From: an uncultured Spirochaetota bacterium | GTDB taxonomy: Bacteria > Spirochaetota > Brevinematia > Brevinematales > JAOACQ01 | Length of the DNA: 64,000 nt | NCBI GenBank assembly: GCA_963783575.1 | Contig: CAWAOD010000004.1 | Coordinates: 33,881 to 97,880 of the forward strand | Direction: 5' to 3' | In this document: positions 1-64,000 of the stretch, in pieces | Layout: every line of letters starts with the position of its first letter | How positions within the stretch are numbered: the stretch's first letter is position 1 | Notes under the pieces: generated by a model | What the model saw: the letters and a program-made list of their open reading frames with translations, nothing else | Database searches by the model: none | What the model was told of the DNA's origin: nothing | Program-made: the position numbers and the translations under genes

Positions 1-1
1 T

Positions 2-409
2 GTAGCAGTGCTGATTCTTGACCTTGATAATTTTAAAACCGTCAATGATACACTCGGCCATGATGCCGGAGATGTTCTTTTAAAGTTGGCCGTAAAACGT
101 TTTATAAAATATATCCGTGAAGGGGATACTGCGTCGAGAATGGGCGGCGACGAGTTCAATTTTATTATCAATGACCTGGCAACAATTGAAGACCTGAAAA
201 AAATTGTGGTAAGAATGCTTGAATCATTCCGGAAACCTTTTATTATCCATGGGAATACGGTCAACATTACCGCAAGCATAGGAATTTCGCTCTATCCCGG
301 AGACGGAGAAGATATAGAAAACCTTGTCAAAAACTGCGATATTGCACTTTATCGTGTGAAGGAAAGCGGAAAGAACAATTACCGGTTTTTTAACAATTTT
401 TACAATTGA
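2..409 (+). CDS. GGDEF-domain diguanylate cyclase, C-terminal part (5' end lies outside the window)
   Basis: The reading frame is open from the window edge. The translation contains LDLDNFKTVNDTLGHDAGD and the RMGGDEFNF active-site motif. Confidence 0.85.
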   Translation, partial: VAVLILDLDNFKTVNDTLGHDAGDVLLKLAVKRFIKYIREGDTASRMGGDEFNFIINDLATIEDLKKIVVRMLESFRKPFIIHGNTVNITASIGISLYPGDGEDIENLVKNCDIALYRVKESGKNNYRFFNNFYN

Positions 410-512
410 TGCACTTCATAGCTTCCATTCTTTCTGTAAAAAACACGAATTTCACGGAAAGGAAGTTGAGAAGGTTTATAAAAAAGAAAATAATGTTTGT
501 TTAATATTATTG

Positions 513-541
513 TTGACATAGTTATCTTCAATGCTTACAAT
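513..541 (+). promoter_or_regulatory. sigma70-like promoter upstream of hicBA
   Basis: TTGACA (513-518), a 17-nt spacer, then TACAAT (536-541), about 30 nt before the hicB ATG. This rests on a consensus match only. Confidence 0.5.
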
Positions 542-569
542 TAATTTATATAAAATTTAGAGGATATTT

Positions 570-803
570 ATGAAGGTATTGAATTACAGGATAATTTTAC
601 GGAAAGAACCGGAAGGAGGCTATACGGTTGTTGTTCCTTCCCTGCCCGGATGTGTTACTTACGGGAACAACATTGAGGAAGCGATAAAAATGTCAAAAGA
701 AGCGATAGAACTTTATATTGAAAGCTTACATAATCATGGAGAAGAAATACCTTCGGAAGAAAACACCCTGGAATATAATGTAATGGTTGATACATATGTC
801 TAA
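570..803 (+). CDS. hicB: HicB-family antitoxin (UPF0150 fold)
   Basis: 77 aa with the pattern YTVVVPSLPGCVTYGNNIEEAIKMSKEAIELYIE typical of HicB. It overlaps the downstream HicA-like gene. Confidence 0.8.
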   Translation: MKVLNYRIILRKEPEGGYTVVVPSLPGCVTYGNNIEEAIKMSKEAIELYIESLHNHGEEIPSEENTLEYNVMVDTYV

Positions 804-1011
804 AATTCCGGCATTTGAGCCGTCTGAAATTATAAAGATATTAGAAAAAAATGGATTTATTCTCGACCGGACAAAAGGGAGCCATCATATTTACTACCAC
901 CCTGAAACTAAAAAGAGGGCAGTGGTACCGTTCCATAAAAAAGACCTGCCAAAAGGAACTTTACTCGAAATTTTAAAACAAGCAGGTTTAGATAAAGAAG
1001 ATTTATTCTAA
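796..1011 (+). CDS. hicA: HicA-family mRNA interferase toxin
   Basis: The ATG at 796 overlaps the hicB stop (ATGTCTAA). The YcfA/HicA-like pattern is KILEKNGFILDRTKGSHHIY...PFHKKDLPKGTL. The ORF-track start at 787 is an upstream TTG. Confidence 0.8.
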   Translation: MSKIPAFEPSEIIKILEKNGFILDRTKGSHHIYYHPETKKRAVVPFHKKDLPKGTLLEILKQAGLDKEDLF

Positions 1012-1214
1012 TGTGATACCCGCTTTACATAGAAAAATTTTTAATCAGAGCCGCTATACCTTTAGCATGCATTTTCATCCCATACAAATTCGCTCAATGT
1101 CTTTTGAAAAGATAAATTTGAATTAGCTTATATAATATGATATAATAATTATAATCTGATAACTGGCACTCACTGATAAAGTATTTTTATCATAATATTT
1201 TATTGGAGGCCGTG

Positions 1215-2112
1215 ATGAAGATAGTATTTACACTTCTGATGATAATTTCCCTATCGCAAATTTATTCCCCCTGCTTTTCTGAAGAAAACAAAATTAGAAT
1301 AGTAGTGTTTGACCTTGACGCTAAATCTTCCGAGATTTCTCAGGATGAGGTTGTGACATTAAGCGACTATATGCGGAACACGTTCATAAACACAGGTATT
1401 TTTGAGGTCATATCGCGGGAACAATTAAATAAGGTGATTGAAGAAGAGAAACTCCAGATGACCGGATTGACTTCGGAATCAAACGCGATCGAGACTCGGT
1501 AAAATCCTGAACGTCAAGAACGGCATAGCCGGAACCATCGGTAAATTCGGGGAAACATATGTAATAAATATACAACTGCTTGATCTGGAAACGGGTAAAT
1601 ATATAACCGCCGAATCTATAGAAGCGGAAAATAAAAAAGAGGCTTTGAAGCAGATTAAAGAGAAGGTCAGTATAATCGCTCAAAAGGTATCGGGGAAAAC
1701 CCAGCCTGAAACCAATGTTATAAAAGAGGAAAAGAAAAGTATCCCCATCGAAAAACCAAAACCTGTAATATCCGGCTTGAATATTTTCGGATACATCCTG
1801 ATTATAGCGGGCGCCGGAGGTATCGGAACAGGGTATTATTTTGACACTTTAGCGGTAAATAATTTTAATGAAGCCAAAACTGATTATATGGCTTATACTA
1901 ACGCGACATCCGATTCCGGCAGTAAATGGAACGCCTATAAATCCAAGCTGGATGAAACAGCGCAGGACCTGAATATCAGAAATATCTGCTACATATCGGG
2001 CGGTATCTCGGCAGGCCTCGGGATTATCTTTGCCCTTATTCCGTCAAATTTCGGGCAAAACACAGGAATTATCATTCTGCCTAATTATTTCGCGTTCAGA
2101 TATAAATTCTAA
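1215..2112 (+). pseudogene. Secreted CsgG/LpoB-like domain protein with a C-terminal TM segment, split by one frameshift
   Basis: GGAGG precedes the ATG at 1215 and a signal peptide follows. Frame 3 stops at 1500-1502. The same domain then continues without a gap in frame 1 (GKILNVKNGIAGTIGKFGETYVINIQLLDLETGKYI) into ORF 1645-2112. Confidence 0.6.
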
Positions 2113-2123
2113 GGGGGTAAAAT

Positions 2124-3617
2124 ATGCTTAAAAAATATATAATTTCCATTTTTATTGGGGCGGTTTTATTCATAAATTGCTGCAGCAATATTGATACGAA
2201 CCAGTATTTGAGCAGTAACAGCAGCGTAAGCAATTATTCGACCCCGGTGAACAGCAGTTCGATTATATCTTCTTTAAGTTCATCTTTTAGTTCTCACAGT
2301 AGTTCAAGCACATCTTCAAGTTCTTCTTCAATTTTTCAATTCACAATCACAGCGAATGCCGGAGTAAACGGATCTATCAGTCCGAACGGCAGCGTTTCAG
2401 TAAATCAGGGTTCAAACCAGGGCTTCATTATAACACCCAATACAGGATATCAGGTTAGTAATGTAACTATTGACGGAATAAGCATGGGTGTTGTAACTTC
2501 ATATACATTTACTAATGTGCAGATAAACCACAGTATCAACGCTATTTTCAAAATAATTCAATACACAATCACGGTGAGTGCTGGTGCAGGCGGCTCAATC
2601 AGTCCATCTGGCATTGTGACTGTAAACTATGGTACAAACCAGAGCTTCACGATAACACCCAATAACGGCTATCAGGTTAGCAATGTAACGGTTGACGGAA
2701 TAAGCTTGGGTACTGTAACTTCATATACATTTACCAATGTGCAGACAAACCGCAGCATCAGTGCGACATTTATAGTCGGTGATTACATTTCTGCTAACAT
2801 TGGTACTTTAAAACCTATTCCCTCCGGCACCTTTCAGCGTGATTCCTCGGCTAGCGATATCAGTTCGGTATCAGCTTTCTATATGAGCAGATATGATATA
2901 ACCAGGGCACAATATTCTAATGTGATAGGGTCTGATCCTAGCCAAATAAGTTGTTCTACAGGTACCTCTGATCCGGTTCAAGAAGTTAACTGGTATATGG
3001 CTCTTGTATTCTGCAACAAACTGAGTATGCTAGAAGGTTTGACACCGGTTTACACCATCAGCGGCAGTACTGATCCTACCACATGGGGAGCAATACCGAC
3101 TTCAGAAAATGATGCAACTTGGGATGCTGTAACAGCAAATTGGAGTGCAAACGGTTACCGTCTGCCTACTGAGATGGAATATATGTGGGCGGATATGGGA
3201 GCCACAAATGATGCCCTTAGCGGCGATATAGTTGGGGGTGTCAATACAGGCGGTTACGCCAAGGGCTATGCGGGCAGTACAGAAGCGGGAGGCGCCCAAG
3301 TGAATATTACTAGCTATGCCTGGCTAGGTAACAATGCAAACAATACAACCCATCCTGTAGGGATTTTATTGCCTAACGAACTCGGTCTGTACGACATGAG
3401 TGGGAATGCATGGCATTGGTGCTGGGATTGGTATGCGGAATATCCCTCGGGATTACTTACGGATTATCGAGGCGCGGCTTCGAGTGTGTTCCGCGACTCA
3501 CGCGGGGGCTGTTTTGCCGGCATTACGTCTACCGCTTCAGTTGCTAACCGTGCCGATACCTACCCATACTACCAGGATCGCGGTATCGGATTACGAGTTG
3601 TTCGCTCCTCTTTTTGA
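2124..3617 (+). CDS. Lipoprotein with a Ser-rich linker, two InlB-B-repeat (Listeria-Bacteroides repeat) modules and a C-terminal formylglycine-generating-enzyme (SUMF1/FGE-sulfatase) domain
   Basis: There is an RBS and a signal peptide (FINCCS). Two ~75-aa repeats are present (TITANAGVNGSISPNGSV...GYQVSNVTIDGIS). The C-terminus carries NELGLYDMSGNAWHWCWDWY and GLRVVRS, typical of FGE-family domains. Confidence 0.8.
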   Translation: MLKKYIISIFIGAVLFINCCSNIDTNQYLSSNSSVSNYSTPVNSSSIISSLSSSFSSHSSSSTSSSSSSIFQFTITANAGVNGSISPNGSVSVNQGSNQGFIITPNTGYQVSNVTIDGISMGVVTSYTFTNVQINHSINAIFKIIQYTITVSAGAGGSISPSGIVTVNYGTNQSFTITPNNGYQVSNVTVDGISLGTVTSYTFTNVQTNRSISATFIVGDYISANIGTLKPIPSGTFQRDSSASDISSVSAFYMSRYDITRAQYSNVIGSDPSQISCSTGTSDPVQEVNWYMALVFCNKLSMLEGLTPVYTISGSTDPTTWGAIPTSENDATWDAVTANWSANGYRLPTEMEYMWADMGATNDALSGDIVGGVNTGGYAKGYAGSTEAGGAQVNITSYAWLGNNANNTTHPVGILLPNELGLYDMSGNAWHWCWDWYAEYPSGLLTDYRGAASSVFRDSRGGCFAGITSTASVANRADTYPYYQDRGIGLRVVRSSF

Positions 3618-3760
3618 TATAATTAAATATTATGTGATTGAGGAACTATCATTAGGTGAGTGGAATAAATTTTAAAATGCCTTGTGCCGGTGCCTTCGAT
3701 ACAAAATTTTGCTAAAGCAAAATTTCACTCAGGCATCGGAGGCTGGCGATTGAATTGCTA

Positions 3761-4057
3761 CCCGCAGCATTAGCGCCATTTCTGATTTAGCTTTTATTTG
3801 GTTAAAAAGAAATCTCAATAGTAAAATTATTGTTATTCCTGTGAAATAAAAAAGTAAATGTTTAATTCATTTCACGGCAGGATGCCGTGACCGACGCATA
3901 AAGCCAGGGATGGCGACATAAGGAGGCTATTATAATTAGATTTCTTTAATTAAAAAACTTGAATAACAACACCTCGATACAGAAAGACAGCTTCACATGA
4001 AATGGCGTTAATGCGGAGGGGTGACTTTTCTTTTTGGTACTTTTTCTTTTGGTCAAT
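3761..4057 (+). repeat. Palindromic ~340-bp repeat element, copy A (interrupted by the IS; remainder at 5788-5831)
   Basis: It shares ordered blocks with copies at 61757-62048 and 57855-58349 (CCCGCAGCATTAGCGCCATTTCTGAT ... TTGTTATTCC ... AATAACAACAC ... CACATGAAATGGCG..ATGCGGAGGGG). The outer and inner blocks are mutually reverse-complementary. Confidence 0.7.
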
Positions 4058-5783
4058 TTGTCTGTCGAAAAATCCGAAAATATGATATAATAGTTAGTTG
4101 CAAAATTAAAGAGGGGAAAGACAATGGCGAGATATAAGAGAGGAAATCTAGACCAGGGAGAATTGTTAGCCATCAATTTGCAGGAACAATTCGATGAATA
4201 CAGCCGTGAAGTCCTTCTAAAAAAGTTTGTGGCGAAATACATTGATATACAAAGGTTTGATAAATATTATTCCAATGATGAAACAGGGCGGAAAGGGAAA
4301 CATCCTCAAGATGTTATATCTGCGATTCTCTATGGTTATTTGCAAGGAATCCATTCCAGCCGCAAGGTAGAAAATCTTCTCAGAACCCACATAGGATTTA
4401 TGTATGTATCAAACCGTCTTAGCATAGATCATTCAAAGCTTTGCGATTTTAAAATCCAGTTTGATGATGAAATTACAAATCTGTTTGCGACAATTCTTTT
4501 TTTATTAAATAACATAGGAGAGATTGATTGGGATGTAGTTGTGGGGGACGGAACGAAAATCAAAGCCAATGCATCAAAGTCAAAGACGATGACCGGGGAA
4601 AGAGCCGACAAAGTGATGAGAACTTACCGCAAAATGGCAACCAAAGTAGTTAAAAGGAGTTTGGAGACGGATGAGAAACTAAATCGTGGTGAATTGGAAG
4701 AAGAAAAGTATATGGCTGAAAAAAAGTGTATAGAACGTCAGGAAAAGCTTTACAACAGAGTGATGGAACAGGTGGAAGTTTATCAAAAGATGCTTGAAGA
4801 AGAAAGATTAAAAGAAGGAGACAAAACCATTACAGGTAAAGATCATTATAATTTAACCGATCCTGACAGCTCTCTTACATTGGGACCTGACAAGAGCGGA
4901 TATATTCAGGGATATAATATAAGAATGATGATCAGTAACAATGACATAATACTAAGCTGTGAAAACGATAAATTGAATGAGAAATACAGTGCGAAACCCA
5001 TGATCGAGGAAGTGGAAAAGCTTAAAGAGGAATTGGGGGTAAAGCAGGAAAGTAAGTACCTGCTGGATTCGGGATTTCAAAATATGACGGACATTCTGGA
5101 AATGGAAGAAAAAGGATTGGATTGCTATATTGATGTAAAAGAGAGAGATTTTGGGAAAGAGGTACAAAAGAGAAAGAATTTTGAAATCATAAAAGGTGAT
5201 AACAGAGAGTATCGGTTAAAGTGTTGTGGTGGATTAAAAACAAAAGGATACATTGATGATAAAAGAGGCAAAATCCACTTTTTCTTTAACCGATCTCAAT
5301 GTGAAGGATGCAATAAATATCAGGAATGTTACTCAAGGATCAATCCAAAAAGAAATCAAAAGACTGTAAATTTCAATCTGTTTGAGTTAGAGAACAGAAA
5401 GGAAATCGACAGTTATCTGAATAAATTGAGAAGCGATGAAGGACAAAAGATATACAGCAAGAGAATTGGAAAGGAACACAATTTTGCCAACCTTAAAACA
5501 CAGAAAGATTTTTCTCAAACCTATTATCGTGGAAAAGAAAAAGTAGAAATGGACTGGCTCTGGAATTCCACATCACATAATTTGGGAAAATATTTTCAGG
5601 CAGTAATATGTAAAGGATTGAGTATATGAGGATGATATAAAATGGTACAGGAGTGTAATTATGTAATTTAAGCTATAATAAATTGTATATGAGATTAATT
5701 TTCGGATATCCTAGAAATCAAATGTGATATCCGAATGTTATAGAAAATCGCTTTTTCTCTTTTTATAGTTTTTCGACAGACAA
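4058..5783 (+). mobile_element. IS element (IS1182/IS5-superfamily), copy 1, 1726 bp
   Basis: The 15-bp terminal inverted repeats TTGTCTGTCGAAAAA lie at 4058-4072 and, as reverse complement, at 5769-5783. They are flanked by the 4-bp direct repeat CAAT (4054-4057 and 5784-5787). A near-identical copy lies at 62049-63774. Confidence 0.9.
4124..5629 (+). CDS. DDE transposase, IS1182/IS5-like
   Basis: 501 aa. It has an N-terminal DUF772/InsH-like motif (ILYGYLQGIHSSRKVENLL...IDHSKLCDF). The catalytic-type motifs are VVGDGTKIKANAS, YLLDSGFQN and GKEHNFANLK...YYRGKEKV. Confidence 0.9.
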   Translation: MARYKRGNLDQGELLAINLQEQFDEYSREVLLKKFVAKYIDIQRFDKYYSNDETGRKGKHPQDVISAILYGYLQGIHSSRKVENLLRTHIGFMYVSNRLSIDHSKLCDFKIQFDDEITNLFATILFLLNNIGEIDWDVVVGDGTKIKANASKSKTMTGERADKVMRTYRKMATKVVKRSLETDEKLNRGELEEEKYMAEKKCIERQEKLYNRVMEQVEVYQKMLEEERLKEGDKTITGKDHYNLTDPDSSLTLGPDKSGYIQGYNIRMMISNNDIILSCENDKLNEKYSAKPMIEEVEKLKEELGVKQESKYLLDSGFQNMTDILEMEEKGLDCYIDVKERDFGKEVQKRKNFEIIKGDNREYRLKCCGGLKTKGYIDDKRGKIHFFFNRSQCEGCNKYQECYSRINPKRNQKTVNFNLFELENRKEIDSYLNKLRSDEGQKIYSKRIGKEHNFANLKTQKDFSQTYYRGKEKVEMDWLWNSTSHNLGKYFQAVICKGLSI

Positions 5784-5937
5784 CAATCAAAAGAAAAAGT
5801 ACGAAAGCTACTTTGCCGCGGCTCTGCGGCATTAAAAATTTATTTTTGACAATTTTAATGTGCTATAATAAACTTCCGGTGTTTAGATCAATAGTCCGGA
5901 AAAAATAATAATTTATTTTTTATTAAGGAGAAAATAA

Positions 5938-6636
5938 GTGGAGAAATCGGTTTCAGATTTTGTGTTAATGAAAAATACCCTGCTTTTCGATTTGTTTCAT
6001 ACTTTAACCTCTTTGGAATCCGCCTGGTCCGTTGGTCCATCTACATCCGAGCTGCTTGGTGTCGGCAAAGAAGCCTGGAATGAACAGCTGCTTGAAAAAT
6101 CTAAAGAAAGGCTGACCGGGCAGGAGAATGACCCTTTTATTATTATAAAGAAAATGGCGCATGCAATCAATCCTGATATTCCGGTTGATTTAATAAAAAA
6201 AGCGGCTCAAAGCAGAATATCAAGATTCGAAGGAGCCCTGATAAATATTCCGGAAAATAATATAAATACTTTAAAAACACTTAAATCTATGAATAAAAAG
6301 ATCGGTTTAATAAGTAATGCTGATGTTACCGAAAAATCCGGCTGGAAGAAATCGCCCATAGCAAAATATTTTGACAGTGTCGTATTTTCTTGCGATGCCG
6401 GCCTTGTAAAACCCGGCAGGGAAATTTTTGAATATAGTTTAAAAGAATTGAATGCAAAACCGGAAGATGCCGTTTTTATAGGAGACGGCGGATCGAATGA
6501 GCTTTACGGCGCAAAACAGGCCGGACTTTCGACAATTATGATTACCGGCATTATCAAAGAAATTTGGCCGGATAAAATAGAATCAGGAAAAAAATATGCG
6601 GATTATGTCATCGAAAATTTAGACGAATTAATATAG
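5938..6636 (+). CDS. HAD-superfamily hydrolase
   Basis: AAGGAG lies 7 nt before the GTG start. HAD motifs are present: LLFDLFHTL (DxD-like motif I region), ISNAD and FIGDGGSNEL. Confidence 0.75.
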   Translation: MEKSVSDFVLMKNTLLFDLFHTLTSLESAWSVGPSTSELLGVGKEAWNEQLLEKSKERLTGQENDPFIIIKKMAHAINPDIPVDLIKKAAQSRISRFEGALINIPENNINTLKTLKSMNKKIGLISNADVTEKSGWKKSPIAKYFDSVVFSCDAGLVKPGREIFEYSLKELNAKPEDAVFIGDGGSNELYGAKQAGLSTIMITGIIKEIWPDKIESGKKYADYVIENLDELI

Positions 6637-6698
6637 CTCTTCTATACCTTGACCATAATACCGATTTTACTTATATTAGAATTATTCGGGAGGTAAAT

Positions 6699-7598
6699 AT
6701 GGATAATTCTATGCTGGGTAAAATTTGCTTGATAACCGGTGCCAACTCCGGGATCGGGTTTGAAACCGCTTTGGGGATTGCTAACAAAGGGGCTTCAGTT
6801 GTTCTGGCATGCCGCAGTGAAGAAAAAGGGAAAGACGCGCTTGATAAGATTAAAAAAATAACAGGTAATTTATCGGTTGATATGGTGACTGTAGATCTTT
6901 CCAGCCAGAGTTCAATAAGGAAATTCGCAGGTGATTTTCAGTCAAAGTATAAAAGTTTGCATATTCTTATCAATAACGCCGGTGGTATAAACGGTAAAAA
7001 AGAATATACCGAGGACGGCTTTGAAATGACCTTTGCAATTAATTACCTTGCGCCGTATCTTCTTACAAGACTGCTTCTTCCGGTTTTAATTTCAAGCGCT
7101 CCGTCCAGGATCATCAATGTATCCTCAGGAGCTCATTTTATGGGGCGTATCGATTTCAGCAACCTTCAGGGTGAAAAGAGTTATGGCGTTATGAACTCAT
7201 ATGGGAATGCAAAGCTAGCCCTGATACTCTTTACGCATGAACTGTCAAAAAGGCTTGATGGAACTGGAGTTACTGTTAACAGCCTTCATCCGGGTTTTGT
7301 CAACACAAATTTCGGAGGTTCCGAGAAAGGTTTGGTACATCTTGGAATAAACATAGCAAAATCATTTGCCATATCTCCAAAAGAAGGAGCAAAAACATCG
7401 ATTTATCTGGCATCATCGCCTGAAGTTGAAAAAATTAACGGCAAATACTTTGAGAAATCTCATCTGTCCGGTTCCTCAACAGCGTCTTATAATGAAGAAA
7501 CAGCAAAAAAATTATGGGAGACCAGTGAAAAACTATTAAAACTTGAAGGTGTTTCAGTAACGGGCGGGCATTTTGAGACAATGAGGAATTCGGTGTAA
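6699..7598 (+). CDS. Short-chain dehydrogenase/reductase (SDR)
   Basis: Contains TGANSGIG (the Rossmann motif TGxxxGIG), NNAG, and YGNAK (the YxxxK catalytic motif). Confidence 0.85.
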   Translation: MDNSMLGKICLITGANSGIGFETALGIANKGASVVLACRSEEKGKDALDKIKKITGNLSVDMVTVDLSSQSSIRKFAGDFQSKYKSLHILINNAGGINGKKEYTEDGFEMTFAINYLAPYLLTRLLLPVLISSAPSRIINVSSGAHFMGRIDFSNLQGEKSYGVMNSYGNAKLALILFTHELSKRLDGTGVTVNSLHPGFVNTNFGGSEKGLVHLGINIAKSFAISPKEGAKTSIYLASSPEVEKINGKYFEKSHLSGSSTASYNEETAKKLWETSEKLLKLEGVSVTGGHFETMRNSV

Positions 7599-7605
7599 TG
7601 CAGTT

Positions 7606-8142
7606 ATGACTAATTCCAGAAAAGTTAAAATATTTATTGCATCAAGTTTAGACGGGTTTATAGCAGAGGAGGACGGCAATATAAGCTGGCTAAATACTGT
7701 TGAAAAAGAAGATGAAGATTACGGTTATGGTGATTTTATCAAAACAATCGATATTGTAATAACCGGAAGAAAAACATATGATAAAATTATAAGTATTGAT
7801 CCGGATTATAATTATTTTGGTAAGAATTGTTTTGTTCTTTCACGCGAAACAAAGGGTAAAAACGGGAATATAATATTTTATAACGACGATCCGTATAAAT
7901 TGGTGGAAAAGTTAAAAAAAGAGAGCGGTAAGGATATCTATGTTGACGGCGGTTCGGAAATTATTATGGAACTCAGGAAATACAATCTGATTGATGAGTA
8001 TATCATATCGATTATTCCGGTACTTTTAGGTAAGGGCGTAAAGCTGTTTGCGGACGCTGGCTTTATTGAGAATTTGATATTCGGGTATGTTAAAAGTTAT
8101 TCATCCGGGTTGGTTCAAATAAAATATATTGTAAATAAATAG
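7606..8142 (+). CDS. Dihydrofolate-reductase-family protein (RibD C-terminal domain)
   Basis: 178 aa with KIFIASSLDGFIAEEDGNISWL and the YVDGGSEII pattern typical of RibD_C/DHFR-like proteins. Confidence 0.75.
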   Translation: MTNSRKVKIFIASSLDGFIAEEDGNISWLNTVEKEDEDYGYGDFIKTIDIVITGRKTYDKIISIDPDYNYFGKNCFVLSRETKGKNGNIIFYNDDPYKLVEKLKKESGKDIYVDGGSEIIMELRKYNLIDEYIISIIPVLLGKGVKLFADAGFIENLIFGYVKSYSSGLVQIKYIVNK

Positions 8143-8151
8143 GGAGTTTAT

Positions 8152-8847
8152 ATGAACGGTTACCGGCTGTTCCTGGAATCAGGACCCAGGCATAAAACAA
8201 CAATGGTTCATGTTACATCACTACTAGGCTGTATTTCAAAAGGACCGACAACAGAGATCGCTGTTGAAAAAACAAAACCTGCAATAAAAATATTTGCCGA
8301 TTTCTTTAATAAAAACGGTGAAAATATCGAATTTGATGAGAATGGTAAAATGGAAATTATTGAGCATATCACCGAAGGGTATTTCCTGGGCCAGGGAAGC
8401 CCTTCCGTAGTTTTCAGTTCGGATTATGATGATCTTAATAAAAGCGAGCTTGATAACTATTTAAAAAGGTTAAATATCATAAAATTAAGTATTGCTGAAT
8501 ATATAAGGGAAAAAACTGAGGAAGAACTGTATGCCAGATTGTCCGAGAATTCAAGGTCAATCCATGAAATTTTGATGCATATGACGGCAAGCGAACTGAA
8601 TTATTTAAACGGATTTTATTCAAAAACCCGGATTGTGGATGAGGCAATGGAAAATATGAAAAAAAGAGCTGGAAACATAACGGGACATTTTTTAAAAATA
8701 GATTATGAAATTGAAAAATATATAAAAGACAATTATGATGAAAAAAATAAATATCTTATTAAGCGCGGCCATGAAGAATGGACACTTAGAAAAATCATAA
8801 GGAGAATGCTTGAACATGGCGGGAACATCTTATGGAAATATCAATAA
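8152..8847 (+). CDS. Fusion protein: HicB-like N-terminal domain plus a DinB-like helical bundle
   Basis: The N-terminus (VHVTSLLGCISKGPTTEIAVEKTKPAIKIFADFF) aligns by eye with HicB at 570-803. The C-terminus has DinB-like histidines (HEILMHMTASE..., RRMLEHGGN). Confidence 0.5.
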   Translation: MNGYRLFLESGPRHKTTMVHVTSLLGCISKGPTTEIAVEKTKPAIKIFADFFNKNGENIEFDENGKMEIIEHITEGYFLGQGSPSVVFSSDYDDLNKSELDNYLKRLNIIKLSIAEYIREKTEEELYARLSENSRSIHEILMHMTASELNYLNGFYSKTRIVDEAMENMKKRAGNITGHFLKIDYEIEKYIKDNYDEKNKYLIKRGHEEWTLRKIIRRMLEHGGNILWKYQ

Positions 8848-8884
8848 AAACAGGCAGGCCGATCATGAATGAATTTACAGATCT

Positions 8885-8926
8885 GTACAGATAAAATCGT
8901 ACAGATAAAATCGTACAGATAATATC
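8885..8926. repeat. Tandem 14-bp repeat x3 (GTACAGATAAAATC)
   Basis: Read directly from the sequence: 8885-8898 and 8899-8912 are identical, and 8913-8926 has one change. The repeat is intergenic, upstream of the aminotransferase gene. Confidence 0.8.
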
Positions 8927-9074
8927 TGTTGATGAAATCAAGCTTTTTTATCAATAAAAACAATCTGTATTGTTATAATAAAACAATCTGTTTCAAAGTT
9001 TTGACAATGATGATTATTGCCTTTAAAATAATAATCCGGTAAGTATAATATTCCCGGTTTTCACAGAGGTAATT

Positions 9075-10262
9075 ATGATTGAATTTGCAAACAGGGTAAA
9101 AAAACTTGAAGCATCCGCAACTCTTACTATAGCTGCGAAAGCGAAAGAAATGATAAAAAATGGAATTGACGTCATTTCACTTGCCGCGGGAGAACCTGAT
9201 TGGGATCCGCCCTATGAAGCCAAGGAAGCTTCCATGACTGCCGTTAGAGACGGCAACGGACATTATACCGAAAATTCGGGAATGCCGGAACTCAAAAAAC
9301 TGGTTGCCCAAAAACTTTCTACTGAAAATAACCTGGAGCTCAATGAAAAGAATATTATTATTACCGATGGGGCGAAGTTCGGCATATATTTGACTCTGCA
9401 GGCTCTTATCAATGAAGGAGATGAGGTCATTGTCATATCGCCCTACTGGGTTAGCTATGTTGAGCAGATCAAACTTGCGGGCGGTATTCCAAGAATTATC
9501 AACGCTACTGAAGATGAAGGATTTAAAATTGATACGGAAGACCTTGAAAGGCATATTACATCAAGGGTCAGGGGAATAATTTTGAACTATCCCTCCAATC
9601 CGACCGGGGTATTGTATTCTGAGGAAGAACTCAGATTTATCGGCGAGTTAGCCGTAAAGAAAGATATTTTTATAATAAGCGATGAAATTTATGAATATTT
9701 TAACTACACGGGAAAGCATGTCTCTATTGCTTCATTATCTCCAAAGATTTTTAACAATATTATTACAATAAACGGGTTTTCAAAAGCATATTCGATTCCC
9801 GGCTGGAGGGTCGGCTATGCTGCCGCCAGGGAAGATTTAATAAAAAAACTCGATGAAATTCAGAGTCATTCAACATCAAACCCTAACAATATTGCGCAGC
9901 TTGCTTGCATTGCTTGTTTGAAGGAATCAGGGAATTACACCGCCAAGATGGTCTCTGAATTTAAAGAAAGAAGGGATTACATTGTCAATGCCCTGAACTC
10001 GATTCATGGATTCAGATGCCAGAATCCAGACGGGGCATTTTATGTTTTTCCCAATATTCAATACTACCTGGCAAAAGAAGTCGGGGGCCAGGTTCCGACA
10101 AACTCAATAGAATTTTCAAGGATTCTACTGGAGAAGGCTCATATTTCCGTGGTTCCCGGAAGCGCTTTCGGCCTTGAAGGTTATATCAGGCTTTCGTTTA
10201 CCCAACCCGTGAGCAGGCTGCAGGAAGCCGTCAAAAGAATATTATCGATTCTTGATAAATAA
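9075..10262 (+). CDS. PLP-dependent aspartate/aromatic aminotransferase (class I)
   Basis: 395 aa with the NGFSKAYSIPGWRVGY PLP-lysine motif, plus NYPSNPTG and LAAGEPD motifs. Confidence 0.9.
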   Translation: MIEFANRVKKLEASATLTIAAKAKEMIKNGIDVISLAAGEPDWDPPYEAKEASMTAVRDGNGHYTENSGMPELKKLVAQKLSTENNLELNEKNIIITDGAKFGIYLTLQALINEGDEVIVISPYWVSYVEQIKLAGGIPRIINATEDEGFKIDTEDLERHITSRVRGIILNYPSNPTGVLYSEEELRFIGELAVKKDIFIISDEIYEYFNYTGKHVSIASLSPKIFNNIITINGFSKAYSIPGWRVGYAAAREDLIKKLDEIQSHSTSNPNNIAQLACIACLKESGNYTAKMVSEFKERRDYIVNALNSIHGFRCQNPDGAFYVFPNIQYYLAKEVGGQVPTNSIEFSRILLEKAHISVVPGSAFGLEGYIRLSFTQPVSRLQEAVKRILSILDK

Positions 10263-10285
10263 TCTTTAAGAGAGGTTAATAATTT

Positions 10286-10795
10286 ATGACTAAAGAAGTC
10301 TGCGGTTTTGAAATCGGTTTTTTAAAACAGATAAAAGATCTTTTGATAGCCACAAAGATTGAGGAATTGGAGATAGAAGAAGGTCAGAACCGCTATATAA
10401 GGGTTTCCAGAAAAAAATCTAGGGATAGCAATGCGCAGCAGCCCTACCTTCAGTCTGCTCAGGCGGCAATACCTTTAATGAATCCTCCTTCCAACCAGCC
10501 TGTTCAAATAATCACCCCGGCAAAGCAGGTAAATCCTTATGATGATGAAAAAAAGTTTTTCAGAATCAAATCACCTGTTATCGGGACTTTTTACGGCACT
10601 CCCTCACCGGAATCGCCGCCATATGTGAAAGTCGGAGATGTTGTATCTGAAGATACCACAGTCTGCATTGTCGAGGCAATGAAAGTTATGAATGAGATAA
10701 AAGCTGACATTAAAGGCAGGATTGTTGAGATTCTCAAATCAAACGGAAACCCTGTCCAGACAAAAGATCCCCTGTTTATCGTAGAAATAATTTAG
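10286..10795 (+). CDS. accB: Acetyl-CoA carboxylase biotin carboxyl carrier protein
   Basis: 169 aa with a Pro/Gln-rich linker and the biotinyl-lysine motif [12 protein letters not shown] near the C-terminus. Confidence 0.85.
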
Positions 10796-11065
10796 AAAAT
10801 CCATTGAATGCAATGCTTGATATTTCCGGAATTGCAAATCTAATCAGTGTCTTGATTTCTAAATTAACTTATTGTAAAAATACTAAAAATCAATTTATTA
10901 ATTATTGATTTTTTTGTATTTTTACCTGAGGTTAATTATAATTTCTCCTACCGTGACCGAAAAACAATTATTTCTCCAGCCGATAATTCTATTAATCAAT
11001 TTTCTATGATGAGTAATTAATTAAATTCTTGATTTGTAAGATTTCTATTTACAAAAGGAGATTTT

Positions 11066-14000
11066 ATGAAAAATGAAAAAAAAAGAATACCCTTTGAATT
11101 AGCTTTAATCATCAATATCATATTAATTATACCGGTAATTTTATCTATTTTTAGAAGGGAAAGGTCCATTCAGGAAACGCTATGGCAAATCATTATCCTG
11201 CTGTTAGCCGGCGCTGCTTGGACTATTCTTGCGATGATATTCAGCAAGCTGATCACTATAAAATGGGGAAATTTCCTGAAAGGATGGGTTTTATTTCAAA
11301 TTTTCACCATTATTTGCGAATATATTTTATTGGGTAATTATATCATTGCCGTATTTATTGTATTTTCAATTCTAACCGTTGCCGGAATAATAATATTTAT
11401 ATTATTTGATAAACTCTGGGATCTGTCTTTCGATTTTACCTTTATTAAATTTGCTTATACAAGCCTGGTAAAAATAAGCGGCTTTTTCCGGAGAAAAAAA
11501 GATATAAAACTTTTAAAAATCCCATATTTTCTTATGATCATCATTTCCCTGGCGCTGATCATTTCCGACCTTGTTTTTCATTACATGCATGACAGGGTTA
11601 TTTTGCAAACATTCTTTCTGTTATTATTGTTGATTGTTGCCGGTGCGGCATGCACACTGGCCGCTATGACAGCCAGCCGCCTAATCACAAACAGGTGGGG
11701 CAACTTGTTAAAAGGATGGCCGGTATTTCAAATCCTTACCGGCATTTATTTTTATCTTGTTTTAATTAACGATAATTTTCTGAGAACAATATTTTTTATT
11801 ATTCTGTTCATCCTCGGCCTTTTTCTTTTTATCCAGTACGGCAGTCTATGGAGATACGGTTTTGATAAAACCATACTGGAAACAATAAAACAAGAGACTT
11901 TCCAACCAGTATTTACAGCCGAGAAAAATGCCGGTATTAAGTCCATTAATATTTTTGATACAATCATAAATGGAATCGGGAATATTTTAAGGCTGAAACA
12001 ATGGAAAATCATCCTGCCGGGACTTGCCGTTATAATTATTCTGGCGGGCGGAGCATGGATGTTTTTTAAAATATTCACTGTTAACGTAATTAGCTATACA
12101 CCGAAGAATACGGTACCTTTAAAAACAGAGATCAGGATCAATTTATCGGAAGAAGTATTCGTGTCCGGCAAAGCGGCTGAGGAATTAATTAAGGAAAATT
12201 TAACGGAATATTCTAATGTTGGAATTATCTCAAATATTATTTTTATTAAACCTGAAACCGGGATTATCAGGACTGAACCGGATGTCAAAGGTTCCTGTCG
12301 GCTTGAAGACAGCCGGACACTTATTTTTACGCCTGAAGAAGAACTCAACCCGTCTTCAAAATATACCGTCTTTTTTAATCCTCAATGGCTATTTAAAAAA
12401 GGTAAGGTGATACTTGGCAAAAGTTATTCTTTTAATACTCCAAAATTTGAAATAACCGGTATCCGTATGTTTTTTAATTATGATTCCATAAATAATCTGG
12501 AAAAGGAAATAGTCGGGGAAATCAATTTTAATGCACCAGTAAACATAGAAGAACTAAGAAAAAATACCACTCTGGATATTAATGAGAAGCCCTTCAAATT
12601 TAATATTGAGTCGGCTAATATCCCGACCCGCTTCTATATTAAATCCGATAAACTGGAAAGACAGAAAACAGCGGTGAATATCCACTTGTCAATTAATAAA
12701 AATCTTCAGTGCATTCATGGCGGTCAGCCCCTTGGTAAAAAAATTGAGCAAACGATCACCCTCGCAGAAAAAGAGAAATTAAAAGTCATAGATGCCAAAA
12801 CATGGCCTGTATCCGGAAATACTTATATTGCTCTACTATTTAATCAGCCGGTATCTGCCGAACAAATAAAAAAACATGTTTCTATACATCCTGAAACGAA
12901 TGAAAGCGTACCCTATTCGGTAGAAACCGAATACTGTTATGCAGTATTTAAGGCAGAATTTTTGCCTAACAAAAAATATAAGATAAATGTGGAGAAAGAA
13001 ATACTTTCAGCCGGTGGGGCGGAAATGAAAGAGGATTTTAACTACAATGTTTTTATAAAAGACATATACCCTGATGTCGGATTCAGTTCGGAAGGAAATA
13101 TCTTGGCGGTTAACGGTAATATGGATCTTGAATTCAGCACAATCAACCTGGACCGGTTTCGTGTCAGGGTTGATAAAATATACCGGAACAATCTGGTTTA
13201 TTATCTTCATAAAACTCATGGCTTTGAATTTGTCAAACCATTAATGCTAAAGACATTTGAGGTTGAAGGCGGAACTCTGAATGAAAGGGCGCAGCATTAT
13301 ATTAATTTAAAAAAATTCCATAATATTGAGTATAAAGGGCTTTATAAAATCACTTTATCCGATCCGAAATCCGGGGAAGTATATTATGATGAGGATGAAA
13401 ATAACGTTAATAGATATACTAAATCAAAAACAATATTATGCACGGATCTTGGAATTATTGCCAAACAATCCGGGAAAGATCTATATGTTCAAATATATTC
13501 TATTTTACAGCTCGAACCCGTTGCTGATGTGACAGTCAATCTGGTCAGCTCCGACAACCAGGTTATCAGATCAAAAAAAACAGACAATACAGGGAAAATT
13601 GTTTTTGAGAACTGGCAGGAAGAAGGCAATGAAAAATTTCATCCGTTTATCTTATTAGCTGAAAAAGGGGAAGATTTATCATACCTTCAGTTTTCAAGGT
13701 CGATGAAAGATCAGTCCAGGTTTGATACCGGCGGAAAAATGCTTTCAAGGAATGAAATGCAGGCATATTTGACACCGGATAGGGGTGTTTACAGGCCCGG
13801 TGAAAAGGCAAACATCACGGCAATAGTAAGGAACGGCAATTTATCCCTGCCGGCTTCCGTTGATGTAAATCTTGAAGTCAATGATCCGACAGGCCTGAAA
13901 TTTACTTCTTACCGGAAAACAATACCGGGTAATGGATTGATTTCTTTTGATATTAATTTTCCTTCTTATGCAAAAACAGGTGAATATGAGGCAGTTTTAA

Positions 14001-17000
14001 AAATTGGGGACAGTATTACTCTGGGACAGACATCTCTTAAGGTCGAGGAATTTATCCCGGATAAAATAACAACTGACATTAAAGCGCAGGAAAAACATAC
14101 TAACGCGAATTTGCCTCTGGTATTCCAGGTTAAAGGAATCCAGCTTTTCGGACCACCAGCCTCCGGAAACAGGGTCAGAACACAAGTAAAATTTATTCCG
14201 CGTGAATTTTCCCATCCTTCATTTGAAGGTTATAACTTTACCGATATCGATAGAAAATATGAGCAGGAAATCTTTGATCTGGGAGAAGACAAACTGGATG
14301 ATCAGGGGACAAAAGAATACAGCCTGGATATTCCCAAGTCAATACTGCCTCCGTCAGCTCTCTATGCGCAGATTTATGCAGAAGTATATGATGAAGGCGG
14401 CAGGCCTGTTAATACTATGAAGACCGTATCCATAGACCCTTACCCGGTTTATTTTGGAATTAAAGCAAATAAGCAGGATATATATTATGTGAATGAACCG
14501 ATAGATTTATCTCTTGTAGCAATTGATTCTCAGGGTATATTTCAGAAAAAGGAAGGAGTAAATTTCTTTGTCAAGCACAGGGTTTATTACTCGATTCTGA
14601 GGAAATATGGACAAAAATTCAGTTATGACAGCCAGCCTTATGAAGAGCCCTTCATACAGACAAATTTAAACATAAATAAGGAAACCAACTACCGGTTCAT
14701 ACCAAAAGCGCCTGGGTATTATTATGTCTATTTCGGTGACAATGAAGCTATGCGCTCATCTATTGCAGTTTATGTGCAGGGCCCGGGTATGGAAACCGTC
14801 GATCAAACGATACCGGAAAATCTAAGTATATCAATGAATAAAGAAAAGTATGACGCGGGCGATACCGCTTCGGCAACAATCCGGTCCACGATCCCCGGAA
14901 AGCTGTTCTTTTATGTCGAGCGTGAAAAGGTATTATATTCCAGAACAGTGGATTTGGTTGATAATAAGGCAACCATTACTTTCCCTATCCAGGCAGACTA
15001 TATACCAAATGCATATATAAGCGCCTATGTTATCCGCAAACCGGATGAAAAATTAAAAGAGTTGCCGATGAGCGCTTTAGGTATAAAAACCCTTACTGTG
15101 AATCCCGGAAATAAAAACATGCCCCTGGAGATTGAATCTCAGGATCAAACCCGGTCCGACAAGGGACTGGACATAAAGTTAAAACTTCAAACTGCTTCCT
15201 CAGGATGCGGTGTGGTTGTCGCGGCTGTTGATGAAGGGATTCTGCAAATTACACAGTTTAAAACCCCGGATCCTTTCAATTTCTTTTATACTAAAAGAGT
15301 CTCTGGAAACACATTTATACTCCATATTTGATTCAATTCTTCCGGATATAAAAGCTGTAAAAGAAGCAATCGGAGGCGATGAGGGGGATTATGACCTGTC
15401 CAGGAGGCATATAAATCCTGAAGCCGCTAAGCGTGTCAAATCCGTAGCTTTATATTCCGGCATTTTAAAACCTGATAAAAATGGAATAGTTAGCTATCAT
15501 TTTGATATTCCTCAATTTAACGGGAAACTCCGTTTAATGGCCATCTCGACAGATGGGGACAGGTTCGGATCGGCATCAAAATATGTCATAGTTTCAGATC
15601 CGATAATATTGAGTTATTCATTACCCAGAATTATGGCGCCGAATGATTCCATAGAGCTTCCGGTTAAAGTCTTCAACCAGGTAGGGGTGAAAGCAAAAAT
15701 TAGCGTAAAACTCAGCCTGGAAGGTCCTGTTAGGATTAAGGGAAATCGGGTTCAGGAGGTTCTTTTACCGCAAAAAGGTCAGCAGGAATTGATTTATTAT
15801 ATTACAGCCTTGAGCAATATAGGAAAAGCCGTGTTCCGGTTTGATGCCGAAGGCGGTAATGAAACCGCCAGCAGTAGTGCTGAATTGGCGGTAAGGCCGG
15901 CCAGAACTATTGAGACACTTTATAAATATGGAGAAATTGCGCCCTACCAGGAGAAAAAATTTTCAATTCCCGAAGGATACCTGCCAACCGGGCAAAAACT
16001 GAGATTATCCGCTTCTCCGCGGGAAATAGTCCGTTTTCTCGGCGCAATGGAATATCTCATTCATTATCCTTATGGATGTTCCGAACAGACTGCGTCATCG
16101 GCATTCCCACTTTTATATTTCCAGGATCTGGCCGATATGACCGGTTACTTTAATAAGCAATCTGTGACTACAGGATATTATATTCAGGAAGCGATAAAAA
16201 AACTGGAGGATATGGCTCTGCCTAACGGTGAGTTTTCAATATGGCCGGGCGGTAATGATTATTTTCATTATAATTCTCTTTATGTTTCCCACTTTCTTCT
16301 GGAAGCCTCCCGAATGGGTTTTGAAGTAAATCCGGGAGTTATATCGGCTTGTAAAAAATTGATCGGTTTGAATGCTCCGGAAAATAGAGCCAGATTGGAT
16401 AGACGCAATATGAATGAAACCGAATCAATAGGAAATGATCCTTATATACTTTATCTTCGCGCTTTAATAGGAGAACCGGATCGGGAGAGTATGGATTATC
16501 TCAGGTTAAACAAACTCAATGAATTGAACTATGTTGACAGATGCCGCCTTGCTTCCTCTTATGCTCTTTCCGGCGACAAAAATAATGCTCTTTCTGTTCT
16601 GCCGTCCTCTTATCTTCTTAAATATTTTCCCCGATCTACAGGCGGGGATTATGATTCCATCGTCAAACGGTTATCTATTTATCTTATGGCAATATGCGAT
16701 ATAAACCCGGATGATCCCAGGAAAATGGAACTAGCCATCGAAATCGAGAAAAATGTGAATAACGGTTATTTCGGTACAACTCATGATAATGTACTTGCTC
16801 TTATAGCGCTTTCAAGAGCTCTTGAAAAGAGCAACAGCCGGGACATCAATGCCGGTTTATTTTTGAACAATACACCGCTAATTGATATAAATCCCGGGCA
16901 AAATGTTTTTGAAGCGACAAATTTATCGGGAAAAACATTAAGCCTGACAAACCGGTCCGGTAATTCATTATTTTACAATTTATATACTGAAGGAATACCG

Positions 17001-17459
17001 CGGGAAGTATTTGTTAAACCTCAAAATCAGGGCCTGGAAATTAAAAGGCAGTATCTTGATAAAACAGGAAAACCGCTTAATTTGACCGGGGTAGTACAGG
17101 GCGAACTTGCGGTCGTTACTATAACTGTTAAAACTATTAAGCCTCTGGATAATCTGGTAATAGTGGACCTGCTGCCGGCCGGTTTTGAAATAGAAAATCC
17201 CCGTCTGAATTCACGCGGGCAGCTGAATTGGACCCCTCCATATAATTGGAAGGGCGCTTATGAGGACATCCGGGATGACAGATTGCTCCTCTTTACCGGC
17301 GCTTTAAACGGCGAATATTCTTATTCTTATACCGTCAGGGCCGTTACTCCCGGTGAATATATTATTCCACAGGTATACGCGGAGGCAATGTATGATCCTG
17401 AAGTATTTGCCGTTGGAGAAAAACAAGGAAAACTGAATGTTGTCAGGAATAGCCGGTAA
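11066..17459 (+). pseudogene. Alpha-2-macroglobulin-family protein (YfhM-like) with an unusual polytopic N-terminus; one frameshift near 15290-15300
   Basis: ORFs 11066-15331 and 15210-17459 read through each other: ...FNFFYTKR / SLETHLYSIFDSILPD. The thioester motif YPYGCSEQ is at about 16071-16088. A pbpC neighbour follows, which is the classic A2M-PbpC pair. Confidence 0.85.
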
Positions 17460-19800
17460 AATAAAGAGATTTTCACATTATAATTTATTCAAATTGTTAT
17501 GTACAGTACTTTTGATTCCAGTCGGTTTATTTGTTATCTTTATATTTTTGAACATTTTATTCCCTCTTCAGAGGGATCGTCTGGAAAAAGATTTCTCAAT
17601 GGTTTTTACGGACCGTAACGGCAGTCTACTTAGGATTACACTCTCGGAAAGTGAGAAATACAGAATCAAGCTTCCGTTGAAGGATATTTCTCCTTATCTT
17701 GTAAAAGGAATCCTGGAATATGAAGACCGTTATTTTTATTTTCATCCCGGTGTAAATCCCATATCTTTTATGAGGGCGTTCTATCAGAATATTAGTAAGG
17801 GCAGGATTGTATCCGGCGCTTCCACTATTACCATGCAGATTGCCAGAATGCTCTTTAACCGTCCGAGAAACCCGGCATCCAAATTCATTGAAATCTTTAA
17901 TGCGTTTCAATTGGAATTTACATATTCAAAAAAGGAGTTGCTGGAAATATATCTCAATTTGATACCGATGGGAGGAAATATTGAAGGTGTTGGAGCCGCC
18001 TCTTATTTATACTTCGGAAAACCGGCGTATGATCTAAGTTTTTCGGAAGCCTGCATACTGATCGGTTTGCCTAAAAATCCTAATCAAAACCGTCCTGATA
18101 AAAATTATTATAAAATAATAAATTATATCGCGAGAGTGGCTTTGAAAATAGCCGGCCATAACGGCCTGCCGGAACAAATAAATACGGACTGGTTGTTAAA
18201 ATCATCATTCCATTATGTTAATCCCTTCCGTTGTCAGCATCTACTTGAAGCCAAAAAACACAAAAAATCTTCGTTTATCCACCGGATGACAATAGACATG
18301 AATATTCAAAATTTTTGTGAATCTTTACTTCAAAGATTTCATCAGGCTGATTTGAAAAAAGGAATCTATAATGGCGCGATTATCGTTCTGGATAATTATA
18401 CGCATGAAGTTTTAGCCTATGTCGGTTCTCCCGACTATTTTGACTTAACTCATGGCGGACAGGTGAACGGCGCTTGCATTTTACGATCTCCCGGCTCCGC
18501 TTTGAAGCCTTTTATTTATGCGCTGGCAATGGAAAAAGGCCTGGTTACCCCGCAGTCAATAGTTTATGATATCCCGAAAATATATGAAGACCGCTTTTCC
18601 CCGGTAAATTATGATAAAAAAGCCAACGGACTGCTTACTGTCGAAGATGCCCTGATCCATTCCCTTAATATTCCTGCAGTCAGGACTGAAATGGAATTGA
18701 AGAATAATGGGCTTGGTAATTTTTTAAAACAATTGTTCCCCGAAAGACGGGACTTTGTCGACCAGGCCGGATTAACCCTTGCTATCGGAGGCTTTCCAAT
18801 CCGGCTGGAAGAAATCACCATGCTTTATTCAACTCTTGCCAATGGAGGTGAGCTCTACCCTCTCATTTATGAATTGGATGAAAAAACGAATTTAAGCAGT
18901 ATGGGCAGAAATATTCTTGATCCGAGGGCTTGCTATATAATTTCAGAGATTCTTTCTTCTTATCACAGGCCGGATATGCCTTATTCCTGGGACTTCGCCC
19001 CGCATCTGGCGAAAGTGGCATTAAAAACAGGCACTTCTTTTGGCCTCCGGGACGCCTGGTGCATCGGTTATAATAAGAAATACACAATCGGTATCTGGAT
19101 GGGCAATGTAAATGCACAGGGTTCGTCTTATCTTATAGGGGCAGAAATCGCTGCACCGGTTATGATAGGTGTTTTTGATTTCCTTACACGCAATTCCGAT
19201 GCCTGGTTTGAAAAACCTGAAGGCGTCGGGATTCGTAAAGTATGCGCTGTAAGCGGTGAAAAGGCTTCACCTGATTGCAAATATGTAAAGGATGATTATT
19301 ATATTAAAGGAATATCTTCCGAAAAATTATGTTCCATTCATAAGAGGATCTGGATCAGGAAAAAAGACGGGCTGGAAGTCTGTCCTTACTGCATGAATTC
19401 AAATTCTGACCAATACTCCAGTAAAGTCATGGAAGTTTGGCCCATAGAAGCCGTATCATTTCTCCGCTCAACAGGCAGAAAAATCGAGAGGATTCCTCCT
19501 CATAACCCGGACTGTCCGCACATTTCGGCTCAGAACAAACCGCATATTATAAGTATCAGCGAGGGGACCGTTTTTATTATTGACGCTTCCGCTTCCTGTG
19601 AAAATCAGTTAATACCTCTCAAAGTCCAGACGGCTCAGGATGCTGATAAGGTTTTCTGGTTTGCCGGAGGGAAATTCCTGACAAATACCGGACCGGATGA
19701 GACGGTGTTCTATAAACCCGATATCGGAAATATCAAACTATCTGTAATGGATTCCAGGGGAAGAAGCGATAGTGTAACGATTCTTGTAAAGAAGAAATGA
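17437..19800 (+). CDS. pbpC: Penicillin-binding protein 1C (bifunctional transglycosylase/transpeptidase)
   Basis: Transglycosylase motifs EYEDRYFYFHPG and GASTITMQ are present. Transpeptidase motifs are SPGSALKP (SxxK) and KTGTS. A C-terminal PbpC-type domain follows. The gene overlaps the end of the A2M gene. Confidence 0.9.
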   Translation: MLSGIAGKIKRFSHYNLFKLLCTVLLIPVGLFVIFIFLNILFPLQRDRLEKDFSMVFTDRNGSLLRITLSESEKYRIKLPLKDISPYLVKGILEYEDRYFYFHPGVNPISFMRAFYQNISKGRIVSGASTITMQIARMLFNRPRNPASKFIEIFNAFQLEFTYSKKELLEIYLNLIPMGGNIEGVGAASYLYFGKPAYDLSFSEACILIGLPKNPNQNRPDKNYYKIINYIARVALKIAGHNGLPEQINTDWLLKSSFHYVNPFRCQHLLEAKKHKKSSFIHRMTIDMNIQNFCESLLQRFHQADLKKGIYNGAIIVLDNYTHEVLAYVGSPDYFDLTHGGQVNGACILRSPGSALKPFIYALAMEKGLVTPQSIVYDIPKIYEDRFSPVNYDKKANGLLTVEDALIHSLNIPAVRTEMELKNNGLGNFLKQLFPERRDFVDQAGLTLAIGGFPIRLEEITMLYSTLANGGELYPLIYELDEKTNLSSMGRNILDPRACYIISEILSSYHRPDMPYSWDFAPHLAKVALKTGTSFGLRDAWCIGYNKKYTIGIWMGNVNAQGSSYLIGAEIAAPVMIGVFDFLTRNSDAWFEKPEGVGIRKVCAVSGEKASPDCKYVKDDYYIKGISSEKLCSIHKRIWIRKKDGLEVCPYCMNSNSDQYSSKVMEVWPIEAVSFLRSTGRKIERIPPHNPDCPHISAQNKPHIISISEGTVFIIDASASCENQLIPLKVQTAQDADKVFWFAGGKFLTNTGPDETVFYKPDIGNIKLSVMDSRGRSDSVTILVKKK

Positions 19801-19801
19801 T

Positions 19802-20875
19802 ATGAAACAGTTTTTTATTCTTACTTTAATCATTATTAGCGGCTGTAGCGGTGATCTTACAATACATTTAAAAATATTCGATAAGCGGCCTTTTATTAAA
19901 ATTACCGCCCCGCATGGTATTAATATTATAAACGGTATTCATTTTTATCAGGTTAAGGAAATAAACCTTGAGATACAAAATATATTTGAAAGTTATTTTA
20001 TTACATCAAAAAATATCTCTGAACCTCTTTCAGTTTTATCTGATATTCCTGTTAAAAAATATTACGGATCTTTAACGGTTTCAAAAAGAAACGGCTTATT
20101 TTATCTTTTAAATAGGGTTTCGGAAAAACATTATCTGGCTTCAGTCGTGGGCAGTGAATTGAATAGTGATTTTCCACCGGAAGCCTGCAAAGCTCAGGCT
20201 GTTGCATCCAGAACATTATTGTATTATTTAAATCAGAATAATATCGAATTGAATGATCTATCCAGCGTATATCAGGCATACCGCGGAGCTGAATTCGAGA
20301 ATCCGGATATAATTTATGCGGTTGAAGCGGTAAAGGGGAAACTCCTTCATTATAAGAGGAAACTATTTTTCCCCTATTTTCATTCCACATGCGGAGGTTA
20401 TCTTCTTCCCCCGGATCAAAAACGAGGGATTTCCGCGGGGATTTACCCGGGTTTGACGGAAATAAAAAGAGATGAATTTAATGGCGGGATCAATTGTATC
20501 AATTCACCATATTTTCATTGGGAAACAACCTTAATGTTAAAGGATATTGAAAAATCCACCAGGATTATGCCGGTATATTCCATTTCATTGAAAAAAACAG
20601 CAGATGGATGGGTTAAGGATGTTGAAATAACAAGTAAGAGCAATATCATTCAAACTGCTTATCAATTTATAAATGGAACCCGCCAGAAGACTTCCATGGG
20701 TATTCTCAGTTTTTATTTTAAAGTCCATCAAACAGGCAGCACCTTTTATTTTGAAGGGTACGGTTTCGGGCATCATTCCGGAATGTGCCAGTGGGGAGCC
20801 CGTGGATTAGCAAAGAAAGGTATGGATTATACTGAAATCTTGAAATTCTACTATCCGGGCACGGAAATTTATTAA
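19802..20875 (+). CDS. SpoIID/LytB-domain protein (lipoprotein)
   Basis: Lipobox IISGCSG. SpoIID-family motifs are CKAQAVASRT, FHSTCGG and GHHSGMCQWGA. It starts 1 nt after the pbpC stop. Confidence 0.85.
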   Translation: MKQFFILTLIIISGCSGDLTIHLKIFDKRPFIKITAPHGINIINGIHFYQVKEINLEIQNIFESYFITSKNISEPLSVLSDIPVKKYYGSLTVSKRNGLFYLLNRVSEKHYLASVVGSELNSDFPPEACKAQAVASRTLLYYLNQNNIELNDLSSVYQAYRGAEFENPDIIYAVEAVKGKLLHYKRKLFFPYFHSTCGGYLLPPDQKRGISAGIYPGLTEIKRDEFNGGINCINSPYFHWETTLMLKDIEKSTRIMPVYSISLKKTADGWVKDVEITSKSNIIQTAYQFINGTRQKTSMGILSFYFKVHQTGSTFYFEGYGFGHHSGMCQWGARGLAKKGMDYTEILKFYYPGTEIY

Positions 20876-21000
20876 ATAAAGATCCTCGAGGCAGAGCTCG
20901 GGATAAACTCAACATAGCTATCGCAATTTTGTTGCGTAAGGAATCAAAACCTGGTCCTGGCGGCAGACAGGCTGAACTAAAGGGCACGCTTGTTAAATAG

Positions 21001-21034
21001 AAAAACCCCGCTTTAAAAAGCGGGGTTTTATTTT
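21001..21034. terminator. Bidirectional rho-independent terminator between the convergent spoIID-like gene and ppdK
   Basis: The stem AAAACCCCGC / GCGGGGTTTT has an 8-nt loop. An A-run lies upstream and a T-run downstream. Confidence 0.8.
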
Positions 21035-21049
21035 AAAAAGTTTTAACTT

Positions 21050-23743
21050 TTACTTTTTTACCTGGTCTTCTATTACAGCCTGGGCTGCGGCAAGCCTTGC
21101 AATCGGTACCCTGAAAGGAGAGCAGGAAACATAGTTCATTCCGACTCTATGGCAGAATTTGACTGACTTAAGCTCTCCGCCATGTTCTCCGCAGATTCCG
21201 ACTTCAAGATCTTTACGCGTGCTTCTTCCTTTTTCTATGCCCATTTTAACAAGTAGTCCTACGCCGTTTTGATCGAGGGACTGGAAGGGATCATCTTTGA
21301 ATATGCCTGCTTTCTTTTCATCCACATAATCCGGTAAAAATCTTCCGGCATCATCCCTTGACATTCCAAGCGTCATCTGGGTAAGATCGTTTGTCCCGAA
21401 AGAGAAGAATTCGGCTACTTCCGCGATCTGATCGGCAAGAAGAGCTGCCCTTGGAACTTCGATCATTGTTCCGACAAGATATTTTACCTTCTGGCCTGTT
21501 TTCTTAATGATTTCATCGGCAACTTTTCTTGTCCTTTCCTCAAGAATCTTGAGTTCTTTTCTGTCAATCACAAGAGGATGCATAATTTCCGGTTCGACTT
21601 TGATTCCCGCTTTGGCGCATTCGCAAGCGGCTTCAATTATTGCAGTTACCTGCATATCTAGAATTTCAGGGTAGGTAATGCATAATCTGCATCCACGGTG
21701 GCCGAGCATCGGATTTGCTTCGTGGAGCTGTTCGACTCTAAGTTTAACCTTTTCAAAAGGAACGCCGATTTTTTGCGCGAGTTCCCTCTGTTTGGGTTCG
21801 TCATGCGGTACAAACTCATGGAGCGGCGGGTCGATAAGACGAATTGTAACAGGCAGGCCGTCCATTTCCTTGAAAATTCCGCTGAAATCGGCTCTCTGGA
21901 ACGGCAGAAGTTTGGCAAGCGCTTTTTTTCTTTCTTCAACAGTATCTGCCACTATCATCTCCTGGATCGCTTCCCTTCTTTCCTCCGTATCAAAGAACAT
22001 ATGCTCTGTCCTGCAGAGACCTATGCCCTGGGCGCCGAGTTCTCTCGCATGCTTAGCGTCATAAGGAGTATCGGCATTAGTTCGGACTTTGAGCTTTCTG
22101 ACTTCGTCGGCCCAGCTCATCAAAGTATTGTAAGATTCGGGAAGCTGCGGCTTTATAAGTTTCAAAGCCGTCATATATACATCGCCGGACGATCCGTTCA
22201 AAGTTATCTCATCGCCTTCCTTAACTACCTTATCGCCTACTCTGAATAATTTTTTAGTGTAATCTATATCAAGCTTTTCACACCCGACAATACAGCATTT
22301 CCCCCAGCCTCTGGCAACAACAGCGGCGTGCGATGTTTTACCGCCGGTGGCTGTTAAAATACCGGCAGCGGCATGCATTCCGCCAACATCTTCAGGAGAA
22401 GTTTCTTTTCTTACAAGTATGACCTTTTCTCCTCTTTCCGCCCACTCTTCAGCGTCTTTAGCATTAAATACAACTCTGCCAGAAGCGGCGCCCGGTACCG
22501 CGTCGATCCCCTGTACAAGGAAGTTCTTTTTTAAAGCTTCTTTCTGTGACGGGTCGATTACAGGGTAGAATATGCCTTCGATATCTTTATCCTTGATTCT
22601 CATGATAGCCTGTTCTTTTGTTATCAGGCTTTCTTTTACCATATCAACAGCGATCTTGAAAGCCGCAAACGGAGACCTTTTACCGGTCCGGCACTGAAGC
22701 ATATAGAGCTTTCCTTCTTCCACTGTAAACTCAAGGTCCTGCATTTCTTTATAGTGGTGCTCAAGGGTTTTTCTCACTTCAACAAGCTGCTTGTAAGCCT
22801 TGGCATCGGCTTTTTCGAAATCCGAAAGCTTAATTGGAGTCCGGATACCTGCAACGACATCCTCGCCCTGGGCGTTTATCAGATAATCGCCGTAGAATAC
22901 ATTGTCTCCGCTGTTCGGATCTCTTGTAAAGCAGACCCCGGTGCCGGAAGTGTCGCCCATATTGCCGAAGACCATCTGCACAACATTTACTGCGGTTCCG
23001 ATTACGCCCTGGATTTTTTCAACTTTTCTGTAAGTCACAGCCTTATCGGCCATCCATGAACCGAAAACAGCGCCGATTGCCCCCCAGAGCTGTTCTTTCG
23101 GATCTTGGGGAAAATCTTTCCCGATTTCCTTTTTATAAAGATCTTTAAAGACCTTTATCAATTCCTGAAGCTCTTCCGCGTCGACATCGGTATCGTTCAC
23201 TTTCTTATCTGCGGAAAAATTCAGTCTTTTCCTGGTTTTGTCATTTTTAATCTTATCGAATGCATGATCGAATTTCTCGCGTTCGATCCCCATCGCTGTT
23301 GAACCGTACATCATAATGAATCTTCTGTACGCATCCATTGCAAACCGCTTATTGCCTGTCTTTTTTGCAAGGCCTTCAACGGATTTGTCGGTTAAACCGA
23401 GATTGAGGATGGTTTCCATCATACCCGGCATGGAAATGGGAGCGCCTGAACGGACAGAAACAAGCAGGGGATCGTTCGGATCTCCGAGCTTTTTAGCGAC
23501 AACTTTTTCAAGCCTTGCAAGATGTTCTTCCACTTCTTTGTCAAGACCTTCCGGATATTTTTTGCCGTTTTTATAAAATAAATCGCAAACTTCCGTGGTA
23601 ATGGTGAATCCACCCGGAACCGGAAGTCCGATAGCCGTCATTTCGGCAAGCCCAGCTCCTTTCCCGCCCAGAAGCTCCTTCATTGCGCCGTCACCTTCGG
23701 CTTTTCCACCGCCGAAGAAATAGACATACTTACTCTTTGACAT
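21050..23743 (-). CDS. ppdK: Pyruvate, phosphate dikinase
   Basis: 897 aa. It contains the N-terminal GGKGAGLAEM ATP-grasp motif, the phospho-histidine motif GGKTSHAAVVARGWG and the C-terminal PEP-utilising motif GICGEHGG. Confidence 0.95.
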   Translation of the reverse strand: MSKSKYVYFFGGGKAEGDGAMKELLGGKGAGLAEMTAIGLPVPGGFTITTEVCDLFYKNGKKYPEGLDKEVEEHLARLEKVVAKKLGDPNDPLLVSVRSGAPISMPGMMETILNLGLTDKSVEGLAKKTGNKRFAMDAYRRFIMMYGSTAMGIEREKFDHAFDKIKNDKTRKRLNFSADKKVNDTDVDAEELQELIKVFKDLYKKEIGKDFPQDPKEQLWGAIGAVFGSWMADKAVTYRKVEKIQGVIGTAVNVVQMVFGNMGDTSGTGVCFTRDPNSGDNVFYGDYLINAQGEDVVAGIRTPIKLSDFEKADAKAYKQLVEVRKTLEHHYKEMQDLEFTVEEGKLYMLQCRTGKRSPFAAFKIAVDMVKESLITKEQAIMRIKDKDIEGIFYPVIDPSQKEALKKNFLVQGIDAVPGAASGRVVFNAKDAEEWAERGEKVILVRKETSPEDVGGMHAAAGILTATGGKTSHAAVVARGWGKCCIVGCEKLDIDYTKKLFRVGDKVVKEGDEITLNGSSGDVYMTALKLIKPQLPESYNTLMSWADEVRKLKVRTNADTPYDAKHARELGAQGIGLCRTEHMFFDTEERREAIQEMIVADTVEERKKALAKLLPFQRADFSGIFKEMDGLPVTIRLIDPPLHEFVPHDEPKQRELAQKIGVPFEKVKLRVEQLHEANPMLGHRGCRLCITYPEILDMQVTAIIEAACECAKAGIKVEPEIMHPLVIDRKELKILEERTRKVADEIIKKTGQKVKYLVGTMIEVPRAALLADQIAEVAEFFSFGTNDLTQMTLGMSRDDAGRFLPDYVDEKKAGIFKDDPFQSLDQNGVGLLVKMGIEKGRSTRKDLEVGICGEHGGELKSVKFCHRVGMNYVSCSPFRVPIARLAAAQAVIEDQVKK

Positions 23744-23797
23744 ATCTCTATAACCTCCAAAATTTTAATCTATAGTATATTTTATAAACTCTTCTTT

Positions 23798-23826
23798 ATT
23801 TTAAAGTAAAAACGCAATTTTTGCAA
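23798..23826 (-). promoter_or_regulatory. sigma70-like promoter for ppdK
   Basis: On the minus strand: TTGCAA, a 17-nt spacer, then TAAAAT, about 55 nt upstream of the ATG, which is preceded by GGAGG. This rests on a consensus match only. Confidence 0.45.
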
Positions 23827-23883
23827 TATTATTTTGATGGGATTTACAGTACAACAAAGAAAATAGAATGATAAGAATATTAA

Positions 23884-24261
23884 TCAGTCAATAAAATCAA
23901 CACTTTTAAGCATAGGATAATGTTTTTTATTAAGTGTCCACAATTTTAAATTATTAATTATAGCGGCGGAACAGATTATTGCGTCTAAAATAGTTACATT
24001 ATGAGATTTTGAAAATTGATTTACAAAATAACCCGCAGTTTCTCCGATATTTTTATCTATTCCGATACAGTTTAAAGAATCAATAAAAATGGATGTTTTT
24101 ATCTTTTCATTTTCCCGTATGCCGGCGAATATCTCAGAAATCTGGACAGGAGTAATGAATAGTAATCCGTTAGCATCCAAAACAATCTGCTTAAACCTTT
24201 TTATAATTTTTTCATTACCTCTAAAAATCCATATTAAAATATCGGTGTCGATCATTATCAT
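23884..24261 (-). CDS. vapC: PIN-domain toxin VapC
   Basis: 125 aa beginning MIMIDTDILIW (the first PIN acidic residue), with later conserved D/E positions. It shows a 4-nt ATGA overlap with the upstream small gene. Confidence 0.8.
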   Translation of the reverse strand: MIMIDTDILIWIFRGNEKIIKRFKQIVLDANGLLFITPVQISEIFAGIRENEKIKTSIFIDSLNCIGIDKNIGETAGYFVNQFSKSHNVTILDAIICSAAIINNLKLWTLNKKHYPMLKSVDFID

Positions 24262-24491
24262 ATTGTCCTATCCCGCCTTTTGTCTTCAATATATTCATTG
24301 ACATTGAAATCAAGATCTTTCCAGATGCCTGAAACTTCATCAACATTTTTTATGATGTCTTCAATTTTTAATTTCATTTTACCCTTTAAACTTTCCCTGA
24401 TTAATTCTGAAATCGATTTTTTTTCTATTTCACTTTCCTTTTCTAGATATTCATAAGTCGCTTCATCTATATATATCTGGGTTCTTTTCAT
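24258..24491 (-). CDS. vapB: Ribbon-helix-helix antitoxin (VapB/CopG-like)
   Basis: 77 aa with an RTQIYIDEATYEYLEKESE RHH-type N-terminus. It is translationally coupled to vapC. Confidence 0.7.
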   Translation of the reverse strand: MKRTQIYIDEATYEYLEKESEIEKKSISELIRESLKGKMKLKIEDIIKNVDEVSGIWKDLDFNVNEYIEDKRRDRTI

Positions 24492-24696
24492 TAAAAAACT
24501 CCTTTAATGTATACATACATCATTATAAATCATAATTTATATTATTTCAAAATTAATTCATAAATGATTCCACTCTAAAAAGCCATTTTTTTAGAAAATT
24601 CACTATTGGAAAATATAGAGTTACAATACTCAAAATTGCTATTTTTAGCCTTTTTAGAGTGGACTCATAAATATTAGCTGAAATTAAAATTCTGAA

Positions 24697-26473
24697 TTAT
24701 TTTTTGCGTTTAAGCACTAAAACTATAGTATCGTCCGAGAATTCTTCACTTCCGACAAACTCGATAAGATCATTTATCAAACTCATAATTATTTGCTGGG
24801 AGGTTCCAATCGGGACATTTTTAATCGATTCAAGAACCCGGTCCGGTCCGTATTCCTCACCGTTTTTGTTTATGCTTTTAATGAAGCCGGCGGAGAACAT
24901 AACAATAAAATCATCACGGTTCATGCTCGAAACTGAGGGTTTTATATTCATTTTGCGATTCACCGATTTTCATACCCAGAACCGGGCCCTTTATATCTAT
25001 ATCGTTATATTTTATTATACCTGTGCTGTTTTCCGCCGCATCCCTGTAATATATATCGTTATAATCCGCATTAACATACTCAAGCCTTTCTTCTTTTATC
25101 CTCAGCATTATTCCGGTTCCATAATACTCCGTTTTCCCAAGTTCATCAGCCAGGGAATCATTTATATTCTGGAGAATTTTCCCCAGGACATTCTTATGTG
25201 CCTGTTTAAAGTTTTCATTCACAAGGGAATCTAGTAAAAGCGCAACAAGAGCCGAAGAAATTCCTTTCCCGGATATGCTGAACAGCCATAATCCGCTCGG
25301 ATTCCGGTTTTCCATATAATAATTATAAAATACACATGATATTTCCGATTTCGGCTTAAAATAATATGCAAGGTCCCAATCATCCATGGCCGGTATTTTT
25401 TGAGGGTAAACCAGGCGCTGCAATTTACCTGCAATCAATAGATCCTGACCTGTCTTTTTATGAAAATCCTTTATTTTTTGTGCGGAATTTTCCAGATGAT
25501 CCATTAAAATATTAAACCGCATCCCGATTGTCGAAATGTCATCTTTACAGCGTAGCTTATTAACCTTACAGCTTTCGCAGTCTTTGACTTCACCGGCTAT
25601 GATGTGCGGACAGGACACCCCATTGCCGAAAATTTCGGCCGGAGAACCGAATTCGTATGAACAGTTTTCATCAAAATTATCATACATCCGGCAGTCTTTT
25701 TTTTCACAGTTTTTAACGGAAGAACAGGCAATTTTTGATAAAGGGAACCTGGCCGCAAGATTGCCGTTCATTATATCTTCAAGCACGCTGAATAAGCGGT
25801 CTGCCGGGGCTGAAATTGTCCGGAATAAAAGTAATGCCGCGCAAATTATTATTAGAATAATAGACAATGTGTATATTATTGCGGAGGATATTATCCTGCC
25901 TGATAATATTTCTGCTTTTTTTCGATTAAAATCGGCAAAGTTGTTCCAAATTTTATCAATTTTAGCGGTTGAATCTAATAAATCATTGAATTGCCCTATA
26001 AGATATTGATCGCTCATTATCAGTTTTTTCTCATCCGGGTTTTTGGTTTGTTTAACGGAAAAACCGATGATGCTGACATGGAACTTATCAAGCAAACCAA
26101 GTAAATCCCGGCCTTCATTGCTTTCAATAAAACTTGAAATATTGCTTATTTTTAAGAAAATTAAATTCCATTGCTTTTTACCCTCGGATAGAAAATTTCC
26201 ATTTTCTATATTGATTTTATTCTGAAAGGATTCAAAATCCTGTACGTTTGTTTTCCAGATAAAAAAACTATCTGAATGGTCTGCTTTAACGATTAAGATT
26301 TCCTCCGTAAAAAACTTTAAATTATTCCATTTTGCAAGAGCGGATATTGACATTCGGGCATTTTCACCGTATTTATTTATTTTTGTTAATGAAAGAAAAA
26401 CCATAATAATCGTACCGGCAGGAATAATGAGCATTAATAATGCAACCCAGAAAAGTTTTTTAAATATTTTCAT
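24697..26473 (-). pseudogene. Membrane sensor HAMP / Cys-rich module / PP2C (SpoIIE, RsbU-like) phosphatase, split by one frameshift
   Basis: ORF 24914-26473 carries two TM segments, a HAMP domain and the first PP2C motifs. ORF 24697-24963 carries the end of the PP2C domain (DDFIVMFSAGF...DDTIVLVLKR). The two ORFs overlap by 50 nt in different frames. Confidence 0.75.
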
Positions 26474-26659
26474 AAAAAGCCTCTCTTTAAATTTGATAAA
26501 ATTTTGGATTTTGTTAAATATTTATTAATTTTATCGGCATCATTGGATACTTATGTAAAGAGATCAAAAATACCAAGCGAATCCTGAAATTAAATTCATT
26601 CTGCAATAATGCCAGGTGTTATACGTCTATAAAAAGAGATCTTAATCCGGGAGGATAGT

Positions 26660-27671
26660 ATGGAAATTGTTAAAGTTATTGGAATAATTATTTCGTTTAT
26701 TGCAGGCTTAATACTGGTTATTCTCGGCTGTACTTCCGTCTGGAATATTATTGAATTTAAAAAATGGCATTCTCAACCTGCAGCGACCGGAAAAATTATT
26801 AATTCGGGAGACCTTTTACTTTATATAAGAATAAAAGGAATTGGCAGCCCGGCTGTTGTCATAGTTCCGGGGCTTGGGAACTCCTCAACCGAATGGTGGA
26901 AAATCCAGGATGAATTGTCAAAATTTACCAGAGTCTTTACATATGACCGCTCAGGTTATGGCTTGAGCTGCGCAATTCCAGATAATGGCGTTCAAATTAC
27001 AGCTAAGATAAGGGCAGAGGAACGTACATGCCCTGTTAAGCAATGCAGGGATTCAATCTCCTTATATTCTGGCCGGCCATTCATACGGAGGATTGATTAT
27101 TGCTGAATTTGCGGCCATGTACCCGGGAGAAACCGCCGGGGTGGTTCTTGTTGATGCCGTTCCGGCGGGGAATAATAAATTTAAGGAGAAAATCAATGCC
27201 GGGGTTTATCGTTCATTTGTTGATAAAACATCTATGATAAAAATAATGAATATAGCCGGGCAACTGGGTTTAATCAGATTATTCCAGCTTGTTCCTTATA
27301 ATCTTCCCACTGATTTAAGGCAGGCCGTAGTTGAACATTTATCATCCCCTTATCTGGCAGGTACAGTTTTAAATGAAAATGAGAATCTTGGAAAAAGCAT
27401 TTCCGAATTCAAGAAAATAAGGAATAACTTCCCGGATGTCCCATTACAGGTTATATGCAGGACGCCGGAAATATCAGTTGAATGGATGACAAATAAAGGA
27501 ATTTCTTATGAAGAAGCCGTTAAAGTCGAAAATTTGTGGCAGGATTTGTCAAAGGATTACCTGAAACTTTCAACTAAAAGCAAATGGATATTGGCTGAAA
27601 AATCAGGACATTCGATTCATCTTGACAGGCCGGAGATTGTGATTGATGCTATTAAGGAATTAATTCGCTGA
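26660..27671 (+). pseudogene. Alpha/beta-fold hydrolase, split by one frameshift near 27012-27022
   Basis: The N-terminal part reads VVIVPGLGNSSTEWW...YDRSGYGLS. The nucleophile elbow ILAGHSYGGLIIAEF is readable only in the frame of ORF 27093-27671, which opens after a TAA at 27008-27010. Confidence 0.75.
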
Positions 27672-28127
27672 AGACGAGATCTTTTATAAAATTCTAATGG
27701 AACATCTTTATTCCCAAGGTTTCTGCAACATTTTACAGAACTAACATTCGGCGGGTTTTATTATAGGGGAGTTTTTCTTGGTGTCATATTCCTAAGTATA
27801 CTTGGCTGGTAGAATATTGTAAAAAATCTGGGCTTATGGAATGGAATAATGACATTTATTTGTAGTGAATTGTAAAAGACAGATTTCTCACTGAAATTTC
27901 TCGTTTTGTGAGCTGACCATAATAGAGAATAAAATCGACATGGATGGCAAAAATTTATCATTGTGAAAACATCCTATTTCCACAAATACAAATTTGACAT
28001 AATCCTATCGCTGTTTTATCATCTTTTGATATAAAGTAAGAAAAAATAGTTGAAAAAATGTATCTATCGGCTAAATGGAAGCTACTGATTTTTTAAAGGA
28101 AACTTTTTATATTGAGAGGAGGTTCCG

Positions 28128-28598
28128 ATGAAAAGAACTCTTATGCTCAATTTAGTTGTTTTTGCTTTGATGGCCGTATCTTTAATCAGCGGCTGTGGAG
28201 TAAGCGGAAAATCGTTTGTAAAGGTTGATCAAATCGAAAACAACAAAGGGCTTGTTTATTTATATCGGCCTTATGTTTACGAGGGACTAGTTCCAATGGG
28301 AACGGCCAATATTATGGGATGGGAGAAATTCCCTATATCAGCTAATGGTAAGTTTATTGGTAATGTTCTAAACGGAGGATATTACTACATATTCTTAGAT
28401 CCGGGAACTACAGTATTCACAATGCCATATGGTCCCGATATAATTAGCAATACGGTGGAGATAAAACCAAGGGAAACATATTATTTAAAATGCCGGATGG
28501 TCGAAGCTCTTGTATCGGAATGGCCATCAATAGATTCTGTTACAGAAGCTGTAGCCATGCCCGATATTAAAAAATGTAAATTGATCGTAAAAGATTAA
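28128..28598 (+). CDS. Lipoprotein, DUF2846-like
   Basis: An RBS GGAGG is present, with lipobox LISGCG. The GLVYLYRP...GYYYIFLDPGTTVF pattern resembles DUF2846 lipoproteins. The family call is tentative. Confidence 0.55.
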   Translation: MKRTLMLNLVVFALMAVSLISGCGVSGKSFVKVDQIENNKGLVYLYRPYVYEGLVPMGTANIMGWEKFPISANGKFIGNVLNGGYYYIFLDPGTTVFTMPYGPDIISNTVEIKPRETYYLKCRMVEALVSEWPSIDSVTEAVAMPDIKKCKLIVKD

Positions 28599-28866
28599 TT
28601 TTTGGTTCAAAGACTAATCACTTGTAACTACAGAACTGCCTTAATAATGCGATAGATTACCTTACTGATGTCTATGCCGATGTAGCAGTTTTAATGGTAT
28701 GCAGTAATGCTATTGAAAATCTTGCCAATCTGGCCTAATACCAACAAAGCTGCAATCAGATGCAAAATAGCTCTACTCTCTTTTTATGCATATTATCACA
28801 TACATGGTCATCAATTCCTTAAATAATTCGGGAAATGGTACGATGCTGCCCGCGGCTGGCCAATCC

Positions 28867-29292
28867 TTATTTCCAAATCGCTAAAATTCCGCCATATAAT
28901 GCATAGGTAATGAGGTATAATACATTATTAATGACCAATACTACTGATTTTCGTCCTTCAAACCGTGTGTTCAAGCTATGGGTTAATGCAAAAGTAAACC
29001 AGGCAACCAATCCAACCAATGCTCCTGTCATGAAATCATTCACTTTTAAGCTGTGGATAAAAACTTGCAATCCATAGGACAAAATGAATGTGGCTAATAG
29101 ACCCCCAGCCATCAATAAAGGCATAGCCTTTTTATCCTCTTCACTCATTTCTTTCTTGTTTGGGTCCATTCCAACTCCCAATTGCCATGCTTTAAACCAT
29201 GGAACCATGGGTGAATAATAGAGCCAACTCAGGACAAAATTAGCTAAACCAATAACAATTAAGGGCAAAACTGAAACAGTAAAATCTAACAT
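28867..29292 (-). CDS. DUF1761-like integral membrane protein
   Basis: 141 aa with four hydrophobic segments. The N-terminus FVLSWLYYSPMVPWFKAW resembles the DUF1761 signature. Confidence 0.55.
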   Translation of the reverse strand: MLDFTVSVLPLIVIGLANFVLSWLYYSPMVPWFKAWQLGVGMDPNKKEMSEEDKKAMPLLMAGGLLATFILSYGLQVFIHSLKVNDFMTGALVGLVAWFTFALTHSLNTRFEGRKSVVLVINNVLYLITYALYGGILAIWK

Positions 29293-29350
29293 AATACTCC
29301 TCCTGTAAATATTATAATCCGAAGCAAAGTTGTGTAATTTTTTTCAACAT

Positions 29351-29497
29351 CTATTTCTCTTGATTTTCATTAACTCTAAATTTAACAATCCTTTTAATTA
29401 ATGCTATTGGCAGCGGTTGATCATAAGGAAATTGGACGGTTCCACGCCCGCTTTGTTTGTATTCCTTTAATTCATTTAGGACTTTTGATACTGTCGC
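29351..29497 (-). pseudogene. 3' remnant of a DUF1801 (YdhG-like) gene
   Basis: The minus-strand translation is ATVSKVLNELKEYKQSGRGTVQFPYDQPLPIALIKRIVKFRVNENQEK*. This matches the characteristic C-terminus of DUF1801 proteins. The frame is closed by a TAA immediately upstream and has no start codon. Confidence 0.5.
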
Positions 29498-29941
29498 TTA
29501 CCCAGCTTATATTAAAAATTTAGTGATGGCATCATTTTTTGTCAAGGTACTTTTGAAAATATATTATTTGTGAATTCCTTATGAAATATTTCCACTGGAT
29601 GTCTTGTTTAGCCTATTTTAAAATCAATCAGGCTACATCCAAAAACTGCTTTAAATATAATTTTAAAAAACATTTTTTGAAATAACTGAACTCTTTTTCC
29701 ATCTTACGAGAGCTTCTAAGAACCCCTGGCCCATATAAACCAAGATTGTAAATAGTTGAAAAATAAACAGGCAGGGGTACGATCAAAAGGAACAGAAGTC
29801 TGATGACTTGACGGTTAAGAACCATTTTGTAAACGGACATCTATAAAACTGATAGTTAAACAAAATTACCCGGAACAGCCGGCCAATAACCACAAAGAAT
29901 CGATGATCTCAAATTATTATTAACTGTAAAAGAACAGTTTT

Positions 29942-30117
29942 AATCAATATTGAAACCAAGTAGCCATGGGCACAAGGACTGTGCCATGATATCCGCCCAA
30001 TTTGTCTCAACTAGCCGAACGAAAGTTCGGCAGCAACACGATGTTGCACAGCGTAATGATTGCGCAAATGGCCACCGCCCCTCGGGCGGAATTTTCGATA
30101 TTCTTCCAATATAAAAA
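29942..30117 (+). repeat. Dispersed repeat family 2, copy 1
   Basis: It shares ordered blocks with the reverse complement of 56745-56900: CCAAGTA(A/G)CCATGGG(A/C)ACA, then GCCGAA-loop-TTCGGC, then GCAACAC..GTTGCA.AG, then CGATAT. Confidence 0.55.
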
Positions 30118-30181
30118 TGAGTTATTTTATACTTTTTCCTTTATAATCATGTAAACAAAATCCTGTATAAAAGAGATAAAT

Positions 30182-31281
30182 ATGAAAATATTATCACTCC
30201 TGATTATTCCCATGTTTTTATTGCTTTTCATTTGCCAATGGGCAAATGGAGAAGAGTCCGGACTTTTTCAATTAAAAGACTATCTTAGCAACACCCGTTA
30301 TCCCCAGGATTACTGGCAGATTTCAACTCCCGAAATCCTGGGTTTGAAAGCCGGCAAATTAATGAAAGCGGTTGAATTTATTGAAAATTATGAGTATGAG
30401 ATTCACAGTTTTCTGATTGTAAAAAAGGGTGTCTTATATTTGAGCGATACGGGCATAATATAAAAGATAAGCATCAAATTGAACCCTTTGAAAGGCATAC
30501 CTTATATTCCACAACGAAAAGTTTTATCTCCTGCCTTATCGGTTTTGCGATACAGGAAAAATATATTTCAGGTGTGAATGATAAGATGATAACTTATTTT
30601 AATAATATTCCTGTTGAAAATATGTCGGCAAGAAAATCGAATATAACCATAGCCGATTTACTGACAATGAGAAGCGGATATGACTGGCATGACTCCGCCG
30701 GCAGCGATCCTGTCTTTTCTTCTGCAAATCCGGTCTCCCAGTTATTAAACAGGTCTATGATAGCGGAGCCGGGAACACAATGGAATTATGATACCGGAAG
30801 CTGCCACATATTGTCGGCAATATTGTCAAGAACAACCGGGAAAAGCGCGCTTGAATACGCAAATCAAAAATTGTTCATGTCTCTTGGAATAACCAATATA
30901 GCCTGGGATGCCGATAAAACCGGCCTTAATTTCGGCGGGTTCGGTCTTGAGCTGACTCCAAGGGATATGGCTAAATTCGGCTATCTTTACCTGAAAAAAG
31001 GAAAATGGAATGGGGTACAACTCATTTCGGAGGAATGGATAAACGATTCCACAAAGGTTTATTCCGATACTTACTGGCCGTCAATGGGCAAATACGGATA
31101 CCTTTTCTGGATTCCGGACTCGAGATTTTATTGTACAAGCGGGCTTTACGGCCAGAAGATTTACATTTTTCCGGGGCTGGATATGGTTGTGGTTTTCACT
31201 GCCAATCTTCCTGTCGCAATTGCCGAAGATACGCTGAATAATATTGTATTGAATTTCATACTTCCGGCTGCTGAGAATTAA
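30182..31281 (+). pseudogene. Beta-lactamase-family serine hydrolase, split by a frameshift at an A-run (about 30420-30426)
   Basis: The signal peptide and N-terminus are in frame 2 up to IVKKG. Frame 1 continues KKGCLIFERYGHN...LYSTTKSFISCLIG (SxxK motif) into ORF 30574-31281. Confidence 0.75.
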
Positions 31282-31343
31282 TCCTCAGGCTTTCATAACT
31301 GTTTTTTAACCAATTTATCTCAGAATAAGGAATTGGTATTCTT

Positions 31344-33428
31344 TTATTTCTTATATCTTTTTAATATTTTTTTAAATTCATCCCTGTTTTTGTATTTTTC
31401 ATAAACCATATCCGTTTCTAAAAAATTCTCAATAGGATAGCCTTTCTTTAATGCTGTTTCAATATTCTTATAAAATCCCTTATCATTATCCATATCACCG
31501 TATATTTCCGCGAGAGAGCCGTAAGCATAAGAGTAATCCGGGTTAAATTCGATCGCTTTCTGCACATCAGCAATTGCGAGGTCAAACTTTTTTATTGATC
31601 GATAAACATTCCCACGGTTATTATATACTAATGAATAATTAGGGTTCAACTCGATTGCTTTATTATAGTCGTTAATTGCTTTTCCATATTCTTTTTGATA
31701 GTAATAAGCAACCCCTCGGCTATTATAGGCATCCGAATAATTAGGATTCAGTTCGATTGCTTTACTATAGTCATTTATAGCTTTTTTATATTCCTTTTGA
31801 TCTGAATAAACAAGCCCGCGATTATGATAGGCTAATAATAAATCCGGATTTAGTTGGATCGCTCTGTTATAATCATTTATAGCTTTTTCATATTCCTTTT
31901 GATCGTAATATGCAACCCCGCGATTATGATAGGCCTCCGAATAATCCGGTTTCAATCCGATTGCATTATTATAATCATTTATTGCTTTTTCGTAATCAAT
32001 TTGAGCGGAATAAACAAGTCCGCGATTATGATAGGCTAAAGAATAAGCCGGATTCAGTTCGATAGCTTTATTATAATCGTTTATTGCTTTTTCATATTCC
32101 TTTTGATCGTAATATGCAACCCCGCGGTTATTATAGGCATCCGAATAATCCGGTTTCAGTTCGATTGCTTTACTATACCATTCGATTATTTCTTTAGGAT
32201 TTTTGCTGTCATAAGCCTTATTAAACCAATCAAGGGCGGTAAGATAACTATTGAATTTATTTTTATCATGATCTGAAATGACGGGTGAAGACTGAACGGT
32301 TGCTTTATTGAAATTATCAATATACCTTTTTGTTTTTTCCTCAAATTGCTTTGCTTCTTCGGATAATTTTTCAGTATCACACTGGTATTTATTCCATAAT
32401 TTGAAAATAAAAGTATCGAAATTCTCTATTTTTACAATAAAACTATTTTTTGTATTGTTGATCAGGTTTACAACACGCCAGTTCATGGAATTGATATCCA
32501 TAGCGCACCAGTATAAACAGAAATGCCGGTCCTTTTTCTTTTTTTCCAGGATATTCATAATAGAATAATCCGAACCGTTATACCCGATGACAACAAGCCC
32601 CAGTTTTTCCAGGGCTTCGTTAAATTTGGTTTCCATATTTTTATCCAGGGACTGCGTTTCATTATTTATATTTTTGATGTTTTCAAATAAATAATCGCCG
32701 TGGAGCTTGATTATATTCGGTTTGTCATCCTCGATATTGATGTATTTCGCGGTCTCATTATGGGAATAGACCCGGGGTTTTTTATGCGTATAGAACAAAA
32801 GGGCGTCATTTATCAGATCGTCAAAATTGGTCGTAAAAATATTTTTCACAACGCCCTTTTTAACGATATTCGCGAATAGAATGTAAGCTCCCTGGGGTTC
32901 TTTCTTTTCTATCAGCCGCTCGATAAACTTCTGCCGCTCCCTTTCATCCTCTGAGTATTCCTCGAACCAGAAACCGTAAAGACTATCCGAATAAATATGA
33001 TCTTTTAAATCATCCCATAATTTTTGATTGTCCGAATATTCATTTTTGATCGATTCGGGAATTTTATTTATATAACTGATTTTATCTTCTTCCATTTTTG
33101 CTTTAAAGTGATCTTCTTTTTCATTAATAAATTTTTCATAATCTTTTTGGCGGGAATCATCTTTCTGAAGGTAAGTGTCGATTAATTTTATTATTTCAGA
33201 TATACTATCCGCTTCATTGCTGTTTAAGTCCGTCCTGCTTTTCGCGAAACAGTTCTTTTTTATTATTTCTATAATCCCCCCGCCGGATGGAATTTCCGAA
33301 CTGATTGAAGAACCTGCTCCTAAAAATAGCGAGAATTTCGAGAGATTTTTTTCGATTTTTATACCCATTTCATTCAGCAAGACAGCTTCATCTTTAATTT
33401 TTTCATTATTGATTTCAAATTTTTTCAT
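31344..33428 (-). CDS. SIR2-like (SIR2_2-type) domain protein fused to a TPR array
   Basis: 694 aa. N-terminal motifs are FSLFLGAGSSISSEIPSG, IFTTNFDDLINDA, IIKLHGD and VVIGYNGSDYSI. The C-terminal ~270 aa are at least eight 34-aa TPRs (AYNNRGVAYYDQKEYEKAINDYNKAIELNP...). Confidence 0.8.
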   Translation of the reverse strand: MKKFEINNEKIKDEAVLLNEMGIKIEKNLSKFSLFLGAGSSISSEIPSGGGIIEIIKKNCFAKSRTDLNSNEADSISEIIKLIDTYLQKDDSRQKDYEKFINEKEDHFKAKMEEDKISYINKIPESIKNEYSDNQKLWDDLKDHIYSDSLYGFWFEEYSEDERERQKFIERLIEKKEPQGAYILFANIVKKGVVKNIFTTNFDDLINDALLFYTHKKPRVYSHNETAKYINIEDDKPNIIKLHGDYLFENIKNINNETQSLDKNMETKFNEALEKLGLVVIGYNGSDYSIMNILEKKKKDRHFCLYWCAMDINSMNWRVVNLINNTKNSFIVKIENFDTFIFKLWNKYQCDTEKLSEEAKQFEEKTKRYIDNFNKATVQSSPVISDHDKNKFNSYLTALDWFNKAYDSKNPKEIIEWYSKAIELKPDYSDAYNNRGVAYYDQKEYEKAINDYNKAIELNPAYSLAYHNRGLVYSAQIDYEKAINDYNNAIGLKPDYSEAYHNRGVAYYDQKEYEKAINDYNRAIQLNPDLLLAYHNRGLVYSDQKEYKKAINDYSKAIELNPNYSDAYNSRGVAYYYQKEYGKAINDYNKAIELNPNYSLVYNNRGNVYRSIKKFDLAIADVQKAIEFNPDYSYAYGSLAEIYGDMDNDKGFYKNIETALKKGYPIENFLETDMVYEKYKNRDEFKKILKRYKK

Positions 33429-33454
33429 ATATTTATTCCTGTCCTGAATTTTTC

Positions 33455-34018
33455 TTACATTTTTTCTTTCCAGATCGGCGTTCCCCTCGGTGTCTTGCTC
33501 AAATAATGTGTCTCAAGAAAAGTAATGCCTCCCTGTATTGCCGGCATTATCTTTTCAATCCTGGCAAGCCTTTCCTCCGAGTCGAAAGCCCAGTCGCTGT
33601 CAGGATATTCGCTTAATACCCTCTGAAAAACATGATTTAGCGGCATCCAGGTTCATTTTCTTTTTTGTTAGCGTTTCCATATCGAAAAGAACCTGGTTAA
33701 ATTTGAGAGAAATGGAACCATTGTATTTATTGAAATAATCAACCCCTCTTTTATAGATTGTGTAATCGTCTTCAGCAGGCTGTGATTTATATTCCTCAGG
33801 CTTAACCTGTTTTCCTGACTTTTTCTGGCGTTCCTTAGTGGACAGAATTGCCTGATAAGCCTCATTAATATGGGCCATTTCACTTTCCTTTGACAATTTC
33901 TCTTTATTATCAGTAAACAAATCTGGATGATTTTCTTTTGCCAGTTTTCTATAGGCTTTCTTAATTTCAACCGTTGATGCTTCCGGCCCAATCCTAAAAT
34001 CCTATAATATTCATCCAT
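33455..34018 (-). pseudogene. Second J-domain protein, broken by two frameshifts
   Basis: The ATG at 34018 overlaps the upstream gene's stop (ATGGATGA). The J-domain MDEYYRILGLG / PEASTVEIKKAYRKLAKENHPD is readable across a 1-nt shift at the GGGCC run (33985-33990). A second frame change lies within 33600-33646. Confidence 0.65.
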
Positions 34019-34919
34019 AAGACCTCTCGTTATTCTTAAAATATGAATAGGTATTATTATCGTCATGAATTGCTGTCATTTTTCCCGCCATGATTCCATG
34101 GATGCACCCGATATTATGCATGGCAAAATTTAGAGCCTCAAAAATACAATCTATCTTTCTAATTCCGAATTCGGGAAGAAGCTGCATAATACTCTCCAGG
34201 GAAGTGCTGTTCATAAATTTATCCATCCTCTTCCGGATATTATAGAAATAATCCCTTAGCCCGACAAAAGGCCTGTGTTCCAAATTTTCCGGCTTAAGCG
34301 AGATATTTTTAATATATTCTTCAAAGCCTGCTCCTTTAAGGTTCCTTGCCGACAAAAAATAATCGGGGAAACCTGAGGGTGCGAGCACCCATTTATCAAT
34401 AAAAATCAGGATGTCAAGGACATAACGCCACAACTGCTTTCCGCTGTATTCTTTTTCCCAGCCGTCAAAACTTTTATGATCTACCAGGCCCCTTCTTCCG
34501 GGGGTTCTGTATTCGTTGATTTTCTGAAGTGTCGCTCCCGAAATGCGAAGAAAATCCTCAATTTCCCATAGAATAAAATTCAGTTGTGCGAAGATTCTAT
34601 TCAAGGATCCGTAATTTATACCTTCTTTGCCGGGAAGAGCAGAATGGATTTTCAGTCCGCCCGGGGCGGTTTTTGATTGCCGGTTATTCAGAACACTGCT
34701 GTTTCTTAAATAGGTATTATATTCTTCTCTTTTTTCAGGATCGGAGAGAATGCTGTAAGCCTGATAAAGGATTATGAATTTTGCTTCCGATTCGGGGGAA
34801 TTATTGTTTTTATCGGGATGATGTATTAATGCCAGCCTTCGGAAAGCCGTTTTGATTTCTTCAACGGATGCCTCTTCGCAAACATCCAGTATTTCATAAA
34901 ATGATATATAAGCAGACAT
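34011..34919 (-). CDS. J-domain protein with an uncharacterised ~230-aa C-terminal domain
   Basis: From the ATG at 34919 the translation reads MSAYISFYEILDVCEEASVEEIKTAFRRLALIHHPDKNN (HPD motif). The ORF-track start at 34985 is an upstream TTG. Confidence 0.8.
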   Translation of the reverse strand: MSAYISFYEILDVCEEASVEEIKTAFRRLALIHHPDKNNNSPESEAKFIILYQAYSILSDPEKREEYNTYLRNSSVLNNRQSKTAPGGLKIHSALPGKEGINYGSLNRIFAQLNFILWEIEDFLRISGATLQKINEYRTPGRRGLVDHKSFDGWEKEYSGKQLWRYVLDILIFIDKWVLAPSGFPDYFLSARNLKGAGFEEYIKNISLKPENLEHRPFVGLRDYFYNIRKRMDKFMNSTSLESIMQLLPEFGIRKIDCIFEALNFAMHNIGCIHGIMAGKMTAIHDDNNTYSYFKNNERSYG

Positions 34920-35018
34920 ATTATATGAACCTTTGTTTTTATTCAAAAGACAATAAATCGTATAATTTATAATCTGAAAAGTCAAACAAACAGGAATTTG
35001 GGATTAAATTAATTTAGA

Positions 35019-35048
35019 TTGACTAATATTCTAATAATATGATATAAT
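35019..35048 (+). promoter_or_regulatory. sigma70-like promoter for the TetR operon
   Basis: TTGACT (35019-35024), an 18-nt spacer, then TATAAT (35043-35048). GGAGG precedes the ATG at 35073. Confidence 0.5.
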
Positions 35049-35072
35049 ATTAGATAGTTTTGGAGGTGTTTT

Positions 35073-35672
35073 ATGGCTCCCGACAGGAGGAATGAGATAT
35101 TGGATGCGGCCGGAAAATGTTTTACTCGCTTCGGTTACGATAAAACGACCCTTGACGACATCGGTAATATGGTTGGTATAAATAAGGTATCGCTTTATTA
35201 TTATTTTAAGAACAAGGAAACACTTTTTGCAGAAATGATTTCCAGGGAAGCTGACGAATTTATGAGCAAGGTCCTGAAAAATGTCGAAGGAATATCCTCA
35301 CCGAGGGAAAGAATCCTTGCATGGATAGCCGAAAGCTTCAAATACACCCAGAGCGGTAGTGTCCTGCACCAGCTCTCTATGGAAACGCTTAAAAAGCTTA
35401 CACCCCAACTGGAAGGATTGAAAATCTATGCTCAAAAGAAGAGTGTGGAAACAATCGAGGCTATGCTGAAAGAAGGGCAGGTAAATGAGTTCATTCCATG
35501 CAACACGAACAAAGTCGCGGAAATCATTCAGAAAATCATGTATTCTATGAAAGAGTCGGCATATAACCTGGTAAAGTCGGGTCAGGCAGCTACCCTGGAT
35601 AGCGGGACCCTGGACAGTGATATTGCTTATGCGGTATCACTGGTTTTGGATGGAATAAGCTTAAAGAAATAA
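35073..35672 (+). CDS. TetR/AcrR-family transcriptional regulator
   Basis: The N-terminal HTH reads ILDAAGKCFTRFGYDKTTLDDIGNMVGINKVSLYYYFKNKE. Confidence 0.9.
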   Translation: MAPDRRNEILDAAGKCFTRFGYDKTTLDDIGNMVGINKVSLYYYFKNKETLFAEMISREADEFMSKVLKNVEGISSPRERILAWIAESFKYTQSGSVLHQLSMETLKKLTPQLEGLKIYAQKKSVETIEAMLKEGQVNEFIPCNTNKVAEIIQKIMYSMKESAYNLVKSGQAATLDSGTLDSDIAYAVSLVLDGISLKK

Positions 35673-35682
35673 ATTTAGGAGG

Positions 35683-36006
35683 ATGTTTATGTTTATTTTG
35701 ATTCAAATCGGAGTTTATTTACTTTATTTTATTGTGGGTTCTTTGTTCAGTAATGTTTTTCTTCACCTGGTCTGGAGTTTTCATTTTACCAAACTCCCCG
35801 AAAAACATAGGAATACATTTATGGGCTCCCACATTGGAACCGCGGTATCCGCTCTTATTTACTTATTTATCGGAGCTCTCATTCTGGCGCTGCTGAAATA
35901 CCAATTCGGCCTGAATCTGAATTCATTATTCATATTCATAGGCGTCAGCCTTGTGGCCGTCAATGTTGCATTAAGGTTTGACAAAGCAGAGAAAAAAAAT
36001 TCTTGA
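35683..36006 (+). CDS. Small membrane protein (paralogue of the next gene)
   Basis: 107 aa with 3 hydrophobic segments and an RBS AGGAGG. Its architecture is similar to that of 36060-36398. Confidence 0.6.
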   Translation: MFMFILIQIGVYLLYFIVGSLFSNVFLHLVWSFHFTKLPEKHRNTFMGSHIGTAVSALIYLFIGALILALLKYQFGLNLNSLFIFIGVSLVAVNVALRFDKAEKKNS

Positions 36007-36059
36007 TGGAAATTATTCGATCCATTATTAGATGTTCGTTGGGAAAATAGGAGGGAAAA

Positions 36060-36398
36060 ATGATTGTTTTATTTTATGCGGCCTATTTTATTGCCGGGGG
36101 TTTGTTTGTTAACGGGTTTTTCCATTATCTGATGGGAATGTCGGGAAGAAAATTTGTTAAACGTCCGCGAATGCTGTCTCAGGAAAGATTTGATAAGATG
36201 TCTGCCAGATCTACCGGTTTCAATTCCGCTGTTTATAATGTCATTTACGGAATGATACAAATGATCATAGCTTTTTTACTGATAACAGGTGTCGGTAAAT
36301 TTCATTTAGGACTGACATGGGAAACGGGCATATTTATCCTGAATATTGTCATCTCTTCTATTCTTACCGCCTGGAATTTTGAGGGGACATTATCGTAA
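36060..36398 (+). CDS. Small membrane protein
   Basis: 112 aa with 3 hydrophobic segments and an RBS AGGAGGG. It belongs to the same operon as the TetR gene. Confidence 0.6.
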   Translation: MIVLFYAAYFIAGGLFVNGFFHYLMGMSGRKFVKRPRMLSQERFDKMSARSTGFNSAVYNVIYGMIQMIIAFLLITGVGKFHLGLTWETGIFILNIVISSILTAWNFEGTLS

Positions 36399-36527
36399 AA
36401 GCAATGATTGCCTGAAAGAAATAAGTAAACTGAAGGCATTGAGCAACGGCAAATTTAAATTTTGATAAGTTAATATAGCGGGGTTCATAATGTTCCTATA
36501 AAGCAAAATTTTTCATGGGAGGAAATA

Positions 36528-38414
36528 ATGAAATTAGAAATTTTTGTAGAAACATTCCTTTGTATAATAATTTTATTATCGATATTGTCATGCGGACACA
36601 AGCCGGCTGTTAAAGGGGAAAATCCCATATCAGAGGAAAAATCAAATATTGAGACAAATGTGGGATATCCTGTATCGGAAGAATATTTAAATATTGAAAC
36701 AAACAATATCTTCACTACCGAAGAAACCGTTGTACTCTCGAATAAAACTAAGGTATTGATACTTCCGTTTGACAACAGGTCGGATCAGTCGAAGTATCCA
36801 AACGCTAAAATAGTAAATACTATTATAATGAGTGAATTATACGCATTTCTATACATCGTGCCTTCTTTCGACGTTCCTGAAAAAACTGAACTGGCCGCTC
36901 TGAATTCCGAATTTTTAAACCGGAAAGATATAAAACCGCAGGATATTTACAGTAACTATCAGGCGGATATTATTATTTTCGGTAATTATGGCCTAAATGG
37001 CAGTAAAACAGATCCAACGGCGCAAATACGGCTTAATATATGGAATAAAGCGTCTGGAAAGATTGATACTCATGAATATAATACACCCATTGACGCAGAT
37101 ATTTTTGACGCAATAGATGCTATGCTCTCCCAGATTATCAGTTTAACGCTTAATGAAGAAGTTAAAATCTCATATCTCAATATCGGAAATTTCAAAATAG
37201 GAAACGGATCTTATTCACTTACGATCAATAATAAACCAGCGGCAAAAATAACAAATGATAATTTTTCACTGAATCTTAAAATATTACCGAATGCGATTTA
37301 TTCGATAAGGTTAAGAAATACCGCGGATAACAAAAATGTTTTAAACAATCAGGTTATGTTAAAGCCCGGTGAAACGACAAATATTAGTTATACCGCGGCT
37401 TTCGCTGAAGATAACTTGTATGACGTAGTTACAAACGGCAATATAGCGTTTATCAAATATTACCGCGATGATATTAACAAGCCCCTTGATATTAATGGCA
37501 ACACGGCTTTGATTTTAGCGATCTATGGCGGAGATATGAACATGATTAAAGTCTTGATCGAGGCTAAGGCCGATGTCAACACAGCAGACAAAGATGGCGT
37601 AACAGCTTTGATGTGGGCGGCCATTAAAAGCCGATCGGATGCGGTCAAAGCATTGATCGAAGCTAAAGCCGGCCTCAACGCCGCTGATAAAGACGGCTGG
37701 ACGGCTTTGATGTGGGCGGCTAGAAAATACAATGAGAGTGTGATGGAAGCATTAATCGAAGCTAAAGCCGACCTCAACGCTATAGATATAAACGGATATA
37801 CGGCTTTATCATATGCGGCCAGGGATGGCGATACTAATGTGGTTAAAATATTGATTGAGGCAAAGGCCGATCTCAACACCTTGACTAAAAATAATGAAAC
37901 GGCTTTGATGCTTGCCGCCCAAAATGGGCATACTGATGTAGTTAAAGCATTGATCGAGGCAATGGCTGATCTAAACAAGGGGGATAATAATGGCTGGACG
38001 GCTTTGATGTGGGCAGCCCAAAATAGGCACACAGATATAGTCAAAGCATTGATCGAAGCAAAGACCGATGTTAACAAAGAGGATAATAATGGCTGGACGG
38101 TTTTGATGTATTCGGCTAATTCCACTATCACAGGACTTTTAAGAGCAGCCGGGGCGAAACAGACCATATTCGGTGCTGCTGCAATAGGTGATATAGATTT
38201 TATCAAAAATTACTCGGGAGATGTTAATTCTGTGAATAAAAACGGCATTACGGCTTTGATGTGGGCCACCCAAAACGGTCATACGGAAGCGGTTAAAAAA
38301 TTGATTGCGGCCGGTGCCAATGTTAATGCTGTTGATTCAAAGGGAGATACGGCTTTGTCGCTTACTAAAGATGCCTCCATCATCAATCTTTTAAAAAAGG
38401 CTGGAGCGAAGTAA
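36528..38414 (+). CDS. Lipoprotein with a CsgG/LpoB-like N-terminal domain and about 9 ankyrin repeats
   Basis: Lipobox LSILSCG. The N-terminal region reads KVLILPFDNRSD...ADIIIFGNYG...IRLNIWNKASGKI. The C-terminus has repeated GxTALMWAA...VKALIEAKADLN 33-aa units. Confidence 0.85.
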   Translation: MKLEIFVETFLCIIILLSILSCGHKPAVKGENPISEEKSNIETNVGYPVSEEYLNIETNNIFTTEETVVLSNKTKVLILPFDNRSDQSKYPNAKIVNTIIMSELYAFLYIVPSFDVPEKTELAALNSEFLNRKDIKPQDIYSNYQADIIIFGNYGLNGSKTDPTAQIRLNIWNKASGKIDTHEYNTPIDADIFDAIDAMLSQIISLTLNEEVKISYLNIGNFKIGNGSYSLTINNKPAAKITNDNFSLNLKILPNAIYSIRLRNTADNKNVLNNQVMLKPGETTNISYTAAFAEDNLYDVVTNGNIAFIKYYRDDINKPLDINGNTALILAIYGGDMNMIKVLIEAKADVNTADKDGVTALMWAAIKSRSDAVKALIEAKAGLNAADKDGWTALMWAARKYNESVMEALIEAKADLNAIDINGYTALSYAARDGDTNVVKILIEAKADLNTLTKNNETALMLAAQNGHTDVVKALIEAMADLNKGDNNGWTALMWAAQNRHTDIVKALIEAKTDVNKEDNNGWTVLMYSANSTITGLLRAAGAKQTIFGAAAIGDIDFIKNYSGDVNSVNKNGITALMWATQNGHTEAVKKLIAAGANVNAVDSKGDTALSLTKDASIINLLKKAGAK

Positions 38415-38444
38415 AAACAATATCGCCCCCTTAAGGAGGAGGAT

Positions 38445-39308
38445 ATGAAAAACACCGGGATGAGCGGAAAAATATGTCTGGTAACCGGGGCGAATTCCGG
38501 CATCGGAAAAGCCCTTGCAATGAAGCTGGCCGGCTACGGCGCAAAAATAGTTCTTGCCTGCCGTGACCGGGAGCGTGGTGAAAAAGCCATGAAAGAAATA
38601 AAAGAAATTACGCAAAACCCTGATGTTGAACTGCTTATAATGGATTTATCATCGCAGAAATCTGTCAGAAACGGTGTACTGGAAATCAAGAGCCGGTATG
38701 GAAAGCTGGATGTGTTGATCAACAATGCAGGTGTATTGCTGTTTGAGAAAAACCAGTGCGAGGACGGAATAGAAAAAACACTGGCAACAAATCTCTTGGG
38801 ACCGTTTTTATTAACCAATCTTTTACTGGAATCGTTCCGACCCTTTGCACGAATTATCAATGTTGTATCGGAAGGAACGACCAAAGGGGAGATTGAACTG
38901 GGAAATCTCAATTCCGGGAAAAAATACAACCCCGTTCTGGCCTATTCTCAATCCAAGCAGGCTGAAATTCTATTCACTTACGAATTAGCGGAAAGATTGA
39001 AAAGTACCAATATAACCGCGAATTGCTTTTATCCCGGGCTGGTAAAGACTAATCTTGCAATGGCTGATAGAAGTTTACTGAAAGAATCATTAATAAGAAA
39101 AGTGATGACGACGTTGTTAAAATTCATGTTTGTTCCATTGGAAGAAAGCATTAAATTAAGAGTTTTTTTGGCAGCATCGGGTAAAGCGGCTGAAATGAAC
39201 GGAAAATTTCTCATGTGCCGGAAAAATAAAATTATTATAAAAACATCCGGTGATCGGGCAACCTCTCAGAAACTCTGGGAGATATGCAGGGGATTAACCG
39301 GTTTATAG
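38445..39308 (+). CDS. Short-chain dehydrogenase/reductase (paralogue of 6699-7598)
   Basis: Contains TGANSGIG, NNAG and YSQSK (YxxxK). Confidence 0.85.
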   Translation: MKNTGMSGKICLVTGANSGIGKALAMKLAGYGAKIVLACRDRERGEKAMKEIKEITQNPDVELLIMDLSSQKSVRNGVLEIKSRYGKLDVLINNAGVLLFEKNQCEDGIEKTLATNLLGPFLLTNLLLESFRPFARIINVVSEGTTKGEIELGNLNSGKKYNPVLAYSQSKQAEILFTYELAERLKSTNITANCFYPGLVKTNLAMADRSLLKESLIRKVMTTLLKFMFVPLEESIKLRVFLAASGKAAEMNGKFLMCRKNKIIIKTSGDRATSQKLWEICRGLTGL

Positions 39309-39629
39309 GAAAGATTGTTTTGAAAAAATCAGCAAAAATCAGGAGGTTTCTTGAATGGATATTTTTAAGGCAATAAAAGCAGGCGATATCAATGCCATCA
39401 AGGAACATATAAAATAAAAACTATTTATGCAGATCCTTTCATTGCAAAATTGATGGGAGCTTTTATGGAATCCATGAGCATCCTGGTTGAGGATTCGAAT
39501 AGAAGATTATTAGTAAAATCAACAGCGCGCAATACTGAAATTATTCTTGAGGAGATTTCAAATATTTCTAATGTAAGATAGCTAATATTTTAATAAAATT
39601 ATTTGAAAACATAAAAAAGGAGCATCAAT

Positions 39630-40928
39630 ATGAAAATGAATGTTCTTAAACTGCCCGCTGTTCTGCCGGATGGTAAACCCGGGGCAATTTATCCTGTTCT
39701 CCTGAGCGATAACGGCGAATCGATTCTTGTGGATGCCGGGTTTCCCGGCCAGCTTAAACAGTTTAAGGATGCTTTCAAGGTGGCCGGAATCGGCTGGAAT
39801 TCATTAAAAACTATAATTATTACCCATCATGATATCGATCATATCGGCAGCCTGCCCGATATTATCCTGGATTCGCCTGCTAAAATCGAAGTGATTTCAT
39901 CTGAACTGGAAAAACCTTATATCCGGAAGGATGTTGTTTCATATAAAGCGGAACTTCTTAAAAAACATCTTAAGACCATTCCCGAAGATCAAAAAGTATC
40001 GGTACGTTCCATGCTGGATAATTTCACCAGGATGTCAGGGGGACCGGGCACAGATGTTGCCCGTGTGCTGAAAGATGGAGAAGAGCTTCCATTCTGCGGC
40101 GGCATCACTGTTATTTATACACCGGGGCATACTCCCGGGCACATAAGCCTGTATTTAAAAGGGTTCAAAACCCTTATTTCCGGCGACGCGTTGTCTACAG
40201 ACGGTGAATCGCTCTTTATTATGCCTTTTCCCGATTTTTTACAGGATAATGAAACTGCCCGGAAATCGATCCGGAAGCTGGCCAATTACGATATTAAAAC
40301 TGTAGTCTGCTACCATGGAGGAATTTGCGGGAACCAGGTTAACAGGAAAATAGCGGTTATGTCCGGGAAAGAAATACCTGAGGATAATTCAATGGTAAGA
40401 GTTTTCCAAACCTTGGCGGAGTATAATCAATCGGCAAATATAGAGCTGTTGAACCGCCTTGAAAAACTGCCCGGGGAACAGTTGAAGCTGGATACCGGCG
40501 CTTATTATACCTCAATTTATGAAGTCCTCAATCATATACTTATGAATAGCGACACGCTTTTCCTCAAGCTTTACAGCGATCTTTTTCCGGGCGATCCGGC
40601 GCTGTCAGGGAATATTCTCACCGGTCTGGATGAGGAGAAATACAAGGAGCTTATGGAAAAGCTTGAACTGGATTACAAAAAGATTTTTGTTTACCGGAAG
40701 GAAACTGATGGTTTGATCCGCAGGTTTATGGACAAATTAACACCGGAATACCTCTCTTCCAGCGTTCCGCTTTACCAAAATGCCGAGGGAGAAACGGTAA
40801 GCGGAGAACTCTGGAAAACGTTGTTGAAGCTTTTCGATCACCAGACATACCACCGAGGCGAGATCGCTGTTTTCCTTGACCGGATGGGTATTGAAAACGA
40901 TACTTATTCGGCAGGATGGGTTCACTGA
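39630..40928 (+). CDS. Metallo-beta-lactamase-fold hydrolase fused to a DinB-like domain
   Basis: The MBL motif is ITHHDIDHIG, with a later TPGHTPGH. The C-terminal DinB-like region reads HILMN...HQTYHRGEIAVFLDRMG. The last two codons and the stop are supplied by a MITE. Confidence 0.8.
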   Translation: MKMNVLKLPAVLPDGKPGAIYPVLLSDNGESILVDAGFPGQLKQFKDAFKVAGIGWNSLKTIIITHHDIDHIGSLPDIILDSPAKIEVISSELEKPYIRKDVVSYKAELLKKHLKTIPEDQKVSVRSMLDNFTRMSGGPGTDVARVLKDGEELPFCGGITVIYTPGHTPGHISLYLKGFKTLISGDALSTDGESLFIMPFPDFLQDNETARKSIRKLANYDIKTVVCYHGGICGNQVNRKIAVMSGKEIPEDNSMVRVFQTLAEYNQSANIELLNRLEKLPGEQLKLDTGAYYTSIYEVLNHILMNSDTLFLKLYSDLFPGDPALSGNILTGLDEEKYKELMEKLELDYKKIFVYRKETDGLIRRFMDKLTPEYLSSSVPLYQNAEGETVSGELWKTLLKLFDHQTYHRGEIAVFLDRMGIENDTYSAGWVH

Positions 40929-41067
40929 AAAAAGAGTTAAAATTTGAAAACTATAACCAACCGTTTCTAATTGCATTTATAACTCATTGTTATAAAGTAG
41001 GATATGACACCAATAAAATACTGTTTATTAAACATTTTAAGATTTATGCTGATTTTCAGTGAACCCG
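40918..41067 (+). mobile_element. MITE (~148 bp), copy a
   Basis: Terminal inverted repeats are GGGTTCACTGAAAA / TTTTCAGTGAACCC. The direct repeat GGATGGG lies at 40914-40920 and 41068-74 (TIR/TSD boundary ambiguous). A second copy, with about 9 mismatches by eye, lies inverted at 58075-58225. Confidence 0.8.
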
Positions 41068-41241
41068 GGATGGGAAAATTGATCCGGTCAAGGCTTCTCA
41101 TTTCAGCTTATATTGTAGCTTGTTTATTTACCTGTCTATAACTCTATAACGCTAGTAAAGAATTACATACAGACAAATACATGAAATTATTAGTAAACTT
41201 AAAATTAGAAATTCCAAACAAAGAAAATTTTTCAATTACTA

Positions 41242-41270
41242 TTGACTTTAAAAATAATTTATGATAAAAT
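41242..41270 (+). promoter_or_regulatory. sigma70-like promoter for the arsR-like operon
   Basis: TTGACT (41242-41247), a 17-nt spacer, then TAAAAT (41265-41270). The ORF-track TTG start coincides with the -35 box, so the real start is probably the ATG at 41293. Confidence 0.5.
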
Positions 41271-41292
41271 ACATGTAGATGAGTGTAAACAT

Positions 41293-41586
41293 ATGAATGA
41301 TAAATTGCAGTTAGATATCGTAACAGAAATTTTATCAGCGCTGGCTGATCCTACACGACAGGAAATAATAAAAATATTTTATACCAAAAAAGAATTATGT
41401 GCAAATGATATTGCCGCAAATTTCAAATTAACCCGGCCTACTATCTCTCATCATTTAAACTTGATGAGGCGTTTGAAAATTTTGAATTCCCGCAAGGAAA
41501 GGAAAGAAATCTATTATTCCTTCAACAAGGAATATGTTGTCGGTATACTCGAAGGGCTTTTAAGCCTTCTAAAAGGATGCTGTTGA
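41293..41586 (+). CDS. ArsR/SmtB-family transcriptional regulator
   Basis: Contains LSALADPTRQEIIKIF...CANDIAANFKLTRPTISHHLNLMRRLKIL (winged HTH). Confidence 0.85.
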   Translation: MNDKLQLDIVTEILSALADPTRQEIIKIFYTKKELCANDIAANFKLTRPTISHHLNLMRRLKILNSRKERKEIYYSFNKEYVVGILEGLLSLLKGCC

Positions 41587-41646
41587 ATTTTTTTGTAAAT
41601 TATGTAGATATGTTTAATCATATTGAATTATATTTGGAGGATTTTT

Positions 41647-42321
41647 ATGGCCCAGATTATTGAAAAAAGTCAGTTTTCCGGCAGAATTGCGGAATTGTAT
41701 AACCGGTTGGCGTTTCTATACGATCCCTTTACAGATCACGAGATCATTCATCACCGCGAAGCGGTCGGGAAGGCAGCAATCGGCAGATATGAACGGGTGC
41801 TGGAAGTTGCCTGCGGAACCGGCAGAGGATTTCTGGAGATTGCAAAATTCACAAATGAAAAAATCATTGCTATGGATTTATCGGTAAATATGCTGAAAAA
41901 AGCAGAAATGAAAATTAAAAAATACCACCTTAACGGGAAAGTTGATTTACTGGTTGGAAACGCCAAACATCTTCCTTTCAATGATAATTCTTTTGACGTA
42001 CTCTATAATTCATACATGTTCGATTTGATCGATCAAAACGAAATGGCGGGGATCGTTAGCGAATTCAGGAGGGTTCTAAAACCCGGCGGAAAGTTAGTTT
42101 TGGTTAATCTGAGCAAAAATACGGAAAGAAAAATCATCTATGAAGAATTCTACGAAAGGGGACTGCTTAATTTTATTTCTGGAAGCTGCCGCCCGGTTTT
42201 AATGGGACCTTTCCTGCGGGATGCTGGTTTCCGGAATATTGAAAGATATTACAGGAAAAACCGGAGTTGGTTTTTTGTAAATTGGATGTTCGGTACGGAA
42301 ATTGTAACCGGGATAAAATAA
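41647..42321 (+). CDS. Class I SAM-dependent methyltransferase
   Basis: GGAGGA lies 5 nt before the ATG at 41647. Motif I is VLEVACGTGRG, and the post-I region reads LKPGGKLVLVN. Confidence 0.85.
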   Translation: MAQIIEKSQFSGRIAELYNRLAFLYDPFTDHEIIHHREAVGKAAIGRYERVLEVACGTGRGFLEIAKFTNEKIIAMDLSVNMLKKAEMKIKKYHLNGKVDLLVGNAKHLPFNDNSFDVLYNSYMFDLIDQNEMAGIVSEFRRVLKPGGKLVLVNLSKNTERKIIYEEFYERGLLNFISGSCRPVLMGPFLRDAGFRNIERYYRKNRSWFFVNWMFGTEIVTGIK

Positions 42322-42349
42322 CTGGCACCAGCCAATACTGGCATTCAAA

Positions 42350-43594
42350 TTAGAAATTAATCTGTGTCCATAAATTGATGGCCGAATTATATACAAAATT
42401 GCCGAATTCGGTATTTCTGCCGCCGTAAAAGATGTCCGCGTTCAGATCAAACGACATATTCATAGTATCGATAAAATAACTGATATCCGGAACGTAGATG
42501 CCGCTGTAATCTGTGAGGTTCATTATAACGGAATTATTTACGGTTACATTAGGGATAATAAAATTCCCAAGTGATAAGCTGGAAAATAAATAATTCCGGG
42601 AATTTTTATACATCTGGTAGTACTGAAGGGAATAATAATGCTGTGATATATTATTTTGGACCGAGTTCATATAATCATAATAATTTATAAAATTATCCCT
42701 GCTCCAGACATCGCTTTGATATAAATATTCGATTGCCAGGGATATGCTGTCTAGAAATTTAAAATCCGGCAGGGACTGTGAAAAACTGCCACCCAGTAGT
42801 ACGGCGTAATTTTCATTGGTTGAGCGGACATTTGTGAAACCGTTACCGTTCTTATCAAACCGGTAATTTACATGATCCTGCTGATACATAAATTCAGTAT
42901 AAAATTTCAGGTTATTGTTTTCGCTTAAACTGTTGACATAATCAAAATTTAAGCCGTATTGCGGCTGTTTTGAGTTTTCAAGAACTGCGAATGCGAAACC
43001 GGAAAAATTTTCCGCATCAAAGGATAATTTCGGTATTACCGGGAGGTTTGAAATATTGGTGGTTTCGCCGGGTTTGATCATACTGAAGAGTTCCACCGAC
43101 ATAAAGCTTTGAATGGGAAACAAGATGCTTATAAAGGGGTTGCCTTCAGCCTCATCCGGCGGTTTCAAAGGATCGCTCTGCAGATTGACTATGTCAATCG
43201 GGTTGAAAAATACCCCGTCTCCCCATTTTACGAATTGCTTTCCGGTCCTCACAACCATAAAATCAAAAATCAGATCGATATACATTTCTTTAATAAAAAT
43301 ATTCTCAATTGCGTTAGTGCTGTTTGTAAAATTAGAAGATACCGGATAATACTGGGCCTCGATCTTGATTGCGCCTTTTGAATTTTCCCCTATTCCGCTC
43401 TTAAAAACCAGGTCTCCCCTCATATAATACAATAAATTGCCTATCGAATATAAATTTGATGGGTTTAATGAGGAATTATTGTTCAGATCATATGAGGAAA
43501 GTTCGTTAAAGACGCTTCCCTTAATTTCAACAGCAATGGACGAATTGGTTAATATACTCAATAGAATAATAAATAAAAAAAAATATTTATGCAT
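42350..43594 (-). CDS. Putative outer-membrane beta-barrel protein (DUF1302-like)
   Basis: It has a signal peptide, an alternating beta-strand pattern and a C-terminal ...WTQINF. The IKEMYIDL...RTGKQFVKWGDGVFFNPIDIVN motif resembles DUF1302. The family call is tentative. Confidence 0.55.
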   Translation of the reverse strand: MHKYFFLFIILLSILTNSSIAVEIKGSVFNELSSYDLNNNSSLNPSNLYSIGNLLYYMRGDLVFKSGIGENSKGAIKIEAQYYPVSSNFTNSTNAIENIFIKEMYIDLIFDFMVVRTGKQFVKWGDGVFFNPIDIVNLQSDPLKPPDEAEGNPFISILFPIQSFMSVELFSMIKPGETTNISNLPVIPKLSFDAENFSGFAFAVLENSKQPQYGLNFDYVNSLSENNNLKFYTEFMYQQDHVNYRFDKNGNGFTNVRSTNENYAVLLGGSFSQSLPDFKFLDSISLAIEYLYQSDVWSRDNFINYYDYMNSVQNNISQHYYSLQYYQMYKNSRNYLFSSLSLGNFIIPNVTVNNSVIMNLTDYSGIYVPDISYFIDTMNMSFDLNADIFYGGRNTEFGNFVYNSAINLWTQINF

Positions 43595-43595
43595 A

Positions 43596-44309
43596 TTATT
43601 CCCCGCTTATAAATTTGATATAATTCTCATTATAATATTTTTCGGGAATATCCTTTAATATTTTGATATTATCGATTACAACTATACTTATCCTGTCCTT
43701 AACAGGTTCATAAAATTTCATTTCTATTTTTTTGTTTTCAAAATCGATTTTTGTAAATTCGCTTGTTTTGAGCAGAGTGCCCGAAACGGCATAATATTCC
43801 TTCTTTTTGGGGAGATAGGTTTTTTTATCGATTGTGAAAATAATTTTATCATAACCCTCGGTCCCTTTTTTAACCCTCAGATTGATTATGTAATCATCTC
43901 CCGATTCGTCAATGTTAACAACATCATAATCCGCGGATAATTCAGTGGAAAATACATCGCCGTAATTCAGCAGGGTGTTCATAAATACCGCTTTGTAAGA
44001 CATCTTCATCAATTTGTTATTTGTAGTGAAATAGCTCCATATCACTTTACCCTTTCTTAAATGGGCCGAACCTGCGACCCGCTTCGGTTCAACAATTATA
44101 AGAACATTTTTAATCCAGCCTTTTTTGTAACCGGTCATCACATCCAGATTTACGCTCCCGTTTGCGTTGCTTGTCGTGATCGAAAGATTATAGGTACATA
44201 CTTCAGGAATCAGGATACTGTCCGATTTATTCAGGAGTTCTTCCGGTGTTAAACCGAAAGCGATATTTGATACAAAAAACAAAAGAGGTATTATAACCAG
44301 CTTATACAT
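43596..44309 (-). CDS. LolA-like outer-membrane lipoprotein-sorting-type protein
   Basis: 237 aa with a signal peptide and the pattern TPEELLNKSD...MTGYKKG...KVIWSYFTTNNKLMK. Its position after two FtsX permeases is typical for the LolA_like family. Confidence 0.55.
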   Translation of the reverse strand: MYKLVIIPLLFFVSNIAFGLTPEELLNKSDSILIPEVCTYNLSITTSNANGSVNLDVMTGYKKGWIKNVLIIVEPKRVAGSAHLRKGKVIWSYFTTNNKLMKMSYKAVFMNTLLNYGDVFSTELSADYDVVNIDESGDDYIINLRVKKGTEGYDKIIFTIDKKTYLPKKKEYYAVSGTLLKTSEFTKIDFENKKIEMKFYEPVKDRISIVVIDNIKILKDIPEKYYNENYIKFISGE

Positions 44310-44332
44310 AAAAATCTCCTTAACTCGTAAGT

Positions 44333-45475
44333 TTAATAACTGAAAGGCTTCTGCTTCATAATGGTTTTAATCGGTTTGTAGGAAGCAATGTAAATAGTCA
44401 GCAAAATAAAAACGATTATTATCATCACATCCAGCAGGGATATTTCGGAACGCAGAGGCATATACATTAAATCCCCCAGGTCTAAATAAATATTGCCGGT
44501 TTTTGACAAAAAATCCGTTAAAAATCCCAATCCTATCCCAATCAAAGTTCCAAATATAGAGGCAATAATATATTCCAGAACAATCAAATTATGAATTCTT
44601 AAATCCCGCATTCCGAGCGCAACATAGGTCCAGATTTCCTTCCTTCTCTTAAAAGCATACATATAAACAATCACCGCTATAACAATTCCTATTAATGGCA
44701 TCAGCAGTACGATTAGAAATGTTTTCACTATCGTAAAAACATCTATCATAGTTTGATACGGACCGGTAAGCCAGTATATATCGGTAGTATAATTGACCTG
44801 AACATAACATCTTGAATACAAATAATAGTACAAATCATGCCCTAGCTTCGAAGCATCATGTTTTGAAGCCATATTTTTGTCAATAAATCCAATTACACGG
44901 TTAACGGATTTTGAATTAAGTAGCTGATCCATGCCTTCCTGTGTAATAAGGTTTCCTCCGGATTTATTAATACCGACCACTGTATATTTAATTGCGTTTA
45001 TCACTCTTTCCGGAGTTGTTGTTGTTAAGTAAAGAGTATCGCCAACTTTTAAAGTTTTCTTAAAATCATAATCGCTAAGCATAATCTCATCAGGCTTTAC
45101 AGGCAAGCGTCCCGAGGCCGGTCGGTAATAATCCATCCTCCAATCCTTTATATTGGATGTAAATTCATTCAGCCAGATCATTCCGCTTTGCTTTGGAGAA
45201 TCAACCATCACATAAATATTCCTGGTAAAGTAGATATTTTTAGCTTTAATATTACTCACATAAGAAGCTATTTTATCAGTATCCGTAAACGCAATGCTAG
45301 CATATGCATCCCCGCTCCAGGAACGTGTGCTTTTATAAATATAAGAACCGAAATAATTGCTGAAACCGAAGATCCAGTAAATTATAAAAGCAACCGATGT
45401 GAATATAATCAGTAAAACTAAAGAAAGCCACCTGTGTTTAAGAAGATTTTGAAACACAATTTTTAATAGAATCAT
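44333..45475 (-). CDS. ABC transporter permease, FtsX/MacB-type
   Basis: 380 aa with an N-terminal TM segment, a large periplasmic domain and 3 C-terminal TM segments (FtsX fold). It shows an ATGA overlap with the upstream permease. Confidence 0.8.
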   Translation of the reverse strand: MILLKIVFQNLLKHRWLSLVLLIIFTSVAFIIYWIFGFSNYFGSYIYKSTRSWSGDAYASIAFTDTDKIASYVSNIKAKNIYFTRNIYVMVDSPKQSGMIWLNEFTSNIKDWRMDYYRPASGRLPVKPDEIMLSDYDFKKTLKVGDTLYLTTTTPERVINAIKYTVVGINKSGGNLITQEGMDQLLNSKSVNRVIGFIDKNMASKHDASKLGHDLYYYLYSRCYVQVNYTTDIYWLTGPYQTMIDVFTIVKTFLIVLLMPLIGIVIAVIVYMYAFKRRKEIWTYVALGMRDLRIHNLIVLEYIIASIFGTLIGIGLGFLTDFLSKTGNIYLDLGDLMYMPLRSEISLLDVMIIIVFILLTIYIASYKPIKTIMKQKPFSY

Positions 45476-46734
45476 ATATTCCCCTCATTAAATACCTCGA
45501 CGGGGTTGATTTTATATGTAAGATAAACTGGATACCAGGCCGATAAAAACATAATAATAAGTATGATTATATAGGAATAGATTGAAGCTGAAAGCGATGC
45601 GTTAAAATAAAAATTCCCCCCGGCAAAACCTGGCCTTAATACTCCCGGGTTCAATCCGGAACTGAAAATAAGTGATAAAACCCAATAAATTATTATTGAT
45701 AAAATATAGCAAACGCTGGAAAAAAGAAACATTTCGCAAAGTAACAGCAGATTTATCCATAATGGTTTGGCCCCGATGGAATACATAGTACCGATTTCTT
45801 TCTGCCTCTCGAAAAATGACATCATATTAAGATTAAATGTTGAAACAAACAGAATTATTATAACCACAATGCAGATAAAAACCCCTATAATACCGATAAA
45901 ACTCGCAAACCCTTCGATTAAGCTGAAAGAATTTTCCGCGTTAAAAAAAGTTAAATGATATTTATCAGACATCTTTTGAAGATTAATTTTATTTTGCCGG
46001 TCATTATCCCATACGCAAACCTCAATGCTTTCACCTTCGTTTAAACCTAATTTCCCGGAAAGATATGAGTAGGGAACTAAAAAAATGGGGAATACGGGGT
46101 CCCACCCTCTTTTTCCTTCCGTCTCCGAGTCTTTCACTGTTTCAAGGAGTCCGGTAATGATAAAAGTATATGGATATGAATTATTATCAACATCTTTAAT
46201 AAACAATGATACTTCCCAGCCAACCCTGAGGTTTAGTTTGTCCGCCGAGTCTTTCCAGACAAGGATCCCATTTTCAACCGCCGGATCGTATTTCCCTGAA
46301 GAAATTACTAAATTTGTTATATTTTTCAATTCTTTAGCTATGTCGCAGCCAATTACCGTCTGCGGCTTAAAGGTGGAAAACTGCTGATTATCAAAATCAT
46401 AAATTATTCCGCCCAGGCGGATCCTTTTTGAGTAATTCATGCGATGAGAATCAAGATAATTATAAATTTCCGGGGGAATAAGCTTACTGGGATAATTTAT
46501 CCCGGTAAGCGTGTAATCTTTTGAACGCTGATCATGAGTTGTAATATTATAAACGCCCGTAAAAGTCCTTGAAATATAAGACCTCCATGATTGTACCGAG
46601 AGGCTCCTAAAATTATCGCTGAACAGGATCAAATCAATCGTTAGAATAAGAATGATACCAATTAAGATATTCTTTGTTTTATGACGCAGGATGTTTCTAA
46701 AGGCCAATTTAAAGACATAGTAAACGGATCTCAT
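45472..46734 (-). CDS. ABC transporter permease, FtsX/MacB-type
   Basis: 420 aa beginning LAFRNILRHKTKN, with the same topology. The ERQKEIGTMYSIGA motif is typical of FtsX-like permeases. Confidence 0.8.
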   Translation of the reverse strand: MRSVYYVFKLAFRNILRHKTKNILIGIILILTIDLILFSDNFRSLSVQSWRSYISRTFTGVYNITTHDQRSKDYTLTGINYPSKLIPPEIYNYLDSHRMNYSKRIRLGGIIYDFDNQQFSTFKPQTVIGCDIAKELKNITNLVISSGKYDPAVENGILVWKDSADKLNLRVGWEVSLFIKDVDNNSYPYTFIITGLLETVKDSETEGKRGWDPVFPIFLVPYSYLSGKLGLNEGESIEVCVWDNDRQNKINLQKMSDKYHLTFFNAENSFSLIEGFASFIGIIGVFICIVVIIILFVSTFNLNMMSFFERQKEIGTMYSIGAKPLWINLLLLCEMFLFSSVCYILSIIIYWVLSLIFSSGLNPGVLRPGFAGGNFYFNASLSASIYSYIIILIIMFLSAWYPVYLTYKINPVEVFNEGNI

Positions 46735-46804
46735 TTTTATACTCCAATGTTATATAACGTTATGAGCAAACTCACTCCTTGATAAGGAGGGGGATTAATT
46801 TTCT

Positions 46805-47477
46805 TTAACTTACAATCGCACCGTCCTTAAGCCTGTAAAGATTTGTGGCGTATTGAGTTATCGAGGGATCATGAGTCGAAAAAATAAATGTAACATTTTC
46901 TTCATGATTTAGTTTTTTCATTGTTTCCAAAATAGATGTTGCCGTTCCGGAATCGAGATTTGCTGTTGGCTCATCGGCTAGTATCACCTCAGGTTTTGTA
47001 ACTAGGGGCTCTTGCAATCGCAACCCTTTGTCTCTGTCCCCCTGAAAGCTCATCTGGCCTTTGCCGGATATGTTTTTCAAGCCCCACTTCCTCAATAGCT
47101 TTCATAATACGGTTTTTCTTTTCGGCGTTGCTCAAATTCTGTCCTTTGATATAAAGAGGAAACTCGATATTTTCATAGATGTTAAGGACAGGAATAAGGT
47201 TAAACGACTGGAAAATGAAGCCGATTCTATTGATCCTTAAGTCAGCAAGCTTATTCCTGTTTAAAGAAACCACGTTATCATCGTCAAAATAAACCTCTCC
47301 ATAGTCCGGTTTATCCAGGCAGCCTATTATATTAAGCAATGTGCTTTTTCCGCTGCCCGATGGTCCCATAACGCAGACAAATTCTCCTTTTTCGACATTT
47401 AAAGAAACATCTTTCAACGCATTTATCTCCACTTTTCCCAATTGGTACTTTTTGCTTATATTTTTAACCTTGATCAT
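46805..47477 (-). pseudogene. ABC transporter ATP-binding protein (LolD/MacB-type), frameshifted in a C-run
   Basis: Walker A is GPSGSGKST and the signature is [14 protein letters not shown]. The frame is then lost at GCCCCT (plus-strand G-run near 47004-47008). The expected continuation LVTKPEVILADEPTANLD is found in ORF 46805-47095. Confidence 0.8.
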
Positions 47478-47717
47478 TAATACCCTCCAATATTCTTTCT
47501 TTTATCTTAAAATCGCATTTAGTCTTATCTCCCCTCCTTTGGAGGGGAAGGGGGCAGGTTATTTAAAATTATTGCTCAAAAAACCAAACTTCATTGGTCT
47601 ATAATAACTTAATGAAACTATTTGTCAATAGTCATTTTGGACTATGATAAAGTATTTTTATATAGGAAATATGTCTTATAACCCTGTAACTTCTTGCTTT
47701 AATATGAATTAACGTCA

Positions 47718-48710
47718 TTATATCAGCTGTTCCAATGAATTATATTCAACCGTATTTGATATAAAGATATTCCCGATTATTAAATCAAAATCGCCGCAAT
47801 CTCTGTTAAACTGGAAATATGTACTGAGAATCGGGTAATCTATCCGGTTGTTCAGCAAAATATTATTTGGCTGATAATCCTTCCTTTGTACAAATTTGTA
47901 TATTGGTATTACTATATCTTTCCATCCTTTCCAGTTGTCGGTTATATTATAAATAAATTCTTCATAGTCTACATCCCCTATAATAAAAAAGAAATTTTTG
48001 TTTGATTGCTTACCGAGAATTCGCAATATCAAATTTGAATTGCTGTTCCAGTACCCGTATTTTGAAAGGAAAATAAATGATACTCCTGTATAATCTTCAG
48101 TTTTTGAATGGATTAACAGTACCCGTTTTTTTCCGTCACTGGAATCCCTGACAAAATTTGTTTCAATGCTGCTTTTTGGCCCTGAAAAAGTAAAAAACCT
48201 TTCATTATTATTAAAATCCTTTAAAACCCAAGCCTTTTCCAAGTCATCGTTAACCGAAATCATTTCTTCGGGCGAAGACTTCTCCCATATTTGATGCCTG
48301 CCGAAAATATTGAAATACATGAATATTTCCACTTGAATGGTTTGATTGCTTTGGCTGGAATGAGTAATTTCCTTAAGTTCACAATAATATTGCCTGCCTG
48401 TCGAAGGATCAGTGTAAAATCCGTTTTTAAACGTACCAGCAGAATTTTGTTTTAGATTGTAAATCCAGGCTTTGCCTATTACATTTTTATCCTTAAATTT
48501 ACCTCTACAATTTTTTGATTTTAAATCTTCCGGATAACCGGGCAGGCTTAAAACGGACGCTGATAAAATATTATTAATAATGGATATTTTCCAGAAGGCT
48601 TTTATATTTCCTTTACCGTCGATGCTTTTCCAGATTCCTGATGGGTCAAAAGCATAGAGATTCACAGAAATGTTGAAAATGATAATAACGATCATAAAAA
48701 ATATTTTCAA
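47718..48710 (-). CDS. Secreted hypothetical protein with a DUF2147-like N-terminal region
   Basis: It has a signal peptide. The DPSGIWKSIDGKGNIKAFWKI region resembles the DUF2147 motif. I recognise nothing in the C-terminal ~180 aa. Confidence 0.5.
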   Translation of the reverse strand: MKIFFMIVIIIFNISVNLYAFDPSGIWKSIDGKGNIKAFWKISIINNILSASVLSLPGYPEDLKSKNCRGKFKDKNVIGKAWIYNLKQNSAGTFKNGFYTDPSTGRQYYCELKEITHSSQSNQTIQVEIFMYFNIFGRHQIWEKSSPEEMISVNDDLEKAWVLKDFNNNERFFTFSGPKSSIETNFVRDSSDGKKRVLLIHSKTEDYTGVSFIFLSKYGYWNSNSNLILRILGKQSNKNFFFIIGDVDYEEFIYNITDNWKGWKDIVIPIYKFVQRKDYQPNNILLNNRIDYPILSTYFQFNRDCGDFDLIIGNIFISNTVEYNSLEQLI

Positions 48711-48943
48711 GTCAACACCTCAAAATAATTATTTAATGGGTAAAATTAACAAAATCCGATTATAATATATCAGGGATGATTTATTTTTTCAATTGATAAA
48801 TATAATTGAGACCCATACAAATACAATCAGGGATAACCCTGATTTTTTCTGATTTTCTAAAAGGTACCGTTATAAATTAATCCGGGGCAATATGCACCAA
48901 TCTGTGCCTGGGTTGAGACTTATGAACTGATTGGGAACACTTG

Positions 48944-49624
48944 CTAATCAATAATCTTCATTGAATGTAAAATATCCTGTGTTTCCAGCATCATATCGAT
49001 AGCCATATTATTGGATATTATAACATTTTCAGTATTTTCAACAGCCGATGGGATTTTATCAAATATAAAATTGAATATTTTAACCACATCGGGGCAAAAC
49101 TGATCGCCTGAATGATTATTTATCTCCTGGAAAGCATATTCATATGAAAGTTTCTTGCGGTAGCTTCTGTTTGAAGTAATCGCGTCAAAACTGTCCGCAA
49201 CGGCAATTATACAGGATTGAAACGGAATATTATTACCGGAAAGATTTGATGGATATCCCAATCCGTCGTAACGTTCATGATGGTGCAGAACTATATCTGC
49301 AATTTCATTGAATATATGAAGACGGTTTAGAATTGTGAATCCGATTGCCGAATGTTTCTGCAGTATTAATAATTCTTTTTTATCCAGCCTGCCGGGTTTA
49401 TTCAATATTAAATCCGGTATTCCGATTTTTCCGATATCATGCATATGGGCAGCGTAATGAATGGTTTCAATTTGATCTTTAGGCAAATTCATTTCTCCGG
49501 CTATTAATAAAGAAACAGCCGCAACCCTTTCGGAATGTGAAAAAGTATAAGGATCACGGAAATTAAGGATATTGTTGACAGTATCAATCAAATCATCCAC
49601 TGAAAGATTTTTATCTTTTATCAT
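48944..49624 (-). CDS. HD-GYP domain c-di-GMP phosphodiesterase
   Basis: Contains HSERVA, HMHDIGKIGIPD and HHHERYDGLGYP motifs. Confidence 0.9.
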   Translation of the reverse strand: MIKDKNLSVDDLIDTVNNILNFRDPYTFSHSERVAAVSLLIAGEMNLPKDQIETIHYAAHMHDIGKIGIPDLILNKPGRLDKKELLILQKHSAIGFTILNRLHIFNEIADIVLHHHERYDGLGYPSNLSGNNIPFQSCIIAVADSFDAITSNRSYRKKLSYEYAFQEINNHSGDQFCPDVVKIFNFIFDKIPSAVENTENVIISNNMAIDMMLETQDILHSMKIID

Positions 49625-49833
49625 AATACAATTATTATACCATTTGATTTTTTTTATCTCAACAAGTTTAAATATTGATGAAGTTTTTGTCTTTCTTCAA
49701 TATACACTTAAAAAAACTTAAGAGCAGCGGAAACTACCCTAATATCAGTCATGATTCAAATTTTAATATTGTCTATAATTATAAATTATAATAATATTCA
49801 ATATAATATTCCATATATTTGTATATATTCTTA

Positions 49834-49862
49834 TTGACAGTCAGATTAATTTATATTATAAT
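49834..49862 (+). promoter_or_regulatory. Perfect-consensus sigma70 promoter
   Basis: TTGACA (49834-49839), a 17-nt spacer, then TATAAT (49857-49862). It lies inside the ORF-track start region, so the real start is probably the ATG at 49876 or 49888. Confidence 0.6.
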
Positions 49863-49887
49863 TTATCTTAATTTAATGAAGGAAATA

Positions 49888-51090
49888 ATGGAACAAAAAG
49901 ATTACGCGATGACAATAAAAGAAGTCGCAAAGTTTTTAAATATCTCAACACAAATGGTTTACCTTCTTGTGAAAAATTCAAAGTTGTCCGCTTTTAAAAT
50001 CGGCAGTGCTACCCGTATATTATATTCCGATCTCAACCAATATATATCAGAGCAAAAAAATGATTTTGCTAGAATAAATACCGATCTACCGGATTTGAAT
50101 GAGACTACTATAACTGTTCATAACTTCAACATTCATAAAAACGGTGTTCTTTTAAAAGATATCGGTTTTTCAATCCCGAAGGGTGAAATACTTGCTGTAA
50201 TCAGCCCATCGGATAATGATGTTGCATTTTTATTCCGGACAATTGCGGGGCTTGAGAAAATAGACGAAGGTGATATATATCTGGGAACAAAGAAAATTAC
50301 CCGATTAAAAGATGCGGATAGAGGCATCGGATATTTATCCAGGGATTATTCCCTATATCCGAAATCCGAATTATATCAAAACATGGAAAATTCAGATAAT
50401 ATCGCATTTTTAAAAGAATCCGGTATTGAAAGCAGCCTTTGGAATAATTTTCCGCCTGGTTTAATGGAAGTTTTTAAACATTTGATAACATCCCTAAAAA
50501 TGAATGGGGAATCTTTTGAATTAATCCTTATGGAAGATCCCATGAATATGCTTGATCCCAAACAATTTTCCGATTTCCGGATACTGCTGAAAAAAATTAT
50601 AGCTATTCTTGGGAAAACGGTTATCATTAGTTTAAGTAATCCCGATGATGCACTCTTCATAAGTAATTATACTGCGGTTATAATAAACGGAAGAGTTGTC
50701 CAGTTCGGTAAAACGCAGGATGTGATAAACCATCCGGTAAATAAACCGGTTATGGAAATTCTATCACGTCTTGGTGTCAATGAAATTCCGGTGGATATTA
50801 AAGACGGTGTTACGGAACCATATAATATTCCGGCAGGTATTGATGAAGGGACATTCCGAATGACCTTCCGTACGGAAGAGATTGATATATTAAATCAGCC
50901 GAAATCAAAAGGAATTCCGGTTGAAATGCTTGGAACACGTTTTTATGACGGCAACAGACAGTTAGCACGATGTAAAACAGAAAACGGAACGGAAATCGAG
51001 ATTTTAGTATCCAATAAAGTCGGACATCAATTTGTTTTTGCACCGAAAAACCCTATTTTTTTCCCGGCTGAGGAAGATGAGGAATTCTGA
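49888..51090 (+). CDS. Excisionase/MerR-type HTH fused to a degenerate (non-catalytic) MalK-like ABC ATPase fold with a C-terminal regulatory domain
   Basis: The HTH reads MTIKEVAKFLNISTQMVYLLVKNSKLSAFKIGSATRI. The ABC-like core aligns with the neighbouring ATPase, but the Walker A position reads ISPSDNDVAF, no LSGGQ is present, the Walker B position reads LILMEDP, and the H-loop position reads SNPDD. Confidence 0.7.
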   Translation: MEQKDYAMTIKEVAKFLNISTQMVYLLVKNSKLSAFKIGSATRILYSDLNQYISEQKNDFARINTDLPDLNETTITVHNFNIHKNGVLLKDIGFSIPKGEILAVISPSDNDVAFLFRTIAGLEKIDEGDIYLGTKKITRLKDADRGIGYLSRDYSLYPKSELYQNMENSDNIAFLKESGIESSLWNNFPPGLMEVFKHLITSLKMNGESFELILMEDPMNMLDPKQFSDFRILLKKIIAILGKTVIISLSNPDDALFISNYTAVIINGRVVQFGKTQDVINHPVNKPVMEILSRLGVNEIPVDIKDGVTEPYNIPAGIDEGTFRMTFRTEEIDILNQPKSKGIPVEMLGTRFYDGNRQLARCKTENGTEIEILVSNKVGHQFVFAPKNPIFFPAEEDEEF

Positions 51091-51212
51091 TTAATAAATG
51101 AAAAGAACAAAGATTTTCCGATTATTTGAAAAAGAATTTAACAGGGTTAAGCGGCCTGTCCTGAGCTGGTACACTGAGCTATCGAAGGATAAAAATAATA
51201 AGGAGGAAATAA

Positions 51213-52319
51213 ATGGCAGAAGTATTATTCAAGAATGTCATGAAAGTCTACGAAGGCGGAGTGACAGCGGTTGAGGACTTCAACCTGGATATCAAGGACA
51301 AGGAATTTGTAGTACTTGTAGGACCATCCGGATGCGGTAAATCAACCACATTAAGAATGCTTGCGGGTCTGGAGGAGATCACAAAGGGTGAAATCTCTAT
51401 TGATGGTAAGGTTGTAAACAATCTGCCGCCGAAAGACAGGGATATTGCGATGGTGTTCCAGAATTACGCTCTTTATCCGCACATGACTGTCGAGCAGAAC
51501 ATGTCTTTCGGATTAAGACTGCGTAATTACCCGAAGGAAGAGATCAATAAAAGGGTTGCTGAAGCGGCTGGGATTCTCGGCCTGACTGATCTTCTTAAAA
51601 GAAAACCGAAAGCTCTTTCCGGCGGACAGAGACAGAGAGTTGCAATAGGTAGAGTAATTGTACGCAAACCGAAGGTTTTTCTTTTTGATGAACCGCTTTC
51701 CAACCTTGACGCGAAACTCAGGGTACAAATGAGAGCCGAGCTGATCAAAATCACTTCAAAACTCAAAGTGACATCGGTATATGTTACGCATGACCAAACG
51801 GAAGCTATGACGATGGGAGATAAGATTGTTGTTATGAATAACAGGTTCATTCAACAGATCGGTTCCCCAATGGAAGTATACCGCGATCCGCAAAACAAGT
51901 TTGTTGCCGGTTTTATAGGAAGCCCGCCGATGAACTTCTTCAGTGCTGTTGTTGCTGATAAGAACGGCGCATTATGGCTGGATTTCAAGGATTTCCATCT
52001 GAAGATGCCAGCCGATTTCAACGCAAAACTTAGGCCTTATCTAGGTAAAACGGTGTCTTTCGGCATACGCCCTGAAGATATATATGACAGAAGCATGTAT
52101 CAGGGACAGATTGAGAATAACACACTGCAGGCCAATGTCGAAATCGTTGAACATCTCGGCGCCGAAGAATTCGTTTATTTCGCAACATCAAACTTTTCTT
52201 TCATAGGCAAATATGATCCTTCGGTAGTTGTAAACATAGGCGACGCCAACAAAGAAGTCATTTTCGATCTTAAACATTCACATATTTTTGACAATGAAAC
52301 TGAAAAAGTAGTTGTATAA
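51213..52319 (+). CDS. MalK/MsmX/UgpC-type ABC transporter ATP-binding protein (no permease genes adjacent)
   Basis: Strong RBS AAGGAGG. Motifs present are Walker [10 protein letters not shown], signature [13 protein letters not shown], Walker [11 protein letters not shown] and H-loop THD. A C-terminal TOBE-like regulatory domain follows. Confidence 0.9.
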
Positions 52320-52339
52320 TTATAACCGGATATCAAAAA

Positions 52340-52365
52340 GGCAGGTTTTAAACCTGCCTTTTTTT
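52340..52365 (+). terminator. Rho-independent terminator after the ATPase gene
   Basis: The stem GGCAGGTT / AACCTGCC has a short loop and is followed by a run of 7 T. Confidence 0.8.
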
Positions 52366-52467
52366 ATGATATTTTAAAACTGCCCAAATCATTCTTTTAG
52401 TAATTTCAAAGCTCTTCCGAAAATAGAATAGGAAAATAATCATGAAATTCTAAGGGGCATTATTTCC

Positions 52468-53502
52468 ATGTCAAAAATAGTTTTTCTGTTCCGGTTATTC
52501 ATAATCTGGATATTACCGGTTTATATATATTCAAATGATTATATTATACAAAAAAATGATACAATCTCAAGCATTTCCAAAAGGTTCAATCAAAAACCTG
52601 AATTGATAACAAAGCTTAACAATATTAAGGATAATAAATTGCTGGCCGGTAGCAGGATTTATATTCCGCATGAAATTATCAATTATACCGTGAAAGAAGG
52701 CGATAACCTTTCAAAAATTGCCAGGGAGCACTCAACAAAAATTGAATTAATAATCCTTGCAAGCGAATTAAAAAATTCAAATATTTATCCCGGCAAAAAT
52801 ATTAGAATCCCAATAAATAATAAAGAAAATTATATTGAAACAGCTGTTCAAAACGAAAAAAAAAATGAAGTAAAATCCATCTCCGGCTCATTTTATTATA
52901 TTGTTAAAAAAGGTGAGACTCTAACTTCTATTTCAAAAAAATTCAATACAACAATTCCCGTAATTCTGTCCTGTAATCCGGGAATCAATCAAGGGGTTAA
53001 TACTGGCGAGAAATTAAAGATCCCTGTTATGAAACCTATTAAGGAAAATTGGAGTCCGGAGAAAAAAACCATCTCAAAAGTTAAAATTAATTACGGAAAC
53101 CTTCCAGCGCTTGAAAGCGGATTTAGTTTCCCGGTAAATAAGGAATTGATAAAATATATCAGTCAAACAAGCAGAGGAGTCACAATATTTCTTGACCAGC
53201 AGACCCCTGTTAAAAGCGTTAATAACGGTCTTGTGGAATATGCCGGTAAAATGAAAGGCTATAATAATGTAGTAATAGTTAAATATGGGAATGAACAAAG
53301 GGCAATTTACGGATACTTAAGCCAGATTGAAGTTTCAATAGGCAGCATTGTCAGCAACAGGCAGGTATTAGGAAATGTTAACAGGGCCTCTTTCCTTGGA
53401 CAAATTGAGTTATATTTTGAAATGAGAAACGGCATTAATACCAGGGATATTCTTGAACTATATCCATTTCTGAAAAGTAATGATTATCTTGTGAAAAAAT
53501 AA
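52468..53502 (+). CDS. LysM-repeat protein with a degenerate M23/LytM domain (NlpD/EnvC-like)
   Basis: Three LysM modules are present (YIIQKNDTISSISKRF, YTVKEGDNLSKIAREH, YIVKKGETLTSISKKF). The C-terminal LytM-like fold (VEYAGKMKGYNNVVIVKYG...) lacks an obvious HxxxD metal motif. Confidence 0.75.
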   Translation: MSKIVFLFRLFIIWILPVYIYSNDYIIQKNDTISSISKRFNQKPELITKLNNIKDNKLLAGSRIYIPHEIINYTVKEGDNLSKIAREHSTKIELIILASELKNSNIYPGKNIRIPINNKENYIETAVQNEKKNEVKSISGSFYYIVKKGETLTSISKKFNTTIPVILSCNPGINQGVNTGEKLKIPVMKPIKENWSPEKKTISKVKINYGNLPALESGFSFPVNKELIKYISQTSRGVTIFLDQQTPVKSVNNGLVEYAGKMKGYNNVVIVKYGNEQRAIYGYLSQIEVSIGSIVSNRQVLGNVNRASFLGQIELYFEMRNGINTRDILELYPFLKSNDYLVKK

Positions 53503-53603
53503 CATTTATATCGAAAAAAAATCCGGTTTTATTTTAATATTTTAAATTCCGATAATAAATTGACATAATTAATAAATAGTAGCAAAATATCATTGTAATT
53601 ATA

Positions 53604-54096
53604 AAGCAGGCTGGAAAAACGCCTTTCACTATTTTGTTGCGCTGATCTATGATGCTGGCAAAATGGTGAGGGGAGGAAAGTCCGGGCATCAAAAAGCATC
53701 GGGCCGGTTAATAGCCGGGCAGTAAATCTGCCTCCGTAAGCGGCAGGAAATGCTGACGGATAGCGCCACAGAAAACAAACTGCCCCTTACCATTTTATTA
53801 GCTTCACCTTTGTAAGCTCACAAAGTGGTAAGGGGTGAGGGTGAAAAGGCGGTGTAAGAGACCACCGCGGAACGCATAAGCGGACCGGCAAGGCAAGCCC
53901 CCCGTGATGCAAGGCTGAATAGGCATTCCATACTACCGCTTGTAGTAATCCATGGATAAGAATGCGGGTAAGCCGCTGGATATGTTTTATAAAAAACATA
54001 CAAGATGGATGTTTTTCGTCCTTTGATTTTTTGCCAATTTCTTTTAATTAGAGTGACAGAAGTCAAGGAAACAGGACCCGGCTTACAGGCCTGCCT
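53604..54096 (+). ncRNA. rnpB: RNase P RNA (bacterial type A), unusually long
   Basis: Universally conserved segments are present: GAGGAAAGTCCGGGC (about 53672-53686), GGTAAGGGGTGAGGGTGAAAAGGCGGTGTAAGAGACCACCGC, GCAAGGCTGAATAGG and ACAGGACCCGGCTTA (54071-54085). P1 pairing of GCAGGC (53606-53611) with GCCTGC (54089-54094) sets the ends. Confidence 0.85.
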
Positions 54097-54154
54097 TATT
54101 TTCTAAATTAATGTTTCCTGTTGCTTCGGGCTAAGGCTCTTAAGAAGGTGAAAA

Positions 54155-54487
54155 ATGAGCGTATTACCGATTGATTTACAGGTTTTATTTTCCAAGGCGT
54201 CCGATCTTTCCGAGAATATTGCCCGTCAATCCAATTTAACACAGGCCGGCCTGGCTGACGGTTATGAAAAAATTCACAAGCAAAGCCAGGACACAAATGA
54301 GAAAGTAAACAATCTCGAAGAATATTCCCAGGATTTCACAAAAATAAACCCGGAGACGGGGAAAAGATCCGGCGGACAAAAAATGCGTAAAAAAAAGGCC
54401 GCCCAGGTGAAACCTCCTGAAGTCCAGGAATATAAAAGAGCCGTAACAGAAGAAGGTACCGGAAAGTACATAGATATTATCGATTAA
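54155..54487 (+). CDS. Hypothetical charged protein
   Basis: 110 aa with an AAGGTG RBS and a Lys/Glu-rich sequence. I recognise no motif. Confidence 0.45.
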   Translation: MSVLPIDLQVLFSKASDLSENIARQSNLTQAGLADGYEKIHKQSQDTNEKVNNLEEYSQDFTKINPETGKRSGGQKMRKKKAAQVKPPEVQEYKRAVTEEGTGKYIDIID

Positions 54488-54691
54488 GAAATCACACTCA
54501 TCATAAATTTCTTTATAAAAGCGCCCATCTGTTTTATAATATTAAACTGCAATCATTTTCATCCTCGTAACTACGGCCTGTCCGCCGTCTACCTGCCGGA
54601 GATTCCGGAGTAGGCAGACTCTCTGCAATCTCCGTTCGGGATGATGAAGTATATAGCGGCATTAAAAATATAATAAATCCAAGGAGAATCT

Positions 54692-56101
54692 ATGGTCAGA
54701 GTCCGCTTTGCCCCGTCGCCGACCGGCAAGCTCCATCTTGGAAGCGCCAGGACAGCAATATTCAACTGGTTATATGCCAGGCATACCGGCGGAAAGTTTA
54801 TCTTGAGAATAGAGGATACGGATCTTTCCCGCTCAGATAATTCATATACGGAATCGATTATTAAAGATATGCGATGGATGGGTCTGGAATATGATGAATA
54901 TTATACGCAGAGCGGCAGGTTCGCAGTCTATAGGGAATATACAAACAGGCTTCTGGATGAAAACAGGGCATATTACTGCATCTGCGAGAGAGAGGATATA
55001 GCCGCCAGGTACAGCCTTAAAGAGACAGCCGGGGAAGCATTAAAATATGACGCTTTTTGCCGGGGCAGAACCGTTAAGCCGTCGGGGAGTTATGTTATAA
55101 GGCTTAATATTGGAGAGGAAAGGAAAATTACATTCAAGGATTCCATAAAAGGAAAAATCACTGTAAATACCGGAGAACTTGATGATTTTGTGATACAGAA
55201 AAGCGACGGCACACCGACATATAATTTCGCCGTTGTTATTGACGACGCCTTAATGGCGATATCCCATATCATAAGGGGCGAGGATCATATTACAAATACC
55301 GCAAAGCAGATCATACTTTACGAACTTCTGGGTTTTCAGCTTCCAATATTCGCTCATCTGCCTCTCGTAATGGATAAAGACAGGACGCCTCTTTCAAAAA
55401 GAAAAGGCTCCATAAATATTGAAAGCTACCGTGCTTCCGGTATTCTTCCCGAAGCCCTTTTGAATGCCATAGCCCGTTTGGGCTGGTCTCACGGGAATGA
55501 TGAGATCCTGTCAGTCGATCAAATGATTGATTTTTTCGACATCGACAGGATAAATAAATCCGCCGCAGTCTATGATGAGGAAAAAATGATCTGGGTAAAT
55601 GGAAAGCATATGAAATCATTATCCGATTCAATTCTAAAAAAGCATTTTGAGGAATTTCTGGAAGAAGCCCATCTTGATAAAACAGGTAAAATGAAAAATA
55701 GCGATTGGCTTATTTCGGCTATCGGAATTCTGAAAGGCAGGCATACTTCATTAAATAGTCTTTTCCAGGAAATTCGCTTTTTCGCTGAAGCCGAAACTGC
55801 GGAAAAATTTCAAATTGAGGATAACGCCGCCGGCCAGCTTGACAGCCTTTTAAAGAACCCGGATTTAATGAAGTCTTATTCTGAAGCAAGGAATATAATT
55901 TTATCAATACAGGATTTTCAAAATCTATCGGGATTGGAGCATGATTTAAGGGAAATATCAGAAAGGAATTCCGTAAAATTCGGCGATCTTATACAGGTTT
56001 TAAGAATTATCATTACAGGCAGAACGTCATCACCTGATATACTCTCCGTTATTAAACTGACCGGTGAAAATGTAAGGGAAAGGTTAAATTTATCTTTATA
56101 G
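54692..56101 (+). CDS. gltX: Glutamate--tRNA ligase
   Basis: Begins VRFAPSPTGKLHLGSARTA (HIGH-type motif) followed by RIEDTD. LSKRKG provides the KMSKS-type motif. 469 aa. Confidence 0.95.
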   Translation: MVRVRFAPSPTGKLHLGSARTAIFNWLYARHTGGKFILRIEDTDLSRSDNSYTESIIKDMRWMGLEYDEYYTQSGRFAVYREYTNRLLDENRAYYCICEREDIAARYSLKETAGEALKYDAFCRGRTVKPSGSYVIRLNIGEERKITFKDSIKGKITVNTGELDDFVIQKSDGTPTYNFAVVIDDALMAISHIIRGEDHITNTAKQIILYELLGFQLPIFAHLPLVMDKDRTPLSKRKGSINIESYRASGILPEALLNAIARLGWSHGNDEILSVDQMIDFFDIDRINKSAAVYDEEKMIWVNGKHMKSLSDSILKKHFEEFLEEAHLDKTGKMKNSDWLISAIGILKGRHTSLNSLFQEIRFFAEAETAEKFQIEDNAAGQLDSLLKNPDLMKSYSEARNIILSIQDFQNLSGLEHDLREISERNSVKFGDLIQVLRIIITGRTSSPDILSVIKLTGENVRERLNLSL

Positions 56102-56659
56102 TTTCCAGGGAAATACGATTGGTTTATAAGCGTCGATATATTCCAGTGCTTTCTCCGGATTGGCGGCAAAATAATATAATTCGCGGAATTCAGGCTTTGA
56201 AAAGTTTTCACTGTATATTTGCTCAAATTGATTATTCAAATTACGGTAAAAATCATTGGTATTAATAAACACAATCGCTTTGTTATGAAAACCCAGCTGT
56301 TTCAAAGTAACTTCTTCCAGGATCTCTTCCAGAGTTCCAAAACCGCCGGGCATTGCAATAAACGCTTCAGCCTGTTCGGCCATTGTGGCTTTCCTTTCCC
56401 TGAGGTCTTTGGTAACAAAAAGCCAATCCGCGTCATCATAACTGATGCCTCTATCTTTAAGCATTTCGGGCACCACGCCGACAACCTTCCCCCCGTTTTT
56501 ACGGACAGAATCGGCAATAATTCCCATAAGCCCTGTTTTTGTTCCGCCATAGACAAGGGTATCGCCCCTTTTTCCGATCAATCGTCCCAGATCAAGAGTA
56601 GCCTGGACATATGTATTATCAATATGACTGCTTGAAGAGCAGAAAACACAAATATTCAT
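56096..56659 (-). CDS. LOG-family (TIGR00730) nucleotide phosphoribohydrolase
   Basis: Contains the VYGGTKTGLMG and PGGFGTLEEILE signature motifs. It is convergent with gltX and overlaps it by 6 nt. Confidence 0.85.
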   Translation of the reverse strand: MNICVFCSSSSHIDNTYVQATLDLGRLIGKRGDTLVYGGTKTGLMGIIADSVRKNGGKVVGVVPEMLKDRGISYDDADWLFVTKDLRERKATMAEQAEAFIAMPGGFGTLEEILEEVTLKQLGFHNKAIVFINTNDFYRNLNNQFEQIYSENFSKPEFRELYYFAANPEKALEYIDAYKPIVFPWKL

Positions 56660-56744
56660 TATAAAATGCCCCTGATTTTATTTATTTTGATAAATTCGTT
56701 TCACGACCGATCCGGTCAGGCAAAGTTCTATCCGTTTAAAATAT

Positions 56745-56900
56745 ATTTTATATCGATTCCTAAAGATTTGCAACTTTGCAACGTTGTGTTGCCGCCGAAT
56801 CGGAGATTCGGCGGACTTTATGATAAATTGAAAAATTTCTTAGAACATCCTGTTCCCATGGTTACTTGGGGGGCGATGTTTTATGGAGGGTTTCTTGATT
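56745..56900 (-). repeat. Dispersed repeat family 2, copy 2
   Basis: Its reverse complement aligns block by block with 29942-30117. The ORF predicted at 56666-56911 lies inside it. Confidence 0.55.
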
Positions 56901-57012
56901 ATTATTTATGACTTTATTATGATTTATAATTAGTAATAAAATATCAAAAGCAAGAATCCAAAATAATAGGCAAAGTTTCATTCTTCGCAAATTATTAATT
57001 CAGGATATAAAT

Positions 57013-57801
57013 ATGATTTTTTACAACAAAATAGGGAAAAATTATAATTCGACAAGACGCGCCGATGAGAGAATTACGGAGAATCTAATAACTTTATTGA
57101 ATTGCCCGGCCGGATCGAATATTATAGATATCGGCGCGGGCACCGGAAACTATTCTTATGAACTGGCAAAACATTACAATGCGGTTTATGCCCTGGAACC
57201 TTCTGAGGTAATGATCAAACAGGGGAAAAAGCATAAAAATTTAAAGTGGTTCAATGGATTTGCGGAAAAAATCCCTTTTGGAGATAATTATTTTGACGGC
57301 GCTTTATGTACATTAGCATCTCACCATTTTTCCGAATCGGATAAAGCTTTTAAAGAAATCCATAGAATATTAAAACCTGGATCTAATTTTGTATTGTTTA
57401 CATTCGATACAAGAAAAACAGAAAACAATGACTGGCTTAGAGAATATTTCGAACCATTTTACAAAAAAGCCTGCAGTATTGCGCCTAATCAAGAATTGAT
57501 AATTAAAGCCCTTAAAGATTTATATAAGAATGAAATTATCATTACGTCATTTAAACTTCCTCCCAATCTTACCGACGGCTTTTTTTATGCCGCATGGAAA
57601 TACCCCGAAAAGTATCTTGAAAGAAGTTTCAGAAACGGGATTTCGGTTTTTTCAATGGAAGAAGAAAAACTGGTTGATGCGATTATCAAACATCTGGAGA
57701 TTGATCTGAAAGAAGGAATCTGGGATAATAAATATAAGAATATAAGAAAATTAAACAAATTTGACGGCGGGTATTATTTTTTAACGGTTAGAAAGGGCTG
57801 A
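57013..57801 (+). CDS. Class I SAM-dependent methyltransferase
   Basis: Motif I is IIDIGAGTGNYS, and the post-I region reads LKPGSNFVLF. Confidence 0.85.
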   Translation: MIFYNKIGKNYNSTRRADERITENLITLLNCPAGSNIIDIGAGTGNYSYELAKHYNAVYALEPSEVMIKQGKKHKNLKWFNGFAEKIPFGDNYFDGALCTLASHHFSESDKAFKEIHRILKPGSNFVLFTFDTRKTENNDWLREYFEPFYKKACSIAPNQELIIKALKDLYKNEIIITSFKLPPNLTDGFFYAAWKYPEKYLERSFRNGISVFSMEEEKLVDAIIKHLEIDLKEGIWDNKYKNIRKLNKFDGGYYFLTVRKG

Positions 57802-57854
57802 CAACTAAAAACCCGCTGTTCCAGGGGATAAACTCAATTAATATTAACAGTAAC

Positions 57855-58349
57855 TGTTTCCCTTTTGGCAAAAGGGAGAAAGCTCTTCCTTTCTTTCCTG
57901 CACAGCCAGGAAAGAAAGGAACCAAAGAAAGGAGCTGCCCCTTCGCATTAGCGCCATTTCATGTAAAGAAATTGTTTTATTCGGAAGTGTTGTTATTCAG
58001 GTTTTATTAAAAGCTCTATTTTTATTAAAGAGCCTCACTATGCAGTCCTGCTGCGTTCGGGTCGCAGCCGTCCTTGGGTTCACTGAAAATCAGCATAAAT
58101 CTTAAAATATTTAATAAACAGTATTTCATTAGTGTCATATCCTGTTTTATAACAATGAGTTATAAAAGCAATTAGAAAAGGTTGGTTATAGTTTTCAAAT
58201 TTTAACTCATTTTTCAGTGAACCCATCCTTGGCCGCGAAATATTATTGATTTGATTATTTTCTAAGGGGAATAACAACGTTTTTTATATTAAGATTCTTT
58301 TTTTACCATACAAAAATTCAATCAGAAATGGCGCTCATGCTGCGGGGGG
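57855..58349 (-). repeat. Palindromic ~340-bp repeat element, copy C (IS-free, carrying a nested MITE)
   Basis: Its reverse complement carries all blocks of copies A and B. The intact terminal hairpin is TTCCTTTCTTTCCTG (57886-57900), loop CACAGC, then CAGGAAAGAAAGGAA (57907-57921). Confidence 0.7.
58075..58225 (-). mobile_element. MITE (~148 bp), copy b, inserted in the central block of repeat copy C
   Basis: It has the same TIRs as copy a. It is flanked by the direct repeat TCCTTGG (58071-58077 and 58226-58232). The predicted 65-aa ORF 58080-58277 is internal to the element. Confidence 0.8.
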
Positions 58350-58680
58350 CGATTTAGCAGGTTGCGGTCACTGAGTAGTGGCATGTTAAAAATGGTCACT
58401 TCGATTTGCGGCAAAGCCGCTACTCAGTGATTAGACACATATCGAAGTGACTGTCATGACGATTGCTTTTAAAAGTTTCATACATCAATTTTAATAAATT
58501 GTATATTTTACCCTGCCTGAAAAATTCGTTAGGTGTATAATTAAGGAAATGATTGAAGGTTGACGGAAGAGGAGTTTAAGGTGGTGGAGAGTGATAACTA
58601 ATAAATAAAAGTATACGAAAAACTAGATTGTTTCCTATGAACTGTATTTTGTTTATTATAATTGTTGAGGAATAAAATAT

Positions 58681-59757
58681 ATGAGAATTGATTGTATTCT
58701 TTATTTCTTTTATTTCTTTGGGCTTGATATTACCCCAAACCCAACATTTCTTTCCGATGTCGCCGCATTTGAGGCGGCTATTATTGCTTTTTTAGTTCCC
58801 TTAAGTATTGAGATAATTTCAAAAATATCGGAACGGTACAACTCTGATGTAATAACACGTTCATTTAATAAATACTGGAAAATCCTTTCACCTTTTTTGT
58901 TGATTAATATTGTAGTAGCAATAGGTTTACGTTTTTTTATGAAAGACAATACCGATTCATTGTCATGGAAAATATTTGCCTGGATTATTTTTATCATTTT
59001 TATATGTATCGCTTTTGCAATTTGGCGAGTAATAAATCGAATAAGAAATTTCATGAGTGACACAAAATATGTCATCAATCCACTTTATGAAGCTGTTAAA
59101 TTTTCTATTGAAAAAAAATTTACAAAATACGGGCAAGAGCTTCTTATTCAAAATCTTGAAGGGATTGGTGATATTTTGCTCTATGAAACAAAAAAACAGA
59201 AAAATAAACTTGTTTTAGATGGTTTACAGAAAATTGGAGATTCCGTAAAAAACATTTTCGAAATACAAAAAAGCGATCCAGATAAGTTTGAACAATTAAT
59301 TGTCAGCCAGGATTTTTTTGAGCTATATAAAAAGAATAAGGATGAGGCTAAGTTTGCTTTTGCTTTTGTTCCGGAAAAATATTTGGTCAGCTTTTCAACT
59401 GCAATTAATCAAATTGTGCGTATTTATGAGGCAGCAATTAGTTCTCAGAATGAAGAGATTAGCAGAAATTCCGTCTATCATATTAATTGGATTCTGGCAG
59501 TGTTATCGTCACGAGAGAATAATGAATTATTTGTTGAACAAATATTGAAAAAGTTAGCTCAAATCACCAGGACTGCATTAAAATTTAATGATGTCTCTGT
59601 TTATGCAGCAGCAATCCAATGGTATACGGACATTGTGTTCAAGTCGCTTGGAAATGAAGATTTTCAGATTGCTTACATCGAATTATTTGATAAATATTTC
59701 TTTTTGACGGTTCAATATATTGTCTCTGAAAATCAAACATCTATTTTTAAGCACTAG
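58681..59757 (+). CDS. Hypothetical membrane protein (3-4 N-terminal TM segments plus a helical domain)
   Basis: An RBS GAGGAA is present. 358 aa from very AT-rich DNA. I recognise no family. Confidence 0.5.
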   Translation: MRIDCILYFFYFFGLDITPNPTFLSDVAAFEAAIIAFLVPLSIEIISKISERYNSDVITRSFNKYWKILSPFLLINIVVAIGLRFFMKDNTDSLSWKIFAWIIFIIFICIAFAIWRVINRIRNFMSDTKYVINPLYEAVKFSIEKKFTKYGQELLIQNLEGIGDILLYETKKQKNKLVLDGLQKIGDSVKNIFEIQKSDPDKFEQLIVSQDFFELYKKNKDEAKFAFAFVPEKYLVSFSTAINQIVRIYEAAISSQNEEISRNSVYHINWILAVLSSRENNELFVEQILKKLAQITRTALKFNDVSVYAAAIQWYTDIVFKSLGNEDFQIAYIELFDKYFFLTVQYIVSENQTSIFKH

Positions 59758-59765
59758 TTTCTTCT

Positions 59766-61451
59766 TTGGTTGATGGTTTTCATATCCCTTATTATAACCA
59801 AGGTGAAATTTGGAATTATGGACATATGCTTATGACAGTTGATTTCAAAAAACATGAGGAGCTTGACAAGGAGTACGGTTTAAATAATCTAATTAATGAA
59901 CTTGCCAAGTTGGAAAATAATCTTCGAACATGGGAGAAACTAAGCGAATGGTTTGAAAAGTTTGATGAGTTGAAAGTGATTATTGAAAATAATATAAATG
60001 AAGATCAAAAAGCAACAGCACAAGAAAATGAAGAAAAGATCAGGGAATTTGTAACATCGCAATTCAAGTATCAAAATCTCTTAGAAATTGTCTTTGCGAT
60101 CGGCACTTACTGTTTGTTTAAGGAAAAATACACTTACATCAAGTATCTATGGGAGTATAAACAACCTCCTGATTCTGATGCTCATTGGATTGGGCAAGAT
60201 ATTACACCTCAAAGTATAGAAAGTGTTATACAATTCTACTTCAGGAAAGAACTTCTTGGAAGAAAATTTGATTTTTGGGAAGGGCATCGTGGAAGTAAAA
60301 GATACTATAATCAGTATTTTTTACTTTTGCTTGCTCGTGTGTTACAAAGTGTACATCCTGATACAGAAGGGAAATATCAATCGATAGAAAATTATAAGTT
60401 GTCTGACTTAAATATTCATAAATTAAGTGATCTTGAGCATTCAATAGACGGCTTTATTAAAATTGCTGTTGATTTAAAAAAAGAAGAAATTATTCTTGCT
60501 GAGATAGGTTTAGATACCAAAAAACTTGAAGAACTTTTTGATTTTAAACTCATCCCCTTTTTGAATAAGCTCAAAGAAGAAGTAGAAAAACAAATATTGG
60601 AAAAACATAAGATAGGCAAAATCAGTCAGAAGAAAATTGAAGACTTTAAGAAAGGGGTGTTAAAGAGCTTTTTCGAAGGTGTAAATATCCGTATTATTTT
60701 GAAATATTTGGATGCATACGAAGACAAAACAGGAAATAAAATTACAGGCAAGGAAAAGCGCTTTGGAATTAACACTGTGGATGACAAAGCTTCTTTCTTT
60801 GACGAATGGCATGTTCATTTTTTAGGATGGGGAGAAAATTATGGGTGTGGTCTTGCATTTGATGAAGATTCTTTTTTATTCGATTATATAACAATGAGTT
60901 GTAAAAATATTTCTAAAATAAATTTTGAAGACACATTATCTAAATTTAAAAAGCCGGAAGACATTATTATCTTTGCTACAAACTTTGATTTATGGCAATT
61001 TTTTGAGGATTCCAAAAATTTCAAACCCGAATGGCATAGCGATACAAAAAAACTCAACGTAAAAGGGTTTGGAGGATGGTATAATTTCAAAAGTCAATTA
61101 ATTCCTGTTTTTAACATATATACACAAAAAATAGAAAAGCAAATTCTGATACTGAATAAGACAAGATTAGGGAAGCTTGTACAACTTTCGCCGTTGAATG
61201 ATGGAGAAGATGAAAAATCAGTTGAAGATATTTTTTATATAAAAATTCAATCATTTTCTGAAAATAAGGAACAAATGGAAAATTTTATCAAAGAGCCCAC
61301 AGATTGGTTGAAAAAGATTGGAGAAGAACAGAAACAGCGAGAATATTTAGAAGAGTGTGTTCTAATTCAGATTTTTGAGCGATTTGAGTATAACAAACCT
61401 GAAGATTTTGAGGGGTACAAACTGATTTTTAAGAATGATGTGTTGGGTTAA
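59766..61451 (+). CDS. Hypothetical soluble protein (possibly continuous with the preceding ORF)
   Basis: 561-aa ORF with a TTG start and no convincing RBS. The frame opens at 59751, only 6 nt before the upstream stop. It could therefore be a separate gene or the frameshifted 3' part of one ~920-aa gene. Confidence 0.5.
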   Translation: MVDGFHIPYYNQGEIWNYGHMLMTVDFKKHEELDKEYGLNNLINELAKLENNLRTWEKLSEWFEKFDELKVIIENNINEDQKATAQENEEKIREFVTSQFKYQNLLEIVFAIGTYCLFKEKYTYIKYLWEYKQPPDSDAHWIGQDITPQSIESVIQFYFRKELLGRKFDFWEGHRGSKRYYNQYFLLLLARVLQSVHPDTEGKYQSIENYKLSDLNIHKLSDLEHSIDGFIKIAVDLKKEEIILAEIGLDTKKLEELFDFKLIPFLNKLKEEVEKQILEKHKIGKISQKKIEDFKKGVLKSFFEGVNIRIILKYLDAYEDKTGNKITGKEKRFGINTVDDKASFFDEWHVHFLGWGENYGCGLAFDEDSFLFDYITMSCKNISKINFEDTLSKFKKPEDIIIFATNFDLWQFFEDSKNFKPEWHSDTKKLNVKGFGGWYNFKSQLIPVFNIYTQKIEKQILILNKTRLGKLVQLSPLNDGEDEKSVEDIFYIKIQSFSENKEQMENFIKEPTDWLKKIGEEQKQREYLEECVLIQIFERFEYNKPEDFEGYKLIFKNDVLG

Positions 61452-61756
61452 TACTTTTGAACAAATATGGTATTCAACTTAAAGTATCCCGAGAGGAACA
61501 CCACCATACCCGATAGAAAGTCAAAAATAGGAAAACAATGATTGCGACTCTGAAAGCTAAACTTTTGCTGTCTAAAATTATACTTTGCCCCCAATTTGCT
61601 CCCTCATCGCTCGCCGAATCAAAGATTCGCCGGCCTTTTAAACTTCATAAAAAGACTTCACGATTACTTAGTATGAATATTAAAAAATATCAATCTACTT
61701 TTTTGAAAAGGTTTTTCCATCATCTTAAGATTAAAAAATCATATTGCTTAATCGCT

Positions 61757-62048
61757 CCCCGCAGCAGGATCGCCATTTCTGATTAAGCTTTAGTGTGGTC
61801 TTAAGCGAAGTCGGTAATAAAATCGTTGTTATTCCTGTTTAATATTGACAATACAAGCTAGAGGGTTTCTGCCTGGACGGCAGAAACCGACGAATCAGTC
61901 CAAGGATGGACTGTTGAGTCGGCTGTTACTAAAAGATATCTTTTACCAAATACCAATAACAACACCTAGATATTTACAGACCTCTTCACATGAAATGGCG
62001 CTCATGCGAAGGGGCGATTCTTTCTCTGGTTACTCTCTTTCTCATCAC
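61757..62048 (+). repeat. Palindromic ~340-bp repeat element, copy B (interrupted by the IS; remainder at 63779-63822)
   Basis: It has the same ordered blocks as copy A. The terminal hairpin arms GTTACTCTCTTTCTCA / TGAGAAAGAGAGTAAC are split by the IS. Confidence 0.7.
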
Positions 62049-63774
62049 TTGTCTGTCGAAAAACTATAAAAAGAGAAAAAGCGATTTTCTATAACATTCG
62101 GATATCACATTTGATTTCTAGGATATCCGAAAATTAATCTCATATACAATTTATTATAGCTTAAATTACATAATTACACTCCTGTACCATTTTATATCAT
62201 TCTCATATACTCAATCCTTTGCATATTACAGCCTGAAAATATTTTCCCACATTATGTGAAGTGGAATTCCAGAGCCAATCCATTTCTACTTTTTCTTTTC
62301 CACGATAATAGGTTTGAGAAAAATCTTTCTGCGTTTTAAGGTTGGCAAAATTGTGTTCCTTTCCAATTCTCTTGCTGTATATCTTTTGCCCTTCATCACT
62401 TCTCAATTTATTAAGATAACTGTCGATTTCCTTTCTGTTCTCTAACTCAAACAGATTGAAATTTACAGTCTTTTGGTTTCTGCTGGGATTTATGTTCGTA
62501 TAACATTCCTTATTATTTTCACATTCCTTACATTGTGATCGATTATAGAAAAAGTGGATTTTGCCTCTTTTATCATCAATGTATCCTTTGGTATTTAATC
62601 CACCACAGCACTTTAACCGATACTCTCTGTTATCACCTTTTATGATTTCAAAATTCTTTCTCTTTTGTACCTCTTTCCCAAAATCTCTCTCTTTTATATC
62701 AATATAGCAATCCAATCCTTTTTCTTCCATTTCCAGAATGTCTGTCATATTTTGAAATCCCGAATCCAGCAGGTACTTACTTTCCTGCTTTACCCCCAAT
62801 TCCTCTTTAAGCTTTTCCACTTCCTCAATCATGGGTTTCGCACTGTATTTCTCATTCAATTTATCGTTTTCACAGCTTAGTATTATGTCATTGTTACTGA
62901 TCATCATTCTTATATTATATCCCTGAATATATCCGCTCTTGTCAGGCCCCAATGTAAGAGAGCTGTCGGGATCGGTTAAATTATAATGATCTTTGCCTGT
63001 AATGGTTTTGTCTCCTTCTTTTAATCTTTCTTCTTCAAGCATCTTTTGATAAACTTCCACCTGTTCCATCACTCTGTTGTAAAGCTTTTCCTGACGTTCT
63101 ATACGCTTTTTTTCAGCCATATACTTTTCTTCTTCCAATTCACCACGATTTAGTTTCTCATCTGTCTCCAAACTCCTTTTAACTACTTTGGTTGCCATTT
63201 TGCGGTAAGTTCTCATCACTTTGTCGGCTCTTTCCCTGGTCATCGTCTTTGACTTTGATGCATTGGCTTTGATTTTCGTTCCGTCCCCCACAACTACATC
63301 CCAATCAATCTCTCCTATGTTATTTAATAAAAAAAGAATTGTCGCAAACAGATTTGTAATTTCGTCATCAAACTGGATTTTAAAATCGCAAAGCTTTGAA
63401 TGATCTATGCTAAGACGGTTTGATACATACATAAATCCTATGTGGGTTCTGAGAAGATTTTCTACCTTGCGGCTGGAATGGATTCCTTGCAAATAACCAT
63501 AGAGAATCGCAGATATAACATCTTGAGGATGTTTCCCTTTCCGCCCTGTTTCATCATTGGAATAATATTTATCAAACCTTTGTATATCAATGTATTTCGC
63601 CACAAACTTTTTTAGAAGGACTTCACGGCTGTATTCATCGAATTGTTCCTGCAAATTGATGGCTAACAATTCTCCCTGGTCTAGATTTCCTCTCTTATAT
63701 CTCGCCATTGTCTTTCCCCTCTTTAATTTTGCAACTAACTATTATATCATATTTTCGGATTTTTCGACAGACAA
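62049..63774 (-). mobile_element. IS element (IS1182/IS5-superfamily), copy 2, 1726 bp, inverted relative to copy 1
   Basis: It has the same 15-bp TIRs as copy 1. It is flanked by the 4-bp direct repeat TCAC (62045-62048 and 63775-63778). Confidence 0.9.
62203..63708 (-). CDS. DDE transposase, IS1182/IS5-like
   Basis: 501 aa, differing from the 4124-5629 product at about 15 positions. Confidence 0.9.
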   Translation of the reverse strand: MARYKRGNLDQGELLAINLQEQFDEYSREVLLKKFVAKYIDIQRFDKYYSNDETGRKGKHPQDVISAILYGYLQGIHSSRKVENLLRTHIGFMYVSNRLSIDHSKLCDFKIQFDDEITNLFATILFLLNNIGEIDWDVVVGDGTKIKANASKSKTMTRERADKVMRTYRKMATKVVKRSLETDEKLNRGELEEEKYMAEKKRIERQEKLYNRVMEQVEVYQKMLEEERLKEGDKTITGKDHYNLTDPDSSLTLGPDKSGYIQGYNIRMMISNNDIILSCENDKLNEKYSAKPMIEEVEKLKEELGVKQESKYLLDSGFQNMTDILEMEEKGLDCYIDIKERDFGKEVQKRKNFEIIKGDNREYRLKCCGGLNTKGYIDDKRGKIHFFYNRSQCKECENNKECYTNINPSRNQKTVNFNLFELENRKEIDSYLNKLRSDEGQKIYSKRIGKEHNFANLKTQKDFSQTYYRGKEKVEMDWLWNSTSHNVGKYFQAVICKGLSI

Positions 63775-63846
63775 TCACTGAGAAAGAGAGTAACAAAGCC
63801 CCATTGCCGTGGCTTTACGGCAAAATGCAATATAATAATTTTCCTC

Positions 63847-63891
63847 TTGACAATTATAATATAATAATATATAATATGTGCATATGCACAT
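63847..63891 (+). promoter_or_regulatory. Consensus sigma70 promoter immediately followed by a 16-bp perfect palindrome (candidate PadR operator)
   Basis: TTGACA (63847-63852), a 17-nt spacer, then TATAAT (63870-63875). ATGTGCATATGCACAT follows at 63876-63891, then AAGGAG and the ATG at 63906. Confidence 0.6.
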
Positions 63892-63905
63892 ATAAGGAGA
63901 AACTA

Positions 63906-64000
63906 ATGTCTTTGCAATATGCGATTTTGGGACTTATAGATCGATATACCCTTTCCGGTTATGATATTATGAAAATATTTGATCACGGTCTTAAACATTA
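63906..64000 (+). CDS. PadR-family transcriptional regulator (N-terminal 31 codons; continues beyond the window)
   Basis: MSLQYAILGLIDRYTLSGYDIMKIF matches the PadR winged-helix N-terminus. A good RBS is present. It is absent from the ORF track because it is truncated by the window edge. Confidence 0.65.
   Translation, partial: MSLQYAILGLIDRYTLSGYDIMKIFDHGLKH

Follow-up and report, generated by a model that had tools for sequence, protein, structure and literature searches.

Non-random insertion of a divergent, probable IS1182-family element into the loops of pyrimidine/purine hairpins

What guides an insertion sequence (IS) that has interrupted two copies of the same intergenic repeat at the same place? 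The host genome is represented here by the window, the 64-kb stretch of DNA that was analysed, and all counts of IS copies and hairpins in it refer to that stretch. The sequence-only reading placed both IS copies in a hairpin loop at an equivalent position of a repeated element; coordinates, target-site duplications (TSDs) and a three-copy alignment agree on this placement. The IS copies and their TSDs are as follows.

4058..5783, + strand: IS copy 1, 1,726 bp, perfect 15-bp terminal inverted repeats (IRs) TTGTCTGTCGAAAAA
4124..5629, + strand: transposase ORF of IS copy 1, single ORF, 501 aa, intact
4054..4057 (left) and 5784..5787 (right), no strand: TSD CAAT of IS copy 1
62049..63774, - strand: IS copy 2, 1,726 bp, perfect 15-bp IRs TTGTCTGTCGAAAAA, in reverse orientation to both copy 1 and the host element
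62203..63708, - strand: transposase ORF of IS copy 2, 501 aa, intact, 97% identity to copy 1
62045..62048 (left) and 63775..63778 (right), no strand: TSD TCAC of IS copy 2, the whole hairpin loop

The transposase matches the Pfam domains DUF772, DDE_Tnp_1, and DDE_Tnp_1_6 (PF05598, PF01609, and PF13751), all above gathering thresholds. Among NCBIfam profiles, the IS1182 model NF033551 aligns over positions 4-486 of 488 (E = 3e-65) and scores 220.9 bits against a curated cutoff of 270; the next-best family, IS5, reaches a mere 25 bits. Annotated plasmid homologues are in every case IS1182 family by name, and identity to annotated IS1182 members is at most about 25%. Members of the IS1182 family are about 1.3-2 kb long and have terminal inverted repeats, a range into which the length and IRs of this IS fall. 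Exact sequence look-up of the window transposase, and likewise of P0004, returned no record. Judged by its sequence, the IS is classed as a previously uncatalogued, divergent DDE insertion sequence of the IS1182 family. The two copies, in opposite orientations, are 97.4% identical (45 substitutions, 2.6% diverged), and ten of the 15 amino acid differences between their transposases lie within a Cys-rich patch at residues 388-409.

The targets are hairpins with a pyrimidine-rich 5' arm and a purine-rich 3' arm (Y/R hairpins), located in the host element.

3757..4057, + strand: host element copy A, 5' part (344 nt overall with the 3' part at 5788-5830)
4037..4051, + strand: Y2 arm (pyrimidine-rich, 5') of hairpin A, GTACTTTTTCTTTTG
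5788..5830, + strand: host element copy A, 3' part, consisting of the R arm, an AAAGC spacer, and a second hairpin GCCGCGGCTCTGCGGC
5788..5802, + strand: R arm (purine-rich, 3') of hairpin A, CAAAAGAAAAAGTAC
61754..62048, + strand: host element copy B, 5' part (340 nt overall with the 3' part at 63779-63823)
62029..62044, + strand: Y2 arm of hairpin B, GTTACTCTCTTTCTCA
63779..63823, + strand: host element copy B, 3' part
63779..63794, + strand: R arm of hairpin B, TGAGAAAGAGAGTAAC
57860..58350, - strand: host element copy C, IS-free Y/R hairpin, 336 nt minus a nested 149-bp MITE
57886..57921, no strand: intact hairpin of element copy C, natural empty site, TTCCTTTCTTTCCTG-CACAGC-CAGGAAAGAAAGGAA

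Both IS copies split the apical loop of perfect 15-16-bp hairpins. Removal of copy 1 and one TSD restores hairpin A, GTACTTTTTCTTTTG-GTCAAT-CAAAAGAAAAAGTAC, and removal of copy 2 and one TSD restores hairpin B, GTTACTCTCTTTCTCA-TCAC-TGAGAAAGAGAGTAAC, both as first described, with TCAC as the entire loop. The segment 57886-57921, which had been put forward as an unoccupied homologue, carries an intact hairpin that aligns with A and B, and the three hairpins fall at the equivalent place in a ~340-bp intergenic element with three copies in 64 kb. The same reading took the two insertions to be independent, and they are, since their TSDs, flanks, and orientation differ and the IS copies have diverged. 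Folding energies of the hairpins as single-stranded DNA are -15 to -18 kcal/mol (z = -4.6 to -7). Once the IS copies are set aside, the remaining 60.5 kb of the window has just nine perfect hairpins whose stem reaches 10 bp or more. They include the only three Y/R hairpins of the window, which exceed the rest in length; two of the three are IS-occupied, while the other, terminator-like ones hold no IS. By our own estimate, the chance of two independent insertions at about 15 loop positions in 60.5 kb is ~1e-7.

The pattern extends to relatives of the IS. Thirteen further resolved sites come from other assemblies, with transposases 35-84% identical to that of the window, for a total of 15 with the two window copies. 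Sites of relatives include the following.

L001, L002, and L005 (79-84% identity, Spirochaetota MAG): loops of 14-18-bp Y/R hairpins; TSDs TACG, TTTG, and ATCG
L004 (79-84% identity, Spirochaetota MAG): short Y/R palindrome, not within any copy of the 340-bp element
L017, L011/L016, L013, and L041 (46-47% identity): loops of 13-16-bp Y/R hairpins; TSDs GTTG, TGTG, ACGA, and TTGC
L042 and L044 (35% identity): apex of C-run/G-run hairpins; TSD GGGG
L012 (47% identity): hairpin absent; clean TSD GGTG
L015: stem of 7-9 bp only, 11-nt loop
L045: ambiguous site

A 4-bp TSD is present and both hairpin arms are kept at all resolved sites. The TSD centre lies at most 1 nt from the dyad of a pyrimidine-arm/purine-arm hairpin at 11 of the 15; L004 is offset by two to three nt and brings the near-dyad sites to about 12 of 15. 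Copies in non-palindromic targets, named at the outset as evidence against hairpin targeting, do occur among relatives, at L012 and in a 27%-identical relative whose site has no palindrome. Orientation of the IS relative to the asymmetric flank is the same in four cases and opposite in five. The Y/R hairpins of the 46-47% relatives lie in a repeat context that differs from the window element, and in the genomes of the 47% relatives the hairpin sits among other repeated hairpin modules. For the C-run/G-run sites of the 35% relatives, a sequence specificity particular to each transposase could also account. Relatives at 51% (L006-L010) and 46% (L038-L039), whose IS ends or TSDs are ambiguous, stand outside the count; three of the five 51% loci have Y-rich left and R-rich right flanks, and this group has no good hairpins and imperfect TSDs. 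Because chimeric joins across the IS are common in the metagenome contigs of the 47% group, one site was pieced together from two contigs. A search of a genome-contig collection yielded one related MAG only, with four loci, and a search of a viral-contig collection for relatives gave no match. Target choice is strongly non-random, and it is so clade-wide.

On balance, these sites are probably the work of a divergent IS1182-family IS whose transpososome picks out a short inverted repeat of homopurine/homopyrimidine composition. The selected repeat would comprise a pyrimidine 5' arm, a 4-7-nt spacer, and a purine 3' arm; the two IS 3' ends would join target phosphates on either side of the dyad, 4 bp from each other, and repair would produce a 4-bp duplication that makes up all or part of the hairpin loop, with the IS flanked by the two surviving arms. 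Recognition would be symmetric, because the IS occurs in either orientation, and the repeat would most likely be read as an extruded hairpin or cruciform, by analogy with the proposal for IS1272 of the same family. The preferred repeats here would be those near the 3' end of the dispersed ~340-bp intergenic element, which would therefore collect IS copies; for annotation, IS-interrupted copies of the intergenic element are to be expected in such genomes.

Structure-directed target choice, as originally proposed, stands as far as non-random targeting is concerned, since relatives repeat the pattern; structure and sequence as the cue are not separated by the evidence, because the stems of the A/T-rich targets share a YTTTCTG/CAGAAAR-like motif, and the data agree just as well with symmetric recognition of half-sites in B-DNA. 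All stems have a pyrimidine 5' arm and a purine 3' arm, with a common core (C/T)TTT(C/T)TG...CA(G/A)AAA(G/A) beside the loop. It is conceivable, if rather less probable than selection of the repeat as such, that a transposase multimer binds two inverted YTTTCTG-like motifs in B-form DNA in a sequence-specific, symmetric manner and cleaves the stretch that separates them, so that the potential to form a hairpin is a mere by-product of the inverted half-sites. Such binding would suit the close similarity of the inner 6-7 bp of the A/T-rich targets (CTTTTG, TTTCTG, TTCTGA, and TTCTCA), the weak or non-hairpin sites L015, L012, L010, and L007, which keep a T/C-rich left and an A/G-rich right flank, and the absence of the IS from perfect window hairpins of other composition. 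However, the 35% relatives reside in C-run/G-run palindromes of quite different sequence, which is compatible with a shared structural or compositional cue, and the hairpin targets of IS1272 have no primary-sequence consensus (PMC4923244, PMC5678879).

A further pyrimidine tract, Y1, accompanies the hairpins of all three element copies.

4025..4035, + strand: Y1 tract of copy A, CTTTTCTTTTT, mirrors Y2; pairs up with the R arm in parallel (Hoogsteen type) over 10 positions
62018..62027, + strand: Y1 of element copy B, TTCTTTCTCT; matches the R arm in parallel over 9 nt
57924..57934, - strand: Y1 of element copy C, CTCCTTTCTTT (- strand); matches the R arm in parallel over 10 nt

Y1 lies upstream of every A/T-rich target hairpin and mirrors the stem arm, which gives these sites intrastrand-triplex potential. 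Under the ITxF/PIT criteria, which call for three tracts of 6-15 nt joined by 1-6-nt loops and tolerate one mismatch, the Hoogsteen/pyrimidine/purine tract pattern is present with 6-12 canonical triples and linkers of 1-6 nt in 11 of 11 motifs, nine of which have a shuffle p of at most 0.017. Y1 and Y2 as a direct repeat was considered and rejected, the mirror/parallel match being equal or better in 11 of 11 cases, by a margin of 1-2 nt only.

The cue might be an intrastrand triplex or an H-DNA-prone motif (mirror plus inverted repeat of a purine/pyrimidine tract), with the IS entering the distorted apex or junction, a reading that we regard as unlikely. In its favour, the 6-12 triples before each A/T-rich target hairpin are consecutive (T.A-T or C.G-C), Y1 co-varies with the stem across about six distinct sequence classes, and in none of the 11 cases is the parallel match shorter than the antiparallel one, while in nine it is the longer of the two; the G/C-rich sites have the form C5-N3-G5-N2-3-G5+, a class II motif, and L008 holds a perfect, unoccupied motif with 12 triples. 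Tn7 is attracted to Y.R.Y triplexes (PMC2886061), and bacterial intrastrand triplex motifs have been catalogued (PMC4666352). On the other hand, IS orientation is indifferent to the side of Y1 (4 to 5), so that an asymmetric third strand is apparently not read; the tracts are nearly self-symmetric, such that mirror matching beats direct or antiparallel matching by 1-2 nt only; C+.G-C triples require low pH; and the IS at L008 lies 45 bp off the perfect motif, not inside it.

Equally doubtful is the joint proposal that an IS1182-family clade (at least 35% identity) reads triplex/H-DNA-prone motifs and that the ~340-nt element is an undescribed functional structure disabled by the IS. Were it true, this transposase clade, which occurs in Spirochaetota-like sediment and soil bacteria, would provide the first case in nature of an insertion sequence whose target choice is linked to triplexes, tying non-B DNA to natural transposon targeting; the element would be a structured RNA or DNA with a conserved, functional Y1-Y2-loop-R module and two functional GGA-loop hairpins, and an unannotated structured element would be flagged in Spirochaetota-like bacteria. 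Rfam 15 covariance models (gathering and E-value thresholds) assign the host element in the window, L002, and L005 to no family, and RNase P is the sole Rfam match in the window. Strand asymmetry of the element (folding energy, G.U pairs) is inconsistent with regard to RNA versus DNA and to strand choice, and promoter and terminator scans around the three copies give no consistent signal. A role as a CsrA sponge was rejected, total GGA not being enriched (4 versus 4.5 expected); two loop-located GGA hairpins are the remaining lead from that idea. A metagenome search for the conserved element motif AAATGGCGNNNATGCGNAGGGG gave 17 matches, every one of them in unrelated DNA and due to chance. Sequencing runs that contain the sequence are freshwater-sediment and soil DNA metagenomes only, at low coverage, and contigs from these runs contained no empty-site joint and no RNA evidence.

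Random insertion followed by survival of neutral events only, with the loops of dispensable repeats as neutral ground, agrees with the intergenic location of every site and is nevertheless very improbable, as selection cannot yield single-nucleotide dyad precision at 11 of 15 sites in several genomes and most intergenic DNA of the window is without an IS. Duplication of IS and flanking element as one unit, which homologous elements housing both copies might suggest and which was raised at the start as a possible refutation, can be dismissed, because the TSDs are unlike (CAAT versus TCAC), the IS orientation relative to the element is opposite, and the element flanks around the IS copies are only ~75-80% identical, far below the identity of the IS copies themselves.

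The proposed selection of the hairpin-forming repeat by the transpososome has counterparts among known systems. Rao, Miller and Craig reportedly observed in 2000 that Tn7 is attracted to Y.R.Y triplex DNA. Like the window IS, Tn7 is a DDE-type transposon with a target choice responsive to purine/pyrimidine non-B structure (PMC2886061), but in Tn7 this is an experimental side-pathway via TnsC in which insertion adjoins the triplex, whereas the window IS lies in the hairpin loop. The potential intrastrand triplex (PIT) motifs BoxC and TMECO likewise have consecutive Hoogsteen, pyrimidine, and purine domains with short loops and are dispersed and intergenic (Hoyne & Maher 2000; Holder et al. 2015, PMC4666352); among PIT classes the window motif corresponds to class IV when read on one strand and to class II when read on the opposite one. 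TMECO is G/C-rich and ~37 nt long, whereas the window motif is A/T-rich, has a terminal position in a 340-nt element, and serves as a target for the IS; the authors of the TMECO work saw no association with transposons or transposases (PMC4666352).

IS1397 and ISKpn1 (IS3 family) also enter a repeated extragenic palindrome, the palindromic units of BIMEs, a specificity ascribed to the transposase (PMC1525189), and REP-targeting IS are found in the IS110, IS4, IS256, and IS5 families as well (PMC1525189 and references therein). These elements differ from the window IS in IS family, host phylum, and palindrome type; REP/BIME are short, highly repeated palindromic units in mosaic intergenic arrays, unlike the 340-nt window element with its long-range helices. 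IS110-type elements encode an RNA-guided recombinase, in contrast to the DDE transposase and IRs of the window IS (PMC11208160).

The closest counterparts are IS1272 and TnSha1, IS1182-family elements of staphylococci that target hairpins (PMC4923244, PMC5678879); a 2015 IS review, as cited in these two papers, states that some IS1182 members target palindromes. The suggestion that hairpin targeting is new for IS1182-type elements is thereby contradicted, and the window IS is a new example of hairpin targeting, not a new principle, because such targeting is already documented for the family. Shared with IS1272/TnSha1 are the family, a hairpin-forming and often intergenic inverted repeat as target, insertion in both orientations, and repeated strikes on the same hairpins (PMC4923244, PMC5678879). 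IS1272 targets share no sequence and are often terminators, whereas the window IS specifically enters purine/pyrimidine palindromes without a U-tail. The window IS thus resembles IS1272 in target choice, not in joining geometry: IS1272 deletes the stem-loop partly or wholly and leaves no TSD, whereas stem-loop replacement is not the case for the window IS, which keeps the arms and has a 4-bp TSD in the loop. For an attack at the loop, a published model predicts duplication of the loop only (PMC4923244; PMC5678879, Fig. 13 pathway c). The 15 sites in several genomes, with a natural empty site, form a well-resolved natural data set for the little-studied hairpin targeting of the IS1182 family, and they point to a second joining geometry, the alternative predicted by that model, in which a 4-bp staggered attack across the dyad would keep the arms that IS1272 replaces.

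The 15-mer TTGTCTGTCGAAAAA occurs four times in the window (~0.3 expected by chance) as two inverted pairs, 4058/5783 and 62049/63774, each marking the ends of a 1,726-bp element that has a single 501-aa ORF. The two insertion sequence (IS) copies are mutually inverted and differ at 45 positions (97.4% identity); target-site duplications (TSDs) are CAAT/CAAT around copy 1 and TCAC/TCAC around copy 2. Removal of copy 1 and one CAAT rebuilds GTACTTTTTCTTTTG-GTCAAT-CAAAAGAAAAAGTAC, removal of copy 2 and one TCAC rebuilds GTTACTCTCTTTCTCA-TCAC-TGAGAAAGAGAGTAAC, and an intact homologous hairpin, TTCCTTTCTTTCCTG-CACAGC-CAGGAAAGAAAGGAA, lies at 57886-57921. Alignments concur that the three hairpins hold the equivalent position in a three-copy intergenic repeat, the host element; the 26-mer CATGAAATGGCGYTMATGCGRAGGGG, directly upstream of the hairpin, occurs exactly three times in the window (0 expected).

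3757-4057 and 5788-5830: host element copy A, 344 nt, cut by IS copy 1
61754-62048 and 63779-63823: host element copy B, 340 nt, cut by IS copy 2
58350-57860, minus strand: host element copy C, 336 nt with a nested MITE-like element subtracted, no IS

The sequence-only reading had placed both IS copies in hairpin loops and described the TSDs, the restored palindromes and the unoccupied third hairpin; this observation is confirmed, all of it being seen exactly as described. With the IS copies taken out, the 60.5-kb window contains nine perfect hairpins with a stem of at least 10 bp. The longest are the three target hairpins, which have a pyrimidine 5' arm (Y2) and a purine 3' arm (R), and IS copies occupy two of these three Y/R hairpins; none of the terminator-like perfect hairpins is occupied. 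The chance of two independent matches to ~15 loop positions in 60 kb is estimated at ~1 in 10 million. Single-strand folding of the hairpins gives -15 to -18 kcal/mol (z = -4.6 to -7).

The transposase ORF, intact in both copies, contains the Pfam domains DUF772, DDE_Tnp_1, and DDE_Tnp_1_6. The protein aligns to the whole length of the NCBIfam IS1182 model (4-486 of 488, E = 3e-65), at 220.9 bits, under the 270-bit cutoff, and the annotated plasmid homologues are all named IS1182 family, at identities of 25% or less; together these identify the IS, as judged from its protein, as a divergent IS1182-family element. Of 15 amino acid differences between the two proteins, 10 map to a Cys-rich patch of 22 residues (388-409, C-x2-C-x5-C), encoded by 70 nt (5286-5356; IS copy 1 positions 1229-1299) into which ~22 of the 45 nucleotide differences are packed. 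Recombination may account for this patch, or it may be a fast-evolving loop, possibly one that binds DNA. A sigma-70-like promoter is predicted for the transposase at 4058-4086 (TTGTCT-17-TATGAT), its -35 hexamer within the left IR. In a freshwater-sediment metagenome (run X1), the IS (4085-5783) has ~16x word depth against 1-3x for its flanks, with divergent variants present, which suggests that the community harbours numerous copies or variants of the IS.

Related transposases were found by protein search and the flanks of their elements read from the contigs. Those at 79-84% identity belong to a single uncultured Spirochaetota MAG and its assembly; those at 46-47% come from other metagenomes, several of whose short-read contigs are chimeras that span the IS. 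The site count excludes two groups that did not resolve cleanly, one at 51% identity (five copies) and one at 46%. The sites are as follows, single brackets enclosing the TSD.

L001 (79-84%): CCTACCTTCTTTCTG-[TACG]GC-CAGAAAGAAGGTAGG
L002 (79-84%): TTACTTTCTTTCTG-[TTTG]GC-CAAAAAGAGAGTAA, 2 mismatches in stem
L003 (79-84%): locus truncated by contig end
L004 (79-84%): short palindrome TCTTTCTTTTG-CC-CAAAAGAAA, outside the 340-nt element
L005 (79-84%): ...CTCTTTCTG[ATCG]TTCAGAAAGAG..., stem 18 bp
L017 (46-47%): TCCATTTCTTTTG-C[GTTG]CC-CAAAAGAAATGGA
L011 left and L016 right (46-47%): paralogous site, loop C[TGTG]CC
L013 (46-47%): TTTCTTTTGT-G[ACGA]G-ACAAAAGAAA
L041 (46-47%): GTTACTTTCTTGTT-[TTGC]-AAAAAGAAAGTAAC
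L015 (46-47%): weak hairpin
L012 (47%): clean TSD GGTG, no hairpin
L042 and L044 (35%): TSD GGGG, apex of C-run/G-run hairpins
L045 (35%): ambiguous site

The Y/R hairpin dyad lies at most 1 nt from the TSD centre at 11 of the 15 resolved sites, and where an A/T-rich site has an identifiable asymmetric flank (nine sites), the IS shares the orientation of that flank in four and opposes it in five. The target preference is therefore real, clade-wide (~35% identity and up) and symmetric, and it goes with the Y/R palindrome rather than with the larger element. Copies in non-palindromic targets, named earlier as grounds for refutation, do exist among the relatives in part: L012 has no hairpin, and no palindrome is seen in a 27% relative. 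In the flanks of L013, L017, and L041, the Y/R hairpin lies amid mosaic arrays of further repeated hairpin modules in a BIME-like organisation; module examples among the 46-47% relatives are AAAGGTGnnnnCACCTTT units and CATCAGCCGAAGGCTGATAC. In L011 (1-1344, minus strand, and 1930; 47% relative), the occupied Y/R hairpin is ~585 bp upstream of the 16S rRNA gene 5' end.

That the target is selected is very probable. In the simplest reading, a symmetric transpososome would attack phosphates 4 bp apart spanning the dyad, which would duplicate the loop and leave one hairpin arm on each side of the IS. The target is quite plausibly read as a hairpin or cruciform. Recognition of sequence, as half-sites in B-form DNA, is possible though rather unlikely: A/T-rich stems have a common (C/T)TTT(C/T)TG core, and the weak sites too have a pyrimidine-rich left and purine-rich right flank, but the targets of the 35% relatives are C/G-run palindromes, and the precedent in the IS1182 family is structural. 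Of the structure-directed choice proposed in the sequence-only reading, non-random selection thus stands (11 of 15 sites), while structure over sequence is not settled by stems that share this core.

In the three window copies and at L001, L002, L004, L005, L008, L013, L017, and L041, another pyrimidine tract (Y1) lies ahead of the Y/R hairpin, with a linker of 1-6 nt between them. Y1 mirrors the hairpin 5' arm and therefore matches the purine arm in parallel (T.A-T / C.G-C) in runs of 6-12; the parallel match equals or exceeds the antiparallel one in 11 of 11 motifs (strictly longer in 9), shuffle p is at most 0.017 in 9 of 11, and Y1 varies together with the stem over ~6 sequence classes. 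Y1-Y2-loop-R is the class IV intrastrand triplex pattern (Hoyne & Maher; Holder et al., PMC4666352), the opposite strand being class II. Predicted triplex potential would nonetheless be an improbable cue for the IS, given that the side of Y1 has no bearing on IS orientation, the tracts are near self-symmetric, and the L008 IS sits 45 bp from a perfect motif. That motif (L008 ~1830-1890, TTTTCTTTCTTT-AG-CGCGATATTTCTTTCTTTT-CG-AAAAGAAAGAAATATCGTG, 12 potential triples) has no insertion; the IS downstream is 51% identical. G/C-rich BoxC/TMECO-like motifs (GCCCTCACCCC...GCCCTCTCCT-AA-AGGAGAGG; CCCCCTAACCCCC-AAA-GGGGG) occur at L041 (~390-430 and ~1400-1440) and in the left flanks of L042 and L044.

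The host element has homologues in the related MAG (L002, L005). Its copies have in common an extended closing helix (CCC-GCA-GCAnnAnCGCCATTTC paired with GAAATGGCGnTnATGC-GRA-GGGG), a second helix with compensatory change between genomes (TTGTTATTC/GAATAACAA vs TTGCATTATCC/GGATAATGCAA), and two tandem GGA-loop hairpins, after which come the Y1-Y2-loop-R module, the spacer AAAGC, and a last hairpin. No Rfam family matches the element, and scans for strand asymmetry, promoters, and terminators give no consistent indication of an RNA gene versus a DNA-level repeat. The adjacent GGA-loop hairpins (cacggcaGGAtgccgtg plus gccagGGAtggc; cagtccaaGGAtggactg) lie at ~3875-3915 (A), ~61865-61920 (B), and 58230-58040, minus strand (C), and also in L002; they resemble CsrA/RsmA binding sites. 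The total GGA count is not enriched against shuffles.

A 149-bp MITE-like element with 14-bp TIRs (GGGTTCACTGAAAA) is present at 58076-58224 and, inverted and 95% identical, at 40918-41066. The former lies within host element copy C in the loop of a conserved CCAAGGAYGG hairpin (flanks AAGGAT/AAGGAC), the latter within a larger inverted repeat, CCTTGACCGGAT...ATCCGGTCAAGG (flanks AGGAT/GGGAT), so a second mobile element also enters a hairpin loop, its 5-bp target being RGGAT-like. The window also contains a bacterial class A RNase P RNA (53603-54101, plus strand; 259 bits, with several large insertions that the model lacks) and tandem coding repeats of 102 nt and 99 nt (31500-32279 and 37488-38311), with Pfam TPR repeats in ORF 31344-33428 and a repeat protein predicted in ORF 36528-38414.

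The sites form an unusually clean natural data set; a link to triplex-prone DNA is speculative. Holder et al. saw no association between intrastrand triplex motifs of this kind and transposons (PMC4666352); Y.R.Y triplexes attract Tn7 (PMC2886061). REP/BIME targeting is known in the IS3, IS110, IS4, IS256, and IS5 families (PMC1525189). In the IS1182 family, IS1272 and its derivative TnSha1 enter hairpins in either orientation with no primary-sequence consensus, deleting the stem-loop and leaving no TSD (PMC4923244, PMC5678879), and the same two papers cite Siguier et al. 2015 as stating that palindromes are targets of some members. The belief that such targeting was unknown for IS1182-type elements is therefore incorrect. 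The interpretation is partly supported; this is a further hairpin- or palindrome-targeting IS1182-family IS. New here are this member, an insertion that keeps the hairpin and places a 4-bp TSD in its loop, and a target range confined to purine/pyrimidine palindromes; the insertion geometry is that predicted in PMC5678879 (Fig. 13, pathway c), in which attack at the loop yields a loop-only duplication.

Follow-up and report, generated by a model that had tools for sequence, protein, structure and literature searches.

The window, a 64-kb stretch of DNA, carries two unrelated units that share one probable transcription unit by chance, a reading to which we give a probability of about 0.7. One unit is a pair of J-domain protein genes, J1 and J2, and the other is a gene for a stand-alone protein that joins a SIR2 domain to tetratricopeptide repeats (SIR2-TPR). 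Since the J pair and SIR2-TPR are never found together elsewhere, a chance neighbourhood is the most likely explanation, and the adjacency is a lineage-specific juxtaposition. Operon-like packing in one genome is thus weak evidence of a module, as the genes are independent wherever else they can be examined.

The three genes lie on the minus strand in the order J1, J2, SIR2-TPR (Table 1). The J2 ATG at 34018 is located inside the end of J1, which gives an overlap of 8 nt (ATGGATGA). The J2 stop is separated by 26 nt from the SIR2-TPR start, and this gap contains an AGGA-type ribosome-binding site for the SIR2-TPR gene. No minus-strand terminator-like site was found between the three genes. They are probably packed tightly enough for a single transcript, and the overlap, the short gap and the lack of an intervening terminator make co-expression likely at this locus; a functional link peculiar to this lineage is conceivable. 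All three are real genes and not chance open reading frames, as each has dozens to hundreds of homologues. What the earlier note had read from the sequence for these genes (coordinates, motifs, overlap and breaks) was borne out throughout.

Table 1. Features of the locus, with positions counted from the first nucleotide of the window.
Feature	Position	Strand	Description
J1	34011..34919	-	302-aa type-III J-domain protein; ATG 34919, TGA 34013-34011
J2	33455..34018	-	J-domain and short BamD/YfiO-like TPR-like domain; 187 aa once repaired
J2 frame change 1	33985..33990	-	1-nt deletion in GGG/CC run, between codons 11 and 12
J2 frame change 2	33626..33630	-	1-nt insertion in T5 run (A5 on + strand), about codon 131
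SIR2-TPR	31344..33428	-	694 aa; Pfam SIR2_2 E 5.3e-12 (above gathering cut-off), TPR families to 2.7e-66
SIR2_2 (SIRim) catalytic module	32379..33338	-	residues ~31-350; GAG loop G37-G39; helical insert 63-148
Putative catalytic residues of SIR2 module	Asn201 32826-32828; His243 32700-32702	-	
TPR array	31446..32273	-	8 hairpins, residues ~386-661; Pfam TPR_1 E 2.7e-66

The genes around the cassette encode hydrolases, a TetR protein, an ankyrin lipoprotein and an SDR protein; they form no defence island but an ordinary stretch of chromosome. With a GC content of 33.1%, against 37.5 +/- 4.1 for the genes of the window, the SIR2-TPR gene is no compositional outlier. Two diverged IS copies and several broken genes are also present in the window. 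Genes for pAgo, HerA, TIR, STAND NTPase or Hsp70 proteins were not detectable within the 64 kb, and the earlier statement that no STAND NTPase, HerA, TIR or Argonaute partner is encoded nearby holds over this whole distance.

J1 has a J-domain at residues 1-75 (Pfam DnaJ E 1.4e-22 over residues 7-68) with its HPD tripeptide at residues 34-36. Its C-terminal part of roughly 220 aa contains an all-helical, family-specific domain (residues ~105-300), and has no match in Pfam, NCBIfam, PADLOC or the PDB fold library. These results agree with the earlier description of a canonical J-domain followed by a C-domain devoid of recognisable motifs. Forty-two full-length homologues of 244-323 aa were aligned (alignment A3), and in the architecture survey the C-domain is known from one architecture only, with no link to SIR2. 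The AF2 model of J1 (pLDDT 83.6) matches other structures through the J-domain only in Foldseek. The 'CbpA' names given to J1 relatives at JGI are based on the J-domain alone.

Two single-base frame changes break the 564 nt of J2 into three reading-frame segments. Three-frame translation and alignment with homologues confirmed that it encodes a second J-domain interrupted by two 1-nt breaks, as had been proposed. Once repaired, J2 matches NCBIfam DnaJ_bact (E 1.2e-13) and OM_YfiO (E 2.3e-5), with its HPD tripeptide at residues 31-33; even the unrepaired ORF scores 2.8e-20 against a purpose-built J-domain HMM. The repaired protein aligns end to end with 14 intact homologues of 164-216 aa (P0171-P0180 among them), 9 of which reach through the C-terminal tail, and it keeps all 15 invariant residues of the family alignment. 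Assembly errors may account for the frameshifts, since at least four further genes of the window (an alpha-2-macroglobulin gene, an ABC ATPase gene and two hydrolase genes) each carry a single break of this kind. Single-base breaks in homopolymers are typical of uncorrected long-read consensus sequence. It is quite possible, if short of probable, that J2 is instead a true pseudogene, inactivated only recently, in a genome where IS copies and broken genes accumulate. Errors spread uniformly at roughly 1 per 10 kb would not be expected to give two independent frame changes within 564 nt, and the IS copies and other broken genes of the window would fit such decay. Against this, each change affects one base of a short homopolymer run, family-invariant residues are encoded in every segment with no further lesion, and split genes show the same pattern in related long-read contigs.

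J1 and the repaired J2 both qualify as J-domain proteins (Hsp40, PF00226). They resemble type III J-proteins, such as DjlA and proteins annotated as CbpA-like, in having an HPD J-domain without the G/F, zinc-finger and DnaJ C-terminal domains, and J1 differs from these by its C-domain unmatched in Pfam, NCBIfam and the PDB fold library. Assignment to type I/II DnaJ/CbpA was rejected, as neither protein matches PF00684 or PF01556; the NCBIfam DnaJ/CbpA scores are 30-74 bits against cut-offs of 338-619 bits and cover the J-domain only. The J1-J2 pair is present in several Brevinematales-like contigs. In L004/L005, L006 and L007/L008 J1 comes directly after J2, the two genes overlapping by 1 nt at one extreme and lying 17 nt apart at the other, and the J1-then-J2 order of the window is the reverse of that in these other paired loci. 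J1 and J2 are a lineage-specific pair of specialised J-domain co-chaperones of Brevinematales-like bacteria (Spirochaetota). That they are translationally coupled wherever they are paired suggests joint action. HPD J-domains stimulate the ATPase of DnaK. J1 and J2, each with an intact HPD J-domain, would do the same, and each would bring its own small client- or localisation-domain. We know of no operon of two J-protein genes among described systems, and this translationally coupled pair raises a small question for chaperone biology.

The SIR2-TPR protein displays the motifs FLGAGSS, TTNFDD, KLHGD and GYNGSD. The earlier note had claimed SIR2_2 hallmarks followed by at least eight TPRs, and both the Pfam matches and the eight modelled hairpins support this. 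The AlphaFold model (pLDDT 93.7) has 16 helices forming the eight hairpins, plus a C-terminal cap (residues 662-694) behind the array. At the DNA level the array consists of 102-nt units in tandem, with 77-81% matches (TRF period 102/204), and its top Foldseek match is an 8-repeat consensus TPR, at 37-40% identity. Tom71-Ssa1 and Tom70 structures are also among the fold matches of the protein. The linker from SIR2 to TPR is a single helix of about 45 residues without an NTPase Pfam match; the repeats thus directly follow the SIR2 module with no NTPase between them, in line with what had been proposed. From sequence and model, the protein has the features of a SIR2_2/SIRim NADase-type module: GAG loop, Asn, His and a SPARSA-like fold.

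More than 300 homologues were found, and most of the best 120 listed share the SIR2_2 and TPR architecture. Full-length identity to 79 same-architecture homologues is 29-57%, which places the protein in a family of single proteins of this type; the closest homologue is P0051, at 57-60% identity. The members, of about 540-700 aa, are entered in databases as 'tetratricopeptide repeat protein' or 'SIR2 family protein'. We aligned 15 sequences (A1) and 80 sequences of 537-702 aa (A5). Asn201 of TTNFDD and Asp245 are invariant in both (80/80 for Asn201), and Gly37, Gly39 and His243 of KLHGD never vary in A1 and are kept in at least 90% of the A5 sequences, so that the catalytic Asn and His, which the earlier note had singled out for checking, are retained. 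Identity to the window protein averages 0.45-0.51 for the SIR2 core versus 0.25 for the TPR array, and gaps make up 21% of the array positions. As judged from these alignments, a conserved putative effector is combined with a variable putative sensor across the family. Members occur in Bacteroidota, Ignavibacteria, archaea and one archaeal provirus; in this Haloferax pleolipovirus provirus the SIR2_2 and TPR protein adjoins the integrase. More distant members of the SIR2 clade are found on 42 viral contigs. The family looks horizontally mobile because of its patchy distribution and its proviral member. It is no housekeeping family, a possibility raised earlier, as its distribution is patchy and its context variable. 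No conserved partner gene emerged among the 115 nearest neighbours of 34 members, at most five of which match the same Pfam family. Some neighbours are AriA, GajB, DRT, Old, SduA, RM enzymes, DpdF, integrases or toxin-antitoxin genes; about 10 of the 115 strongly match defence models (for AriA, GajB, DRT, Old, SduA, RM and DpdF), as a raw count. A literature search found no enzymatic or phage data on any SIR2-TPR protein.

From this comparative analysis, SIR2-TPR is most likely a stand-alone, TPR-gated NADase, and its widespread family would be one of defence proteins that probably destroy NAD. If it works like DSR2, SPARSA and Avs5, its TPR superhelix would bind a protein or peptide that is foreign (from a phage) or exposed under stress. 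This binding could relieve autoinhibition of the SIR2 module or drive its oligomerisation, and the module would then hydrolyse NAD+ via Asn201 and His243, arresting the infected cell. Rather unlikely is that SIR2-TPR is a regulatory enzyme (a protein deacylase, an ADP-ribosyltransferase or an enzyme of NAD-linked signalling) whose TPRs recruit an endogenous substrate, with the J genes again adjacent by chance. The ordinary chromosomal context would suit such an enzyme, consensus-like TPR arrays are generic scaffolds, and several homologues are located amid metabolic or housekeeping genes, for example of amidohydrolase/CN-hydrolase type, or beside BirA-like or NadA-like genes (named by reading translations only). 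However, the SIR2_2/SIRim branch is devoid of the zinc module of deacetylating sirtuins, and its characterised bacterial members are NADases (PMC12700824). The nearest relatives of the protein are pAgo-associated SIR2 NADases, and the patchy spread, proviral members and some defence-gene neighbours also argue against a regulatory role.

The earlier note had proposed a J-J-SIR2-TPR module that couples DnaK-recruiting adaptors to a SIR2 effector, and had suggested a gene-neighbourhood survey of J1 C-domain homologues. In that survey no SIR2 relative was present at any of 26 J1-family loci (11 with at least 2 kb downstream and 12 with at least 2 kb upstream). The same was true for the five J2 loci, where only the J2-J1 pair is found. 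Conversely, none of 80 SIR2 loci, taken from species-representative genomes, has a J-domain gene adjacent to the SIR2 relative. Only one J-domain ORF was detected in the 1.35 Mb around these 80 relatives; it is DjlA-like and unrelated, and lies 4 kb away on the opposite strand. The J-domain HMM is sensitive enough for this purpose, as it recovers every J1 and J2 gene in control loci. Among SIR2 homologues whose flanks can be read, the four closest (including P0052, P0055 and P0053) have unrelated neighbours. No second instance of the cassette occurs in the loci surveyed, and the proposed module did not withstand this comparison, its homologues never being syntenic elsewhere.

It is therefore very unlikely that J1, J2 and SIR2-TPR form a functional defence or stress module, with DnaK brought in by the J-proteins to gate or load the TPR-SIR2 effector, or, in another version, a guard system triggered once the chaperone network is hijacked by phage proteins. 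Such a module would account for the operon-like packing without an intervening terminator, and eukaryotic TPR domains can bind Hsp70 tails. Several points stand against it: co-occurrence is lacking elsewhere, the J set and SIR2-TPR are each complete and conserved separately, proteins with the J1 C-domain share one architecture unlinked to SIR2, and J2 is frame-broken at this locus. One bacterial immune sensor that depends on a chaperone is already known, bNACHT25, which requires host DnaJ (PMC12169576), the only documented case found in the literature search of a J-protein needed by such a sensor. However, bNACHT25 is a NACHT protein that relies on the housekeeping DnaJ, with no dedicated neighbouring J gene or genomic linkage, and has neither SIR2 nor TPR. 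Also very unlikely is that, in this Brevinematales-like lineage, a mobile SIR2-TPR was captured into the J1-J2 operon as a chaperone-guarding NADase, its TPRs reading the state of DnaK and the J-proteins, perhaps through contact with the C-terminus of DnaK, the helical domain of J1 or the conserved tail of J2; if true, it would be to SIR2 proteins what the DnaJ-dependent bNACHT25 is to NACHT sensors.

The closest solved relative of SIR2-TPR is the SIR2-APAZ protein of SPARSA (8in8/8jkz; PDB profile E 1.6e-33), followed by the KomC SIR2 NADase. Foldseek also matches the SIR2 module to SPARSA (8y80_E, E 3.2e-10). The two modules are alike in GAG loop, Asn, His and helical insert, but SIR2-TPR differs in having no APAZ and a TPR array as its C-terminal half. 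The PADLOC model Aga_SIR2 matches it (E 3.4e-54) in the SIR2 part only (profile 73-316 of 1010). Membership of SPARSA or short pAgo systems was discarded, since APAZ is missing and none of the 50 other window proteins matches pAgo. Nucleic-acid-guided activation cannot apply to a protein that has a TPR array instead. The single-gene candidate PDC-S65 of PADLOC has the SIR2 core in common with SIR2-TPR (E 1.8e-30, profile 118-318 of 592); their C-terminal parts are unlike, so that SIR2-TPR is no full-length PDC-S65 member.

In Thoeris systems, ThsA combines SIR2 with a SLOG/STALD or Macro sensor and is accompanied by the adjacent TIR protein ThsB. SIR2-TPR does not match ThsA, and no TIR gene is present in the window. 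SIR2-HerA was likewise set aside, with no HerA-type match in the window and none recurrent beside homologues. In Avs5/SIR2-STAND, eukaryotic SIRim-NLR and SAMD9-type proteins, a SIR2 or SIRim effector and TPR-type repeats are combined in one protein (PMC12931631; 10.1101/2024.09.18.613514). These have a central STAND/NACHT NTPase, whereas SIR2-TPR has none; an Avs/STAND sensor was rejected because SIR2 ends at ~350, the TPRs start at ~386 and no NTPase Pfam match was obtained. Like DSR1 and DSR2, SIR2-TPR is a single polypeptide with an N-terminal SIR2 and C-terminal alpha-helical repeats. The repeat region of DSR2 is reported to bind a phage protein, the tail tube, and thereby to switch on NAD+ hydrolysis (PMC11850899, PMC11263360). 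SIR2-TPR is much shorter (694 versus about 1000 aa), it has canonical 34-residue TPRs versus the MID/CTD solenoid of DSR2, and its SIR2 belongs to another, pAgo-associated clade. No PADLOC DSR model matches it at E <= 0.01, and it was not assigned to DSR1/DSR2. The large and scattered SIR2_2 and TPR family may be regarded as a simple single-protein candidate for NAD+-depletion immunity, with a near-consensus TPR superhelix as putative sensor.

The J1, J2 and SIR2-TPR genes lie on the minus strand of 31344-34919 exactly as the earlier note had described them. The SIR2-TPR protein carries the motifs FLGAGSS, TTNFDD, KLHGD and GYNGSD. Its Pfam matches are SIR2_2 (5.3e-12) and TPR families (the best at 2.7e-66). 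In its AlphaFold2 model, built from 80 homologues with a mean pLDDT of 93.7, the SIR2 domain is of Rossmann type, carries a helical insert and is followed by one linker helix, 16 helices that form eight TPR hairpins, and a short cap. At the DNA level the TPR array is a 102-nt tandem repeat with 77–81% matches. The family comprises 363 matches, and most of the best 120 of these 363 are proteins of 540–700 amino acids with SIR2_2 and TPR (content read from precomputed Pfam domains; a small home-made TPR HMM under-counts the repeats). Named sources are Bacteroidota, Ignavibacteria, Chloroflexota, Spirosoma, Pinibacter and archaea. Asn201 and Asp245 are invariant among both 15 and 80 aligned members, and Gly37, Gly39 and His243 do not vary among the 15 and are conserved to 90% or more among the 80. 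Family members share a mean identity of 0.45–0.51 with the window protein in the SIR2 core, versus 0.25 in the TPR array, where gaps make up 21% of the columns. Other members of this SIR2 clade have differing C-terminal regions without a Pfam match, or no C-terminal region, so the SIR2 module is a cassette combined with C-terminal parts of various kinds. A large sister group of SPARSA-type SIR2 proteins (about 560–920 amino acids; loci L044-L088 and L172-L213), common in Proteobacteria and viral contigs, also has C-terminal regions without a Pfam match; the SIR2 part alone of these proteins aligns with the PADLOC pAgo-associated and PDC-S65 models. The GC content of the SIR2-TPR gene is 33.1%, versus 39.7% for J1, 38.7% for J2 and 37.5 +/- 4.1% for the window genes. 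This value, about one SD under the mean of the window genes, does not make the gene an outlier, and nothing in its base composition points to recent transfer.

Coordinates of the J1, J2 and SIR2-TPR genes and of other features of the window
Feature	Position	Strand	Remarks
HicB/HicA-like pair	570-1011	+	
IS copy	4058-5783	+	~1.73 kb; 501-aa DDE_Tnp_1_6 transposase; inverted relative to the other copy
Alpha-2-macroglobulin gene	11066-15331 + 15210-17459	+	two overlapping ORFs; frame change near 15.2-15.3 kb
PbpC-like transglycosylase gene	17437-19800		
PPDK gene	21050-23743		
VapB/VapC (PIN)-like pair	23884-24491	-	
Alpha/beta hydrolase gene	26660-27671 (break ~27.0 kb)	+	single frame change beside short homopolymer
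Beta-lactamase-family serine hydrolase gene	30182-31281	+	SIR2-TPR neighbour; frame change by short homopolymer (break ~30.42 kb); SxxK motif in shifted frame
SIR2-TPR	33428-31344	-	694 aa; starts 26 nt past the J2 stop; AGGA-type ribosome-binding site ahead
J2	34018-33455	-	
J2 frame change 2	33626-33630	-	one base extra, T5 run (A5 on + strand)
J2 frame change 1	~33985-33990	-	one base missing, GGG/CC run
J1	ATG 34919, stop 34013-34011	-	302 aa
Ankyrin-repeat predicted lipoprotein	36528-38414	+	628 aa; long array, Ank_2 4.4e-63
ABC-transporter ATPase gene	about 46734-47477	-	single frame change beside short homopolymer (break ~47.0 kb)
RNase P RNA, class A	53603-54101	+	259 bits; 499 nt vs 367-position model, implying insertions
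IS copy	62049-63774	-	~1.73 kb; 501-aa DDE_Tnp_1_6 transposase; inverted relative to the other copy

The proposal, made in the same note, that the three genes form a cassette is not supported. No second instance was found from the J side, the SIR2 side or the neighbourhoods, and homologues of the three genes were never syntenic elsewhere, which speaks against such a unit. P0002 and P0011, two close homologues of J1 (about 48–51% identity), stand alone amid unrelated genes. The J1 alignment, used to scan metagenomes, gave 18 further J1-family loci, and a SIR2 relative was present at none of the 26 loci in all (tblastn; at least 2 kb covered downstream in 11 and upstream in 12). Around the J2 homologues, no SIR2 gene was found within up to 10 kb at five loci. 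From the SIR2 side, a scan of one genome per GTDB species gave 185 relatives; the 80 loci retained have flanks of up to 10 kb (1.35 Mb in total). The J-domain HMM used here was made from 162 J-domains and picks up every J1 and J2 of the control loci as well as both window genes, broken J2 included. It found one J-domain ORF around the 80 loci, a DjlA-like one with the J-domain at its C-terminus, located on the strand opposite to the SIR2 gene and two genes (4 kb) away. On a rough estimate of a few J genes per genome, one ORF per 1.35 Mb is about the chance level for ordinary J-proteins.

The closest SIR2 homologues were compared among those with readable flanks; P0051, the closest of all (60% identity), has no usable flank. 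The P0052 gene lies in a small variable islet between dnaX-recR and prfA-prmC, together with a BrnT/BrnA toxin-antitoxin pair, an HTH repressor and a DUF3150 gene. P0055 has amidohydrolase and CN-hydrolase genes as neighbours, and P0053 (54% identity, SIR2 only) is flanked by ORFs that, as read from translations alone, resemble a BirA-like biotin-ligase C-terminus and a NadA-like quinolinate synthase. The 115 nearest neighbours (two per side) of 34 family members contain 157 Pfam families, none of them common to more than five neighbours, so the SIR2-TPR family has no conserved partner of any kind. In the window, no minus-strand terminator was found between the three genes, and with counts at shuffle level the promoter and terminator scans neither prove nor exclude their co-transcription. 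We consider it very probable that SIR2-TPR works without any need of J1 or J2. A lineage-specific SIR2-TPR that guards the chaperone is most improbable. A single documented case was found in which a J-protein is linked to bacterial immunity: bNACHT25, which needs the housekeeping DnaJ and has no genomic linkage to it (PMC12169576).

The J pair itself does recur. Three J2 homologues (five loci) have a J1-family gene directly after J2, the two genes overlapping by 1 nt at the closest and lying 17 nt apart at the widest. This order, J2 then J1, is seen in the Brevinematales-like contigs L004/L005, L006 and L007/L008 (~10001-11400 in the long loci) and is reversed in the window, where the J2 ATG overlaps the J1 stop by 8 nt (ATGGATGA). 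PPDK lies immediately upstream of the pair in both L006 and L007; the window PPDK is 10 kb off. The translational coupling of J1 and J2 in four lineages suggests a joint function. Both are type III J-proteins, which, given their intact HPD motifs and established Hsp70 biology, would bring a specialised client or location to DnaK. The pair is a minor curiosity. The N-terminal 70 residues of J1 correspond to Pfam DnaJ (E 1.4e-22) and contain the tripeptide HPD as residues 34-36; its C-terminal ~220 residues have no match in Pfam, NCBIfam or PADLOC. The J1 family is narrow, with 42 full-length homologues of 244–323 amino acids in a word-indexed search and source names that point to Spirochaetota ('Spirochaetales bacterium'). 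An exhaustive HMMER search of 1.84 billion proteins with the C-domain alone gave 106 representatives, the longest of at most 315 amino acids. In those of ~190–315 amino acids the C-domain is preceded by a J-domain-sized N-terminus, the shorter ones are fragment-like, and no other fusion was found among the 106. Conserved motifs of the C-domain are NFLLWDIEDFLR, FIDKWVL.PAGF.DYF.EAR, DYFYNIRKRMDKF and IDCIFE. The C-domain is all-helical in the AlphaFold model (pLDDT 83.6, pTM 0.83); a Foldseek comparison with the PDB matched J1 through the J-domain only, with no match for the C-domain.

J2 is spread over three frame segments. With two bases corrected it encodes 187 amino acids, a J-domain joined to a short helical domain that resembles BamD/YfiO (NCBIfam DnaJ_bact 1.2e-13, OM_YfiO 2.3e-5). 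Intact homologues, 14 of which were aligned and one of which is named from a Brevinematales MAG, have 164–216 amino acids. Repaired J2 keeps all 15 alignment-invariant residues across the three segments and has no further lesion, and its C-terminal tail TPRGTPIWKEKM is alignable in 9 of the 14 homologues. An assembly error is the somewhat likelier cause of the breaks, since both changes are of a single base in short homopolymers, the conserved residues are all kept, and at least four other window genes are broken likewise. Comparable split genes in related long-read metagenome contigs were counted on the same side. A genuine recent pseudogene is a serious if less likely alternative: a uniform error rate would predict fewer than two breaks in a gene of 564 nt, and the genome has diverged IS copies, but the same homopolymer changes, intact residues and broken window genes weigh against it. 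Programmed frameshifting was rejected because the homologues are plain single-frame ORFs. The two window IS copies differ by 45 substitutions and 0 indels, a comparison uninformative on the assembly indel error rate; they are 97.5% identical, with 15 amino acid differences. An apparent ORF-free gap at 15.3-17.4 kb proved to be a gene-caller artefact; the second half of the frame-broken alpha-2-macroglobulin gene lies there.

The window is clearly chromosomal DNA, with RNase P RNA, a class I Glu/Gln-type aminoacyl-tRNA synthetase gene, PPDK and the A2M-PbpC pair as markers. The PbpC-like gene follows the split alpha-2-macroglobulin gene, and A2M-PbpC is a classical gene pair. The neighbourhood of SIR2-TPR is not defence-rich: it contains a SpoIIE-type phosphatase, hydrolases, DUF2846, DUF1761, the beta-lactamase-family hydrolase, TetR, small membrane proteins, the ankyrin lipoprotein, an SDR gene and an MBL-DinB gene. 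Ankyrin arrays of such length seem to be uncommon among bacteria. Two toxin-antitoxin-like pairs were recognised elsewhere in the window from sequence reading only. A hidden pAgo, HerA, TIR or STAND partner was considered and rejected, none being found among the window genes.

In other genomes, strong defence-model matches among the neighbours of family members include, in a raw tally, AriA (twice), GajB, a DRT reverse transcriptase, Old and SduA, and also type II restriction and modification enzymes, DpdF and PsyrT; integrases, ParE and AbiEii-type genes are other neighbours. The Haloferax pleolipovirus provirus Halfgib1 (MW344766.1; L214 2062-3729) encodes in its accessory region a 555-aa SIR2_2 and TPR protein, with integrase and wHTH genes on one side and a Dcm methylase on the other. 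This seems to be the same architecture as in SIR2-TPR, in a copy carried by a virus. More distant members of the SIR2 clade are found on IMG/VR viral contigs (42) and on plasmids. With its defence and mobile neighbours (a raw tally), its provirus member, the clade members on viral contigs and plasmids, its patchy phyletic spread and its conserved effector joined to a variable sensor, the family looks like stand-alone abortive-infection effectors.

The domain anatomy and the conservation of the catalytic residues are directly observed, and the nearest relatives of SIR2-TPR are defence-system NADases. For its activity, trigger and biological role we infer from DSR2, a defence-associated sirtuin, and from SPARSA and Avs5 that the TPR superhelix, whose eight repeats make one full turn, would bind a protein or peptide ligand. 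Binding could relieve autoinhibition or promote oligomerisation, after which NAD+ hydrolysis at the SIR2 site (Asn201, His243) would bring the cell to arrest. We put the probability that SIR2-TPR is a single-protein sensor-effector of this kind at about 0.55–0.6.

The best PADLOC models for SIR2-TPR are the pAgo-associated SIR2 (3.4e-54) and the candidate system PDC-S65 (1.8e-30), the SIR2 part alone aligning in both; the DSR, ThsA and HerA-system models of PADLOC gave no match. A profile search of PDB sequences placed the SPARSA SIR2-APAZ chain (8in8, 8jkz; 1.6e-33) ahead of the KomC SIR2 NADase (3.8e-12). The TPR half has a fold like the designed 8-repeat consensus TPR (37–40% identity), and the best non-TPR fold match is the SPARSA SIR2-APAZ chain 8y80_E. 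Literature searches found no paper using 'SIR2-TPR' or 'TPR-SIR2', and none among those listed with the name 'PDC-S65'. TPR-labelled SIR2_2 proteins appear merely as tips of a published sirtuin tree (PMC12700824), and eukaryotic SIRim-NLR proteins with TPR repeats have been described (10.1101/2024.09.18.613514). SIR2-TPR is a member of a catalogued SIR2_2 and TPR family that is experimentally uncharacterised as far as the searchable literature goes. It belongs to none of Thoeris, SIR2-HerA and Avs. Its catalytic module is closest to that of SPARSA, but it is not a SPARSA member. In its proposed working it would most resemble the DSR2-type single-protein sirtuin defence, without being a DSR2 member; in DSR2, the phage tail tube is reportedly sensed by a helical repeat domain.

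Follow-up and report, generated by a model that had tools for sequence, protein, structure and literature searches.

One of the closest known kinds of structure to the one described here is the triple helix formed between an ENE and an A-rich tract in MALAT1, MEN-beta, KSHV PAN and some transposon RNAs. To our knowledge, long stacked major-groove triple helices that stabilise a transcript have so far been found only in eukaryotic and viral RNAs. The TwoAYGGAY RNA motif of Rfam consists of a neighbouring pair of hairpins with conserved xxGGAY loops, and GGA also lies in hairpin loops of the Csr/Rsm small RNAs (CsrB, CsrC and RsmX/Y/Z) and of the glgC leader. At the DNA level, ERIC/IRU, BOX, Correia/NEMIS, REP/BIME and RUP repeats are multi-copy intergenic imperfect palindromes that may face either way, frequently follow genes and in some cases carry nested insertions. 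For bacteria, the triplexes listed in a 2026 review are confined to those of riboswitches and group II introns (PMC13541005).

We analysed a 64-kb window (the whole stretch of DNA under study) from an uncultured Spirochaetota bacterium. Three copies of the element (A, B and C) are present in the window, every one split by a mobile element, and eight additional copies were found in at least three other Spirochaetota assemblies: two in L003, two in L004 and one in L070 (one Danish soil MAG), one each in L085 and L094 (a second MAG) and one in L091. This brings the total to 11 copies across at least four genomes or assemblies. The elements represent an undescribed family of structured intergenic sequences of about 330–400 bases in an uncultured Brevinematales-like Spirochaetota lineage. 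Within the window, the 5' block occurs exactly three times (0.01 expected by chance) and the 3' block three times (0.00 expected). All blocks of the three-copy family reported in the preliminary description were recovered in place; its reservation that the family might comprise three loci only, with no covariation, is answered by the eight further copies and by the covariation described below.

Table 1. Positions of the three element copies in the window, their structural parts and the DNA inserted into them
Feature	Positions	Strand	Details
5' block	3764-3786, 61761-61783, 58321-58343	+, +, -	GCAGCANNANCGCCATTTCTGAT
3' block	3995-4021, 61988-62014, 57938-57964	+, +, -	ACATGAAATGGCGYTNATGCGRAGGGG
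Copy A, whole element	3761-5830	+	3761-4057 + 5788-5830; IS-interrupted
A, P1 5' strand	3761-3782	+	CCCGCAGCATTAGCGCCATTTC
A, P2 5' strand	3830-3837	+	TTGTTATT
A, HP1	3873-3889	+	apical hairpin, loop AGGAT
A, HP2	3903-3914	+	apical hairpin, loop AGGGAT
A, P2 3' strand	3962-3969	+	AATAACAA
A, P1 3' strand	3999-4021	+	GAAATGGCGTTAATGCGGAGGGG
A, Py1	4026-4035	+	TTTTCTTTTT; predicted Hoogsteen third strand, 10 triples on AAAAGAAAAA
A, Py2	4037-4051	+	Watson-Crick pyrimidine arm of terminal hairpin
A, IS1182-family IS	4058-5783	+	1726 bp, in hairpin loop; inverted repeats TTGTCTGTCGAAAAA; not part of element
A, transposase of IS	4124-5629		
A, target duplication of IS	4054-4057 + 5784-5787		CAAT
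A, Pu	5788-5802	+	purine arm CAAAAGAAAAAGTAC
A, last hairpin	5815-5830	+	short; GCCGC-GGCTCT-GCGGC
Copy B, whole element	61757-63823	+	61757-62048 + 63779-63823; IS-interrupted
B, HP1	61864-61888	+	10-bp stem, loop TGGAC
B, HP2	61887-61922	+	CCGAC/GTCGG + CAGTCC/GGACTG, loop AAGGAT
B, Py1	62019-62027	+	TCTTTCTCT; 9 predicted triples on AGAAAGAGA
B, Py2	62029-62044	+	GTTACTCTCTTTCTCA
B, second IS1182-family IS	62049-63774	-	1726 bp; not part of element
B, transposase of IS	62203-63708	-	
B, target duplication of IS			TCAC
B, Pu	63779-63794	+	TGAGAAAGAGAGTAAC
B, last hairpin	63804-63823	+	TTGCCGT-GGCTTT-ACGGCAA
Copy C, whole element	57859-58347	-	MITE within HP1 loop
C, P1 5' strand	58325-58347	-	
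C, MITE	58076-58224	.	149 bp, in AAGGAY loop of HP1; inverted repeats GGGTTCACTGAAAA; not part of element
Second MITE copy	40918-41066		
C, HP2	58042-58054	-	GCAG-CAGGA-CTGC
C, P1 3' strand	57938-57960	-	
C, Py1	57924-57933	-	TCCTTTCTTT; 10 predicted triples on AGGAAAGAAA
C, terminal Py/Pu hairpin	57886-57921	-	intact, 15 bp, loop GCTGTG
C, last hairpin	57859-57877	-	TCCCTTT-TGCCA-AAAGGGA

Copies from the same genome are only about 60–70% identical overall, with conservation limited to structural blocks, and the mean column identity of the element alignment is 70%. Nevertheless, blocks of 20–25 nt are identical across genomes whose GltX proteins share only 60–66% identity (66% for the one nearest to that of the window). 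The copies lie in either orientation and at non-syntenic places in different genomes, even where they are of the same type, which suits a mobile or horizontally spread element. In L003 the element lies beside gap, but it is absent from nine related loci examined for such synteny; six related loci examined for a position beside gltX yielded only a non-syntenic copy, in L085. Mobile DNA interrupts each of the three copies in the window and the L070 copy is decayed, so that single copies are dispensable.

As the preliminary description had noted, no open reading frame is conserved, and a decayed gene is not evident in the copies either. Its failure to place the element in a known RNA family also holds: at the gathering threshold, the sole Rfam 15 match in the whole window is RNase P RNA, located elsewhere, and with intact copies and E-values up to 5 only low-complexity models were returned (top score 26.6 bits). 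A tRNA/tmRNA scan of the window did not match the element. Readings as an integron attC site, 6S RNA, retron or omega-RNA were dropped on the grounds of size, copy number, missing core sites or partner genes and the lack of an Rfam match. A metagenome-wide pattern scan returned 64 loci, all attributable to chance and none combining correct spacing with the 5' block; viral contigs, plasmid collections and phage collections contained no copies. Among sequencing runs, no RNA run with this organism was found, and four DNA metagenomes yielded nothing beyond pieces of the MITE and of related element copies.

The core of the element consists of two long-range helices, P1 and P2, that close a domain of two apical hairpins, HP1 and HP2. 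RNAalifold recovers all four together with the Py/Pu hairpin that follows. Because MAFFT did not bring the apical domain into adequate register, helices were curated by hand and then counted. In these curated helices, pairing is kept in 78/80 cells of P1, 63/64 of P2, 40/40 of HP1 and 98/98 of Py/Pu, with compensatory changes on both sides at 6/10, 8/8, 5/5 and 11/14 positions, respectively. This confirms a genuine repeat with structure-preserving variation. In arm-swap controls, the observed pairing was reached in 0/2000 trials for HP1 and in 4/2000 for Py/Pu. Folding gives z-scores of -6.5 and -5.5, with the given strand 12 kcal/mol more stable than its complement, and the helices hold five G.U pairs versus no A.C pairs. 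The single long imperfect hairpin proposed at the outset survives as the P1/P2 frame; inside this frame lies a domain of several hairpins, with two conserved GGA loops. A possible pseudoknot that pairs AAAGCC with the GGCTTT loop of the last hairpin is perfect in copy B only and sterically doubtful, and was set aside.

Downstream of this core, the 3' module is ordered Py1, a linker of 1–7 nt, Py2, loop and Pu. Py2 and Pu form the terminal hairpins, which, as originally reported, are perfect, have stems of 15–16 bp and differ between copies; no other intact perfect hairpin in the window is as long as that of copy C. Every copy contains a parallel run of 9–12 positions at which Py1 is Hoogsteen-compatible with Pu (U.A-U or C+.G-C), with shuffle p-values of 4e-4 to 6e-3 per copy. 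In a stricter test that permutes only the C positions within the tract, p is 0.015–0.055 per sequence type and about 9e-6 when combined by Fisher's method over six types, all of them low-complexity pyrimidine tracts (about 6e-5 before the sixth type was included). A, B, C, L004, L070 and L085 all share one register, with the lowest triple 4–5 bp above the hairpin base and a linker of 1–2 nt before Py2. None of the 98 Py/Pu pairs is a wobble, as a triplex would demand.

Py1 had been described as a near-tandem copy of the pyrimidine arm that permits alternative pairing. This interpretation is the weaker of the two: the direct-repeat or strict Watson-Crick match of the tract to Pu is not significant (Fisher p about 0.05–0.07), in contrast to the parallel Hoogsteen match. 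Mirror matches are longer than direct ones in L004 (12 versus 7), L085 (9 versus 7) and A (10 versus 9); types B and C fit a direct repeat almost equally well, and B, C and L094 are nearly self-mirror. Judged from these sequences, Py1 fits better as a mirror than as a tandem copy of the pyrimidine arm. The 3' ends of the elements carry the symmetry needed for a three-stranded helix, and the helix itself is a prediction. C+.G-C triples, of which there are several here, some of them adjacent, are unfavourable at neutral pH.

The predicted helix shares with the ENE triplexes the 5'-to-3' order of a Hoogsteen pyrimidine, a Watson-Crick pyrimidine and a purine strand, the long U.A-U runs interspersed with C+.G-C, strands compatible with contiguous triples (9–12 per copy) and the predicted role of hiding the 3' purine strand from exonucleases. 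The ENE core, however, is a U-rich internal loop clamped by stems, whereas the pyrimidine strands of the element are joined by 1–7 unpaired nucleotides. Furthermore, the purine strand of the element is mixed A/G rather than an A tract, and its host is bacterial, unlike those of ENEs. No relevant match to a curated ENE covariance model was obtained from Rfam at either the gathering or the E-value threshold.

GGA is present in all 16 HP1 and HP2 loops examined, and the GGA motifs of HP1 and HP2 are 25–30 nt apart. Several of these loops agree with CAGGAUG, the repeat of CsrB, or with ACARGGAUG, the consensus from SELEX, as in the Csr/Rsm RNAs and the glgC leader. The element differs from TwoAYGGAY, with which it shares two adjacent hairpins with GGA-type loops, in that its loops are mostly ARGGAY or CAGGAY and form part of a 260-nt framed structure; no match to TwoAYGGAY or, low-complexity models aside, to any other Rfam model was listed for it at E-values up to 5. 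A CsrA dimer can bridge sites 10–63 nt apart (PMC7652899), a range that includes the spacing found here. Spirochaete CsrA binds GGA hexaloops, and the Leptospira genomes lack a csrB/csrC homologue (PMC8668096). No CsrA-like open reading frame is found within the 64-kb window.

IS1182-family insertion sequences land preferentially in the perfect hairpin. Considering all copies, five IS insertions lie at the hairpin tip, in addition to one MITE insertion, in keeping with the insertion hot spot suggested earlier. The inserted element belongs to the IS1182 family by its domains (DUF772 and DDE_Tnp_1_6 of Pfam), its terminal inverted repeats and its palindromic targets, and its relatives bear the name IS1182. 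The two IS copies in the window are 97.4% identical and oppositely oriented, while co-resident IS are 78–83% identical between element-bearing genomes. We considered whether the hairpin arms are parts of the IS and rejected this: some hairpins carry no IS, and where an IS is present its ends are identical although the arms are not. The IS1182 family is known for targeting hairpins, and in staphylococci IS1272/TnSha1 has repeatedly entered hairpins without common sequence, in either orientation (PMC4923244). IS1272 cuts inside the stem and deletes part of its target (PMC4923244), whereas the IS described here occupies the tip of the hairpin, where it duplicates 4 bp and deletes nothing. The GGAY loop of the element matches the target of the small MITE.

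Most copies are followed, at a distance of 60–110 nt, by a gene in the same orientation. The last hairpin overlaps the Shine-Dalgarno sequence of the following gene in L070 and ends shortly before that sequence in L004; copies A and B of the window each precede what looks like a separate promoter of the following gene. No promoter is conserved at a fixed upstream distance among the copies, and no canonical terminator follows the element. The element is not an intrinsic terminator, as the pyrimidine tract precedes the hairpin on its 5' side and no T run comes after it; the window has two true terminators, and these differ from the element hairpin in appearance.

The reading that we prefer, at a probability of roughly 0.45, is that of a structured RNA element that is transcribed, carries an ENE-like triple helix on its 3' side and binds protein through its two GGA loops. 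The main alternative, with odds well short of even, is a DNA-level repeat, that is, a non-autonomous mobile element or a REP/BIME/ERIC-like unit with incidental RNA, whose folded single-stranded DNA (cruciform, hairpins or an H-DNA-like triplex) would be read by an enzyme from elsewhere in the genome (transposase, RAYT-like or recombinase). P1 resembles the terminal inverted repeats of a MITE (22–25 nt, imperfect), copies are non-syntenic and lie in both orientations, disruption is tolerated in many copies and no promoter is evident. In addition, related types are shared between genomes whose GltX proteins are only 60–66% identical, with 78–83% identity of the co-resident IS, which suggests horizontal spread. 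However, no target-site duplication could be recognised by eye at the ends of seven copies, whose boundaries are not sharp, the only IS in the window has ends unlike P1, and conserved modules (Py/Pu and the last hairpin) lie outside P1. MITE copies are also nearly identical to one another and share their ends with a parent IS, unlike the 70% identity and unrelated IS ends observed here; the divergence between same-genome copies is not that of recently transposed MITEs. Compared with ERIC, BOX, Correia, REP and RUP repeats, the element is two to three times longer (about ten times longer than REP/BIME units of 20–40 nt), has far more diverged, covarying copies within one genome and carries a triplex-compatible module, and an associated transposase was not seen. 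Py1-linker-Py2, with 9–12 nt per half and a short spacer, is a textbook H-DNA mirror repeat, and a purine-motif DNA triplex is equally possible on the complementary strand. Two of the three segments suffice for H-DNA, though, which has no need of a third, complementary purine arm on the same strand that covaries with both pyrimidine segments; this points to a single-stranded fold-back triplex, and the ratio of five G.U to no A.C pairs likewise argues against a DNA repeat. Template-switch repair can keep DNA palindromes perfect without selection, and the element might be neutral repeated DNA maintained in this way, its mirror symmetry a by-product of periodic TTTC-like simple sequence. The low complexity of the tracts, the nearly self-mirror types and the frequent disruption agree with this, but we regard it as very improbable, as the P1 and P2 strands covary between subfamilies across about 180–240 nt, the GGA loops do not vary, C stands exactly where a triplex needs it in the non-periodic types (A, L004 and L085) and 20–25-nt blocks are identical across distant genomes.

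Two further alternatives assign the RNA a different task. An unlikely one is a strict Csr/Rsm-type sponge, the main job of which would be to titrate CsrA through the two GGA loops. It draws on the invariance, constant spacing and consensus matches of these loops (consensus sequences from PMC7652899 and PMC8668096) and on the binding preference of spirochaete CsrA in a phylum where Leptospira lacks csrB/csrC. Yet the element has two sites, far below the 5–22 per RNA of known Csr/Rsm sponges, and its stems are 6–10 bp long, whereas SELEX ligands have mostly four or fewer contiguous pairs (PMC7652899). A Csr/Rsm match in Rfam, a csrA gene in the window and a Gac-type promoter and terminator are all lacking, and P1, P2, the triplex module and the larger conserved fold around the loops would be left unexplained. 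Less probable still is a two-state switch, attenuator- or riboswitch-like, in which tandem Py1 competes with Py2 for Watson-Crick pairing to Pu and controls the downstream gene. With G.U allowed, Py1 does pair antiparallel to Pu over 8–10 positions, and the location of most copies ahead of a co-oriented gene, as well as the Shine-Dalgarno sites of L070 and L004, would suit such control. On the other hand, the strict Watson-Crick match is no better than that of permuted tracts, the mirror match prevails in the non-symmetric cases, and copies A and B precede an apparent separate promoter. Moreover, the alternative helix, with its C.A mismatch and its wobble, would have to compete with a perfect one of 15–16 bp and could thus hardly switch. 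The initial choice between non-coding RNA, MITE and DNA hot spot is narrowed by these comparisons and not settled.

According to the preferred reading of a transcribed RNA with a 3' triple helix, the element would act as RNA from the given strand, either as the tail of an upstream transcript or as a separate small RNA. Py2 and Pu would form a perfect duplex of 14–16 bp, and Py1 would lie parallel to Pu in the major groove, giving 9–12 consecutive U.A-U and C+.G-C triples. Such a triplex would bury the 3' purine strand and might slow 3'-to-5' exonucleases, while the two GGA loops could serve as a bipartite site for a dimeric RNA-binding protein, for which CsrA is the closest precedent. A bolder version, which we hold to be tentative and rather less probable, is that this is the first long ENE-like, end-protecting RNA triplex (9–12 triples) in a bacterial transcript, carried by a structured RNA of a new class that would recruit a dimeric regulator, such as CsrA, through its paired GGA loops.

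If the element is a DNA repeat, it would be a naturally occurring sequence with the potential to form both a cruciform and a triplex, and the choice of such hairpins by IS1182-family elements at 4-bp precision would bear on how transposases recognise structure over sequence. If the triplex forms in RNA, bacteria would have evolved the same transcript-stabilising solution as that seen in ENE-type RNAs, and several natural variants of one triplex would be at hand for biophysical comparison. We know of no RNA antagonist of CsrA that is established in the spirochaete phylum; the paired GGA loops constitute a concrete candidate RNA partner of CsrA-type proteins in these bacteria.

The structured element forms a repeat family with three members in the window, as the preliminary description had proposed: both conserved blocks occur exactly three times, at copies A, B and C, where 0.01 and 0.00 occurrences would be expected by chance. 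Without their insertions, A and B (forward strand) and C (reverse strand) align over ~330 nt with a mean column identity of 70% and invariant blocks. On reading the sequence, inserted DNA interrupts all three copies. In A and B, an insertion sequence (IS; transposase domains DUF772 and DDE_Tnp_1_6, relatives named IS1182 family) splits the terminal hairpin exactly at its tip, with 4 bp of loop sequence duplicated on either side; the two IS copies share 97.4% identity and point in opposite directions. The MITE in copy C and its second copy match at 141 of 149 positions, are oppositely oriented, have inverted repeats GGGTTCACTGAAAA and are both inserted at RTCC/GGAY. MITE fragments are also present in freshwater-sediment and peat metagenomes. 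The two interleaved inverted repeats beside copy C could represent a pseudoknot or two alternative hairpins; a metagenome contig has one arm in the other orientation (loose end at 58378), a possible sign that the unit is invertible or repeated.

Coordinates of features in the window and, where a locus is named, in related genomes
Feature	Position	Remarks
IS in copy A	4058-5783	1726 bp; 4-bp loop duplication CAAT
IS in copy B	62049-63774	1726 bp; 4-bp loop duplication TCAC
MITE in copy C	58076-58224	149 bp; inserted in GGA loop
Second MITE copy	40918-41066	at very end of ORF 39630-40928
Terminators	21002-21029; 52335-52363	canonical, bidirectional; A tract/G+C stem/T tract
Class A RNase P RNA	53603-54101 (+)	259 bits; 499 nt long, exceeding the 367-position model through several long hairpin insertions
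gltX	54692-56101	
Interleaved inverted repeats	58362-58452	pairs TCACTGAGTAGTGGC...GCCGCTACTCAGTGA and GGTCACTTCGAT...ATCGAAGTGAC; just upstream of copy C
Two element copies	L003 5725-5470 and 4318-3902 (-)	near-identical 3' halves, around gap (GAPDH)
Last hairpin (CCTTTAT...ATAAAGG)	L070 3985-4017	overlaps Shine-Dalgarno of downstream gene (SDR)
Last hairpin	L004 1866-1905	just upstream of Shine-Dalgarno of xth
Right IS flank GGACAAAAGAAAGTGAAC	L085 13757-13735; L094 ~11607-11630	matching left arm in L085 only

Searching related genomes, as suggested in the preliminary description, recovered the element at loci L003, L004, L070, L085, L091 and L094. A genome-collection scan gave two intact copies, L003 and L004, both in a Danish soil MAG of the Spirochaetota; the others were obtained by tracing the transposase and two housekeeping proteins through public assemblies. 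L003 holds a second copy, truncated by the contig end, so that both copies bracket the gap gene; the element is absent from nine related gap loci of other genomes. L004 has an additional divergent copy on the opposite strand. The L070 copy, from the same MAG, is decayed; its hairpin tip is likewise occupied by an IS (83% identical), as is that of the B-type copy of L091 (a further assembly; IS 78% identical). In a second MAG, the L085 copy contains a more distant IS1182-family IS within the hairpin and the L094 copy is intact. The element has no matches in Rfam, viral contigs, plasmids or phages, and the family is undescribed. Searches of RNA sequencing runs turned up none that contained the organism. 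Since a collection of 5.8 billion proteins contains no GltX closer to the window's than 66% identity, and its relatives bear the names Brevinematales or Brevinematia, the window derives from a very poorly sampled spirochaete lineage; the host lineage is Brevinematales-like.

RNAalifold applied to five copies recovers helix P1 (an outer CCCC/GGGG clamp and a 16-bp helix), helix P2 (9-10 bp, GTTGTTATT/AATAACAAC), the apical hairpins HP1 and HP2 and the terminal hairpin. The long palindrome originally envisaged for the core thus amounts to the P1/P2 frame only; the interior folds into several hairpins with GGA in their loops. In the main group neither P1 nor P2 varies, and divergent copies show compensated changes: P1 reads GGCCATTTTC/GAAAATGGCC in both L085 and L094, but GCGGTTTCC/GGAAACCGT in the divergent copy of L004, and P2 variants are GTGTCATC/GATGACA(T), GTGTTATCCG/CGGATAACAC and GCATTAT/ATAATGC. 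In hand-curated helices, 78/80 (P1), 63/64 (P2), 40/40 (HP1) and 98/98 (Py/Pu, the terminal hairpin) cells are paired, with changes on both sides at 6/10, 8/8, 5/5 and 11/14 positions, respectively. When 3' arms were exchanged among copies, none of 2000 trials paired as well as observed for HP1, and 4 of 2000 did so for Py/Pu. Together with the compensated and both-sides changes, this control bears out the suspected structure-conserving covariation. Wobbles comprise five G.U and no A.C, and the L004 copy folds at -110 kcal/mol on the given strand versus -98 on the complement, which favours the given strand as the folded one. A conserved, covarying one-strand fold is therefore kept in several paralogous types across distant genomes.

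In the 3' module, a pyrimidine tract (Py1) and a linker precede the arms of the terminal hairpin, Py2 and Pu. The tract had been taken for a near-tandem copy of the pyrimidine arm; a mirror image fits better. In register, Py1 mirrors Py2 and thus lies parallel to Pu, each A of which has a T beneath it and each G a C. The tract is mirror-symmetric and triplex-compatible.

Runs of consecutive triples between Py1 and Pu
Copy	Py1	Pu segment	Triples
A	TTTTCTTTTT	AAAAGAAAAA	10
B, L070	TCTTTCTCT	AGAAAGAGA	9
C	TCCTTTCTTT	AGGAAAGAAA	10
L004	CCTTTTTCTTTC	GGAAAAAGAAAG	12
L003b	CCTTTTTCTTT	GGAAAAAGAAA	11
L085	TTTTCTTTC	AAAAGAAAG	9
L094	TTTTCTTTCTTT	AAAAGAAAGAAA	12

When the 16 nt preceding the hairpin are shuffled, the per-copy p values for these runs are 4e-4 to 6e-3. 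Under the harshest null devised, permuting only C positions inside the tract, p is 0.015-0.055 per sequence type (Fisher p = 9e-6, six types). Strict Watson-Crick pairing of Py1 to Pu would be an alternative to the triplex; it reaches a Fisher p of only ~0.05 and is clearly worse in non-symmetric cases (L004, 7 versus 12 for the mirror). A, B, C, L004, L070 and L085 all share one register: after a 1-2-nt linker, the lowest triple is placed 4-5 bp above the hairpin base. In pseudoknots, loops of one or two nucleotides cross the deep groove of A-form helices, a span probably of the same order. None of the 98 Py/Pu pairs is a wobble; a plain RNA hairpin tolerates wobbles, whereas a triplex or a DNA hairpin does not. 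The strand order of the proposed triplex is that of the ENE/A-tract structures in MALAT1 and PAN RNA. Downstream, a local translational effect of the last hairpin is possible in L070 and L004.

IS1182-family elements (IS1272/TnSha1) are reported to target hairpins without sequence specificity (PMC4923244). The window contains only three intact perfect hairpins of at least 11 bp, namely the two terminators and the Py/Pu hairpin of copy C; both remaining Py/Pu hairpins are occupied by IS copies. Orientation or duplication varies among the insertions of A, B, L070 and L091, which are thus at least partly independent. The unbiased insertion count is 2/6, the overall frequency being biased upward because L070, L085, L091 and L094 were found via the transposase. 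At loci L086-L088, a Py/Pu palindrome (GGTTCCTTTCTTTTCCG/CGGAAAAGAAAGGAACC) is split at its centre by a family member 66% identical to the IS; mirror tract TTTTCTTTC precedes the palindrome, in G+C-rich surroundings unrelated to the element. The right IS flank in L087 and L088 is the reverse complement of the left, which implies a 30-bp palindrome, coexistence of the two IS orientations or fold-back of the short contigs. The right flank shared by L085 and L094, two loci of one genome, suggests recombination between IS copies or hairpin-arm carry-over.

The element is a structured intergenic repeat or RNA element. The overall interpretation in the preliminary description is supported in part: the repeat family and the covariation stand, and the single-hairpin core and tandem tract are revised. 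The covarying one-strand fold, with its paralogous types in distant genomes, makes a transcribed RNA element the most economical reading of the sequences. Against it, no conserved promoter or terminator was found at the element copies. This, the frequent disruption of copies, their non-syntenic placement and the IS, which at 78-83% identity between genomes with 60-66% identical GltX hints at horizontal spread, keep a REP/MITE-like element read as single-stranded DNA a serious, if less probable, rival; a purine-motif DNA triplex on the complementary strand is equally compatible with the mirror symmetry.

All 16 HP1 and HP2 loops examined contain GGA (e.g., AAGGAU, AGGGAU, CAGGAUG and UGGAC), and the two triplets are always 25-30 nt apart. 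CsrA-type targets present GGA in hairpin loops (SELEX consensus RUACARGGAUGU), and one CsrA dimer bridges two sites separated by 10-63 nt (PMC7652899); in Leptospira, CsrA binds hexaloops that carry GGA (PMC8668096). Loop position and spacing within the dimer range resemble such sites, a resemblance only, whereas the element has just two GGA sites and long stems; the 64-kb window contains no csrA gene. In a transcribed RNA element, the apical GGA pair might be bound by a dimeric protein, and Py2/Pu and Py1 would form an intramolecular triple helix, which may protect the 3' side. A truly new bacterial RNA triple helix is a tentative proposal. A 2026 review (PMC13541005) gives riboswitches and group II introns as the only bacterial settings of triple helices to date, and the triplex predicted here would thus be new for bacteria.
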